In this document: one piece after another, positions 1 through 64,000 of the stretch
Numbering within the stretch: the first letter of the stretch is position 1
How the letters are laid out: each line of letters starts with the position of its first letter
Position numbers and translations under genes: made by a program
The notes under the pieces: generated by a model
Told to the model about the DNA's origin: nothing
The model's input: only the letters and a program-made list of their open reading frames with translations
Database searches by the model: none
From: Lytechinus pictus
Taxonomy: Eukaryota
DNA: 64,000 bases
Assembly (NCBI RefSeq): GCF_037042905.1
Contig: NC_087251.1
Location: 28,274,001-28,338,000 of the forward strand
Reading direction: 5' to 3'

Positions 1-394
1 ATTTTATTCTCTCCTCTTGCTCTGTTGATGATAACGTAACTGCAATACTGTTATACGTACGTCTAGCGCTTTCGATCAATTGAAAAGGAAACAGTGAGGT
101 CATTTCTTTGATCTGAATATACCGAGTAAACTGCGTCCGAGCGTGCTAACAAGTTCGGATCGGTATATAGATCAGGATGTTTCAGCATTTCGTGTATGCA
201 GATTTGTGAAGCTATTGTTCGCGCGCGTGTCTATATACCATCCACTTGAGAGCCCCCCCCCCCCCGGTCCCCCGATCCGATGAAACAAAAGAAAGACGTA
301 AGTTTTTTGGGGCAGGTAATTTGATCACATAACCATCAACTACATGGATCAGATCGAACAATGGAAATAAGATTAGTCACGTTTATTGGCTATC

Positions 395-693
395 CAGGGG
401 CGGATCCAGGATTTTCAAAAAGGGGGACACATTTTCCCGAGGGAAAATTTGACAAGCAAAACAACAACAAAAAAAACAAAAAAAAGAAAGGGGGGGAAAA
501 GGGGTTTTAACCAAAATTAAAGACGTTTCGTCCACGATGAAGTTTGACAAGCAAAAAAAAAAAAAGGTCTTCACTTTTAATAGGGGGGCACACTTCTGTT
601 TTGAAGACATTATTACATTACAAATTTTAATTGTGCCTCTCAAAGGGGGAGGGGCACGGGCCGGCTTGCCCCCCCCCCCCGCCTCCGCCAGTG
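395..693. mobile_element. hAT-type MITE (CAGGGGCGGATCC family)
   Basis: Starts CAGGGGCGGATCCAGG, ends CCTCCGCCAGTG; near-perfect 8-bp TSD TGGCTATC/AGGCTATC. Confidence 0.75.
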
Positions 694-1380
694 AGGCTAT
701 CCATTACTAATGAGTCGATTACTGTAGTGTATATCAATATTGCGTAATAGAAGATCGGCGATCCGAGCGAGACGCCATGCACGATCAACTATCAACATAC
801 GTGGCGGATTCTTTGAATAGCCTTTGACATCATGTTTCAGGCATTTACATTTTATTAGTTCTTTGATTGCTTAACTGGGAATGGCTGGAGAATGTCACTC
901 GTGTTGCTACATATTCAATCACGAACCACACCGATCCAGACCGATCAAAGCTTTTACGTTGTTCCGAATGGCATATCATCGATTGGTTTGGAGGCGGTTT
1001 CGTTGGTGTGACTGGCATGAGACAAACTAATGACACAACGTCTTAAACGGAACAAAAACGGAAAAGGCAAGGAATGAGGATAAAGAGGAGAAAGAAAGTC
1101 ATTTGGGCTTGTCACATAACCATATAGAAACGGTAAAATAAACAAGACAGAATAAAAAAAAGTATGAAAACGACGAACGATACACAATATAAAGGCCTAA
1201 AGTTCGTCTGAGAAAAATATGACATGATGCATATTAATTACACAAAAAATAAGATAGAGTATCAAAAAGTAATTTTGCGGGCGGTCTCCAAATAAGTAGG
1301 AATCAAATTACAACCAAAGTCCGTTCTGTTGATGATCAGTGAAGCACAGACGTAGGGAAATTTTGTGAGCATGCAGTATA

Positions 1381-1932
1381 AAGGACAAGTCCATCTCAAC
1401 ATAAAGTTGATTTGAATAAAAAGAGAAAAATCCAACAAGCATAACATTAAAAATTTCATCAAAATCGGATGTAAAATAAGGAAGTTATGAGATTTTTAAT
1501 TTTCGCTTAATTTCACAAAACAGTTATATGCACACTCTGTCAGTATGCAAATGAAGAGACTATAATGATGTCATCCACTCACTATATCTTTTGTATTTTA
1601 TTCTATGAAATATTCTAACTTTCTCTTTAATGTCAAATGAAACAACGATTTTCCTCCATGAACATGTGGAATTAGCATTGTATAATACTATATGGTTCCG
1701 TCAAGTTCGCCCTAATTGTCAAATCTGAAAAAAATGAAATAATGTATAATTCAAACAATAAAAAACAAAATAAATAGTGAGTGCTGGATATTATCGACTG
1801 TCTCATTTGGATGTCACTGAGTTGTGAAAAATAAGCGAAACTTTAAAATAACTTTCTTATTTTACATATGATATTGATGAAATTTTCAGTGTTATGCTAG
1901 TTCGATTATCACCATTTTCTGGGGTGGACTTA
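1381..1932. mobile_element. Kolobok-type MITE (AGGTCAAGTCCACC family), degenerate
   Basis: AAGGACAAGTCCA...GGGGTGGACTT; homologous to the copies at 17597, 29267 and 55080. Confidence 0.75.
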
Positions 1933-2380
1933 ATTCTCACAGGAATTAGGAAATTCACTTTTTTTAAATATTTCAAAAGTTATATTAGAATTTGAGCCAT
2001 AAACTGAACCACATATAATTAAACATATTTACGTTAAAAAGTAACAAAACGCATTATTTTTGTTCAGAGCTAAGAAGGAAGTGAACAAAAATTCACTGCA
2101 AGAACCGAAAGTTTGAACAAATAATTTTTTGTTTGTCAATTTTGTTTCCTGCGTCCCCCCTAAATTAAGGTGGACCCCCCCTAAAATGTTGTGGTCCCCC
2201 TAAAATTTTGGTTGATAACCTCTTTTTTTTTTGCTTGTCAACTTTTTTACCCGTGTCCATCCCAAAATTTCAGGTGGACCCCCCCCCCTAATTCATTTTG
2301 CTTCCGCCGCCAATGTATAAATGCACACATCTCTACACACCAACAAACCTCTTTACACAATGTCATATTATACTCGAAAC

Positions 2381-2690
2381 CAGTGGCAGATCCAGGTGGG
2401 GGCACATCCGGTCCGTGCCGCCCCCCACCCCCATTTCAGAGGCACAATTAGATTTGTTTTAGGGGAATAGATCTATGTCGTAGTTCTACGTCGTAGATCT
2501 ACATACGCAAGTGAGGAACCCCCCCCCCCCTTTTTTTTTCTTGTCAAATTTTTCCTGGAATAAATTAATAACCTCCATTTTGTAGTAAAACGTTTTTTTT
2601 TTTTTTTTTTTTTTGGGGGGGGGGTGGCTTTTCAAAAATTTCCTTCACAAAAATACCCCCCCCCCTAGTAAGATTCTGGATCTGCCCCTG
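2381..2690. mobile_element. hAT-type MITE
   Basis: TIR CAGTGGCAGATCCAG / CTGGATCTGCCCCTG; TSD degenerate. Confidence 0.65.
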
Positions 2691-3719
2691 CGTTAAACTG
2701 GTTTGCAAGAAAGGTGCTGCTCTCATGTCTAAGTAATAACACTTCTGGAAAGGAAGTGGTAAGTGGCATTTCACTTTGAACTAAAGAAAATGTAACTGGC
2801 TTTTGTAAATATCACATCAAAATTTTTAATATTTATACTTTAAAGCAAAATAAATAAATCTAATAGATTTATTTATAAAAATAGTATTTTTTTTCACTTT
2901 ACTCTAAAAAATTGCAAACACGATTCAAACGATAATATGGACCTGCAATGAGTGCGTTCTAGAAAAGAGGAAACCTGGATTCGTAGTTATTTATGTTTTC
3001 TTCATAAACAACAAACAGAGCTATGATAATTGATTCATTTTAACTATAATTCACAATTCATCCGAATATGAGATGGAAATTTTACGCGTCAATGAGCAAA
3101 AGAATTTAAATGTTCAAAATCAAAACCAAGAAGCGCAGAAAAATGACTGTGCTTGTTCGAGTACTGGCTTATGATTATTATTTTTTGGTATATTATTTGA
3201 TAAGTTTCTGTAACTACCCTCTAAATCAAAGTTGATTCAGATTAACATGAGTATTACTGCTCGAATAGTTTATGATGTGCCTAAGTATTCATGTAATCTT
3301 ACATGCGTGAATTATTTGTTCAGTATTTCCCTTGGCTTAAAAAAATAGAATTTCAGAATCAAAACGTACTTTATACTTGTGATATCTATTTATGAAAATG
3401 GGTTTCCTGTTTTTTTTTATTTTTTAGAATGCACTGTAAAACATATCATTTAGGTGGAAATGAATCGCATTATTTTCACACTTTGCTTGTATGAATAAAG
3501 CAGATCCGTGATTTAATGGATCTGAGTCATATACTTAGAATTAATGGGCGTTGTTATTTTGATGGAATTGTAAAGTGCCAAGTGTGCAAGGTCAGAGGTG
3601 GCATCAGGTATGGGGTAGGATGGCACATAGGATGACGTCATTTTAGTTGTTGTACATTGATAGCGTTGTAGGACCGTCCTCAGTATGCTCAGAAAAAAAA
3701 ACGAGAACTTAAAATTTAA

Positions 3720-4314
3720 AGGGATGCTCTGGGATGAAAATATTTATATCTAAATAAATAAGGTAAAATTCACATAACAAAATTCCGAAAATTCCATCAA
3801 AATCGGATCACAAATAACAAAGTTATTGAATTTTTAAGATTTGCACTATTCCAGTGAAACAGTTCTAGCGATGCATGACTTCTCATGAATATTCATTAGT
3901 TGGGCTGATAATGTCATATCCCCTCTTTCATTTTCTTATGTTATTACATGAAATCATAATTGTTTCATTTTTTTATAAATGTGTAAATGATGTGTCTTCA
4001 TTATTATGAAACAAGTTGCAGCAATAAATAACTACTGCACTTAATCAGTTATCAATCAATTGTTTAAGTTCTTGGTAGAAAATCTTTTTAATAACCCTAA
4101 CTTTATAAACAAAAGAACAAGTGGGTGTATGACATCATCGGCCCACCTAATGAATATTCATGAAGACATTGCCTAGAACTGTTTCACCGGAATAATGTGA
4201 ATCTTAGTACATGTATTCAATAACTTCGTTATTTGTTATCAGATTTTGATCAAATTTTCAGCATTTTGCTCTGTTTACTCTCTCTATATAAATATCTTCG
4301 GCCCGGAGTATCCT
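3720..4314. mobile_element. Kolobok-type foldback MITE (AGGGATG family)
   Basis: TTAA-AGGGATGCTC...GGAGTATCCT; largely palindromic; homologous to 54036-54624. Confidence 0.75.
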
Positions 4315-4365
4315 TTGAAGGTAGACTAAAATATTCACAAATTTTAAACAGACATTTCTTTTCTG

Positions 4366-4658
4366 CACTGTTAAAAAACCCTGATTTTACAGGGGAAAAG
4401 AGAAGATTTTGCAGAAAGCAATAACAGAATCATTCTGTAAATTCATAAAACAAGAATTTTTCTACAATTTAACAGAACAGGTCTGCTTAAAAAGGGGAAG
4501 GGGTGTTTTATTTAAGGAAATTTGTAAGGTTCCATACACCAATTTTCTGTAATTTTACATGATATAATGTAAGATTACGCAATCTGGTAAGATTGCAGGT
4601 GTTCTCGAGACATGCTGCAGGAACTTCTTTTATTTTAAGGATAAATTTTCTAACAGTG
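4366..4658. mobile_element. CACTG-terminated MITE (CMC/EnSpm-like)
   Basis: TIR CACTGTTAAAAA / TTTTCTAACAGTG with 2-bp TSD TG. Confidence 0.65.
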
Positions 4659-7600
4659 TGTCAGTTCTGACCCTTAATAGATGAAAGATCTTATATTGGC
4701 ATGGTGGAGGGGTCTTTAGCGATAGTTGAATATAATATTTGAAAATGACATATTAACCAATCAACAATCAACCATATCAATTACAAATCAATTAAAAACG
4801 ACAACCAATACTCATGATAACCATCTAATGATGATAACAACTATGATATTCATCATTGTAATAGTATAATTAATGTAATAATGATCATGATGAGGATAGT
4901 AATGATACAAATACATATAGCAATCATGAATAATAATACAAATGATAATATCACTAATGTCTGACAATCACCATGCATAATACTGACAACATTGGCAAGA
5001 ACAATAGATATGAAAATACAATTTATTAATCCACTCTCGGGTCCACTCTATATACACAGCACTTACATACTCTCAACGATAGGACCTTGTGGCGCTAAAT
5101 TAGATTTACATGTATTTGGGGATATTCCTTTTTTTTTAAACTGAAATGCATATCTCTGTAGGCCTACTCTATTCCCTGACTCTATTGTTAATTCTATCTA
5201 AAGGCGCGTTTTTTTTCTTTTCATGTAGTACTTGTATCTTTCGCTAACGTTGTTAACAAAAATATTTGGGGTTTTATTTTCTGAACTCCCATGCTCGCTT
5301 CACACATCATTTGCAACAGTCGTTGCTATCGTTCTGATAGGATATTGATTTTTATTTTTTCCTGTAACAAAAGCCAAGTGCAGTGACCGAATGATTGCAT
5401 TTTTACCGGAAATAATGTACGGAAGAGCAAAATGAATGATAACAGAATTGAAAGGTCATGGAGCCATTGTCGGTGAAGGTCATTAACTTTTATTTCTCTC
5501 AATTCTCTGAATAGTAGTAATTGACACTCGCCAAACCTCTGATTGTTTAACAATGATCCATCTCGAATTTCAAAATCTTACTCTAAAATAAAACAAGGAC
5601 TTTTGATCATAATCCAGAAAGTGTATGTTTTCTCGGAGGGGATGAGTACAATATTGAATGAGAAATAAGAAGTCTTTATTGAGTAGGTTGAAATTATATG
5701 AGTTAAAGTCAATTGTAAATATAGATTGCTTCAGCGTAGAGTGGGTCTAGATCTGTAGATAGGCCTAATGCATTCCTTTCTGGTAAGAAATATGGATTCA
5801 AGACTACACATGCATCTGTAGAAACATGATATTTATAATTTAAGGAACATCTCTTGAAAGTAAAGTGTTATTATAAAGAATTGGAGGCCTATATAAATAG
5901 CTTAGGAGAACTTCTACTCGGGATGATTTCTTTTCTAGGGGCGCTTAAGATATTTATTTATTACACATGTTGTCTTAATAGTACTGCCAGAGGTTTTAAA
6001 AGTGAAAAGGTTTTCACTTTTCACAAACAAAATCTTGCTTCGACCCATTGCAGTGGTATTGTCTGGTCCGAGCATGGGGGGTAGTTCATTTTTTTGTTAT
6101 TAATTTCATTTTGTTTGGCAATCAGTAGTGATTGACTATATTTTTCCACATAATTCATACATAATTATGGCGAATATCCTTTATTTCTTTTTTAACTCAT
6201 TTTTTTTCTTGATGGATATTTGTAACTTACTGAGAAAATTAGGGGCTCCGGAGCCTTTTTTCCCCATTATTTAGAGGGGGCAATGTTATACCAACCTCCC
6301 TCCCCCTATCCCTAGATTTTGCCATTGGGATATGATATGGGCGATATATTGAATGAGCAAGGCTTCAAACGACTTGGAGAGGCTCGCGGGGCCCGGGGAG
6401 GGGTTCGATTCCACAAAAATCGTTGTTCGATTCGTCGATCGTATACCGTACGTAAACCGGTACGGATAAAGCGTAGCTACCCAACTCTATGACCGGTACC
6501 GGTATAGTGAGTGATTGTATTACCGACCGGCCTTTTATTACCGAACACACGCATCATACGCATCAGAAAATAAATTCATATGCTCAAAATTTTGCAACAT
6601 CCTTCCAAAGAGAACTTGAATAGAAATTGATGAAAAATGGTCAAAAATACATTTTCAAAGTCTTAATATTCTAACAATAATAAAATATGGTCAAAATAGC
6701 TCATAAGTGTTTTTGTTGTTTTCTCAACTTTTCCCATAGAAAACACACGTTCGGTAATACGATACCTTTTTCAAGTGACCAAAATATTTCACGTGCGAAG
6801 AGGGGTCCGATTAGAAGCTAATATCGTAAAAAGGAAAAACGATTTCGGCAAAATTTTTACATATTTATATTTTGTAGGTAATTGTGTATTTATGTTCAAA
6901 GTTTGGTAAATTTTATGAGAATAATGTGTTTGATATGATTGAATTCATGATAAGTGTTCGGTAATACGATCCACTACCATACTTAATCGGAAAATTTATT
7001 TGCCTAATTTGAGATACCATGTTACGTTATGATAGTAGTTCATAAACAATTCTCTGTTTTCACGCCATTTCTAACGTTCGAGAGTGATAGAAAGAAAAGG
7101 AACAAAAGTAGACATACGGTAGATCTATTTCTATGATAAACATAAGACTGGCTGCAATCTAATCTACAACAACGTACCGTAATTGGAAATAAAATAGGTA
7201 AGTGCTACACTCTACAGTGTACATTATAATATGCGGTGCGGCGGCGATCTGCCGAATTCACACCCTGTCAATCCCCTACACAGGCGCGGATCCAGGGGCC
7301 TGTTGCATTGAAACTGAAAGGGTCTTTCGTAGAACCATTCTACATAAGAACGAGATATCGCTCAACTGTTTCACAAAGCCGATTTGGGCGATACGAAGAA
7401 TGGTCCTTGGAAAGACACCTCCAGACATGTCCTACGTAGGCATGATCTTCTTTGCACACCGCCCGCCACACTGACATATCAGTCACCTCTAAACATTTTT
7501 TTGGTTGCACTCTGATGCATTTTATCTGGGATGGCGGCAAGTTATTTTTTTATAATAAACCTATATGGGGGCTAGTTGTCATCAATTTCAGGTCGTCTTT

Positions 7601-7681
7601 TTGCACGGCAGGACGACCAAAAACGGATGTCATTTTAACTTCTCCGGGGTACATGTATTATTCCCGGGGGTAATGTAGGGC

Positions 7682-8135
7682 TAGACCAAAAGCTTCAGTC
7701 TCTGTTATGTTGGTTGTTCAGCTGAACTCCGTTGGCTTCACTCACCAAATACAGAGACCGAAGGCGAAGTTCTAGCGCGATCTGTACAGGGGACTCAATG
7801 GCCATATGTTTATGTTCTTAAGAGCGGATAAAACGGGGAAGTGAATTTGCGCGACAGCCGAGGTAAGTCACTGTTTTTGTTCCTTTTAACTTGATTTTTC
7901 TCTGTTTTTTGGCAATTAATGCCAAGAGGGAATATTAATTTGCATTTTGGTCTCGTTAATTTTAAAAAATTTTATTCATTAAAGACAAAAATTGAAGAGC
8001 CCCGACGGGGGGATTTTGCATTGCAAGTCCCCTAATGGTGGCTGCACGATAGCGAGCCGTCTGTGTACGAGGAGAAATAAAAATAATAAAAAAATGTTAA
8101 AAAACTCCTCGAAACAGACGGCTGCCAGCTGTCTA
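7682..8135. mobile_element. 454-bp non-autonomous DNA transposon with 9-bp TSD (AcademH- or MULE-like)
   Basis: Termini TAGAC...GTCTA; perfect TSD ATGTAGGGC (7673-7681, 8136-8144); absent from the sister Harbinger copy at ~15990. Confidence 0.75.
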
Positions 8136-8416
8136 ATGTAGGGCCTACTACATGTATAGTATAGGGCCAAATATTTTTTAAAATATGTTTTCTTCTAATC
8201 TATTCTCCCTCCGTCTTATCCCCACCCCTTTTCTATTAAAAAAATAAACTTGAAATACTTGAAATGGGCGGCACTATATCTCTTTAGCCGACCCCTCATG
8301 CTTTCTCATTATAGATAAACAACAAATTTCTTTAAAAGAAATTATGTAAGGTAAAAAACGTGTTCAATAACATTCAGCAAAAAAAAAAAACAAGACAAAC
8401 AAAACTAAGATGTTAA

Positions 8417-8800
8417 AGGTAAATTCTAGTTTTGGTAACGATATCAAAATGAGTTCGTACAGAATCCAATGAAATGACCACCGAAGTGTCTGTTTGTATA
8501 AATAAAACGCATGTGCCAAAGGATTCTGGAAGAAATTGTGTAATTGCTGAGAAATAAGCACAGGATTCGGGTAGAGCGTCGGGCCCGACGCCCAAAGCAA
8601 TAATTATACACTGTCCCACGTGCGCTTATCTGTGTTGGGGAAGTTCAGTCTGAACATTTTTCAGCGTAGATTTCAAGATTTCACAAAGTTCAGTTTATGT
8701 AACTGTACCAGATCTAGATCCTCGATATACTGACAATTAAGCCTGGTTTTACAGACTTTCTCATGAAATCAGTGTTTACTGCAACTACTGGAATTTCTCT
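8417..8800. mobile_element. Kolobok-type MITE
   Basis: TTAA TSD (8413-8416, 8801-8804); TIR AGGTAAATTCTAGT / ACTGGAATTTCTCT; empty site in the sister copy near 15725. Confidence 0.8.
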
Positions 8801-9997
8801 TTAAACATGCTAAATCATTTATTTATTTTTATTTTATTTTCATTACCGTATAATTATTTTTTTTTGCTGAGATTTATTTTAATCAATGAAAATTAATTGT
8901 TGGATTTGAAACAGTGAAACAAAACAAAAAACTTGCAGCTAATATTGAATTTAAGATACAGATTAAGCCTATAGCTTACGAATCCATCACAATCATTACA
9001 AATGAAGATAAGTTCATTAAAGAAAAGATTATGGAAAGTCCATGTATACGAAGAGGCGCATTTTAAATCTTAGGGTAGGCCCCTTTCGGCCCTTATGTCA
9101 TAGCATATAATCTCTATACTCCTTAACTTTGAAATGTTGAACATATATATCTTTTATGTTATTTCTTAAACCTTATATTCTTATATAAACTTCCATAAAT
9201 TAAGTGATCATCTTTAAATATGACCAGCGTTTATGATCGTTGTCATATTTAGCATTATTTCTGTAAAAGTATTTTTTCCATTGCGGATTGATTCACACCT
9301 TTTTCTATGTTTTAATTATTATTGCAAAGTACTTCTTTATCCACTTGGACATGTTTGCAGCAATTTTCATATTTTCATTTTCTTCTGTTACTCATCATGC
9401 AACTGAGGTATGTTTATACTCTAAACACTCACATTTGTATAATTTCTTGCGTTATATCTGACAAATAAAATTAATAAATTAGATTTTTCACACGCAGCCT
9501 CTCATATTTTCCTTTTTAGTCTCATACAATCAGACACTGTTGATTTTGTTTACTCCATTCAAACCCTATATTTACCTCAACAAATAACATATTAACGCAT
9601 AATTTGCAAAATTATCATTATATACAAGTATTCTATAAAAATACAGAATATTGAATTATAAATGTCGAAATTACTTAGTTAAATCAATTTTTATGTCGGA
9701 CAAGGGTCTCTTTCGTTGAAATATCAATAAAAGGTGTCTCTAAAAAGACACCGTGTTCTAAATAATGGAAATAATGAAAATTTCGATTTGATTTAGAATA
9801 TGTTTGTGAATCTTTAAAGTTTTTTCTCTTTTAACCTCATAAAGTAAGCTCCATACATCAATTTTACTATCAGTAATAAATAAAACATTATTTGTTCTCG
9901 TTTTATTGAAATATCGGATTTTATGTAAAGTCGTCATTCAGAAATAAAAGGTTCAGGTGACGATGAAGACTAAATATTTTTCCGATACTATCGATAT

Positions 9998-11059
9998 TGT
10001 AACGACGACCCGGTTTGTCCTACGAGTCTCGCTATAAGAGTCTAAAATAAATGTCGAGGATGGCCAGAGCTTAAATAATACAGTTGAAGCGAATAACAGT
10101 CATTACACAGGAAATTAAAGTTCAGTAGTTTATTACTGTTCAAAACTTAATGAAGGTGAAACAGAGTATGTGATGATGACAATTAAACAAACTCCAGCGA
10201 TACATGGAATATGATAACAGAGATAACGTCGAGCGATGCTGAAACAATTATAAGAACTTAACTTGTGATAATTCTGAACTGAACTTAGGCTCAGACGACT
10301 AAACTGGAATACATGTAAGACTATGCTCGGAAAAGACTCTCGAAATAAAACTCGAATGTACGTGTAAGACTGGAATCATAAGGAAAACTCTAAAAACTAA
10401 ACTTGACTGAGATGCTGCTGCTTATATACAATTTCTGGACATAGCATGAAGGTCATACCCAGCACACAGCGAAAACCCAGATTCAGAGAAGAGAGAGAGA
10501 GAGAGAGAGGGGATAAATCATTCCAACAAGTAATAGAATAAGCACATAACGACCAATACACTGACCACAAGGTTAAACTAGGAGTTCGGACATTAGGAGT
10601 TGAGGGAGAGAAGTCTGAAGGGCAGGGCAAAGTCGAAGTGAGGAGAGAGAAAGCGAGGGAGTTACTGAACATAAATGTGTAGCCAAGGTAATAAACAAGA
10701 ACGAGTTTCTGAAAGTAGTCGCAAGGTAAAGAGAACTTACACAGGTTTGAAAGTCACTGGAAAGGGAAAGAGAGGAGGGATGAAAGTTACTGGAAGGAGA
10801 AGTGAGGAGGGTTGAAAGTCACTGGAAAGAGAAAATGAGGAGGGTTGAAAGTCACAGGAAAGAGAAAGTGAGGAGAGTAAAAGGTCGAATAGAAGGGAGA
10901 TGCACTGTTAGCGATTTCTGAAAGACGAAGGAAAGCCAAAATGAGGAGAAAACAGAGTGGACAGACCAGTAGAGTTTGACCCTGAGCAAGTTGGATTACA
11001 GTACAAGAGAGGGCTTGGCTGTGTGCAGGTTACTGGGCAAGTTGAAAGTGACATTCACA
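9998..11059 (-). mobile_element. Solo LTR (Gypsy-like), ~1.06 kb
   Basis: On the - strand it starts TGTGAATG and ends GTTACA, with TATA-like TATATAAG (~10428) upstream of AATAAA (~10135). The 4-bp flanks are ATAT/ATTT, and there are short purine-rich internal tandem repeats at 10745-10875. Confidence 0.65.
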
Positions 11060-11624
11060 ATTTATCTTAGCAAGACATTCATTGCATAAATGAGTCGAAT
11101 ACAATTTAATATAATAAACACTAATTAAAGCATAAGAATGGAATTATATACATAAACATAACAAGAGAATATCGGAACATCAACCAAAATGCGTGACAAT
11201 ATCAAACGATGTCGTGGACTTGGAAGACAAAATTGCCTTCGTGAAACGGAAAGCGCTGATTTTTCGCCAATCTTCCTATCTCGGAAGAATGGTCCTAGGA
11301 CGTTCCTACGTATCGCTCATCTCGTCATGCAACAGGCCCCAGGACTCCGGCAGGAGGAGGCTGAGCCGGCCCGGCCCCCCCCCCCCTATTTTTGGCAATC
11401 TGCAGAAAAAAGTGTACCTTTTAACTTGATAGAAACGATTGAAAAAAGAAAGAAAAGTAAGAAAGAGGTATTATACCCATGATGTGTGATTTACAGCCTT
11501 GTAACGGCTGGCCCGACCCGAAATAGAAATTAGAAATAGAATTCATATAAAAAATTTCGCTCGCGCTTCACGCTCGCATTGCCTGTGTAATGAATCTCAT
11601 TCAAAAGGATTAAATGGCACTTAA

Positions 11625-12215
11625 AGGGGAATCCAACACAAATAAAAACTTGTTTTTATAAGGAAAAGAAAAATCAGACAAGGTGATAGGTAAAAGTTTG
11701 AACAATATTGGACAAACAACAAGAAAGTTGTGAATTTTTAAAAATTGTAAATATTTGTAATCACTATCCCATGGAGACTTCAAATTGGCCGCATGTGTGA
11801 TGTCATAGTGATGTAAGGCAAGGACTCCTCTTCCATGTACTCCAATACATATTATGGCTAAAATGTCATTTTTCCCAAAAGTTTCATTTCAAATTATATT
11901 TTCTTTCATGAGGACATAAAACAATATACTACCTGGGTTATATTTAGATTACTGCCCCAGGGAATGGGTACTAGGGAGAAAACCACAAATCCCTGATAAT
12001 AAAGTACATGGCCTATGGGAAAGTTGTCCTTGCACCTTGTCATAATTTACTTACCCAGTTGCCAATTTGAAATCTACATAGTATTAGTGATCTCAATTTT
12101 AAAGCAGCTATAACTTTCTTATTGCTTGTCCGATTTTTTTCAAACTTTCACCATTCTGTCTAATTTATTTTTCTCCTTCCCAACACAACATTTATGGCCA
12201 AGGCTGGATTCCCCT
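11625..12215. mobile_element. Kolobok-type MITE (AGGGGAATCC family)
   Basis: TTAA-AGGGGAATCCA ... TGGATTCCCCT-TTAA. Confidence 0.8.
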
Positions 12216-12365
12216 TTAATATATCCAGTTCTGAAATCAGTTTGCCCACAATATTTTAGCTCGCACATCAAGTTTTCATTATTTTGTTTGATTTACACAA
12301 ATTGTTAATATAAACTCCTCAAAAAAAGTTTGGAAATCTGACTTTTATCGATAATCTCTCCTCGG

Positions 12366-13323
12366 TTTTTGTCTCACCTGCATAGCAGAGTGAGACTATA
12401 GGCGCCGCTTTTCCGACGGCGACGGCGGCGGCGGCGTCAACACCAAATCTTAACCTGAGGTTAAGTTTTTGAAATGACAGCATAACTTAGAAAGTATATG
12501 GACCTAGTTCATGAAACTTGGCCATAAGGTTAATCAAGTATTACTGAACATCCTGCCTGAGTTTCATGTCACATGACCTAGGTCAAAGGTCATTTAGGGT
12601 CAATGAACTTAGACCATGTTGGGGGAATCAACATCAAAATCTTAACCTAAGGTTAAGTTTTTGAAATGTCATCATAACTTAGAAAATATATGGAACTAGT
12701 TCATGAAACTTATACATAAGGTTAATCAAGTATCACTGAACATCCTGCATGAGTTTCACATCACATGACCAAGGTCAAAGGTCATTTAGGGTCAATGAAC
12801 TTTGGCCGAATTGGGGGTATCTGTTGAATTACCATCATAACTTTGAAAGTTTATGGATCTGATTCATGAAACTTGGACATAATAATAATCAAGTATTACT
12901 GAACATCCTGTGCAAGTTTCAGGTCATATGATCAAGGTCAAAGGTCATTTAGGGTCAATGAACTTTGGCCAAATTGGGGTATTTGTTGAATTACAGCCAT
13001 AAATTTGAAAGTGTGTTGGTCTAGTTCATAAAACTTAGACATAATAGTAATCAAGTATCACTGAACATCCTGTGCGAGTTTCAGGTCACATGATCAAGGT
13101 CAAAGGTCATGTAAGGTCAAAGAACTTTGGCCATGTTGGGGGTATTTGTTGAATTGCCATCATATCTCTATAAGTGTATTGGTCTAGTTCATAAAACGTG
13201 GAAATAAGAGTAACCAAGTATCACTGAACATCTTGTGCGAGTTATAGTAGTTTTCAAAATCAGCACTGCTGCTATATCGAATCGCGTGATGCAGGTGAGA
13301 CGGCCAGAGGCATTCCACTTGTT
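12366..13323 (+). mobile_element. Helentron/Helitron2-associated non-autonomous element (DINE-1/HINE-like) with internal tandem array
   Basis: Inserted in a T-run; subterminal IR GTCTCACCTGC (12371-12381) / GCAGGTGAGAC (13291-13301); (GGC)n microsatellite; about five 160-190 bp tandem units. Confidence 0.75.
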
Positions 13324-13660
13324 ATTAAATATCAATGTGTTAATATCAATACATAGATCATTTAATTATTTTTTCAATGATACCCTACATGATATGATTA
13401 TGGTTCACATGGAAGTGCAGTGCCTTGAAATGTGGGGCAAGGTCAAAATTCAAAAGTTGCAAAATGACACAATATTGAAAGTCACTGTTATTTCTTTCTT
13501 TCGTGGTGATGAGTGAGTTTTTCAGCGTTTTCTTTTGTTGTCATGCACCTAATTGACATCAACATTAACATGGAATCAAACACACCTCTGCACCACTCAT
13601 TCAATGAACAAAAAAATATAGAGAAGGTCTATCAAGAATTATCAAACATAGTCATAGATA

Positions 13661-14182
13661 CGGGGGGGGGGGGGGGCAGTCAAATATATTGCTGTACACA
13701 CGCATTTAAAGGGGTGGGTTTTTTTTTCAGTTTTGAAAGACTGGTCAATGGTCAATCGCAGGGTCAAACGTATTTAGGGTATGCTTTTTTTCCAACGCTT
13801 TTTTTTCTAAGACTAGCCAAACGTGTTTAGGGTATGTTTTTTTCCCAAGCTTTTTCCCCCAGGGCATTTTCCTCCTCGTTTCTGCAAAGTGTTCAGGTTC
13901 TTCCTGATTGTGGTATTCTAACCCTAACTGCAATTGGGGGTATGCAATACCCATGAATATAGTTTTGTCTATATTTAAATATATTGTTAGCAAGAAGACA
14001 AAACTTGTTTAGGGGTCATATTCTAGCGACAACTTGTTTAGGGGCCAAAATGTGTTAATGAAGCTCGCAAAAAACTTGTTTAGGGGGTTATTTTGCACAC
14101 AGAGAAAAACTCGTTTAGGGGGTGTTTGGAAATAATTTGGCCATGCATGTGTACAGTAATACATTTGACTGCCCCCCCTGGG
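13661..14182. mobile_element. MITE with poly-G-initiated TIRs
   Basis: GGGGGGGCAGTCAAATATATTGCTGTACAC / GTGTACAGTAATACATTTGACTGCCCCCCC, flanked by direct repeat CATAGAT. Confidence 0.7.
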
Positions 14183-14555
14183 CATAGATCTATAAGAGAT
14201 TTAGGAAGGAAAAGTTGGTTACATACCAAAATATGGCTTTATTCCGTCAAAATCTCGAGTGTGTGTAATTCCCAATGGCATCGGTTTATTTAGTCAGAAA
14301 AATAAATACCCAATACTCTTGGAGAGTAGACTAGTCGTAATATCGGCTTATAATCACTGTGAAACCCACAGCTTTCAACAATTCCTGCTAGCTCAGTGAG
14401 TAAGGCGACGAACTAGAGATGCCTCATTCTGCAAGTCAGAGGTTCAAATCTCAAGTAAGTAAAAAAAAAAAAACCAAAGAAAAAGATAAGAAAAGTAGGG
14501 GGTTTTGTAGTAGAATTTTTTTTTCAAAAGTGGAGGGGACATATGGAAGTCTTTC

Positions 14556-16336
14556 CAAAATATTCAGTCTTCACCATCACCTGAACCTTTTATTTCGGAA
14601 TGACGACTTCATAAAATTATACAGATCTAGATCTGCAGTGTATTTCAAGAAATGGAGATCAAATAATTTTTTATATATTACTGATTGTAGAATCGAGGTA
14701 TGGAGCTTAGGCCTACTTTATGAGGTAAAAAGAGAAAAAACTTCAAAGATTCACAAACGTAACTGGAAAAAAAAATCTAAATTTTCATTATTTCCCTTAT
14801 CTAGAACACGGTTCCCTTTTAAAGACAGCTTTCATTGATAATTCAGCGAAAGCGACCCTTGTCCGACATAAAAATTGATGTAACTCATGAATTTCAACAT
14901 TATATGAGCTCAATATTCTGAATTCTTATAGAATACTTATTTATAGTGATAATTTTGCAAATTATGCTTTAAATGTTATTTGTTGAGGTATTCAAATAAG
15001 GTTTGAATGGAGTAAACAAAATCAACATGTCTGATTGTATGAGACTAAAAAGGAAAATATGAGAGGCTGCATTTAAAAAATCAAATTTATGTATTTTTTG
15101 TCAGATATAATGCAAGAAATACAAATGTGAGTGTTTAGAGTATAAACATATACCTAAGTTGCATGAAAATTAATCGAAGACAAGCAAAATATAAAAATTG
15201 CTGCAAATATGTCAAGTGCTTTGCAATAATAAAACAGAAAAATGTGTGAAATCAATCCACAGTGGAAAAAGAAAATACCATTTGACAATGATCATAAACG
15301 TTGGTCATATTTAAAATTGATAACTTTATGGAAGTTTATATAAGAACATAAGCTTCAAGAATATAAGAAATATATGTTCAACAATTCAAAGTTAATTATT
15401 CGAGACGTACATTATTATTTTGACATGATATACATGTAGGGCCTACCCGAAGATTTAAAATGCCCCTTTTCGCATGGACTTTCCATAACCATTTCTTTTA
15501 TAAGTACAAATTTATCTTCGTTTGTAATGATTGTGATGGATTCGTAAGCTATAATAGGCCTAATCTATATTTTGATTAGCTATTTTGTTATAGCAGATTT
15601 TTTGTTTGTTTCATTCATCATCTCAAGTTAGCCCAATTAAGTTTCATTGATTATTATTAATCTCAACAAAAAAATAATAATGATAATGAAAATGAAATAA
15701 AAACAAATAAATGATTTAGCATATTTTGTTACATCATAGTTTTGTATCTTGATTTTCTTTTTGCTTTCATTTCTTTGTTTGGGGTTGTTTTGCTGAACGT
15801 TAAAAACATGTTTTCTGTACCATACATAATTTCTTTTTTTTAATTCGTTTTCATGTTGTTTATCTAATGATAAAGCATGAGGGGTCAGAGAGATTGCTGC
15901 CCATGTCAATATTTCAAGTTTAATTGAAAAAAAATTGGAAAAGAGGGAGAAAATGTGAGGAAAAAAATATGTTAAAAAAAATTAATTTGGGCCTAGATTA
16001 CCCAGGAGAAGTTTAAATGACATCAGTTTTGCCGTGAAATTGATGACAGCCCCTATTGGCGCCATCCCAGATAAAATGCATCAGAATGCAATCGAATGAC
16101 CCCACAAAATGTTTAAAGGTGATATGTCAGTGTGGCTTGCTGTAAACGCATTTTCTCTCAATGCCGACAGTGGCGGGAGGTGTGCAAAGAAGATCATGCC
16201 TACGTAGGACATGTCTGGAGGTGTCTTTCCAAGGACCATTCTTTGTATCACCCAAAACGACTTTGTGAAATAGTTGAGCGATATCTCCTTTGTATGTAGA
16301 GCGGTTCTGCCAAAGACCATTTCCTGAAACAGGCCC
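14556..16336 (-). mobile_element. Second, truncated, inverted copy of the Harbinger-like element at 7296
   Basis: Reverse complement aligns by eye with 7296-9982, minus the two nested inserts; terminus GGGCCTGTT at 16336. Confidence 0.85.
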
Positions 16337-17480
16337 CCGGTGCCTGCTGCAAAACTGGCTCCAGCTCTAACATTAGACTAAGGCCAGGATCATCTAGATC
16401 TAACAAAACAGTTAGAGGTATAAGCACAATTATATTTCTTCTGCGAAAAGAATTTATGTAAAAATATATTTTTAAGGAATAAAATATATCGAATCCAAAT
16501 CTAGATCACCAATAGAGGGCCTCACAAGAGATAGCCTATTTATGCCACAAATATGATAAAAACTCTTTTTTTAAGTGTGCAGGTAAAAAAAATCACAGTT
16601 TACTTGTATGATATCAATCAATAGTAATAAACTGAATGTACTGCTATATGTACTTTGAGCCAAAATCAGTAAGTTTCGCAATGTGTTTAAGTTTTTTATT
16701 ATTTTTGTCAATATTCATTGATTCATATTTTCTAAATTATTTTTACATTATCAATGGATAATTGTGAAAATGAAGAAATATAATTGCACAAACTGTGCTT
16801 TTATACTGCTTTTTAGTGATAACTAGTAGAAAATGAAAGTAAAAAGGTAAATATGGACAACATTTTTCCTCGCTTTGCTTGCTCGCTGCCGTTTATAAAT
16901 TTTGTCCTTTTCCGGCATGGTGTTGACCATCCCGGAAAAAAGTTGGGAATCGTGTGATCAGAGTAGGATTTTCAATGACTAAATATTGGCAGGTATGCAT
17001 AATGGCCTTAAGATAATGTAATATATATATATATATACACATGTATATATATATAGATATGCATTATAAAATTGAAAGTGGTACAGCATATTGAAGTGTC
17101 ACAAGTTGCATTCTGTGAACATATTTGTTGGTTATGGAATGTTAATGTATTTACTCTAAGAAAGAATTGTGTTTGTTTGTTCATTTCTTGTTTTGTTTTT
17201 GCAAATTTGGATCTTGCATTTTAAAACTAACTGACCAACCATTGCTCCAGCAAAGTCTAATACAAAGGTCTTCAAACAAAATGAAAAGTATGATGTAGTT
17301 TGATTACAAGAAAATATCAAAGACAAAATATAGAAACAATCATTTCTAGATTTAATGCATATTATTAATATCTTTTCAATGAAAAGACCCATCTAAGTTC
17401 TAAGTTTTATGAAAATAAATCACTATTACCAGAATGTTTTATATAATTTGTATTTTTAACAATGAAAACCAGTACTGAAG

Positions 17481-17587
17481 ATGGGAGAGCGAGGCAAGCT
17501 AGTAACAAGATGGCAAACATCATTACGCAAGGGAACAGATTTTGATTCCTGGGGTCAGGTGGTGGAAGCAGTAGAAGAATACCAAAT
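17481..17587 (+). CDS. AIDA: AIDA coding exon 1
   Basis: ATG at 17481; MGERGKLVTRWQTSLRKGTDFDSWGQVVEAVEEYQ; donor GTAAGT at 17588. Confidence 0.93.
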
Positions 17588-20500
17588 GTAAGTTAAAGGT
17601 CAAGTCCACCCCAGAAAAATGTTGATTTGAATAAATAGGGAAAAATCATACTAGCAAAACGCTGAAAATTTCATCAAAATCAGATGTAAAATAAGAAAGT
17701 TATGACATTTTAAAGTTTTGCTTAGTTTTCACGAATCAAGTGATATGCACAATTTGGTGACATGCGAATGAGACAGTCAATGATGTCCCTCACTCACTAT
17801 TTCTTTGTTTTTTATTGTTTGAATTATACAGTATTTCATTTTTTACAGATATGACAATAAGGACCATTTTGACTGAACCATAATAGTATTCAACAATGCT
17901 AATTCCACATGTTCAGGGAGGAAGTAAGATTTTGTTGTTTCACTTGACAATGAGGAGAAAATTAGAATATTTCATGTAAAGAAATACAAAAGAAATGGTG
18001 AGTGAATGACATCATCAGTCTCCTCATTTGCATACCGACAAGCATGTGCATATAACGGTTTTGTGAAATTAAGTGTAATTTTAAAATGTCACAACTTTCT
18101 TATTTTACATCCAATTTTGATGAAATTTTCAGTGTTGTACTTGTCAGATTTTTCTATTTTTATTCAAATCAACTTTTACCGGGGTGGACTTGATCCCTCT
18201 ACTCCTTTAACTCTCACAGATTTGCCAAGACTTCTACTCTTACATGTAGTATTCTAACATGACATGCATAAGATGATATTATCATTTAGTCTTGTGACAC
18301 TTTATGGCTTTATAAAGTTCTATTTCAACCACAGATGTAGTATGTAATATTAGTTTGGGATGGTTCAGAAAGATTTAAGTGAGTTTATAAAAGTTTCCTT
18401 TAAATTCTGAGTTGGATTTAGACTATAACACTGCCCTAAATTGGTCAGATGATTTCAGGGGACAGGCTCTTCTGTGTAATCATCAATGAGATTACCCATT
18501 AGATATTATGTGCATGTTGGCACTAAAGCAAGACTAAGTCACACTTAATTCTTACTAAACACTTCCTGGAATTTTTTTCTATTCAACTATACATGTATCT
18601 TTTTGTAACACAAGCCTATTGGCAGTATGCAGTTCCCCATTATGGTACAATCTTTACCTTTGCTTACATTAATTGAATGGAATTGAATTTTATCTTGCAA
18701 ATGTAGGTTGGAGAGGCAGCTCAACAAGGAAATGAATGCAAAACCTTCTGTGTTCTCTGAAAGTCAAAAGGTAAAAGTCATGAAAATAGATGTAATTTAT
18801 AAATGTTATTGTACTCCCCTCATTTCAATGCAAATTTACTTGTTCACTAACTATTTTTGCTATCTGATTTGTGATCCTTTTCATCATATGCCTATGAATA
18901 TTCATGAACACAATCAATCCCACCAATCAGCATACCCTCATTCAGTTTATAGTCTGGTTTACTAACATATTCAAATTTTATGCATACCAGTTTAACAAGG
19001 TTGCCCCTAACAACCGGAAAGCTTGCCCGACATAGCAACAACTAATGTATGCAAAGTGGATTCCAAGTATTGAAATGCCATTGTTGGGTACAGGTTAATG
19101 GAATATAAACTCGTTACTAGGCCCCGAGGGAAGAAAAATCCATAAATTTGACTATATTAGTAAACCAGTCTATTGATCAAAATTCAGATAAAACATTTAA
19201 CTTAATTCTGGTTGAAATTTTTAGATTGCATATGAACAATTAGTTCACTTCGATATTTATTATCGAATTTTTCCATGAAATAACTACATTTAGACCAGAG
19301 TAGCACTGGTATTGTATATATCAAATGTAAATATGATTGAGTTCTTACAAAATGTAATATAGAGCAAAAATAATCAAGAAAATTCACACCCGTACACAAA
19401 TTTGAATATGTTTTCCCTATAGACCTTCTACACCTGTTACAGTACTGAAATCCTGTTACATTATATGATTGCCTTTGAGCAAAAATATACAAATGTTGAA
19501 TAACATATGCATTGGAAATAATTTACTTGAAACAGGGTCTATTAATTTTCATGCATGGTATGAATGCAACAGGGTAACACATTCTTACATGTATGTACCT
19601 GCTCAGTTAGAAGCTAAATTAAGATTCATTGCTTAATTGAGTTGTCAAAGATTTTGACATTACTGAACCAGCATTTATGTATTCTCATTCTTGGTTTTAT
19701 TTGATAGAAAACTCTGCAGCAAATCATGGCCTGTCTGAGTCTCAGAGCTGAAACATTACAGGTGAGAAGCTTGTCTATTTTGTGTGAAATACAGTGTATT
19801 TTTATGCCCCCGCAGACGAAGTCCGGAGGGGGCATTAAGCGTTGCCCCTGTCCGTCCGTCCCCCCACTTGGTCTCCGCGCTATAACTCAAAAAATATGTG
19901 ATGGATTTAAAAAAAATTTGGTGTGTAGGTAGATGACACCAAAATACAGGCTAAATTTGAATTAGGAGTCCGCAGGTCAAAGGTCACAGCTCATTATATA
20001 TGTGAGTTTGTTCAAAGGTCTAAATTTGTTCATTATATATATGCATATTGTTTTTTGCACGATACTAAGTTCAATCGTATTGAATAAATTTCTGATCGCG
20101 TTAAGCGGGGGCATCTGTGTCCTTTGGACACGTCAAATTTCTAGTGTTTCATATGTGTACGTGCCAATGCATGTAGTAATATACATACCAATATACACAC
20201 CAATATACATGTAGTTATGGCAGTTTATTGCTACTGTCGTATGGTAGCTCAGAACCTTGTATCGTAAAGGCATGTGATTAATATTTTGAATTGATTGTAA
20301 TTGTATGTGTGATTTGGCATAGACTTATGATTACAATTTATTGTATAATTACATCTTTATGATCATACAAGAACCTTATCTGGAGATCTGTTTAAGTCAT
20401 TCTCACTATTTCTTGTCAACTAATTGCAATACCCAAGCACACAATTTCCTCATGTAGCAATCTACTGTAATGTTATCTGTTGCCACCAGTAAAGAATCTG

Positions 20501-23164
20501 AAGCTGTTACTATTGACAACTTGCTTTTATCATATTTTTTAAAGGTTATACCTACATCATCAGATATATATACTTGTGGGCGACAACCCAAATGACAGCC
20601 TGAATCGCCTCTAAAATTCTCAAAACCTTATACTTTTGGGCAAAAATTTATTTCATTCACCCCATTATTTCCAGACAGTAAATCATGCATTGCATTTGTT
20701 CTTTATATCATACAAGCGATATGTGTAAATAAATGACGTGCAGTTGGTGCGTGGGATGCGCTGCATGTATGCGCATTTGGCAGAAAGTTTTCGTAAACAC
20801 ATTCAAAATGAATATTTCACAATCATGTGCCTCAAGCCCATCTATAAATTCCAAGATTCTTCATTCTCTTGACAATCTATCTTGATTATTTTAAAATTTG
20901 CCAAAATGCAGTCAATTAAAGTATATATGCTGCTATTTATTTTGTAAATTATTACATAAGCACAGTGATCTCTTTTGCCAAACCTGGAATGAAATAATTT
21001 ATATTCATTTTTTTTTTTACAGATGTGCACTAATGTTACAATGAAGCTCTAAGAGCTGAATATCCAAATCTCAAAATATAAAATTTTCTTTGTCTTTATT
21101 ATTTCAACAGTCACCAAATGCAACAGATGAACTTTCACTTGAAGAGTTGAAAAGAGTGGATAGAGGTATGAAACTTTTTTGCTTGCATTCCATAGTGCTG
21201 CATCATTTTTTCTTTTTTCACAAAACTATGACATAATTCTATGTTCATTAATCTTTGGTGTATGTTACATTCATGAAGTCAACTTAATATTCTAGGATTT
21301 AGATATAGGACTGAAATTCCTTCACCATTTTTCATAAGTGATCATGTTCATAATTGTGTAGTTTTCATATCCAGCAATTGTATAATAAAGAAATGAAAAT
21401 TTTGGTTATATCACGGACAAAGAGTACTCTATGACAGATAGACCGTGTATTTGATTAAAAGATATAATTTCATGTGTACTCTATAAACTGAATTTCATTT
21501 TGTAAAAAAGGACCAGTCAGAATATAACCATTGCCAATTTGAAGAATGTTTGATCACTACAAATCCAGATGCTCACCTCCTATTATTGCTTCCTTTGTTT
21601 ATTCCCAGCCTTGCAAGATTTGCTGTCAAGCTCACCTTCTCAGTTTCCAGTAGACTTGCCAGCAGGAGCACTACGGACACGGTATGAAAACACACTCAAA
21701 ACAATATAACTTTTAATGATCCCTTCATATTATTGGGCAGCCAAGAAACATAAAATAAAAACATTCTACTTTGAAACTGTGCCCTTTTGAGAGCAAGGAA
21801 CATTATAAAACATAACTTTATAGATGGTCTCTTGTTTTCTGTTTAATGAAAAAAAAATAGGATTACTCCCTCTTTTACTTCTACAAGGCTATGAAAATGA
21901 CTATGAATATTATGTTACATTAGATGAACAATCATCATTTAACATTTATTTGATATACTTCATATAAAGATAAAGGAAGCTGTCAGAAATTTCAGTAAAA
22001 GGAATTTATTGGCCTTTGAAAATGATAGAAAAATGCATCAAGAACACTTCAACAGTCTACATTTCACTTATGAAAAAATAATATTGCATTAATAAGTTCA
22101 AAACCAAACTGATGTAAATTTTTCTTATACTTCCAGTTGTCTTCAATATGAATCTATATTAGAAATTAAACTCAATTGTTGCGTTATTTCACCTATTGGC
22201 TTCAATCAATTTCAGCAATTGGCTTCTTTTGGTGAAGATCAAGTGTGCAATATTTTTTTTTTTATTATATTCTCTTATTGATTGGGTTTTCATCCTTTTT
22301 CCTGTCAACTGTGAGTATGCTTGGTAGAATTGAAATTTATTTTCAAATTAATTAATTATCATCCTTGTTTCATTAACAGAAAAAATTCACCAAGAAAGAA
22401 CTTTGAGATTGACATCGAGGGGGAGGAAGATGAAGAGGAGGAGGAGGAAGAAGAAGATGCTACGCCACAACTTCAATCCAAATCTCAAAACATTAAACCT
22501 ACTGGTAAGATGATGAATTCAAATATGCTTTCAATCTTATCCCTGATGAAGGACAGTAGTCTTTTGGCAAAGTATTAGTCTGCATTCCTGATTCGTTTTA
22601 CTTATCTGTCTTTAATATACAATAAGCATTTATTGGTCTATACTGTATTAATTGGCCTGACATTACTGTTTCTTATTTTTATTATTATTTTTTAATGATG
22701 ATAGTCATGAGCACAATCAAGATTTCAATGTGGCCTACATGAGTAGGAATGTCCATAAAGAGAAGTAGAAGCATTTCTGAAGATATGCTCTTATAATTTA
22801 AATGAATAAACCACTATGAACATTTAGACACAAGTAGGATATATGTTACTTTGTGTTTTCGTTTACTTTTCTCAAAGAGGATGTCAACAGTAGATATTTT
22901 TTTCCCATAGGCACTCTTTTACCAAGGATAGCCCATGAGCCTGGAACGACGGGAATGTCAATTCATATCGAAAAGATTGGTCTGAAAGATTCTACTTCGT
23001 ACCTTGATCCCTTCATCACAGTATCTGTTAAAGGTGAGAGATGTACCATATCAAATAACTCCTCTCTTTTTTCTTTTCTTTTTATTTTGTCATTTTCACC
23101 TCCTTTTATTTATACTATTACTAATGCTACTGCTGCTTCTATTAAGTCTACTACGACTACTACG

Positions 23165-23204
<40 letters not shown>

Positions 23205-23219
23205 TTACTACTACTACTT

Positions 23220-23253
<34 letters not shown>

Positions 23254-23313
23254 TTATATACTACTACTACTTTTACTACTGCTACTATAATTACTACTTT
23301 CACTACCACTTTT

Positions 23314-23394
<81 letters not shown>

Positions 23395-26179
23395 AACTAC
23401 TACTACTACTACTACTACTACTCCTACTACTACTTCTACTACTACTTCTACTACTACTACTACTACTACTACTTCTTCTTCTTCTACTTCCACTGTTACT
23501 ACTACTACTACTACTACTCTTACTACTTTTACTTCTTCTTCCTCCTCCTGATCCTCTTTCTCATTCTGCTACATACAGCCAAATATACCATCTCCAACAC
23601 TACAATAGACACCAACAAATATGTTCCCCAAGACAGTATGAACCTGGAGTAGACCACATCATTCTTGTTGGAAACCCAGCCATGTACAGAGAGACTGCAC
23701 TACCTATCAACAGCATGATATATCGTACTATTGGCTCTGTTATGATGTAACTGGAAATATGCAGGTTTTCACTTGCATCCTTGCTTACTCTTATATTTTT
23801 CTTGTCATCCAACCAATGTCCTGCACTTTGTCTCCTCCATCTGAACATGACATGATTGGTGTCCCAGTATAGCTTCACTGAGCTGAGTTTTGAGATTACT
23901 GTAACAGTCAAATTTGATTATTTTGTTTCTTTTATTAGATATGGCTGGCGTTGATGTCATGAAATCACAAGATACACCCGTTGCTACAAAGAGAGAGGAC
24001 CAGTATGTCATCTACAAGGCAAATGTGGAGTTACAAAAACCCCTGGAAAAATTACCCAAAGGTATGCGGAAAATAAACTTACTTTCCAACGGAAAATGTA
24101 TGTAACATGTTTTATAGTATGGTAGTGTAAATATGTGTACCTACAAACAAGCTACTAGAGAATGGAAGAGCAAAAACAATGAAGGAAAAAGAGAGACAAA
24201 AATGCTATAAGTTCATTTGATATTATAAGCCACAAATATTTTTGGCATTTTTTGGGGGGGGGTATATGGTAATTTTAATACATGTAGTTTATTAATGAGA
24301 ATAATAGTGATACATTTATCTTAAAAGGGTTATTTTTATAAGGAATGGACATACATGTATATTTCACAATTTTTATCATTGTTGTTGTCAATATCACTAC
24401 TATCAAGATTTCTATTTTGAATGTGTTCACAGGTACAGCAGTGTTCTTTGAGTTCAAGCATTACAAAGCAAAGAAGAGAACAATTAGCTGTAAATGTTTT
24501 GCATTCATGGAGATGGATGAGATCAAGAATGGACCACTTGTCATAGAATTGTAAGTTAATTGTACAATTCTGTCATTTAAAAAAAGAAGAAAAAAAATTC
24601 ACTGTCTCAACCAATTGCGGGCCTGTAGACCTGCAATCTTGCAGGATTTCTGTTTTTTTTTAATGGATTGGTGGCCATTCCATCACATATGTACTTGGTT
24701 GCCAGTAATGCTTTAGCTTGAAATGATTGTAAATGACTATCAGTTCACATCCATAACAGTAACGTCTGGAACAAAAAAATCATTCAGTTTGCATTTATAT
24801 TCAGATGCAACTTGCATGGTGTCTGCTTGGATAGATGGCAATTACTACGCATATTTTCTTGATAGCCAGTGAAAATGCAAGCAATTTTTCAATACCCAAA
24901 ACATTACACAATCATTTGTAATTTTGCATCTATATTTGGATCTGTGAATCGCTAGTCACTGAAGTGGTTGCAGTGTGCAGATTTGTTTTTCTTTTTTCAT
25001 TCTTGTGTGTGTGTGTTGGGTGCTGTGGGTGGAAAGATGGTCGAGTCATGATTTTCATGAATTATGACATTTTCTTAATAGAATGTCCGAATTTAGCATA
25101 AATATCAGCCTATATGGTAAATTATGTGTAAATTTACAATCAAATGAAATTATTAAATGCATTTTTGTTATGTCACAGGATACAGGTCTGAAGAATATTA
25201 TATGAAGCATCTATTCCGTGATCTCGGTCACAAATTTGCCCTCGGCGAATCTTATCAAATGATTTCAGCAACTTATTACAGTTGTCAGTGAAAATAAGGG
25301 ATGAGATGTTTTTTGAAAAACAGACATATTTTATATCAAAAGCTGCATAAGATATGAATCTATGCCTCAATGACAACACAGGGAGAGGAGAATGTCCATA
25401 AATTGCATTTGGGTGAAAGACTAATTGAATGAGATGGGCAATAATAACATTCAAGTGCTTTAATGCTAGATATTGATATATTATATTATGAATTTTGAGA
25501 TTTGCATCATGATGATTGTGTTGTTTTGGTGATGATGACTGATTTGAAAAGATTAAAGCCAATTTGGATTCTCAAATCTTCAGAGATGCCATTTTTCATA
25601 GTAATGCACTTGGTTCGAATAATAATAATAGTGATATCTTATTGAGCGCACACACCGTCCAGAGACGCTCATGGCGTACATTGGTACAGTTCTTTAGGTC
25701 ATCTATACAGAAATTCAATATTTCTTTCACCATATTTTGATAGAATACTTTGAATACTTAATTTTCCCATGCTATAGTGACTCGTTAAGCTGTAGTGTTA
25801 TTGATTATGTGCATTGTGTGCTCCTATTCTTGCAGAAATGAAATGTAAATATTCCTCAGACTTTATATTACCATTTTCAGGATTCTTTAAACTCTAATTT
25901 ATATTACTGGCTTCATTTATTGGTTGCAGAGACCAGAGCAGTGAAATACCTGGAATAAAAGCATTCCATTGATTTTTAATGAGTTTGATTTCTAACTTGT
26001 GAGAAATATGGAATTAACTCACTAACCTGCCTATTTTGTACTCCGATTTTCACCATTTTTTTTCTTGTATTTCACTTCACAGATATAGGAAGCCAACGGA
26101 CTTCAAGAGGAAGAAGCTGAGTCTGTTAACATCCAAACCACTTTATCTTCATCTCAATTTGAATTTGTATGAGAACTGA
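17481..26179 (+). CDS. AIDA: Axin interactor, dorsalization-associated protein (N-terminal helical domain + C-terminal C2 domain), 10 coding exons, 312 aa
   Basis: Join 17481-17587, 18707-18770, 19708-19761, 21111-21165, 21609-21681, 22380-22504, 22911-23033, 23939-24061, 24433-24550, 26083-26179 = 939 nt. All introns are GT-AG with consistent phases. The protein has AIDA hallmarks: DFDSWGQVVEAVEEYQ, GTLLPR..EPG, IEKIGLKD, QDTPVA, FFEFKHYK, KCFAFMEMDEIK, YRKPTDFKRKKL..LTSKPLYLHL. Confidence 0.96.
17597..18206. mobile_element. Kolobok-type MITE in AIDA intron 1
   Basis: TTAA (17593-17596) AGGTCAAGTCCACCCC ... GGGGTGGACTTGA..CCT TTAA (18207-18210). Confidence 0.82.
18707..18770 (+). CDS. AIDA: AIDA coding exon 2
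   Basis: tag| LERQLNKEMNAKPSVFSESQK |gtaaaa. Confidence 0.9.
19708..19761 (+). CDS. AIDA: AIDA coding exon 3
   Basis: tag| KTLQQIMACLSLRAETLQ |gtgaga. Confidence 0.92.
19799..20145 (+). mobile_element. Helentron-associated (DINE-1/HINE-like) short element in AIDA intron 3
   Basis: subTIR ATGCCCCCGC (19804-19813) / GCGGGGGCAT (20105-20114), (GTCC)n, 3' hairpin GTGTCC-ttt-GGACAC, CTAGT end. Confidence 0.78.
21111..21165 (+). CDS. AIDA: AIDA coding exon 4
   Basis: cag| SPNATDELSLEELKRVDR |gtatga. Confidence 0.9.
21609..21681 (+). CDS. AIDA: AIDA coding exon 5
   Basis: cag| LQDLLSSSPSQFPVDLPAGALRT |gtatga; phases 1 and 2 fit the neighbouring exons. Confidence 0.88.
22380..22504 (+). CDS. AIDA: AIDA coding exon 6 (acidic linker)
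   Basis: cag| KNSPRKNFEIDIEGEEDEEEEEEEEDATPQLQSKSQNIKPT |gtaaga. Confidence 0.92.
22911..23033 (+). CDS. AIDA: AIDA coding exon 7
   Basis: tag| GTLLPRIAHEPGTTGMSIHIEKIGLKDSTSYLDPFITVSVK |gtgaga. Confidence 0.96.
23148..23530. repeat. (ACT)n/(CTA)n trinucleotide microsatellite, ~380 bp, AIDA intron 7
   Basis: Directly visible; it explains the poly-L/T/V ORFs. Confidence 0.97.
23939..24061 (+). CDS. AIDA: AIDA coding exon 8
   Basis: tag| DMAGVDVMKSQDTPVATKREDQYVIYKANVELQKPLEKLPK |gtatgc. Confidence 0.96.
24433..24550 (+). CDS. AIDA: AIDA coding exon 9
   Basis: cag| GTAVFFEFKHYKAKKRTISCKCFAFMEMDEIKNGPLVIE |gtaagt. Confidence 0.97.
26083..26179 (+). CDS. AIDA: AIDA coding exon 10 (stop)
   Basis: cag| YRKPTDFKRKKLSLLTSKPLYLHLNLNLYEN*; TGA at 26177-26179. 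Confidence 0.96.
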
Positions 26180-26616
26180 GAAACAACTCAAGCTGGTGTG
26201 TGCTGCTACAGACTGCCTTATGTTCGAAATATGGAAGCCCCTTTGATTAGACAACTACACGCTTTAGATACTTCTTAAAAGTGCACTGGCTTGACGAGAT
26301 AAGTTAGGACAAGAAGACGGGGAGAGTGGGTTGAGAGAACAATGAAAAAATAAACCAGGTTTCATCAAGTGGACATGGTCTGGACAAGAAGATTAGATCC
26401 CTGGCGAGCTCTAATTGACTTGGTTAAGAAAGGCAAGATCAAGGATCTCATCATATCGATTTGATGGCAACACAAAGACAAGAAGACACGATGTTTGTCA
26501 TCTCGTTATCCTGACAGGTCACTTGATGAGATCCAGTTTCTTATCATCTTTTACAAATAAGATTAACATGATCTTCTTGTCGTATCTTCCTGATGAAGAA
26601 TAACTTTACATTTTGT

Positions 26617-26911
26617 GGGCGCGTGGTGGTCTAGTGGTTCTGACTCTCGCCTTTCAAACAGAGGGTTGCGTGTTCGAATCCTAGCCACAGCCTGTTTTCC
26701 TACAGCAAGAAATTTATCCACACTGTGCTGCACTCGACCCAGGTAAGGTGAATAAGGTAGGAAGAAATTCCTCAAATGCTCGAGCGCCCAATCAAGGTAG
26801 GCGTGCTAAAGCCGGGGTAGTAATAACATCATCATGTTATGCAGGGCCCGCTGGTAGAACAGTTTTCAGAATTGAAGTGGCTTCCCTGGGTAAAATATGA
26901 CATTATTATTA
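26617..26911 (+). mobile_element. tRNA-derived SINE (tRNA-Glu-like head), ~440 bp after the AIDA stop
   Basis: A box GGTGGTCTAGTGG, B box GTTCGAATCC (26672-26681), SINE body GCAAGAAATTTATCCACACTGTGCTGCACTCGACCCAGG, (ATT)n tail. Confidence 0.82.
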
Positions 26912-28533
26912 TCTTGTATCCTATCTTCTTGTTATCTCAATATGAATGATATCTACACATGTACATCTCAGTTCACTTGGAAGTGGATAGATTCAGGAGA
27001 AACCATCTTTTCTGGGCCAAATAATTTGTAGGTTGCTCGTAGATCATTTTACTATTCAATGTAATAGACCGTTTGGTAAGATTTTCAAATTCTCTCACAC
27101 TATGTTACTTCATGCCAACATGCAGTGGTTTGCCCAAGGCTTGCCAGACATATCAACAAGTAATACATGCAAACTGAATGCTAAGCAGTGAGATCCACTT
27201 CTCTTTTTTTTTTTGAGCGCTTGATGCTCATAGAAGTATGAATAAATTTGAATATGTTTCAGAACTGGTCTATTTATCAAACATCTGTAAGCCTACAGTT
27301 AGTTTGCCAGTTGACTTATTTACTAACTTGTTCAAATGTAGCTCATAATTATTACTCATAAATTGCTCTTGACAAGATAATGTTTGACAGAGGCTTGTTA
27401 GGCTTTGCAGCAATTAATGTATGCACAGTGAATGCCAAGTACTTAATTTTTCACCACACTTCTCTTTATTTTGTCAGCTTTAAAAAAAAAACTTGGATAT
27501 TGAGGTAATTGTTTTAAAGAAATTTTTTTTTGGCTACCACGTCCATTATGTATTTTATGATGGTTTATTTCTGTGCCTCCACAATTGATCGCAAAATCAA
27601 CAAGACGGTGAAATATTTCCAAAATTAAAATGTTACAGCTAAAATTTGTTACCTTTATGTATTCTAGACTGCTTGGGTTGGATGTAATGGGGTTAGCCTG
27701 CTATTTAGGTAAGGCTCATAAATCAGAAAACTAAAAGAAGTTTAAAAATTTGAGTTCAACTGATGCAATCTTCTTTTGAGGAAAAATCAATATACACTTG
27801 AGTCCATCAGAGAAAGAATTGGAAGCATGTTGTCATGAAAAGTTTCATTGATTGATCTGTGTTTAAAGAACGTGGGATAATCACAATTCTATTCTAAATT
27901 GTATTCTTTAAAGGTATTCATTTTATTGCATGGTGGCATACTATATTGTTCTATTTATTCCTGATGCAAAGAGAAATCTGGTTTAACATATTACAAAAGT
28001 TTTAGTTAATTATGACCATGCTTTGTATTCGATTAAAAACACAAATATTTAGCCTATTTATAGGCCAAACAGTTTTTATCTAGTCGTTGACTGATAAGCA
28101 TTGATGGTCATTTTATCACACATTAGCCACAACCCCAGCTTTTAGGTGTTGATTGTCGGGTAAAGGCTTTGAAAATAATGCTGGATGACTGAGCCCAAGA
28201 ATAGAATCCATATACACGTATATTTAAATATTTTTACCCGTAGCTTAAGAGACCAGGAAAAAGGACAATGGAAACTGTTGTGAACACATAGTGTATTCTA
28301 GTCGGTCTGTTTTCTACCAGTGCAACTCTGTATGTTACTATCAATGACAAAACTAGTGGCATGTCTTTGGCATGCCCTGTGCAACAAGAATTATGGGATA
28401 AATGCAGTTCCCAAATTAATTCTCCTATTCTAATGAGCAAGCAAATTCATTGTATATTTACGAAGAACATGGATATTTCTTCAATTAAATGCATGTACCT
28501 GTGTTTAGCCAGAATAATAATTGTAGAGCACAA

Positions 28534-28885
28534 GGGGGCCGTTTCATAAAGCTGTTCATAAGTTATGCATGATTTTATGCATGAACTTACACACAATCGA
28601 TGACCAGGGGGGTGGTTCACAAAGATTTGTGTGACCTTGAGTGAAATTTAAAATGCCAAGTTGCATGCGATTAAATCATGCTGGATTACACGTTTCCTTG
28701 CGTATTAATCATTTGCAATCAATAAGATTGGACTTTGTGACTCTTAGTCATACTTCCAGGAACACCCCCCCTCCCACCGTTACTTGATCTACATGTATAT
28801 GATATAATCGCTATGTAGCTGACTTAGCACTCAAGAACATGCTCTAGTCATGCATAACTTACAAACAGGGTTATGAAACAACCGT
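28534..28885. mobile_element. Harbinger-type MITE with a nested related MITE
   Basis: GGGGGCCGTTTCATAAAG...TTATGAAACAACC; inner GGGGGGTGGTTCACAAAG element from ~28607. Confidence 0.6.
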
Positions 28886-29266
28886 CAGAAGTGTCATATA
28901 TGAAAGACTTAAGCAATGACTATATAAGAACATATAATTAATATTTATTAGTACTTTATCAGCATTTAAAAAGTGGATTCATAATTTTAACGATTGAACA
29001 AAACATACCTTGATATTTCAGATGAGTGCCTGTCAGTAAATGTAATTTTTTAATAATTGTATTCAATATCTATGATATAAATGTTTTAAGTATAAATTTA
29101 GATATAATGGATATTTAATTCCTTTTAAGGTAATCATTTGTAAATATTATCTTTGTCATACATGTGTATATTTGAACAAAATATAATTGAATAATAAACA
29201 ACTAATGTGTAAAGGAATTGATTACAAGTATTTTTTTTGAGAGGGCAATTCATCCTTGATCATTAA

Positions 29267-29838
29267 AGGTCAAGTCCACCCCAGAAAAATTTGTATTTTA
29301 ATCAAAAGAGAAAAATCAAACAAGCATAATGCTGAAAAATTCATCAAAATAATAAAGTTACAATTTAAAGTTTCGCTTATTTTTCACAAAACAGTTATAC
29401 GCACAACTCAATGACATGCAAATGAGAGTCAATGATGTCCCTCACTATTTCTTTTGTTTTGTTTGAATAATAAAATATTTCAATTTTTACAGATTTGATA
29501 ATAAAGACCAACTTAACTGAACCATAAAATGTTAAAATAGTGGTAATACCACATGTTCAGGGAGGAATAAAACTTTGTTTCACAGGACAACAGGGAGGAA
29601 ATTGAAATATAACATTTCATAGAATAAAAATAGATATAGTGAGTGATGTCATCAGTCCCCTTATTCGCATACCGAACAAGATGTGAATATAGCTGTTTTG
29701 TGAAATTAAGCGAAACTTGAAAATGTCATAACTTTCTTATTTTACATCCGATTTTGATGAAATTTTCATTGTTATGCTTGTTGGATTCTTCTCTTTTTAT
29801 TCAAATTGAGAAAAAAATTGTTGTGGTGGACTTGTCCG
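29267..29838. mobile_element. Kolobok-type MITE (AGGTCAAGTCCACC family)
   Basis: TTAA-AGGTCAAGTCCACCCC ... GGTGGACTTGTCC. Confidence 0.8.
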
Positions 29839-31092
29839 TAAAAAGCCAAGTCCACCTCAACAAGTTGATTTGAATCAACAGAGAGAAGAAATCACAACCC
29901 TAACAGTCACACCAGTGAAACAGACTCTAGGGCCAAATAACATAAAGCTTAGTGATTGATCATGGGGCTGATTGTTACAATTGATCATACACACTAATCA
30001 ATGCAATCAGTTGTAGAAATCAAACCCATAATCAATTGCTAAGTTTTATGTAATGGGGTTAAGAAAGACCAATTCTATTGGGTCAGTTTAGAGTTGGTTT
30101 TTGTTGGTTTGACAATAGCATAACACTGAAAACCTCGTCAAAATTGTTTACAAATTATTTAAGTTATGGCATTTTTCAAACTTTGCTTGCTTTTCAAACA
30201 CAGTAGTAATGCATTTTCATGAAATTTTCTTATGCTTGTTTTGATTTCCATGATTCAACTAAACTGGATTAGGTGGTGTATCATCAAGTGGAATCAAATG
30301 TAAAGTGTTCACAATTAAAATTTGAAGTGAAGCTTTGCCTATGTGAAACAACCCTTAATCATACCATACACTACAGAATGCACTTAAATGACAAATCAAG
30401 ACAACCATGATAAATTCATTTGTATTTATTTGGTTTTATTAATTTTATTTAACAAAATAAATAAAATTTATAAGTATTCATAAAATAGACACAAAAAAAG
30501 AAAGTACAAAAATACTGACAGATAAGTAATTTCAATTACAACATGATTCCCTGTACAGAAAACAGTCATTGAAAAATATTCAAAGACCAAACATTCAATC
30601 TAAAAAGATTAATATTTGTGCACTCATAGGTCCGTACTCTGAACGTTCATTTAATTTAAACTCTAAAAGTTATGGTTATGGATAGCTAATTGTGACAAGT
30701 CTCTAAAAGTAAAGGTTTATTAACTTATTTGGCAATCCAATCATTCTCAATTATGTGAGAATAACTAAAATAGTAGTCTTTAATATTAAGGCATGGAAAA
30801 ATTACTTGATTAAAAACAAGCGTAGAATGTAAACAACATTTGGACTTTGTTGGCTCATAATTTTAGCACAGACTTATACCACAGTCTAAGTTTACTTCAG
30901 ATTATGGGCCATAATGTTTGTAAATGGCAAGAATTTGTACAATTCACCTGCAACTGTGAATTTTTCCTTAGCTTTACAAATGAAACAAGGTTCTTAGCCA
31001 ACAAACTTACATGAGCCCGAGGACAACTTAACTGAGTGCCAGTATTTTTCATGGTAAACATGTTGGAGGTTATGGAAGGTTCTCACTGATGA

Positions 31093-31879
31093 GGACCTGA
31101 TCGGAGAGCGCCCGATGCTGATGAATCGTTTCTAATTTTGCTCAACCTAATCTGTGTAATGGACGAGTAAGTTCTTCTTTTTGAAGTATTCTTTTTATTC
31201 TTTGGTGTTAAGAAAAAGGAAAAAGATAGATCAGAAAAGGTAATCCTGCTTGGACGGACAAAACACTCCCTCCAAACCAGCACCCAAACGAGTGGCAGTC
31301 GAAGGAGTACGTGTCCAGGGAGAGTCGGGCGAGGCTTCTATTGCACGCCCGCTGGACTTAACTGGTGAATTTGACAAATATGCAGATGTAGTTGACGGCC
31401 CCCCGAGCTGGTTTTTATGTTTCTTTGAGGGTTTTGAGGAGATCGCAAAAAGGTTGGATGAAGTGTGTCTTAAACTAAAGGAACATGATGAATTTGTCAC
31501 AGCCTGCTCACTTCAAATTGACACTTTGGAGAAGGAAATCCAAGTTTTCAAGAAGGAGAGATCGAATCTTGAAATCAAACTTGATGACTTGGAAAATAGG
31601 AGCCGTAGGTGTAATCTGGTGTTTCACGGCATCCCAGAAAGCCCTAAAGAGAATTGCCAGGCTGCTATGCAAAACATGCTGACAACCTTTTGTATATACT
31701 TCCTTTTTAATAGCTTTTTTTTTCACTTTTGATCATGATGATGGTTTTTCCCCCCTTTTAGGTATTTTTTTTCTTGTTTATTTAGACTTTATTTTTTGTC
31801 TTTTTTGCCTTTTTTGATGACAAGAGCAGTTTGTTTACTTGCTTGATCATCTTGATTCAATAAAACACATGAAAAAAAA
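31093..31879 (+). mobile_element. Internally deleted L1/Tx1-clade LINE (5' end + partial ORF1 + 3' UTR + polyA)
   Basis: 17-bp TSD AAGGTTCTCACTGATGA (31076-31092, 31880-31896); ORF1-type coiled coil followed by LDDLENRSRRCNLVFHGIPE; AATAAA at 31859 followed by an A tail. Confidence 0.85.
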
Positions 31880-31956
31880 AAGGTTCTCACTGATGAACCA
31901 TCAAATCAAGTGTATTTACACTGGGTCGGGTTAGCTAGGCAATGTAATCATGATCA

Positions 31957-32565
31957 GGGGGCATTTCATAAAGCTGTTTGTAAGCTACAAATGACTTTAC
32001 GCACGACTGATGATCCTTCCTAGTGCTAGAAGATATATCCCAATGTAGCTTTAAGCACCTAAGAACATGATGTTCCAGTCTTGAGTAAAGTTGTGCGTAA
32101 GTTTACCAACAGCTCTATGAAATAACACCCAGGAGGGTGTTTCACAAAGACTTAAGTATGACTTGGGAGTCGCACTTTACCTAGTTGCGTACGTTATGAA
32201 AGGCATAACCGCATTGGTCAGATCATGCAAAGAGAATGCACACTACTGCGTATTGATCAATGAGATTGCGCGTTGTATTTCAGATACGCTTCGGCATTTC
32301 CCAAGGTCTTTAAGATCAAGTCATACTTGAATCTTTGAGAAACACCCCCCAGGTCTACCTTGATTCGTGCGATTGATGTTGCTCTGGTGGGTGTTTCATA
32401 AAGCTGTTCATAAGTTATGAGTGACTTTACGACAGACTGGTGATTTTTATTAAGCGCTAAATCAACAATGAAAATTTGGTGTATCATTTACCACAAGAAA
32501 GGATCATATTAAAGTGGTTCTTAAAGTTGCTCATAACTTATGAACAGCTTTATGAAACACCCATC
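31957..32565. mobile_element. Cluster of three Harbinger-type MITEs
   Basis: GGGGGCATTTCATAAAG (31957-32130), GGGTGTTTCACAAAG...CTTTGAGAAACACCC (32133-32350), GGGTGTTTCATAAAG...CTTTATGAAACACCC (32386-32565), bordered by CAG/CTG. Confidence 0.7.
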
Positions 32566-32793
32566 AGGTCCCATTCTCTAATATTTGAAGGCATAGCAAA
32601 TGATAGAGACTTCAAAGACATCACATTTTGGGCATATTAAAACACTTGTGAATTAACAGGGTGATAATGATAATAACAATCAACTTAAATGGAGGCCATT
32701 CATGGACCTCAATTACTTCTGGCTCCCTACCTTTATAGTATAGACATGTTTAAATACTTGTGATGATAACCAAATTCACCAAAATGATGTTAA

Positions 32794-33571
32794 CCCTAAT
32801 TCTCCCGGGGGGGGGGGGCCATAATGGCCCCCCCTCGACAATTTTCGCGATATATCCGCTGCGCAAATTTTTTTGACCTCGCCGCTCACTGACTTTTTAC
32901 TTTCAAGTCTCGCGCAAATTTTGAGACCAAATTTGTGACGACCCGATACGTGGTTACGACATTACGCGACATTACGTAAGTGCATGTCAGACCCAAAATT
33001 GCTCACAAACGTGATTTCATGTACAAATCCAATGCAAATTGTGTATTTAGCCAAAATTCATAAATGTATCATTATTTCTACTTTTACTGATTGAATTTAA
33101 TTAATTTTGCCTTGCTTGTGATCAGAATTAAGTCTGGAACGATTTCCATTGAAAAAACAATAAAAAAACAAAAAGTAAAAAAAACCAGGAAATACATAAG
33201 AAATTCATAAAACAATAAAATACATAAGAAATTGATTTCCAAACTGAAGTTTTTTTTAATTGCGATTGTTAAGAATGCTACAAAGAATATTTTAACCAAA
33301 AATTAGCATTCTAGGAGCTTTATTTAGTGAATTAGAGCAAAAAGTATGATTTATGCATAAATTAGCATAATTAATTCATATAAAATAAAATCTCATTATT
33401 TTGGAAAATTTTACCATACAGCCTTGTAGATTACATCGCACACAACCAGCGTGCAAATTTTTGCGTCGCTCGAGCGATCAGCGGCCAAAATCTTAAGGGG
33501 GGGCCATAATGGCCCCCCCCCCCCCCCCCCCCGGGAATGACAAGAATCAAAATACCCCGGGAGATTGAGGG
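32794..33571. mobile_element. piggyBac-type MITE
   Basis: TTAA TSD on both sides; TIR CCCTAATTCTCCCGGGG / CCCCGGGAGATTGAGGG; subterminal GGGGCCATAATGGCCCC palindromes. Confidence 0.85.
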
Positions 33572-35240
33572 TTAAATAGACCGAGACCAATCATGGATCA
33601 CCTTGAAAAGTAGGACCAACTATGAATAGGTAAAAAATATTGCACTTACTCTAGGCTTCTTAATACAGTTAATTGGTTCAACAGTGAGAACCTAAAATAC
33701 AGCTGCTATATGACTGATCTGTTTATGTTAGAAGATAGTTTTGTGTATAAAGACTAAAACAAAGCAATATAAATACACGCAACATATTGTAATCCTCTCA
33801 GCATAAAGAACACAAATATTGTATTACAAGTAGCATGAGAATGATTTATTAATCACTGTTGACAGAGAACACAAACATTGTATTACCAGTAGCATAAAAA
33901 TGATTTATTAATCATGGTTGATATGTCAGAGGTTGGGCTGCTATGTCACAGTCCAGTTAAACAAATATAATTTTGGAAGAGAGGTTTATAAATATATCAT
34001 AAATATCGTTATCACCAATTGAAAGAGACACCAAAATATATATTGTCATTATCTAAGCCAAAGCAAACTAGTACCAGCACCATTGCTTTTACTAACCGTT
34101 GCCCTGTATTCTTTTAAGAATTTGAGACAGGAGTGATTGTAGGAGAGAATGTCCTAGTCACAAAGGATGTCTTCTATATAAATCATGAATGGTAAATAAG
34201 ATATGTGCAATACCCCCACCCCTCCCCATGTCTGGCCAGGGCTTTTGAATCTTATCATCATTTGTAAAAGTAAGATAAATACAATGTTAGTATTAAAGAA
34301 CAAAGACAGAAATGGAATACAATGTAGTACAGGACAAATGAGACTGGTCAGAATTCCCCAAAATCACCAGCTTCTACCCATTCAATAACTACCGTATTTG
34401 GATGTGTCAGAATTGATCAGTTAATGCCTGATGAATCAAAAACAAAATTTTACAAAAAGATGCTGCCTTGACAACAAATTTTGTAAGAGCCAAACAGGAT
34501 AGAGGGACTGCTTTTCGTGGCGACCTGGGATATTCTACTTTCTCGTTCATTTTTATCACATTTTCATCAGATTTGTCAACAATTCTTATGAACAACATGT
34601 ACCGCTTTTCGCTGTCTTCAACGTGACCACTGTTCATTAATGGAAATGTCAAGTCCTTAAACATTGTGTCGGTCTGTTAGTTTTCTAAAATAGAAAGTGT
34701 TGTATGATGTTTTTAATACACACCTTGTAATATCCCAAAACAAATTCCCTATTGGACGACAGAATATGAAAGTAATTGAAAAACAAGGTAAATGCAATTA
34801 CTGAAAGATGAACTTTCTTCATTATTTGAGAAAAAAAAATCGACATGAAAGGACAAAAACTGTCCTTGGTAAAGACGAGCAGGCTCTCTTCATTTAACAA
34901 GCCTTGTTTAATTTTGGAGGATAGGTGTGACAATTATAATATTGCAGATAAATGCAAGGACTAAAGCAAAACTTGCTACAAGTGTGAGCATTGGTTATAA
35001 CAAAGATCACGTTAGAATTTGGGTTTAGTAAGTTCCTGGTGGGTGTTTCATAAAGCTATAAATTAAGAGCCTATTCCACAAGCAGAATCCCTACTTAAAA
35101 GCAGAATTACAATCACTGGAACCATGACATGATGAGCAACAGAAAAGGGATGCCATCCTCATGCAAGACAGTTGAAGGGAGGGAGGAATTCTCCCACAAG
35201 GTGTTGAGGGACAGACAATAAAAACATGAGCATCCCTCCT

Positions 35241-35427
35241 GTTGTGAAGACTAGAAGCAAAGGGGCCACAGAATGTTGTCATGCTAGCCACAATGAAGCC
35301 AGTTCTCGGAGTCACACGTGATGGGGAAAAAGAAGCCTGCCTTATACAAGCTATACGACTTCACAAACTGACCGTCGATCAGAGGGCCCAAAAGTATTTG
35401 TGCAAGAGCAAGTCACATTGTTGGAGT
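35241..35427 (+). pseudogene. piggyBac-like transposase fragment (frameshifted)
   Basis: Reassembled across frames: VVKTRSKGPQNVVMLATMKPVLGVTRDG-KKPALYKLYDFTK--VDQRAQKYLCKSKSHCW, matching the KPxxxxxYxxTKGGxDxxDQ...RW region. Confidence 0.7.
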
Positions 35428-35619
35428 CTGTGGACTCATTTGACAACCTGCACGAGATATGGAATGACAGGATCAAAGACCTTCATGTCTATCTGGACAT
35501 TTAGGATATTGAGGCAAATGCCTGTACTAACATGAATACTGATCATAATCATAATTGTTCATCGAAAACTAAAATGAAAATTGCCGGACTTAAATTAATG
35601 TTTGTGGTGTTAATAAGAT

Positions 35620-36250
35620 ATATGATTATGGCTTTTCACAAGACTTCATGGGAAAACATGATATAGTTCGTCTGAGCGAAAAGAAAACCGATTTGAATTT
35701 TTGAATATTTTCCTGGTTATCGTTTTTTGTTACAGCCCATAAAGGAACATTTCTATTGCCCTCTGTGGGACTCATGGATTAGCCATAATTATTTCTGATA
35801 GATTTGTGGGCCGTTTTTGAAATTCTGGACGATACTCAGTCAGAATCTATCTTATGGGTTAAACTGGACTTGAAAGGATTTTCTATTTTGATTGGATCAG
35901 TTTATGTCCAACACGGAGGGTCAAAGTACCATAGCATAAAAATCATTAAGTATTCAATGCAAATTCACTCAGTAATAAGGAACTTAAAGAGTTCAAATCG
36001 GGAAAAATTATTGGAAAATGATTAATAAGAAGAAAAAAAGATTCAGATTATATATCAAATGAACTATCTTTGCAGGACTTTTATGTCCATTTCAAAAATT
36101 TAGGTAATGGTAACATATCATCAAGCAATAATGATTCTGTAACATATCTGTATAAAGATTTTTCAACAGAGGAATTAGACAGAGCGACTGATATATCGGA
36201 AGTCATTAAGAAATTGAAACGGCTTAAAACTGATAAATCTTGAAGGGACA
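35620..36250 (+). pseudogene. CR1/L2-type LINE ORF2 fragments (APE endonuclease and pre-RT linker)
   Basis: SESILWVKLDLKGFSILIGSVYV and ELDRATDISEVIKKLKRLKTDKS*, interrupted by stops and deletions. Confidence 0.65.
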
Positions 36251-36259
36251 GCAGTATTC

Positions 36260-36544
36260 AGGATATCCATGATTCAGTCACATAACAAGAGTAAAGAATA
36301 CAACAGGGGCATGGATGCGATGAGGACAGAAACGTCGGCAAACCTACATCCTTCCACACTGCCATCCTGTGTTAGGAAACTGGAAGCGGCCGAATGGACA
36401 ATGATGAAACAGTTATTCACCACCGCCCTTTTTGTGGCAAAGGAAGAACTTTCGTTCAAGAAGTTCAGCCTACTGGTGACCCTCCAGCAGAAAAATGGAC
36501 TGAATCTTGGGTCCATGTACAGCAGTGATAATGCTTGTCGCAGG
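36260..36544 (+). pseudogene. hAT transposase fragment (ZNF862-like), exon-like with donor
   Basis: LFTTALFVAKEELSFKKFSLLVTLQQKNGLNLGSMYSSDNACR then gtaggt. Confidence 0.75.
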
Positions 36545-37035
36545 TAGGTTTTAATTTTTTTTTAAATGAAAAATATGAACAAAATTAAAATATATAGTCT
36601 ACTTGAAAGGAAATTCACTTAACTAATTTTTAGCACCGGTTACTGATTTTATTACGGTGAGTGTGAGATTGAAATTCAGGCCTAAATGAATTTCATATCA
36701 GATCTAAAGAATTTGGCAGGAAATTCTTTTGAAACGACATACAGATGATCACATAGAGACATATTTTTAGGTGACTGGTCTTTGCATCTACCTATATCAC
36801 ATCCAACACCCGGCTACAGTAATTAGTCAATATGTCCTAATCCAGTGGTGAAAATCTTCTATGATTGAAATTTTCAGCAGAAGGAAATGTCTTTCATGGA
36901 ATCATGTATACAAATGCAGTACATGACAGATTGTATATTTCTCCCTCACCTCGCACAGATGCTTTCTTGGGAGCATTTCTGGACCCAACTCCATACCAAA
37001 TTATTTTTTGTTTCATTTTCTTGTACTTTCTATCA

Positions 37036-37230
37036 GACCAAACAAATGGACAATGTGGAAATCTTCCTAGATTGTATTGTGGATGAGCTAAAGGAGGGGC
37101 ATCATCATTCATGCCCAAAAAAGATTTTGATATACACTAAGTGTATGAAGGCTTTCTCTGCTCTGTTCAGTTCCATCAGGGTAAAAAAAGGACAGTGGGT
37201 ATTTGCAGAGAATTGTAAGGATGATCCACA
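37036..37230 (+). pseudogene. Possible RecQ-like helicase fragment (as carried by AcademH transposons)
   Basis: IFLDCIVDELKE...PKKILIYTKCMKAFSALF resembles the RecQ motif-IV region; short and degenerate. Confidence 0.4.
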
Positions 37231-37311
37231 GTCGGACTACGACTTAAGACAGAGTCAAGAAACAGAAAAATCAAACATTGATACAACAAATAATGACGAA
37301 GAGTTATCTTA

Positions 37312-37650
37312 GGTTACAACCGAAGCAGATTGATACCTTCTCCATTCAAATAATTTTTTACTGATCATATCGCAGTTATGAAAGATAGCCTCCAGATAGA
37401 AGGTTGTGATGAATCGTTTCAAGAAAACCCAGAATACAATGAACCATTTTTCTCCAAATTCTCCTGTGAATACCTACCAACTTGCGTTCTGTGGTCTGCA
37501 ATAATGTTGGGGGATTTATCACGATATGTCAACCAAAAAGATACAGCTTTGTATTAGAGTGTGTATAAGAAACAAATCTCGGGAATACCCCGAATTATAG
37601 GTCATGCTGAGCAGCATTACATTCTTGAAAATAAGAATTTAAAAAAAAGT
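37312..37650 (+). pseudogene. Probable NOF/MULE-like transposase fragment (second copy at 40477-40820)
   Basis: NPEYNEPFFSKFSCEYLPTCVLWSAIMLGDLSRY...GHAEQHY resembles FB-NOF-type proteins (from memory). Confidence 0.45.
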
Positions 37651-40600
37651 GCAAGTAACCGGAATTACCAGATTATTTTTTTTGTCCATAGACTGTAGTG
37701 CTATTTTTAGGGACAAAGGGTAAGCTAATAAAATGGTGATATTCATGCACTAATATCTTGACAATTAATTTAACAATTGGCTTAAAATTTCATACGATTC
37801 CTGTTTGGCCTACAGGTGTGATATCATTACAACATTAGCTGGAAGATTAATTTATTCTTAAGATCCTGAATGAAGTAAAACAATCACTTTAACATGAAAT
37901 ACTCGTTAGCCCTGCCTAGGTCCCATTCCTCGTTTCGTTCAAATTTGTTAAAATTTCGAAGACAAGTGTCTGTGATCCATTATTGACCCCCTTACATTTC
38001 ATTGTCTAAAATCACTCTTCTGCGACCATCCGTCCACTATTTTGTCCATCTGAAAGCTACATATACATTGTATTATTTCAGCCTCCATATTCTCATTATC
38101 CTAGATGCTACATACTTTGAACAATATCAATTAAATAGTTTATGAGTTGGCCTTTCATATGCATCCAACAACTTTTTATATAAAAACTGTCTTCATGCTT
38201 GTATTCGAAATTCAAATTAAAAATTCTACTGTTTTGAATCCCCAAATCAAGACTAAAAACTTGTAAAATGGCATAACATTCTTACCTCAATTCCATTTTG
38301 TTCCATTTTCAGAGCATGTCTGCATCTTTCATGCATCAGTAACCATACATCTTTTTTGGAGTTATTTCAAAATTAGTGTGTAGGTTTTATTGGGATGCAG
38401 TGTATGTAAATTGAGGCCATTTCCTATTCCAAATACCTTTAAAACTTTGGAGAGACATTCTTCAAATTGTCACAGCATTCTTTGTTTTGTAAAATAGTTA
38501 AGGTAAAGATGCCATTTTGTCAAATAGTATATAATTTGTCATCCAACCCTTTTGTTTTTTCTAATCTACTCAAATTTCTGAGGTACATTTTGTCATTACC
38601 TTGGTAATGTCTCCTGCTTCATTGTTCCTGTCAATGATTGTAGTTTTAGTTAGGCTCTCTAATGTTTAGTTTAATTTTATTTTACAGCCATCGGTAGTAT
38701 TACCTTCTGTATATAGGACAGCTTCGAAGAGGAAGAGGAGTACATCTGCACCAAGCAGACCACCGAAAAAAAAGGCTGGTAAGGCCACAACAAAAACGGT
38801 GGTCTGCTTGGTCAGACCATCGTTTGTTGGTGGCAAAACCACAGTCCCATCCGCTAATGAGCTTGGGTACTTGCATGGAAAGGGGCTGGTGAGTGCAATC
38901 AATGTCTCAAAGTCCCTCAGTGCTGTTGGCATGCAGGAGGAAATTTCTTCCTGCTTTCAAGAGATGTTTGAGAAGCTGGATTTCAAATTTTTGAAGGTAT
39001 GTGAAATTTCATAATTCAAATTTCTGAGGTACATTTTGTCATTACCTTGGCAATGTCTCCTGCTTCATTGTTCCTGTCAATGATTGGAGTTTTAGTTAGG
39101 CTCTCTAATTTTTAGTTTTATTTTATTTTTCAGCCATCGGTAGTTTTACCTTCTGTATATAGGACGGCTTCGAAGAGGAAGAGGAGTACATCTGCACCAA
39201 GCAGAACACCAAAAAAAAGGCTGGTAAGCCCACAACAAAAACGGTGGTCTATTTGGTCAGACCATCGTTTGCTGGTGGAAAAACCACAGTCCCATCAGCA
39301 CATGAGCTTGGGTATTTGCATGGAAAGGGGCTGGTGAGTGCGATCAATGTGTCAGAGTCCCTTAGTGCTGTTGACATGCAGGAGGAAATTTCCTCCTGCT
39401 TTCAGGACCTGTTTGAACAGAATTTGATGTTCAAATTTTTAATTTAATTACCCATAGCACAAGAGGCAGTAGGGAGGAATCATTCCTCAGAGGACAAGAA
39501 TCACATGAATACAATCAGAAGCAGGGTCCTTGCCTCTATTCATGTCACATCCAACACCAAATTACAGTTATAAGACATTAATCAACATGTCCTCATCAAT
39601 GGTAAGAATCTTCAATGATGATTGAAATTTTCAGCAGTAGGAAAGGCATTTTATGGAATCATGGATACAAATTCAATACAAGAGTTCCTCAAGTATTCTT
39701 CTTATCTTTGTATATTTCTCTCTCACCCGTGTGATGCTTTCTTGGAAGTAATTCTGGACCCATCTACATACCAAACACCAACAGGATTACGGAATACATT
39801 ATCAGCCAACTGTGTAGCTATTACCCGGATCACAAAAGGCAGTAAGGAAGAATCATTCCTCGGTGGACAAGAATCATACGCGAATATAAGAACATCAGAA
39901 GCAGGGTCCTTGGTTCCATTCATGTCACACCCAACACCAGGCTACAGTTTTTAGAGAGAAATCAATATGTCTTCATCCAATGGCAAAAATCTTCTACAAT
40001 GACTGATATTTTAAGCAGTAGGAAAGGAATTTAATGGAATCATGGTTAAAAATTCGATACGTGATTTTTTTTAAATATACATTCTCAATTTGGTTATTTC
40101 TCCCTAATCTTGTACAGATGCTTTCTTGGGAGCAATTCTTGACCCGCGTCACACCAACAGTATTATGGAGCACATCATCAGTCAACTGTGCAGCTATTAC
40201 CAGGAGCACAAGAAGCAGTGAGGAAGAATCATTCCTCGGTGGACAAGAATCATACATGAATACAAGAACATTAGAAGCATGGTCATTGACTCTATTCATG
40301 TCACATCCAACACCCAGTTACAGTTATTAGAGATTAATGGTAAAAATCTTCTACAATGATTGAAATTTTCAACAGAAGGAAATGTCTTTCATGAAATCAT
40401 GGATATAAATGCAATACATGATTTCTTTATCTTTGGATCATTCCATGTCAAATCACCCCCCAAAAATAAAAAATTTGGTTACAACCGAAGCAGATTGATA
40501 TATGTACCTTCTCCATTCAAATCATTTTTTACTGATCATATCGCAGTTATGAAAGAAAGCCTCCAGATAGAAGGTTGTGATGAATCGTTTCAAGAAATCC

Positions 40601-43600
40601 CAGAATACAATGAACCATTTTTCTCCAAATTCTCCCGTGAATACCTACCAACTTGCGTTCTGTGGTCTGCAATAATGTTAGGGGATTTATCACGATATGT
40701 CACCCAAAAAGATACAGCTTTGTATTAGAGTGTGTATAAGAAACAAATCTCGGGAATACCCCCGAATTATAGGTCATGCTGAGCAGCATTACAATCTTGA
40801 AAATAAGAATTAAAAAAAAGTGCAAGTAACCGGAATTACCAGATTATCTTTTTGTCCATAGACTGTAGTGCTATTTTTAGGGACAAAGGGTAAGCTAATA
40901 AAATGGTGATATTCATGCACTAATATCTTGACAATGAATTCAACAATTGGCTTAAAATTTCATACGATTCCTGTTTGGCCTTCAGGTGTGATATCATTAC
41001 AACATTAGCTGGAAGATTAACTTATTCTTAAGATCCTGAAGGAAGGAAAAAAAATCACTTTAACATGAAATACTCGTTAGCCCTGCCTAGGTCCCATTCC
41101 TCGTTTCGTTCAAATTTGTTAAAATTTTGTAGACAAGTGTCTGTGATCCATTATTGACCCCCTTACATTTCATTGTCTAAAATCACTCCTATGTGACCAT
41201 CCATCCACTATTTTGTCCATCTGAAAGCTCCATATACATTGTATTATTTCAGCCTCCATATTCTCATTATCCTTGATGCTACATACTTTGAACAATATCA
41301 ATTAAATAGTTTATGAGTTGGCCTTTCATATGCATCCAACAACTTTTTATATAAAAACTGTCTTCATGCTTGTATTCGAAATTCAAATTAAAAATTCTAC
41401 TGTTTTGAATCCCCAAATCAAGACTAAAAACTTGTAAAATGGCATAACATTCTTACCTCAATTCCATTTTGTTCCATTTTCAGAGCATGTCTGCATCTTT
41501 CATGCATCAGTAACCATAAATTTTTTTTGGAGTTATTTCAAAATTAGTGTGTAGGTTTTATTGGGATGCAGTGTATGTAAATTGAGGCTATTTCCTATTC
41601 CAAATACCTTTAAAAATTTGGAGAGACATTCTTCAAATTGTCACAGCATTCTTTGTTTTGTAAAATAGTTAAGGTAAAGATGCCATTTTGTCTAATAGTA
41701 TATAATTTGTCATCCAACCCTTTTGTTTTTTCTAATCTACTCAAATTTCTGAGGTACATTTTGTCATTACCTTGGCAATGTCTCCTGCTTCATTGATCCA
41801 ATCAATGATTGTAGTTTTAGTTAGGCTCTCTAATGTTTAGTTTAATTTTATTTTACAGCCATCGGTAGTATTACCGTCGGTTTACCGCCCAAAGAGGAAG
41901 AGAAGAACATGTACCGGTACACCAAGCAGACCACCCAATAAAAAGGCTGGTAAGTCTACCACAAAAACGGTGATCTGTTTGGTCAGACCATCGTTTGTTG
42001 GTGGCAAAACCACAGTCCCATCCGCCAATGAACTTGGGTACTTGCATGGAAAGGGGCTTGTGAGTGCAATCAATGTTTCAAAGTCCCTCAGTGATGTTGA
42101 CATGCAGGAGGGAATTTCCTCCTGCTTTCAAGAGATGTTTGAGGAGAAGCTGGATTTCAAAATTTTTGAAGGTATGTGAAATTTCATAATTCAAATTTCT
42201 GAGGTACATTTTGTCATTACCTTGGCAATGTCTCCTGCTTCATTGTTCCTGTCAATGATTGGAGTTTTAGTTAGGCTCTCTAATTTTTAGTTTAATTTTA
42301 TTTTTCAGCCATCGGTAGTTTTACCTTCTGTATATAGGACAGTTTGGAAGAGGAGTACATCTGCACCAAGCAGACCACCAAAAAAAGGCTGGTAAGTCCA
42401 CAACAAAAATGGTGGTCTGTTTGGTCAGACCATCGTTTGTTGGTGGCAAAACCACAGTCCCATCCGCCAATGAGCTTGGGTACTTAAATGGAAAGGGGCT
42501 GGTGAGTGCGATAAATGTTTCAAAGTCCCTCAGTGATGTTGACATGCAGGAGGGAATTTCCTCCTGCTTTCAGGAGATGTTTGAGAAGCTGGATTTCAAA
42601 TTTTTGAAGGTATGTGAAATTTCATAATTCAAATTTCTGAGGTACATTTTGTCATTACCTTGGCAATGTTTCCTGCTTCATTGTACCAATCAATGATTGT
42701 AGTTTTAGTTAGGCCCTCTAATTTTTAGTTTAATTTTATTTTTCAGCCATCGGTAGTTTTACCTTCTGTATATAGGACGGCTTCGAAGAGGAAGAGGAAT
42801 ACATCTGCACCAAGCAGACCACCAAAAAAAAAGGCTGGTAAGGCCACAACAAAAACGCTGGTCTGCTTGGTCAGACCATCGTTTGTTGGTGGCAAAACCA
42901 GTCCCATCCGCCAATGAGCTTGGGTACTTGCATGGAAAGGGGCTGGAGAGTGCAATCAATGTTTCAAAGTCCCTCAGTGCTGTTGACATGCCGGAGGAAA
43001 TTTCCTCCTGCTTTCAAGAGATGTTTGAGGAGAAGCTGGATTTCAAATTTTTGAAGGTATGTGAAATTTCATAATTCAAATTTCTGAGGTACATTTTGTC
43101 ATTACCTTGGCAATGTTTCCTGCTTCATTGTTCCAATCAATGATTGTAGTTTTAGTTAGGCCCTCTAATTTTTTTAGTTTAATTTTATTTTTCAGCCATC
43201 GGTAGTTTTACCTTCTGTATATAGGACGGCTTTGAAGAGGAAGAGTACATCTGCACCAAGCAGACCACCAAAAAGAAAGGCTGGTAAGGCCACAACAAAA
43301 ACGGTATTCTGTTTGGTCAGACCATCGTTTGCTGGTGCAAAACCGGCGTACCATCAGCAAATGAGCTTGGATACCTGGATGGGAAGGGGCTGGTCAGTGC
43401 CATTAACTTGTCCAAGTCTCTTAGTGCTTGTGACGTGCAGGAGGAAATCTCCTCCTGATTTCAGGACCTGTTTGAACAGAATTTGATGTTCAAATTTTTA
43501 ATTTAATTACCCAGAGCACAAGAGGCAGTAGGGAGGAAACATTCCTCAGAGGACAAGAATCACACGAATACAATCAGAAGCAGGGTCCTTGCCTCTATTC

Positions 43601-43795
43601 ATGTCACATCCAACACCAAATTACAGTTTTAAGACATTAATCAACATGTCCTCATCAATGGTAAGAATCTTCAATAATGATTGAAATTTTCACCAGTAGG
43701 AAAGGCATTTCATGGAATCATGGATACAAATTCAATACAAGAGTTCTTCAAGTATTCTTCTTATCTTTGTATATTTCTCTCTCACCCGTGTGATG
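37312..43795 (+). repeat. Local tandem segmental duplication with nested shorter tandem units
   Basis: 37312-39735 is nearly identical to 40477-43795. A ~440-bp unit occurs 2x in the first copy and 4x in the second. A ~380-bp unit recurs at ~36795, 39541, 39921, 40297 and 43600. Confidence 0.92.
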
Positions 43796-44825
43796 GTGCT
43801 ATATCTAAAGGATAGATTTTGGCCAGCTTAACCAACATTGACGCTTCAATCTGGAGACAGATTCCAGCTTATTCAGGTTGATGGTTCAAGGGGAGAGGTT
43901 ACTACTGTTAGAACAAATGACCTAGTGCGGATAAGAGTGGAGTAGAAGACTCCTTTACAGCATGTCTGGATAATGACTGATGTGAAGAACCAATTAGTCC
44001 ACTGTGGAGAATCATGCCAACATCATATTTAAGGTGCTGCAGCACTTTACTTCCACATAGATCATATCATTAGTTATGTTGGAATGCTTCCTGATTCTAT
44101 TCTTCTGCTCACAGTGGGTGGTAAAGAGAAATGCAGCAAAAATGGAGAAACAAGCAGAATTGAAGGCCCTGGGAATTTCCTGTAAATTCTTAACCAAACC
44201 CTTGTTGCATCTTATTACAGCTGCAGAAAATATCCTTGACCTGAACAAAGCTCTTCACATCATTCAATTAAAACTCTAGGCACGTTACTAGGCCTCTCTA
44301 CTTCGAGGAGAGCCTGTCATTCCTGATGTCTTCTTGATCAAGGAGCTAGCAACAACAGCTAGTGGAGGAATTATGGGAGCTTATTGAAAAAGATTACAAG
44401 GGGCCTGTAAAAAATGCATTCAGGTACATTATAATAAGAAACACTTCCCTGTTGGCAGAACAACTGCATGGCCTATAGCTCATGATGTTTGGGAGGAATA
44501 GGATCCTCCCCAGATACCTCAAGTTCTAGCTGCTGAATATCTGCAGAAGGTAAAGCAAGGATTTGTTGCTTTAAGGATTCCCCATGCTAATGGAACTATT
44601 GATAATTCACATATTCCAAACTGGTGGACAATAAATATGATGATTTCAACAGGAAAGGCTTTTTCTCTATTTAATAATGCATGCACAAATCAATCAATGA
44701 TAGAATTATCACTTTTTTTTAAGTTTTGAAAATTCCTAATTAATATCAAGCTCTCACGTATATATTTTGCAATTATGTTTCCAATCCATCACCTCATCCC
44801 TAATTGTTTTAATTCATACCAACAG

Positions 44826-45393
44826 GTCATCAGTGTAAGCATAAGCTATATCAAATGGCTTTGCCAAGAGATGTCCAGAACCAGAGCTATGTATGGTCAA
44901 CTGATCCGCAACTATAACAAGGTGGCACAACTGGCTTTCGCATTGCAGATGTACGAGATAAATGAGCAGTTCCCATGATATCATCTACACAGACGAAAGT
45001 ACATTCTGGGTGGAGAACAATGCTCGCTATTATCATGGGAGAGTCGGTACAGCCAACAAGAAGGTGGGGAAGCCTAAACACCCCTACAAGGTGCCCGTTT
45101 GGGGTGGCGTTTCAAGAAAACGAACCACTCGTCTGGCCATCTTTGACGGTACTATGCGTAAAGAGTTCTTCACCGATGAATTGCTACAGCAGCACCTGCT
45201 GCTCCCCTTCATCCGTGAGGCTTATCCCGAAGGTTGCAGACTGATGATGGACAATGATCCCAAGCACAGCAGTCAGTACGCTATGGAGTTCATGAGGGAG
45301 AACAACATCAATCAGTGGCGCAACCCAGCAGAGAGTCCTGATGCAAACCTGATAGAACACATCTGGGGAAACATGAAAGTCTACAAAAGGAGA
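44826..45393 (+). pseudogene. Tc1-family (DD34E) transposase fragment, frameshifted
   Basis: YGQLIRNYNK...IIYTDES...KPKHPYKVPVWGG...MDNDPKH...SPDANLIEHIW; 34 residues between the second D and E; frameshift near 44975; no TIRs seen. Confidence 0.9.
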
Positions 45394-46899
45394 GTGAGTA
45401 TTTACTCATTGATATTATGAAATCAAGATAACTTCAAATTTTGTACACACGGAACTTAAATACACTCACAAAGTCACAATAAAGCCTAAAGTGATCTTAT
45501 GAACAACTAGATATTTATAATTCAATAAGATGCATTGCTTCACTAAACCATACTGTCGGCCATAAATATATGCGAACTGGTGAACTGATGATTGTTTTAC
45601 TTTGGAAGTTCATTTAATTCATACAATCGCTCTGGTATTGAAATGAGTTACATTTAATACACTTAGTCAATTATTTCTATATTCTTAAAGCAGTTGCATA
45701 TTGAAATTACTGTTACTCCATATAAGATGTGGGTATGGGGAAACAAATGTGTTCACGAAATTACTTCACATACATGGAACTGTTTCACAGAATTATTGCA
45801 TCACAAGTAATGCGGGGTCATGCTGGTGAAATCGATTATGTTATCATGATGTACAATTCTCACCGGTAGGTTTGTTAGAATCATTCATTGGTATGACAGT
45901 AGCATTATTATAAGTGTAATATGGATCATTGCTTCTTCGTAGAACCACACACCATCGATTTGGTTCACAAACGTTTTTATTTTTCTTGGTCCTTTCAATT
46001 TAATACATGTAGCATGACAAGCCAAGGACGAAAGACCAGCTGATAGCAGGTCTCAAGTACTGCAGGACAACACCACCGACACGTGAGCAAATTGAACGGC
46101 ACCTCAACAATGTCTACCACATCTAAGCGAAAATTATTAATAAAGAGTAGACAGGACAACGTATTAGCAAATCGATCAAGTCTACATGTACTTGCAGTAC
46201 TTTCCTTCAAATTGAAAAAAACATTTTAGCAGTGTTGTGTGGGGGGTCCATTCAATTTCAATACTCGAATGCGTTGTAATTGAAGATGGTTCTCTTTATT
46301 TCATTTTCTCCTTCGTTCTCTCTTCTTTCCTCTTAACATCATATCTGTTTTATTTTGTTGAAAGATCAAATGCTAGGAAGTGAGAACGAGCGGCGGATGG
46401 GAGTGGGGTAGGTAATACGTTTATGTCAAGCAACTTTACAAATTTATCAATCGGTATTAAAATGCCCGCATAAGCTAAAACATGGTTCAATTCACTATAC
46501 AACGACACACCAGTGATGATTTTCCAGACCAAATGCAATTTATGCGGTTATTTTGCAGGAAATCGGGTTGTCCAATATTTTTTTATATTGTGTTTTAACT
46601 ATTGCAATAGCCTGAACATTGAGGAACATTAATTAGTAGTAGTTTGGAAATACCAATTTCTTATAGAGATATTTGTTCACATTTTTAAATGAAATATGTA
46701 TCGGAAACATCACTTTGGCTTTTATTGTAAACTGACCAACACACTAACTACACCTGATATTAAAGGGACTTCTGATATCTAAGGTACTTCTGATATATTA
46801 ACTGTCAAACCAAGGGTAATGAGAGACAAAAGAGTCAGATATTTCTTCACCAGGCTGCTATTGGTAAAGTAATGTATACTCAAAGTAGTAATAGAAACC

Positions 46900-47440
46900 A
46901 ATATTCCAATCTCATCTCCAGAAACCAAATAATAGACAGAATTTGACAGATGAAGTTGAGAGTGAGATGGAGTGGCATAAAATGGAAAGAAAAAAGAGAA
47001 TAGCTAGAACAAGAATAAATGATGACAAAAGGAAGTGTTGAAAACAAAGAAGGGCCACATTCAGACCACATAAGAAGTAAGGAGCAGAATGAAATCAGAA
47101 ATGAGAAAAAGTCAATAGCAGTAGTAATAAGAAGTGTTGGTAAACAAACTTGCATAGGCCAAATTAACCCAACAAGTCTTATCAAAGAAATTCATTCGAG
47201 GTATGGTGAAGTGAGTGAAATTGTGAATGAAAGAAAAAAGGTAGCCCGAAATTACCTTGTATAAGCAAAATACAAATGGAAATGATTTTAAGAATGTCAT
47301 AACTAGCTCAGACTCCTGTTAAGGTCACAAAATATCTGCCGAAACCAACTCAAATACGTGATATCAATCAAAGAGTTGACAAACTAATTAAGAATGAAGA
47401 ACTCACTGAACTGATTAAAAGGCTATCGCCACGCTGAAAT
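46900..47440 (+). pseudogene. Possible I/Nimb-clade LINE ORF1 (gag-like) fragment
   Basis: IAVVIRSVGKQTCIGQINPTSLIKEIHSRYGEV; A-rich coding strand with stops. Confidence 0.4.
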
Positions 47441-48139
47441 GATTGATACACATCTGAAAAAAAATCACACAGACACACACAAGGAAAATTACATCATTTT
47501 GAGAGCGAGGGTGATTTGTTTTAATTATCAAACTCAGCTTCTCAAGCTATTGTATTATTTTGATTGTTTTGGTTGATGATATGGATCGTTTCTTAGTTTG
47601 ACAGCGTCAAAGTACATCTCAACAGCCTTCTGCTTCGACCTCTACTTAAAAAAAAAAGGTGTTCAGGGAAAAGACAATTCTGCATTGGAAAAAGGACTGG
47701 ATCTTGTGTGAAATGGCTGATAGCCTATTGATCCACTGCATAACATGCAGAACTTCAGGTGCGGTCACTACAACCGCTCGAGGGGCTGCGCAGACAGACC
47801 CGTTCCACCTACATGTATCATGACAATTTTTGGGGAAAGGGATGCTTCAACAGATGCATGTGTTCTCTTGGTTTTGTTTGCCAGAAATAATGTTGAAGTC
47901 TAAAAATAACCATGACTTCTGGAGAAACAACTCATTGTGTAATTAAAAATGATCAGCCCTACCTTTACAAAACTTGTATTTGATTATTCAATATTTCGGT
48001 TTTTTTTTCAAAATGTTCATCTGCAGGGAAAAGTCCTTCAGACCCAAATATATGCAAATAAGTGTAATACAGGCAAGAGTTCCTCTCCGAAACAGTGACA
48101 CCTGCCATCAAAGAGGACATTGTCTCTATTATTTCTATA

Positions 48140-48460
48140 TCCCCTAAAGATTGGGAATGCTGCCACTAGAAATCTGCCGTCTGAGGCAATATTGTATGCT
48201 GGAGCAAGTCTAACCAAGGTCTTACATGTACTCCACCATATGAATCTGAAGGCGATCACCAATAACACCTTTCTGGAGTACCAGTCAACCTACCAACAAC
48301 CTGCCATCATAAGGGTCTACGAATGAGAACAAAGGTCTCTCCTCAGACAGTCAGAAGGAGAAAAGTTGGTCTTGGGAGGAGATGCAGATTCACCAAGGCA
48401 CTCAGCCAAATATGGAAGCTATGCCCTGATGGAAATGAAAATGAAGGCCATCAATGCGCA
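48140..48460 (+). pseudogene. DDE transposase fragment of the GDGRxDSPGHSAKY class (probably Kolobok)
   Basis: GNAATRNLPSEAILYAGASLTKVLHVLHHMNL...QPAII...LVLGGDADSPRHSAKYGSYALME, with a stop and a frameshift. Confidence 0.65.
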
Positions 48461-49004
48461 GCTTGTATGGCGGGCCATTGGTGCCATTATTATACAAAGT
48501 TGTATAGTTTTAACCAATCAGAACGTGAAAAACCATACAGGTATGGCCGGCCAACAGATTTCGCCATATAGACGTAAGGTTGTATAGAATATACCAGTCT
48601 ACCACCTGATAAAGAGGTCCAAAGAGAAGGTGAAACTGACAACAGCAACAACAATGGCAACGATAGTGTCGAGAGGAATGACCCTGACGATGACTTCCAG
48701 ACTCAATCCAAAGATGCAGAACTGCTCTCCAGCATGCCTCTGGGATCAATGGACTGGATGATGCTGTAGACCATCTTTTTCAATCATTGAGAAGAACAAG
48801 AATAAATATATGTCAATGTTTAGAGGATCAAATGATTAAGTCATGCTATACTATCATAGGATAACCTACTAGACAACTGTAGATTCTGTAAAGGATCCAT
48901 GCGAGAAGAGAGCAAATATGCCAGGTATGACCAATTTCTACATCGCTGTGCAGTTATCAGATTGAGACCTTAGTGAATCCTGTCCACTTATAACAAATCT
49001 ATTC

Positions 49005-50350
49005 ACAGGAAGAGGAATATCACAGACATCTCAAAGCTCAAGAACTGTTAAGTGACCCACATGTGGAAGGAGTCAATGGTGACCCATATATACTGGTCAG
49101 TTGCATCAACTCCAGATGGGAATGGCAATATGATGGTGTCAAAGTACAAGTCGGTGTTCAACCGCATCAGAGATGTACATGAAGGCTTGTTTCCTAAATG
49201 CGGCAAATTCTATTGGACCTCACCAAAACCTATATCTTACTGGGTTCATTTTATAGAACAAAACCTATATCTACTGGGTTCATTTTATAGAAGAACCTTA
49301 TTTAATTGTTCCTATTACAGTTAAACCACTGTTGCTATATGTCAATTGATGGAAATAGGGCTCAATTAAAGGCTTCAATACAGATTAACTGGATCATTTC
49401 TGTTGTGATCTTTTACTAGACAGAGACATTAGAAGTGTGTGTTTGCAATTTTTCAACCCTAATGTAGCTGACACAGCTACAAGAGGGATTTTGTGCATAA
49501 AAATCACATGTACATAGAAAATAACAGTAGATGTAATGTTAACTCAATAGGAAAATAGAAGTTTTAGATTGAAACCTTTGTGAATACTGTCCACTTGAAA
49601 CAAATCAATTTACAGGAAAAAGAAGTTCACAGCCATCTCAAAGCTCAAGAACTGTGAAGTGACCAACATGTGGAAGGAGTCAATGGTGACCTACATATAT
49701 ACTGGTCAGGTGCATCAACTCCAGATGGGAATGGCAATATGATGGTATCAAAGTACAAGTCGGTGTTCAACCGCATCAGAGATGTACATGAAGGCTTGTT
49801 TCCTAAATGTGGCAAATTCTATTGGACCTCACCAAAACAAATCTGTTTACAGGAAAAAGAATTTCACAGCCTTTACAAAGCTTAAGAACTGATATGTGAC
49901 CCATATGTGGAAAGAGTCAATGGTGACCCATATATACTGGTCAGGTGCATCAACTCCAGATGGGAATGGCGATATGATCAGGGGTATCAAAGTATAAGTC
50001 AGTGTTCAACCACATCAGAGATGTACAAGTACATGAAGGCTGTTTTTTCCAAAATGTGGCTAATTCCATTAGCCCTCACTCAAACCAATACCTACTTGGT
50101 TCAAAATTATCTTGGTTCATTGTAAAGATGAATCTTATTCATTTGCTTCTTTTACAGTTAAACCGCCATTGCTTTGCGCCTGTTGTTGGACATACGGCTC
50201 AATTAAAGGCATCAATACAGATTAATTGGATCGTTTCTGCGTCAAACCTGGATGGGAATGGTGATATGATCGTGTCAAAGTACAAATCGGTGTTCAACCA
50301 CGTCAGAAATGTTTATGTACGTACACGAAGGCCTCTATCCTAATTTTAAT
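49005..50350 (+). repeat. Four tandem, decaying copies of a downstream exon of the same transposase class
   Basis: WKESMVTHIYWSVASTPDGNGNMMVSKYKSVFNRIRDVHEGLFPKC at ~49050, 49670, 49907 and 50245. Confidence 0.75.
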
Positions 50351-51549
50351 CCATTAGCCCTCATCAAAATGTATACCTACTTGGTTAAAAAAAATTTCCT
50401 CCCAAAGTTCCTCTTTTCTAAGCTGGTTATTTTATCACTTTTCTATAATTCCCCCAATCAGACCTATTTGGAAATGTTTGGCAGGATTCACATTATTTAA
50501 AAAGATTGATATTAATTTTGGTTTTCCACATGTAAAAAAATTCAAGCAAGTATTTATAGAAATACGTAAAGGAAAGAGAATATACTGTTCACTTGAGACA
50601 TCACTTATTTCTTCTTTTTTTTGTGCAGGACAAATCTTGAGCAAGCTGTAAACTTTTCTAAGTTTTGTTTAGAATAAAGTCTTTCATTTACAGGTTTTTT
50701 TTTAAACTAGTGTACTACACAAAACCATACCATACAAACTCTGATTACTATTCTCGTTATTATATTATATATTATTTGTTTTTCATAGGATTTTTGTGGT
50801 GACTTTCTGTCAGAATTCTCGGCCTTCATGGCCAGTGACGCCAGACAAGCCTCATAGGACCAGCCAGGAAGTTCACCATCATTTGATGATGAGCATGATT
50901 GAAAACGGTCTCCTGCTCAATGTCTTGGAAAGAAGAGGATGCATTTATGTTACCTGTTATAGTACTCATTAGCTGTATTGCATTCAGAGTACTAATCATA
51001 CGTCTACAACAGATGCCTCGCTTCTTTGCCTATTTTTCTTTTTGCACGTCTTTATCCTAGAAAAATATATATTTTAGTGTCTCTTTCAATGATGTCTGGA
51101 ATTTTACTGTAAAAGTAAAAACCAGCATAAGCCAAACCAGCACAGGCGAAAAGAAAACTGTGCATAAATATAAGGTAATCACAATTCCTCTCTCTCATCA
51201 TTCACTTTGCTAGACTAATCAGTCTAATGTAAATAAATATTTGTTTGATAAAGAAAAAAATACTCTATGCATCTCAATAACTTTGAGCTGCTAAATGAAT
51301 GAATGAATTTTTTTTTCTTTCAATTATTGCATTTTAGGGTACCATTTGAAGTGGAAACTCTGCATCCAATGAACATAAGTAATTCCTTATTCATATTGAT
51401 TTGATATTTTGTATTGTCATGTAAACATAAAATAACACAATTTTGATAGTCTAAATGACCAACATTTACAGAGTTCGCACTGTAGTTGGGTTTGTAACCT
51501 GCTTTAGTCGTCTTCCTAGGCCGTTTGTCAATCTAGTGTCACCAGGACA

Positions 51550-51714
51550 TCATGAGATGGACGAGTTGTGATAGTCTTGCTTCCATAAGAATTCCGGATG
51601 GTAGGGGGGTCCTTCTGTACAGCTCTTTGAACAGGTGTAAATCAACAGTGTCCCCCAATCAATACTTGCATCAAGGCTATCTACTTCCAAGTGGGTGAGG
51701 AGCTGGGGCATAAT
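51550..51714 (-). CDS. PDCD2: PDCD2 coding exon 4 (stop)
   Basis: cag| IMPQLLTHLEVDSLDASIDWGTLLIYTCSKSCTEGPPYHPEFLWKQDYHNSSIS*. Confidence 0.96.
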   Translation of the reverse strand: MMPQLLTHLEVDSLDASIDWGTLLIYTCSKSCTEGPPYHPEFLWKQDYHNSSIS

Positions 51715-54700
51715 CTGGGGGGAAAAAAAACAGATGTTTTCTCCAATAAAAGGAAAAATAATTTCTGAAGTGATGTTCATATTGTGGGGTAAGTGAAAAT
51801 GTCAGAGAGTTTTCACATTCTTTTCGTGTAAATTCAAGTGGAATAATACATGAAAGGGTCCACTGCAAAGGATTACTCTTCACATGCTCGAATGATCAAA
51901 ATGTGACCAAAAAATAGCTGAAACATTTTGGTCAAATTTGTATGCAGTCCCATAAATGTATTTCAGTGAGGTGCATGTGTGCAACAGCACTAAATGATTG
52001 AAACACTAGTTCAAAAACTCACATCTATGCATATTATGTAATTCAGTTATTTTTTTTCAAATACTGTTATCATAATAACATACAGTGTAATTTCAAAGTC
52101 CCCCCCCCAAAAAAAAAAAAAACTATATATATATCAAGATCACATTTTGTAATCATCAGCATTCATGGGAAATAGATCATAAACTTGTCAAAAATTGTGA
52201 AAATAACTGGAAACAATTAGAATAAACCCAGACAAGTGGAACTAGCTAACTCATTGTACCAGTTAAAGAATTTCTTCACCTCAGCTTTGAAAATTTACAT
52301 GGAAAGTCAGATGACTTTACAATATGACAATATGCATGAAATGAAGAGTGCATTATGTGATGTCTGTTTGTCATAAAACCCATGCCATCCTTGATGGGTT
52401 AAGCACAGAATGGTTTCAAATTTCCCATGAAAGATCATACATGCAGAAAATACGAAACATAATCATTATTTATAAACACAAATCTATGAGATATCTACAG
52501 ACAAATAAACCATTTTATTTTTCTAGGCCTGAACATCAAATCACCTGGAATTCAAATTGTCTTTTTGCCCCACAGGAACAAGGCACGATATCCTTTTCAC
52601 TTGGCTGATCATTTGCAGATACGAAGAGGGGTCGACCGCCCTTCTGATACCGTAGAACCTAAAGAATAAAAGTTCATTGAATAATTAGCATCATTCTTGT
52701 GACAAAGAAAACAGTAAGAGTAGCATTCATCTTGGCTTAGTCCCGATTTGTGGGGTGGGGGGGGGAGGTGGAAGGGGCAGAAATTGCTAACCCCCTTCCC
52801 TTCATAATAGACAGTAGTCAGTTGTACAGTCCTTCAATTCGGGGTTGCACTGAAATCAGAAAAAAAAAGTTGAAAATGCACTTGCAAGGAATATTGTTTG
52901 TAACTTTGAGGTGGACTTGACCTTTAAGTAGACAATAAAATAAATTGGAATAATTTCATTTGCTTATAACAGTCCCATGGCCTGTTGGTTGCAATCAGTA
53001 GATTTCATGCAATAAGGTCAGCAGCTCACAGTTACATGTAAATACAGATCTTTTTTGTTTCTGCAGGTGTGCATCAGGATTGAATCTTAAACTACTTGCC
53101 CCTGATTTATTAACTTGAATATATTTTACATCAAAGCAGACATACTTGATCAGGATCATGAGAAATCCTCTTCTTAAAGTTCATGAACTGTACATCATCA
53201 TCTGTCTCTTTCCTAGCCATTCTATCAAGATCCTTGGTGCTCATGTAGCCATTCTCCAGTTCTACTGCAGTTTGGACCAGACCGGCACCAACTAGTCTAA
53301 GGTCTTCATTACTAGAACCCTTCTCTATGTTCTCTTCTGCTTCTTGAGCAGCATATTCCTCACTTTCTGGTTCTGTCACAAGTTCAAACTCTGGAAAGAG
53401 GAATTTATTGTTGGCTGGGGGAGTGGCATCATGAAGACCTATCAAATCAAAAGAAATAAATGCTGTTGAGAAAGCAACACTCAGCTAAAGATTTGACCTG
53501 GTGAGCAACTAAAACTTATTTGTCTGATGGGGAAACGGAATAGTACAGCATTTGCAAATGTTTATTCAAGCAGTCTTTCACAATGCAATATTTTTCGAAA
53601 ACTGGTTTGAAATCACTTGAAAGCAGGGTTGTAATAAAAAACGTTTTTTATTAAAAAAAACAAATAAAACGTTTTTTATTGTTTTAAAACGTTTTTTTTT
53701 CCAACGAACGATGAAATTTTCTGTAAATAAATTAAACTATACACTTAATACAGTACAATTTAAGCTGCTGATGTTTTAAATTAATTTTTAGAGTAAGTAA
53801 AAGATAACTACATTTTTTGTTACTGAATTTCCAATAGAAAAGTTCATATTTTCCCCCAAATTACTAAATCATTGAAATTGAATGCAAACAAGTAAGTTGA
53901 CATTTTATAAGTTTATTCCTCATACATTTACATACATGTACATACTTTTGGGTCTCGTCAATCTAGGGGGTAAGAAGAATTCGCACAATGTAAGAAAATA
54001 ACATAATCTATAGACTATGTGCTTTCAAAGCTTAAAGGGATGGTCCGGGCTGAAAATATTTATAGCTTAATAAATAGAGTAGAATTCACTGAGCAAAATG
54101 CCGAAAAATTTCATCAAAATCGAATAACAAAAACAAAGTTATTGAATTTCAAAGTTTAGCAATATTTTGTGATAACGGTCGTCATGAATATTCATTAGAT
54201 TAGGTGGGGAGATGATGTCACGTCCCCACTTGTTCTTTTGTATTTTATTATATCAAATTAGGTTTATTCAAATTTTTTCCTCCAAGAACTAGAAAAATTG
54301 GATTGACAACTGATTTAGTGCATTAGATATTCATTGCTGCAACTTATTTCATTATAAGGGAGACATATTATTCACACAAGTATGAAATAATGAAAAAAAA
54401 TATGACTTTATGTAATAACATACGAAAAAGGAAAGTGGGGATGTGACATCATCAGCCCACCTAATGAATATTCATGACGACTGTTTTCACAAAATGTTGC
54501 TAAACTTTAAACTTCAATAACTTTCTTATTTGTTATCCGAATTTGATGAAATTTTTCGGCGTTTTGCTCAGTGAATTCTACTCTATGTATTAAGATATAA
54601 ATATTTTCAGCCCGGACCATCCTTTTAATTTGATTTTAATCAATTTTACCAATTTTAGTGCATGAAATACAAGTTTGGGTTTAAATTGATAAATAAACCC

Positions 54701-57700
54701 CCTGAACTGCTTATTTTTTTAATTGAGGAATTAAAGAATTTAATTTTGAGGAATTAAAAAATTTAAATATTTGTACAGTTTTTTGGTTAGTTTTGGTTTT
54801 TTTCAATCGTTTTTTAATGGAAATTATTGGCAATATTTTTCCAATCGTACAAATATTGATACAGATACGAATGTTGGCGAAAAATTCGCATTGGCTTTAT
54901 ACATGAAATCACGTTATTGAGCAATTCAGGGTCTGACATGCACTTGTGTAATATCATATTCGCATACCCATGCATCCCAAAAATAGTCTTGAACAATATG
55001 GCATGGCCCTGTCGTGCTTATGGATTTATCATAGAAATTTTAGGGGGCCATTACGGTCCCCTTGGACTGTTAGGGTTAAAGGTCAAGTCCACCCCAGAAA
55101 AATGTTGATTTCAATCTGTAGAGAAAATTCAAACAAGCATACATGTAATGCTGAAAGTTTCGTCGAAATCAGATATAAAATAAGTTACATGTATGACATT
55201 GTAAAGTTTCGCTTTTATTCACAAAACAGTAATAACATCTCAGTGATATGCAAATGAGAGAGTTGATGATGTCCCTCACTCACTATTTCTTTTGTTTTTA
55301 TTGTTTGAACAATACAATTTCAATTTTTTCAGATGACCTACTTGACTGAACCAAAAAATGTTAAAACAATGGTAGTTCCATATGTTCAGGGAAGAATTAA
55401 ACTTTATTTCACATGACAATGAGAAAATAATGAAATACAAAATAAATAGTGAGTGATGTCATCAGTCCCCTTCATTTGCATACCGACCAAGATGGGCATA
55501 TAACTGTTATGCAAAATTAAGCAAAACTTTATTATTTTGCATCTGATTTTGACGAAATTTTCAGCATACATTTTTCTTGGGGTGGACTTGTCTTTTAAGG
55601 TTTGCTTGCTGACTATCTTATACTGAATTTAAGTACTTTTCTTCATATTTACAAAGCGCAAAGTTTCACCTGCTTTTGTGTGTACCTCAAGAATACAATG
55701 TCAAATTTACAGTCTATTTGTAAAATATTATGCTTGTGCAACACTTCCATTTCATTCAAGTTCCATATTTGAGCTTATTTTAAAGCACAACACTCATGTT
55801 TGTTATAATGAGAATATTCTTAATATAGATTGATGTGCACAATTGAACAAGAGGATTTCAAGGAACATGACAAAGGGATGGAGAAAGGGGGATAAGGGGG
55901 GAAAGAGAAAAAGAGTGGTGTCGAGAAAGAGATCTAGTTAGAAGAAAATAATGTGCCACTTAAGAAATAAAAGTATAAAAAAATATTCATCTAAAATCAC
56001 ATCCATGACCATGCATATTTATAACACACAAGTCTATGAGGTGTTTTAAAACACGTTTTTTTGGTAAAAAAAACGGGTGTTTTAAAACGCGTTTTAAAAC
56101 ATGTTTTAAAACACACCGTTTAAAACGTGCCAACCCTGCTTGAAAGGGTAACAAAAGTAAATATCTTTCACTAAATTTCATCATCAAGTTTTACTTTGTC
56201 TGATGGCATCAGAATTGTGTCAAAATATGGACTTTCATATTTAATTCAGAATCATCAAATTGTAAGTCTTTCCACATCTTGAAACTGTTATCATACAATC
56301 TAGCCAAATTTTATGAATACCTCACTTAGTACTGTTGTCGATAGGCCTCATATTGACATTGATGTCGACATACAAAGGATTTTCAACGTTTCCGACATGT
56401 CGACATGCACGCACCCACATCGACATGTAAACATAAAATAAAAAGGGGTCTAGCCTAAAGTCACGAGTGTAAAGCTTAGCTGAAAAGTTAGAAGCATTTA
56501 TCCACAGTAATTGGCGCGATTAAAAGGTTTATTCAGCTTAGCAGCGCATTAAATGAAAAAAGAATACCTGCGAGCTGCACGGCAGCAGTAATTCGTCTGT
56601 GCGCGTGCGGGGCCGGCCTGCCCGATCGAGCCGCCCTCGATCCCGACGATCGCTCTAGCTCTAGATCTATATCTAGCGCTATAGCGAGCGTAGCGTAGTA
56701 GCATTCCGTACCCATCCACGGAAATATGTACCCATCGCTATTCACCGTGCTTGATATTACGTTGCTCCTCGAATGCATTACTTTTCACATAAACGTGAGC
56801 AGCAACGAACATGTGTTTTTGTCAAAGTCGTGACCGCCGCAATTGAGCGCTTACTTCATATCACGAAGTCACAGAAAACTTCACTTCCTTCGTTTGGAGA
56901 TCGTTGCACGGATTGCCGCGGAAGTGATACTGAAATTATTGGTCGATTTTCATTATTTTTTATTGTCAATTTGAGGAGCTTGCGTTTGCAGCACATGTGT
57001 ACCAGCGTATAATACGCAATGATCACTGTTGTAATTGGTGATTTTCAAATTGGCTCCGAGTGTTATTGGGCAATGCTTTCGAGACCGGATCGTGGTACAA
57101 AAACTTGATTCTCCAGAAAAAAATGTGGATTAATCGGTGATTTTGGAAGTGAATTCACTCTAGCTTAGTGAAAATGTTTCCCGAACTGAGCCTGTATTAT
57201 ATAGATCTAGATCTAGTGTGGGGATATCACTCGTGTCAAGGTGAATACATTTGATTGAGAGTGTTATGTTCCACGATCTAATGATTTTTTTTTATGTTAG
57301 GGAGCCTAGGCTAAATTACAGTCCCTTTTTCATGTTGACATTGTCGATGTCAGGATTAATTTTTAAGCGACATGTCGACATGGATTTTTGTTCCCGACAA
57401 CAGCACTAACCTCACTACGATGCGAAAATATCCCACATACTAAACGTGTTCAACAGGATATTTTCGCTTTTTGAGATTCATATTTATCGGCCAATACACA
57501 CATTTTTTTATCTAGCACTGCTCATGATGTTGCCGCCCTCTATACGCGTTCGTTCTTCAAAATTGGTACATTAAACTTTTTTCAATTTATGTTTGCCTAT
57601 ATCTTGCTGTTCTGAAATGGAATAAAATCTACATTCCAAGAAAAAAAAACATAACCGAAAAATAATAAGAAGAAAATGTTTCATTTTTTTTACAACAAAT

Positions 57701-59479
57701 AAACAGCTGAAACATGATTCAACAGCTATATTTTTTAATGATGGGTAAGTGAGATGATTGTCCCGATTTACCAAAGCTTCTTATAAGATATAATCTTATT
57801 AAGATTATAGACCCTCTTGAACCCTTGGCCCCGTGGGCCAGCCCCTGTAGACTACATTAGGTACTGACACTAGTTTACAAGATTTGTGTTGTAGCTGTAG
57901 ACATGTGTCCAAAAAGTCAATAGGTGAGTTGGCCTCAAATTTTCTTTAAAATTTGAGTGAACAATGTAGTTAAACTTGGCGACATCTTCACATTTTCTGG
58001 CAGCCAAGTTGATTATCTATTTATGTGACATGTTTCTAGAGCTCCTCTCAGAGACTCTCACAGTCCTATGTCAACAAAAAGACTTTAAAATGCCTGTTTT
58101 CATCCACTAGCCCACACAGAGTCACAGTACAGCCTATAGCCATAGGGATGTACATACATACATGTACATGCATTTCCAGCACACTTTATGGAGTATTTAA
58201 GCCTTATTATTCACTATTTAGGGAATTTTGAGGTAAGTTTTGAGCAATGTCTGTGATTATAATGCTAATAAAGAATATATTTAGGTAATGCTTTTTAGTA
58301 AAATGATGTTTCAATTTTATTTTGTCCTACCTGACTACGACACGAGTCTACTCATCACTTGACAGTAGAGGCGCACGGCCAATATGGGAGACTCTCTCCA
58401 ATAGGGGAGACAATCTCCCACATTGGAGACTTGCTTTGCAAAAGGACAAAAAAAACAACACCAACAAAAGCATGATTTTTTCCCCAAAATTTTTTGTCTC
58501 ACTGAGGTCAGAAGCCCATTTGTTTTGTGTGTGATTGACAACAAAAATCCTTATCAAAACAAAAGTAGACGGTGAATATTTAAAGTAGACGGTGAAAAGG
58601 GGTAATTTTTCATGAGGAATCTGCTTATCACATTTTTATTTGCCGCCAAGGTAATCCTTTTGCAGCAAATGTAAACAAAGGAAATTGGACTCCAAAATTG
58701 GAGACTGTCTCTGAAATTGGATACCCAAATTCTTTACAAAAGTCTCTGATATTGGAGATAATCTCCCACATTGGAGACAGTCTCCAATATTGGCCGTGCG
58801 CCTCTTCTGCTTGAGAAGTTGAGTGACATCATTTTCTCCAAAATATTTAAAAGTAAAAGTTTTTTTTTAAACGATAGCTAATTAACCTACCAAATTCCTT
58901 GCCACATTTTGCTTTATGACCGATTTTCCAATCCATAACTTGATGGTCTTTGCAGCAGTATACTGCCTTCTGACATTTGCCACATTTCCTGTCACCTGCA
59001 TTGCACCCGCAAACGTCACACAACAAAACATCAAACTGCTTGGGAGAAATTATGTCCTTTTCTGGAACTTGACTGTCTTCATCCGGTGGTTCATAACTGT
59101 AGAAATCATTTCTCCTCTCTAGCTGACACCGAAAGATTGCAAATGGACTTTTTTGGTCTTCCGAATTTGATGTTTGGTGACAAGTCGCTTCTCTGCAGCA
59201 GAAGACGTACAGCGTGCGGTGGAAACAGGTGCTCTGCGCCGTCGCTTCTGCGGTCGCGTCATCCTCGTCGCCGGTTGGTGGTGGGCAATATATTTGCAGT
59301 AAAAATGTCATTGTTTTGTTGCAATTGGGACAAAACAAATTTTTAGATTTCGGGACCTCCTTGAGATTCAACCATGCTGGCTTTCCACCTACTTTACTTG
59401 GGAAAAATTGACTGAGCAGACGCCACGGTGGTGATTTTTCAACGAATCCCAATTCCACGTTGTTTGTACAGGCAGCCAT
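51550..59479 (-). CDS. PDCD2: Programmed cell death protein 2 (PDCD2/Zfrp8; MYND zinc finger + PDCD2_C), 4 coding exons, 386 aa
   Basis: Join complement 59479-58891, 53438-53146, 52658-52545, 51714-51550 = 1161 nt, GT-AG, phases consistent. Motifs: VELGFVE, FPSKVGGKPAWL, CPNC..MTFLLQIY, FHRTLYVFCC, MYND CDVCG..KCGKCQKAVYCCKDHQVMDWKIGHKAKC, FLFPEFELVTEPE, DPDQVLRY, CSCGAKRQFEFQIMPQLL, IDWGTLLIYTC. Confidence 0.97.
52545..52658 (-). CDS. PDCD2: PDCD2 coding exon 3
   Basis: tag| VLRYQKGGRPLFVSANDQPSEKDIVPCSCGAKRQFEFQ |gtgatt. Confidence 0.95.
53146..53438 (-). CDS. PDCD2: PDCD2 coding exon 2
   Basis: tag| LHDATPPANNKFLFPEFELVTEPE...FMNFKKRISHDPDQ |gtatgt. Confidence 0.95.
54036..54624. mobile_element. 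Kolobok-type foldback MITE
   Basis: TTAA-AGGGATGGTCCGGGCTGAAAATAT / ATATTTTCAGCCCGGACCATCCTT-TTAA; long inverted arms. Confidence 0.85.
55080..55594. mobile_element. Kolobok-type MITE abutting the end of a piggyBac-type MITE fragment
   Basis: ...TAGGG-TTAA-AGGTCAAGTCCACCCC ... GGGGTGGACTTGTCTT-TTAA. Confidence 0.8.
56327..57408. mobile_element. Non-autonomous hAT element in PDCD2 intron 1
   Basis: TIR TAGTACTGTTGTCG / CGACAACAGCACTA; perfect 8-bp TSD ACCTCACT (56319-56326, 57409-57416); subterminal CATGTCGACATG repeats. Confidence 0.85.
58367..58805. mobile_element. MITE with ~27-bp TIR
   Basis: AGAGGCGCACGGCCAATATGGGAGACT / AGTCTCCAATATTGGCCGTGCGCCTCT; internal TTGGAGA repeats; TSD not resolved. 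Confidence 0.75.
58891..59479 (-). CDS. PDCD2: PDCD2 coding exon 1 (includes MYND finger)
   Basis: MAACTNNVELGFVE...GHKAKCGKEF; donor gtaggt at 58890. The ORF-track ATG at 59554 is also in frame, but homology begins at 59479. Confidence 0.93.
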
Positions 59480-59854
59480 GATGATCCACGTGTGTACATA
59501 ATTATTTCTATGGGTGGGGCATGGGGCTACTTGGTCGATAGATTTTATCTCCATACACCGGGCTCCGTAAGGTCAGGAATAAAAAAATCCATAACAAAGT
59601 AAGCATGGTATAAAAACTTTATTAAAAGATTCCTTATTAACAATCAGCGATAGAGTGAATGGAGGAGTATTTTGAATAGAATAAAATAAAATGTAATACT
59701 AGACTTAAATCATGTGACACAGGGGCAACTTGTTTAACGGCAACAAATCAAATAAAACTTTGGGTTTTTTGGTGTGTGTGTTTGTGTGTAGGAGGGGGGG
59801 GGGGTGGTCACTTCTTGTGCAAAGGCAATTATGATAGCATTTTTTTTATAATTC

Positions 59855-60850
59855 AATTCATTTATTTAATTCCACTAAAAATACATATATCATACAATTG
59901 TAGGAACACTTGAGCAAAGAAAGATTAAAATTATAATATTCAAGATTATACTATATAAAAATACTACATCAGTATTGGAATAGGGTGGTCATACAAAACC
60001 AAAAGGAATTGTCTAGATAACCATCCTTGCATGATAATACAATATAGAATTAGATTAAATCCATTTATAGATTATATTTAAGGTTAATTATGAATAGGTA
60101 ATGGGCATATAATTGTACAATGAAAACAAACAAGCAGAACAAAACAAAATACGAAGTCCGCACAAACCCAAACCAAAAACAGGCAGTGCAGTAAAGACAA
60201 AATAAGAATTCAATTTTCTTTAAAAAACATACACTGATTTTAGATACTTTTTTGCGATGGGGAGATTATTCAACACAACTGTGCATGATGTCTAAATGAA
60301 AATGATTCACAATTTAATAACAGCCCATAAATCATATTTATTTTTGTTTCTTGTGTTATAATCATGCACAGATGAATTTACAATTCAGCATTGATGATAA
60401 TGATTTATGAAGTCATTTATGTTTATGTTTAAAAGTAATAATGCACAGTGATAAGAATTTAGTTGAAATACAGTAAGAATATGAATTTGATAAACAATTC
60501 TTTTGACTGGGCTAATCTAGATGAGAATGAACATAATTATGCGAATAATCTTTTTTGTAACATCCTGGTAACATATATATTAGGTTCAACTTCGTGGGAT
60601 ATGTGTTAGCCCATACTACATTGCAATAAGATAATGTATAAGGTAGTATAAGAGAATTATACAGAGTAAAACTGTTTTGGGGTAAAAAGATGCTGAGTTT
60701 GTGGATTAATACCAACATTTTTGGAAATTTTGTTTGTGATATCTAAGATATGGTTTCTCCATGAAAGTTTTTCATCACTTATGACACCTAAAAATTTCAA
60801 ATGTGTTACACGTGTAATAATATGACTGTTCATTTTGATGTGTATAAATC
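59855..60850 (-). mobile_element. 5'-truncated L2/CR1-type LINE (RT C-terminus + 3' tail)
   Basis: FKFLGV..DEKLSWRNHI and LYNSLILPY.LSYCNVVWANTY, typical of the post-RT region; AATAAA/TTGAA-type tail near 59860. Confidence 0.75.
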
Positions 60851-61121
60851 TAGGGTGTGATTTATTAAAAAAAGTTGGGGGAGAACGATCATGCAGTGAT
60901 TCACTTGGGCAGCTAGTTTATGACTAGAAAAAAATACGGGGCAAGTGTAGGCCTATATTACCCTACTGAATAGCAAATTTTTACCTTGTTTTCATCGAAA
61001 CATCCAGACACAACGAATACTTGAGATATTTCATCTGGTGGCCGGAGGATGACAACCCCATCATTTTATAGGATCCTGAAAAAAATTACCCCCTCCCTCC
61101 GACGAGGGCAACCGTTATGGG

Positions 61122-63144
61122 CAGTGGCGAAGCTACGGGGGCCAAGGGGGGCACGTGCCCCCCCCCCCTGAGATTTAGTGTGCCCCCATGCAGGTGCCCT
61201 CCCCCTAAAAAAAAGTTGGCGGAGCAAAAAAAGGGGGGAGAAAAGAAGCAAAAAGGGGGAAGATAAAAGAAAATAAAAGGAGGAAGACGAGTGAATAAAT
61301 AAGGTGAGGGAAGACCTTAAAAAAATATTTTTATGTCATTATATAAAATTTTCGCTCGCGCTCGCATTTCCTGTTCGATGAGATTCATATCTTGCTCAAT
61401 ATAGGCTGATAGTATGGAGCTTAAAATATCAAGTTTCGAAGTCAATATACAAACTATATTATTTCAGCTCGAATATCGAGTTTTCATTATTTTTACTGAT
61501 TTACAAATTGATTTTTTCAAGTCAGTGCTCTGTCCGTTTTATGGTCTAAATATTAACATTTTCACCTCACGCTGCGCGGTCGCATTATCTGATTTGCCAA
61601 GTTCTAGATATTTTCTTCGTGTATTCCATAAAGTTCTCAAAATATCCCTTTTCAGATGTGATTGTCAAAACGTACTAGGCCTCAGCCAGCGCTGCCCGCT
61701 CGCATTTTGATTGGTGAGCTATATCATTTCTATTACTAGCTACTTAAAATCTCATTTTCATTACATTTTATTTTAAAAGAAAATCTTTTTGCGTTTTGCG
61801 CTCTTATCAATGTATAAAAAAATGTGTTAACCCATGCGTCCTATTCATAACTACAAAATGCTTAAAATGTCCAGTTTTCAAGCCTTGATAATCAACGAAT
61901 TCCACGCTCTCATTATTAGCATATTAGATTAATAAATAAGAAAATAACATTTTCATGAATTCCTAATGACTAAATTGGCCATTTTCAGAATGGAATATCG
62001 ACAAATTTCATCTCGCGCTAAGGAATAATAGGAAGATAGTCATAATTTTCATAAATGATGACAAAATGTCCTTAGAATGTCCCGGTCCTAGGTCAAAATA
62101 ATAATTAAAAAATAAAGCTAGCGTTTCTCGCTCGCATCATTTAGTATGATCCACATCCACTTCACTATTTTCCTATACACATTGCTTGAAATATTGCTTA
62201 AATTGGCCCTTTTTTTCAGATCGGAATATAATTTTTTCAGCTCGCGCTTCGAGCTGATATTATATAGATCTTCATGAGTAAAAAATGTATACAGAATATC
62301 CAGATTCTAGGTCTAAATCTAAAACAGGCGCTCGCATGTTTATTGATATAGGTCGCTTGTTCTTTATTTAAAACGTGCACAAATTATCCAGTTTCAGATC
62401 AAAATATCAATAATTTTCTGCTCGCGCTTCACACTCGCAATATTAATGTAAGAATATACCCAATTACCCTTCTTTTCCTTGATTTACAAATCATGAGTGT
62501 CCCGTTATTAGGTCTAAAATCTAGATTTTCTTCCGCTCGCGCTTCGCGCTCGCATCAGTTGTTTACATACTGATCCCTTTCATGATTACGAAAAGTGCTT
62601 AGAATTAATTTTTTTCAGGTCGGAATGCCAGAAATTTTCAGCTCACGCTTCGCGCTCGTATTATTTAATTGTTTAAAGATGTACGATCTTCATGGGTAGT
62701 GCAAACAGTCCTCAACAGGTCCCTTTTCGATCAGGCCAGAATGTTTATTAAAAATTTCTGCTGGCGCTTGCGGTAATTATATAGTTACATACGCATCTCG
62801 TTCAGGATTACAAACATTGCCCATATTGTTGAATTTTCAGGACAAAATGCATGAAAGTTAGACGAAAAAAATTAACTCGCGCTTCGCACTCGCACTTTTT
62901 ATATGGGACTTATAAGAGATCATTTCATATTTTTGTTGTTTTTTAAGAATAAAGCTGAGAAGTGACTGTGAGGACTATCCCTTCAAACAAAGAAAAATCA
63001 ACTTGAGCGGCCGATCGGCCCCACCCCCTATTGGCGAAAGCTGGATCCGCCCCTGTGACACATGCACACACAGAAAAAATTGTCTCCCATTAAAAGGCAA
63101 AGACCCCCAGTGCTCCCAGGGATAAAATCCTAGCTACGCCACTG
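61122..63144. mobile_element. Non-autonomous hAT-type element with internal tandem repeats
   Basis: TIR CAGTGGCGAAGCTA / TAGCTACGCCACTG; TSD GTTATGGG/GCTATGGG; many units containing TTTTCGCTCGCGCTTCGCGCTCGCAT. Confidence 0.8.
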
Positions 63145-64000
63145 GCTATGGGAAACATAATCAGCCTGGATTAGCTCTATCGAGAAAAAAAAATCTAAAA
63201 GAAGACCATGGGTTTGTAGATCGGTAGTGCAGTCTTCGATAAATAAAAACGAATCATTAGTTTATAGTTCATTCCTTTATGAATTTTAGTTTTATCACAC
63301 ATTAGAAAATCGCAACTTGATTTTTTTTAAATAGTATAATGTAACATAATAGTGCCGTCACTTATCAACAGAAATACGTTTGGTCAATTTTCATTTTCAT
63401 TTGTTCTGAATCGCGCCCCCACGCTTTGAAAAAAAAAGAACACCCTCAGATTATTCTTTAAAATAACCATGTCAATACCTTCGTTTCATTTAATTGCTCC
63501 ACTTGATAAACTCCACAATAATATTTGATCTAGGGAAAATTCAATTCAACATTTATTTTCTTCCAATGGACATTACACAGGTTACATCCAATTTTATATA
63601 ACAATGAATGTAAATGCAATACATAGGAGAAGGCGTAAAAGCCCAGAAAGCAGCAGGCGGTGCTTGTGTTGGGATACGCCTACATAAGAGTATACAACTT
63701 AACAACAAATACCAAAAGAAAAGAAAAGAAAAGGCTAAGGAAAGGTAAAGAAAGAGAGGAGAAGAAATTAGAGGGGGAGAGAAAGTAGACATGGTAGAAT
63801 AAGAAAAGCGGGCATGTCTTCCATCGCATGATACATGACCCGTTCCAGAAAAAACTCTGTTAACTAGCTACCAGCTTACATTGGCTGCGGAGCTCTGTTA
63901 CCATAGTATTAAGTTGCCATATAGGGGCCGCGGAACCGGACCGGGGAACGGTTTTGAAAGTGGGGGAGGGGGGCTGAGCCGAAAGTGGAGCCGGGCTGAC

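What the first reader, a model, noticed from the sequence alone, without database searches (positions are those of the whole stretch)
35200..50400. Candidate uni-strand piRNA cluster: co-oriented mosaic of fragments from many unrelated transposon families downstream of PDCD2
Seen in sequence: about 15 kb of short coding fragments from unrelated TE families, joined end to end, with no TIRs or TSDs that I could find. They are piggyBac (35241), CR1/L2 ORF2 (35620), hAT/ZNF862-like (36260), RecQ-like (37036), NOF/MULE-like (37312, 40477), an unknown exon x6 (38688-43500), Tc1 DD34E (44826), I/Nimb-like ORF1 (46900) and Kolobok-like (48140; 49005-50350). Every fragment I could orient is on the + strand, as is the L1 derivative at 31093. 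The intact MITEs that saturate the flanks are nearly absent here. Established knowledge: strongly strand-biased fragmented TE mosaics with tandem duplication typify uni-strand piRNA clusters such as Drosophila flamenco, where a long transcript reads the TEs antisense. Inference: a - strand transcript, either PDCD2 read-through/extended 3' UTR (stop at 51550) or an independent promoter, would be antisense to all fragments. That would make the block an immune-memory library against the same superfamilies whose MITEs fill this window. Drosophila Zfrp8/PDCD2 has been linked to the piRNA pathway, which may be coincidence.
Basis: partly seen in the sequence, partly recalled or inferred. Interest (0 to 1): 0.8.

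Follow-up and report, generated by a model that had tools for sequence, protein, structure and literature searches.

The report
Antisense transposon archive behind PDCD2
Behind the PDCD2 gene of a sea urchin lies a 17-kb patchwork of broken pieces from twelve unrelated sequence families, mostly jumping genes, that all face one way and are copied into RNA from the opposite strand; it likely serves as a source of small silencing RNAs (piRNAs) made by run-on transcription of that gene, but the small RNAs themselves could not be tested.

Summary
Observation largely confirmed. Between convergent genes AIDA (+) and PDCD2 (-), 35.1-50.6 kb holds internal slices of 12 families, 10 with transposon-type parents. 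All are sense on + (35 of 35 blastx hits); minus-frame searches gave only antisense shadows. New families: a DUF6729 element, Harbinger, an unnamed 1,105-aa family, one unknown exon. The RecQ-like call found no support. Common repeats cover 0% of the block against 22-27% of the flanks. Stranded RNA-seq (one study) puts 99% of block coverage on the PDCD2 strand, out to about 31 kb; no canonical AATAAA lies within 4.8 kb of the PDCD2 stop. Best reading: a read-through uni-strand piRNA precursor like mammalian piC-DoGs and mosquito core clusters (0.55). No small-RNA data were available, no single molecule links gene and block, and most slices are too diverged to match present copies well. Unexplained: a genome-unique 27-bp inverted repeat brackets the block. 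The scan noted at least eight similar loci elsewhere in this genome (unchecked), so this is one of a class, not a one-off.

The parts
51550..59572 (-). PDCD2 coding exons (host gene, likely driver of the read-through); stop at 51550-51552
   Evidence: Pfam PDCD2_C E 1e-12, zf-MYND, spliced reads 51714/52545 and 52656/53144; the 5' end was not mapped
30400..51549 (-). Minus-strand transcribed region (long 3' UTR plus read-through); the end near 30.4-30.9 kb is inferred
   Evidence: 99% of coverage on the PDCD2 strand; first AATAAA after the stop at 46721; cluster of three at 30425-30444
51064..51090 (-). Right arm of a genome-unique 27-bp inverted repeat
34018..34044 (+). Left arm of the same inverted repeat (26 of 27 alike)
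31076..31896 (+). Young ORF1-only LINE derivative with poly(A) tail and 17-bp target-site duplication, antisense to the read-through
   Evidence: RNA on minus strand
35129..35415 (+). piggyBac transposase slice, frameshifted
   Evidence: 38% aa to L124, which lies in a PF13843 match
35600..36240 (+). LINE ORF2 slice (endonuclease, then linker; CR1/L2 label recalled)
   Evidence: relatives carry PF03372; 90% DNA over 145 bp to L014
36243..36749 (+). hAT (zf-C17orf113 / ZNF862-like) slice including 205 bp of intron
   Evidence: 84% DNA to L001; relatives carry PF25431 and PF05699
36777..37000 (+). Slice of a multi-copy DUF6729 element; further copies at 39449-40397 and 43508-43718
   Evidence: 70-75% DNA to L008-L012; parents 97% alike over 7.6 kb
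37312..37632 (+). Slice of an element carrying a UCH protease domain (NOF-like label recalled); second copy 40477-40761
   Evidence: 43% aa to L024/L110
38541..43499 (+). Unknown exon with upstream intron, 6 copies, inside nested tandem duplications (82-94% alike)
   Evidence: 80% DNA to L006; Atlas hits are unnamed animal proteins
43781..43930 (+). Exon slice of unknown origin
   Evidence: 48% aa to L021
43930..44345 (+). Slice of an unnamed multi-copy 1,105-aa ORF (transposase by inference)
   Evidence: 34-48% aa to L142/L143; no Pfam family; uncharacterised echinoderm relatives
44445..44668 (+). PIF/Harbinger transposase slice
   Evidence: 43% aa to L144, E 2e-10; parent hits PF13359 below its cut-off
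44826..45417 (+). Tc1/mariner transposase slice with a 152-aa open frame
   Evidence: PF13358 E 4e-15; 40-46% aa to L136-L139
46723..47412 (+). ORF1 slice of an RNase H-bearing (I-group) LINE
   Evidence: 72% DNA to a young family, copies 98-99.5% alike
48143..50599 (+). Slices of a THAP + PF20700 element (Kolobok-like label recalled), one exon in 4 copies, introns included
   Evidence: 63-79% DNA to L007
26084..29200 (+). Last exon and 3' UTR of AIDA, the convergent neighbour and strand control
   Evidence: PF14186 in an upstream exon, sequence, first mates on minus; the 3' end is approximate

Best explanation
The block is a one-way mosaic of transposon slices that is transcribed antisense, on the PDCD2 strand, likely by run-on transcription from PDCD2, and the long RNA is likely cut into antisense piRNAs that would silence matching transposon transcripts. 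Shown: co-orientation, lack of common repeats, minus-strand RNA from the gene to about 31 kb, no AATAAA for 4.8 kb after the stop, DNA origin of several slices (introns kept), later tandem duplication. Inferred: weak termination at PDCD2 made a trap; elements that landed antisense were kept, then trimmed by deletion to internal coding parts, while sense copies and MITEs were lost; the young LINE insertion at 31.1 kb would be an early stage of the same process. Much of the archive is old, so only part of it would still hit living families.
For: 35 of 35 blastx hits in 12 families on +. Six minus frames searched across 33.6-38.5 and 43.75-51.4 kb gave only antisense shadows of the same families plus one stop-ridden match over an intron-like stretch. 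99.0-99.4% of block coverage has the first-mate orientation of spliced PDCD2 reads, while AIDA shows the opposite. Contigs of run X1 hold spliced PDCD2, no PDCD2 intron, and all 30 bins of 33.6-53.6 kb. Only 2.9% of arbitrary start points run 4.8 kb without AATAAA. Repeat cover 0% against 22-27%; 29 of 40 arbitrary loci have no hit to the transposon library and none has more than 2 labels. AATAAA is no commoner on the sense strand (12 against 17) and AIDA's expressed 3' UTR tolerates common repeats, which weakens a passive filter. Same layout as validated clusters (PMC11615739 sections 9 and 10; bioRxiv 2022.08.22.504762 sections 7 and 14).
Against: No small-RNA data. No read or contig spans gene and block, and coverage is thin (180-196 reads per run from 6% of each run, one study). 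In total RNA the distal block is about 10-18% of PDCD2 exon depth, which ordinary read-through could give. Slices are diverged: 28-mers within 3 mismatches of the best fetched relative number 0 for Tc1, piggyBac, Harbinger, the L143 family and the NOF-like piece, 10 of 603 for the I-group LINE, 15 of 922 for DUF6729. The density comparison used a library seeded with the block's own parents; the unseeded library found nothing in the block. Minus-frame some searches ran with a stricter first look. The RNA is not U-rich overall (32% U, like the flanks), and AATAAA on the transcribed strand is not below compositional expectation. 36% of the block is unassigned.
Confidence: 0.55

Rival explanations
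1. Passive filter without a defence role: PDCD2 has a long 3' UTR and leaky termination, and the region grew only by insertions that do not harm the message. Sense pieces and two-sided MITEs would make the mRNA a silencing target or add processing signals, so only antisense coding remnants stayed.
For: Explains orientation and MITE loss without positive selection; most slices are old and poorly matched to living copies; distal RNA is low; in mouse, transposon content behind genes is not generally tied to read-through (PMC11615739 section 10).
Against: AIDA's expressed 3' UTR and the distal 30-33.6 kb of the same RNA carry MITEs; sense orientation would add no AATAAA; the PDCD2 duplicate on the same chromosome has no such mosaic behind it; tandem amplification of slices is not predicted.
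Confidence: 0.22
2. Same piRNA role, but the precursor is a separate long non-coding RNA from its own promoter just downstream of PDCD2, as for flamenco.
For: No molecule links gene and block; coverage dips at 46.9-47.6 kb in all three raw runs, near the first AATAAA signals; X1 contigs are deeper in the distal block than on PDCD2, although contig depth is a poor measure of level.
Against: Coverage runs on from the last exon without a gap and falls with distance in total RNA; the dip lies beside alleles that differ from the reference (joint 47713-48144 in X1); deeper distal signal is what oligo-dT libraries gave for mosquito read-through clusters (bioRxiv section 7).
Confidence: 0.1
3. One event, not a trap: the 17 kb between the 27-bp inverted arms is an inverted segment or a single relic composite element, so co-orientation arose elsewhere or earlier and the RNA is incidental.
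For: The arms bracket all 12 families and occur nowhere else in the genome at up to 2 mismatches; inverted duplications mark inversion breakpoints in flies (PMC1885836, abstract).
Against: No target-site duplication outside the arms; no second copy of the block or its ends; the LINE derivative outside the arms has the same orientation; a marginal alignment suggests native PDCD2 UTR runs through the right arm (18 of 500 shuffles score as well); 8 of 40 arbitrary loci also hold a 26/27 inverted pair, several of them repeats; it still leaves the co-orientation of 12 families unexplained.
Confidence: 0.08

Closest known systems
piC-DoG, piRNA clusters downstream of genes in mammals (Konstantinidou et al. 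2024, PMC11615739; abstract and sections 9, 10 read)
   Same: Densely packed transposon fragments antisense to a read-through that extends a spliced host gene past its end.
   Different: Those hold L1, ERV1 and ERVK and reach over 50 kb with piRNAs shown; here about 21 kb, mostly DNA-transposon slices, no LTR piece found, piRNAs not shown.
Read-through core piRNA clusters of mosquitoes (Qu et al., bioRxiv 10.1101/2022.08.22.504762; abstract and sections 7, 14 read)
   Same: Intergenic cluster starting directly behind an expressed gene on the same strand; stronger RNA signal at the far end in oligo-dT libraries.
   Different: Enriched for antisense non-retroviral viral elements; chromatin and knock-down evidence exist there, none here.
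flamenco and flam-like unistrand clusters (van Lopik et al. 2023, PMC10643416; abstract and section 8 read)
   Same: One-strand bias of transposon content, antisense to the precursor.
   Different: Those target Gypsy LTR elements in ovarian soma; flamenco's own promoter and size of hundreds of kb are recalled. This block has no Gypsy piece found and seems gene-driven.
Antisense Tirant insertions in host 3' UTRs (Rafanel et al. 2026, PMC13226689; abstract only)
   Same: Host transcription through an antisense insertion is enough to start piRNAs, whatever the gene; the LINE derivative at 31.1 kb resembles this stage.
   Different: Single recent retroviral insertions, not an old multi-family mosaic.

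Membership tests
Uni-strand piRNA cluster | Produces abundant 24-31-nt PIWI-bound RNAs with 1U bias from one strand | not testable with these tools
   No small-RNA run was offered
Uni-strand piRNA cluster | Transposon fragments strongly biased to one strand | tested here: met
   12 of 12 families, 35 of 35 hits on +; minus frames gave shadows only
Uni-strand piRNA cluster | Long RNA from one strand, antisense to the fragments | tested here: met
   99% of coverage on the minus strand with controls in both directions; one stranded study
Uni-strand piRNA cluster | Sequence able to target living transposon families | tested here: inconclusive
   Exact runs of 15 nt or more in 7 of 13 pieces, against fetched relatives only; 15 contiguous pairs are the slicing minimum in PMC10338343 (passages read)
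piC-DoG / read-through cluster | Begins directly behind an expressed gene on the same strand | tested here: met
   First slice ends 950 bp from the PDCD2 stop; coverage continuous by bin
piC-DoG / read-through cluster | Precursor is one molecule with the host mRNA and depends on the host promoter | tested here: inconclusive
   No spanning read or contig; no long-read or promoter data
flamenco-like cluster | Content dominated by antisense Gypsy LTR elements | tested here: not met
   39 ORFs from integrase-bearing loci gave no hit in the block by blastx or profile; the library is partial
Multi-copy composite (Pack-type) transposon | Ends shared with other copies in the genome | tested here: not met
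   The arms occur twice only; no long second copy
Multi-copy composite (Pack-type) transposon | Target-site duplication flanking terminal repeats | tested here: not met
   Flanks outside the arms differ

The most novel reading that the evidence does not exclude
Sea urchins keep a genome-wide set of gene-driven antisense archives built from short, terminus-free DNA slices of mostly cut-and-paste transposons, taken up or trimmed so that many families are sampled per kilobase and favoured slices are amplified in tandem: a compact, acquired immune memory unlike the nested LTR heaps of flies and mammals, with this locus as a strand-proven example.
Probability: 0.2. Interest if true: 0.8.

Novelty: new variant of a known kind. 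Interest (0 to 1): 0.5.

Why it matters
[quoted passage not shown] If piRNAs come from here, read-through clusters extend to an invertebrate deuterostome, and they hold mainly DNA transposons rather than retroelements. The block is almost all unique sequence in a genetically tractable urchin (a genome protein is 100% identical to a Lytechinus pictus record), so one small-RNA library would test it directly, as would deleting the block or inserting a strong poly(A) site behind PDCD2.

Tried and rejected
Pfam on 141 plus-strand and 129 minus-strand ORFs found only Tc1 and PDCD2_C above cut-off: too insensitive alone. An unseeded library of piggyBac, RT and integrase ORFs found nothing in the block on either strand. 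RecQ-like piece: no relative in the genome, PDB, the representative library, the Atlas (best 0.86) or the protein search. The 44061 ORF found no relative by word search but did in the genome. Intronic antisense bias rejected: the block lies between two convergent 3' ends. Strand-specific purge of poly(A) signals not seen. U-richness not seen except in the I-group slice (43%). A suspected minus-strand Kolobok-like piece at 50.8 kb did not beat shuffles. The idea that the arms mark an insertion that displaced the native poly(A) site was not supported: the PDCD2 duplicate does not align beyond the left arm. The arms fold poorly alone; pairing between them was not folded. No Rfam match in 26-56 kb. 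No RNA holder was on record in the run index; this is no evidence either way. Helitron capture was considered from recall and set aside: cargo is transposon rather than host exons and no second copy exists; Helitron ends were not searched for systematically. Wei et al. 2012 was not held and is known only through the review. No supplements were read; cluster tables in them could bear on the novelty claim. PMC4726551, bioRxiv 2026.01.28.702291 and 2026.02.07.704324: abstracts only.
Full report
Setting. The window lies on contig C7 of an 812-Mb animal genome; a long ORF from this genome is 100% identical to a Lytechinus pictus record. AIDA runs on + and ends near 29 kb. PDCD2 runs on - with its stop at 51550. 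The block sits between their 3' ends, so it is not an intron.

What is in the block. DNA searches, which ignore strand, found relatives for six families. I fetched them and took orientation from their own ORFs: hAT 84%, LINE linker 90% over 145 bp, the six-copy exon 80%, a DUF6729 element 70-75%, an RNase H-bearing LINE 72%, a THAP + PF20700 element 63-79%. Protein searches added piggyBac, the NOF-like piece, an exon matching L021, an unnamed 1,105-aa family, Harbinger and Tc1. Ten have transposon-type parents; the L006 and L021 exons are of unknown origin. The labels CR1/L2, NOF, Kolobok and L1-type are recalled, not tested. The RecQ-like call found no relative in five searches. About 64% of 35060-50600 is assigned.

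Orientation. All 12 families and 35 of 35 blastx hits are sense on +; p 0.0005 for 12 of 12, and 0.03 for the 6 strand-neutral ones alone. To guard against looking only at plus frames, all three minus frames of 33.6-38.5 kb and 43.75-51.4 kb were searched against the genome. They returned antisense shadows of the same families and one stop-ridden match over an intron-like stretch (the last three with a stricter first look). 38.5-43.75 kb is duplicated material and was covered by Pfam and blastx only. Plus frames were searched for 34.5-37.5 kb (one frame) and 43.9-46.7 kb.

Controls. Common repeats sampled from 40 arbitrary 10-kb loci cover 0% of 33.6-51.4 kb, 22% of 1-33.6 kb and 27% of 51.4-64 kb; the loci themselves have a median of 17%, 2 of 40 at zero. 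RNA depth agrees: several bins in 23.6-33.6 kb pile up thousands-fold, none in the block does. With one library, 29 of the 40 loci have no transposon-protein hit and none has more than 2 labels. That library was seeded with the block's parents and so favours the block; the unseeded part found nothing in it.

RNA. Three rRNA-depleted paired runs of one study gave 180, 196 and 189 reads on 33.6-53.6 kb from 6% of each run. Spliced PDCD2 reads have the first mate on + (27 of 27), AIDA's 3' UTR has it on -, and 99.0-99.4% of block coverage has it on +. The block is therefore transcribed on the PDCD2 strand, antisense to every slice, out to at least 31 kb. Depth is roughly 27-43% of PDCD2 exon level at 47.6-50.9 kb (one bin inflated by tandem copies) and 10-18% beyond (exon level is my estimate). 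Contigs of run X1 from another study contain spliced PDCD2, show no intron signal, and cover all 30 bins; X5 from a third study covers the distal part thinly. Contigs show presence only. No splice joint was seen in the block and no molecule spans gene and block. The first AATAAA after the stop is 4.8 kb away, and three cluster at 30425-30444 where the signal fades; 2.9% of arbitrary starts go that far without one, though variant hexamers lie closer.

How it was built. The hAT, L006 and THAP-element slices keep intron sequence, so they came as DNA, not as spliced cDNA. None has a terminus; some skip internal parts of the parent; most are broken by stops and frameshifts. Nested tandem duplications followed (72-94% alike). 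At the far end a LINE derivative with few substitutions against its relatives sits complete with tail and 17-bp target-site duplication, in the same orientation. I infer insertion followed by deletion, with retention of antisense coding parts. Other individuals differ structurally, including a MITE end joined at 44677.

Against the reading. No small RNA could be examined. Slices are old: within 3 mismatches per 28 nt of the best fetched relative are 78 of 118 windows for the LINE linker, 194 of 480 for hAT, 244 of 774 for the L006 exon, 58 of 297 for the first THAP-element slice, but 10 of 603, 15 of 922, 8 of 1308 or none for the rest. Seven of 13 pieces have an exact 15-nt run, the slicing minimum in PMC10338343 (passages). 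Either the targets are extinct or the archive is largely spent. The RNA is not U-rich overall and poly(A) signals are not depleted beyond composition.

Unexplained. A 27-bp inverted repeat, 26 of 27 alike, brackets the block at 34018 and 51064 and occurs nowhere else at up to 2 mismatches. There is no target-site duplication. An inversion scar (PMC1885836, abstract), a templated copy or a relic terminus are all open. An old PDCD2 duplicate 62-75 kb before the window shares the first 250 bp or so of 3' UTR and has no mosaic behind it; whether its UTR aligns through the right arm is marginal.

Comparison. The layout matches piC-DoGs in mammals (PMC11615739, sections 9 and 10) and mosquito read-through clusters (bioRxiv 2022.08.22.504762, sections 7 and 14) better than flamenco (PMC10643416, section 8). 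It differs in being short, old, made mostly of DNA-transposon slices, and without any LTR piece found. Membership is unproven because the defining small RNAs are untested. Searches listed no map of echinoderm piRNA clusters; a review cites clustered 28-nt piRNA-like RNAs in another urchin. The scan's notes list at least eight similar loci in this genome; I did not check them. They supplied the papers and lower the uniqueness of this locus.

Verdict. A real, strand-proven antisense archive; likely a read-through piRNA source (0.55), with a passive filter as the main rival (0.22). New variant of a known kind, interest 0.5.

Noticed in passing
L015-L016 (G000:C7 about 28.1995-28.2126 Mb, + strand): Old inverted duplicate of PDCD2 with several exons, 60-70% aa, at least one in-frame stop: probably a pseudogene.
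   Followed up: partly
window 34018-34044 and 51064-51090: Genome-unique 27-bp inverted repeat 17 kb apart; on the minus-strand RNA its one mismatch would be a G-U pair.
   Followed up: partly
window 44660-44677: Reads and a contig from other individuals join this site to a MITE end like the one at 52910: a polymorphic insertion absent from the reference. Further allele differences at 47713-48144 and 50903-50979.
   Followed up: no
window 31076-31896; L186, L187: ORF1-only LINE derivative; the window copy is further deleted at a 4-bp microhomology. The L186 copy sits inside an I-group LINE.
   Followed up: partly
L008-L012, L119: Young 7.6-kb multi-copy, multi-exon element carrying DUF6729, copies 87-98% alike, three of them on C7 within 0.5 Mb of the window; superfamily not identified.
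   Followed up: no
L142, L143: Multi-copy intronless ORF of about 1,105 aa with no Pfam family and uncharacterised relatives across echinoderms; probably an unclassified transposase.
   Followed up: partly
L110 4828-9250: Locus with a hAT-like ORF (by eye) followed by the NOF-like part and a UCH protease domain.
   Followed up: no
window 26620-26900: Highly expressed SINE-like repeat in the AIDA 3' UTR; hundreds of molecules end at 26626-26632, probably from other copies.
   Followed up: no
window 48498-48587: Short repeat between two THAP-element slices, 78-82% like copies at C2:7.08-7.09 Mb; orientation and nature unknown.
   Followed up: partly
L013 and L014: Contig C239 and C7:26.06 Mb are 100% identical over 9.2 kb, likely an assembly duplicate.
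   Followed up: no
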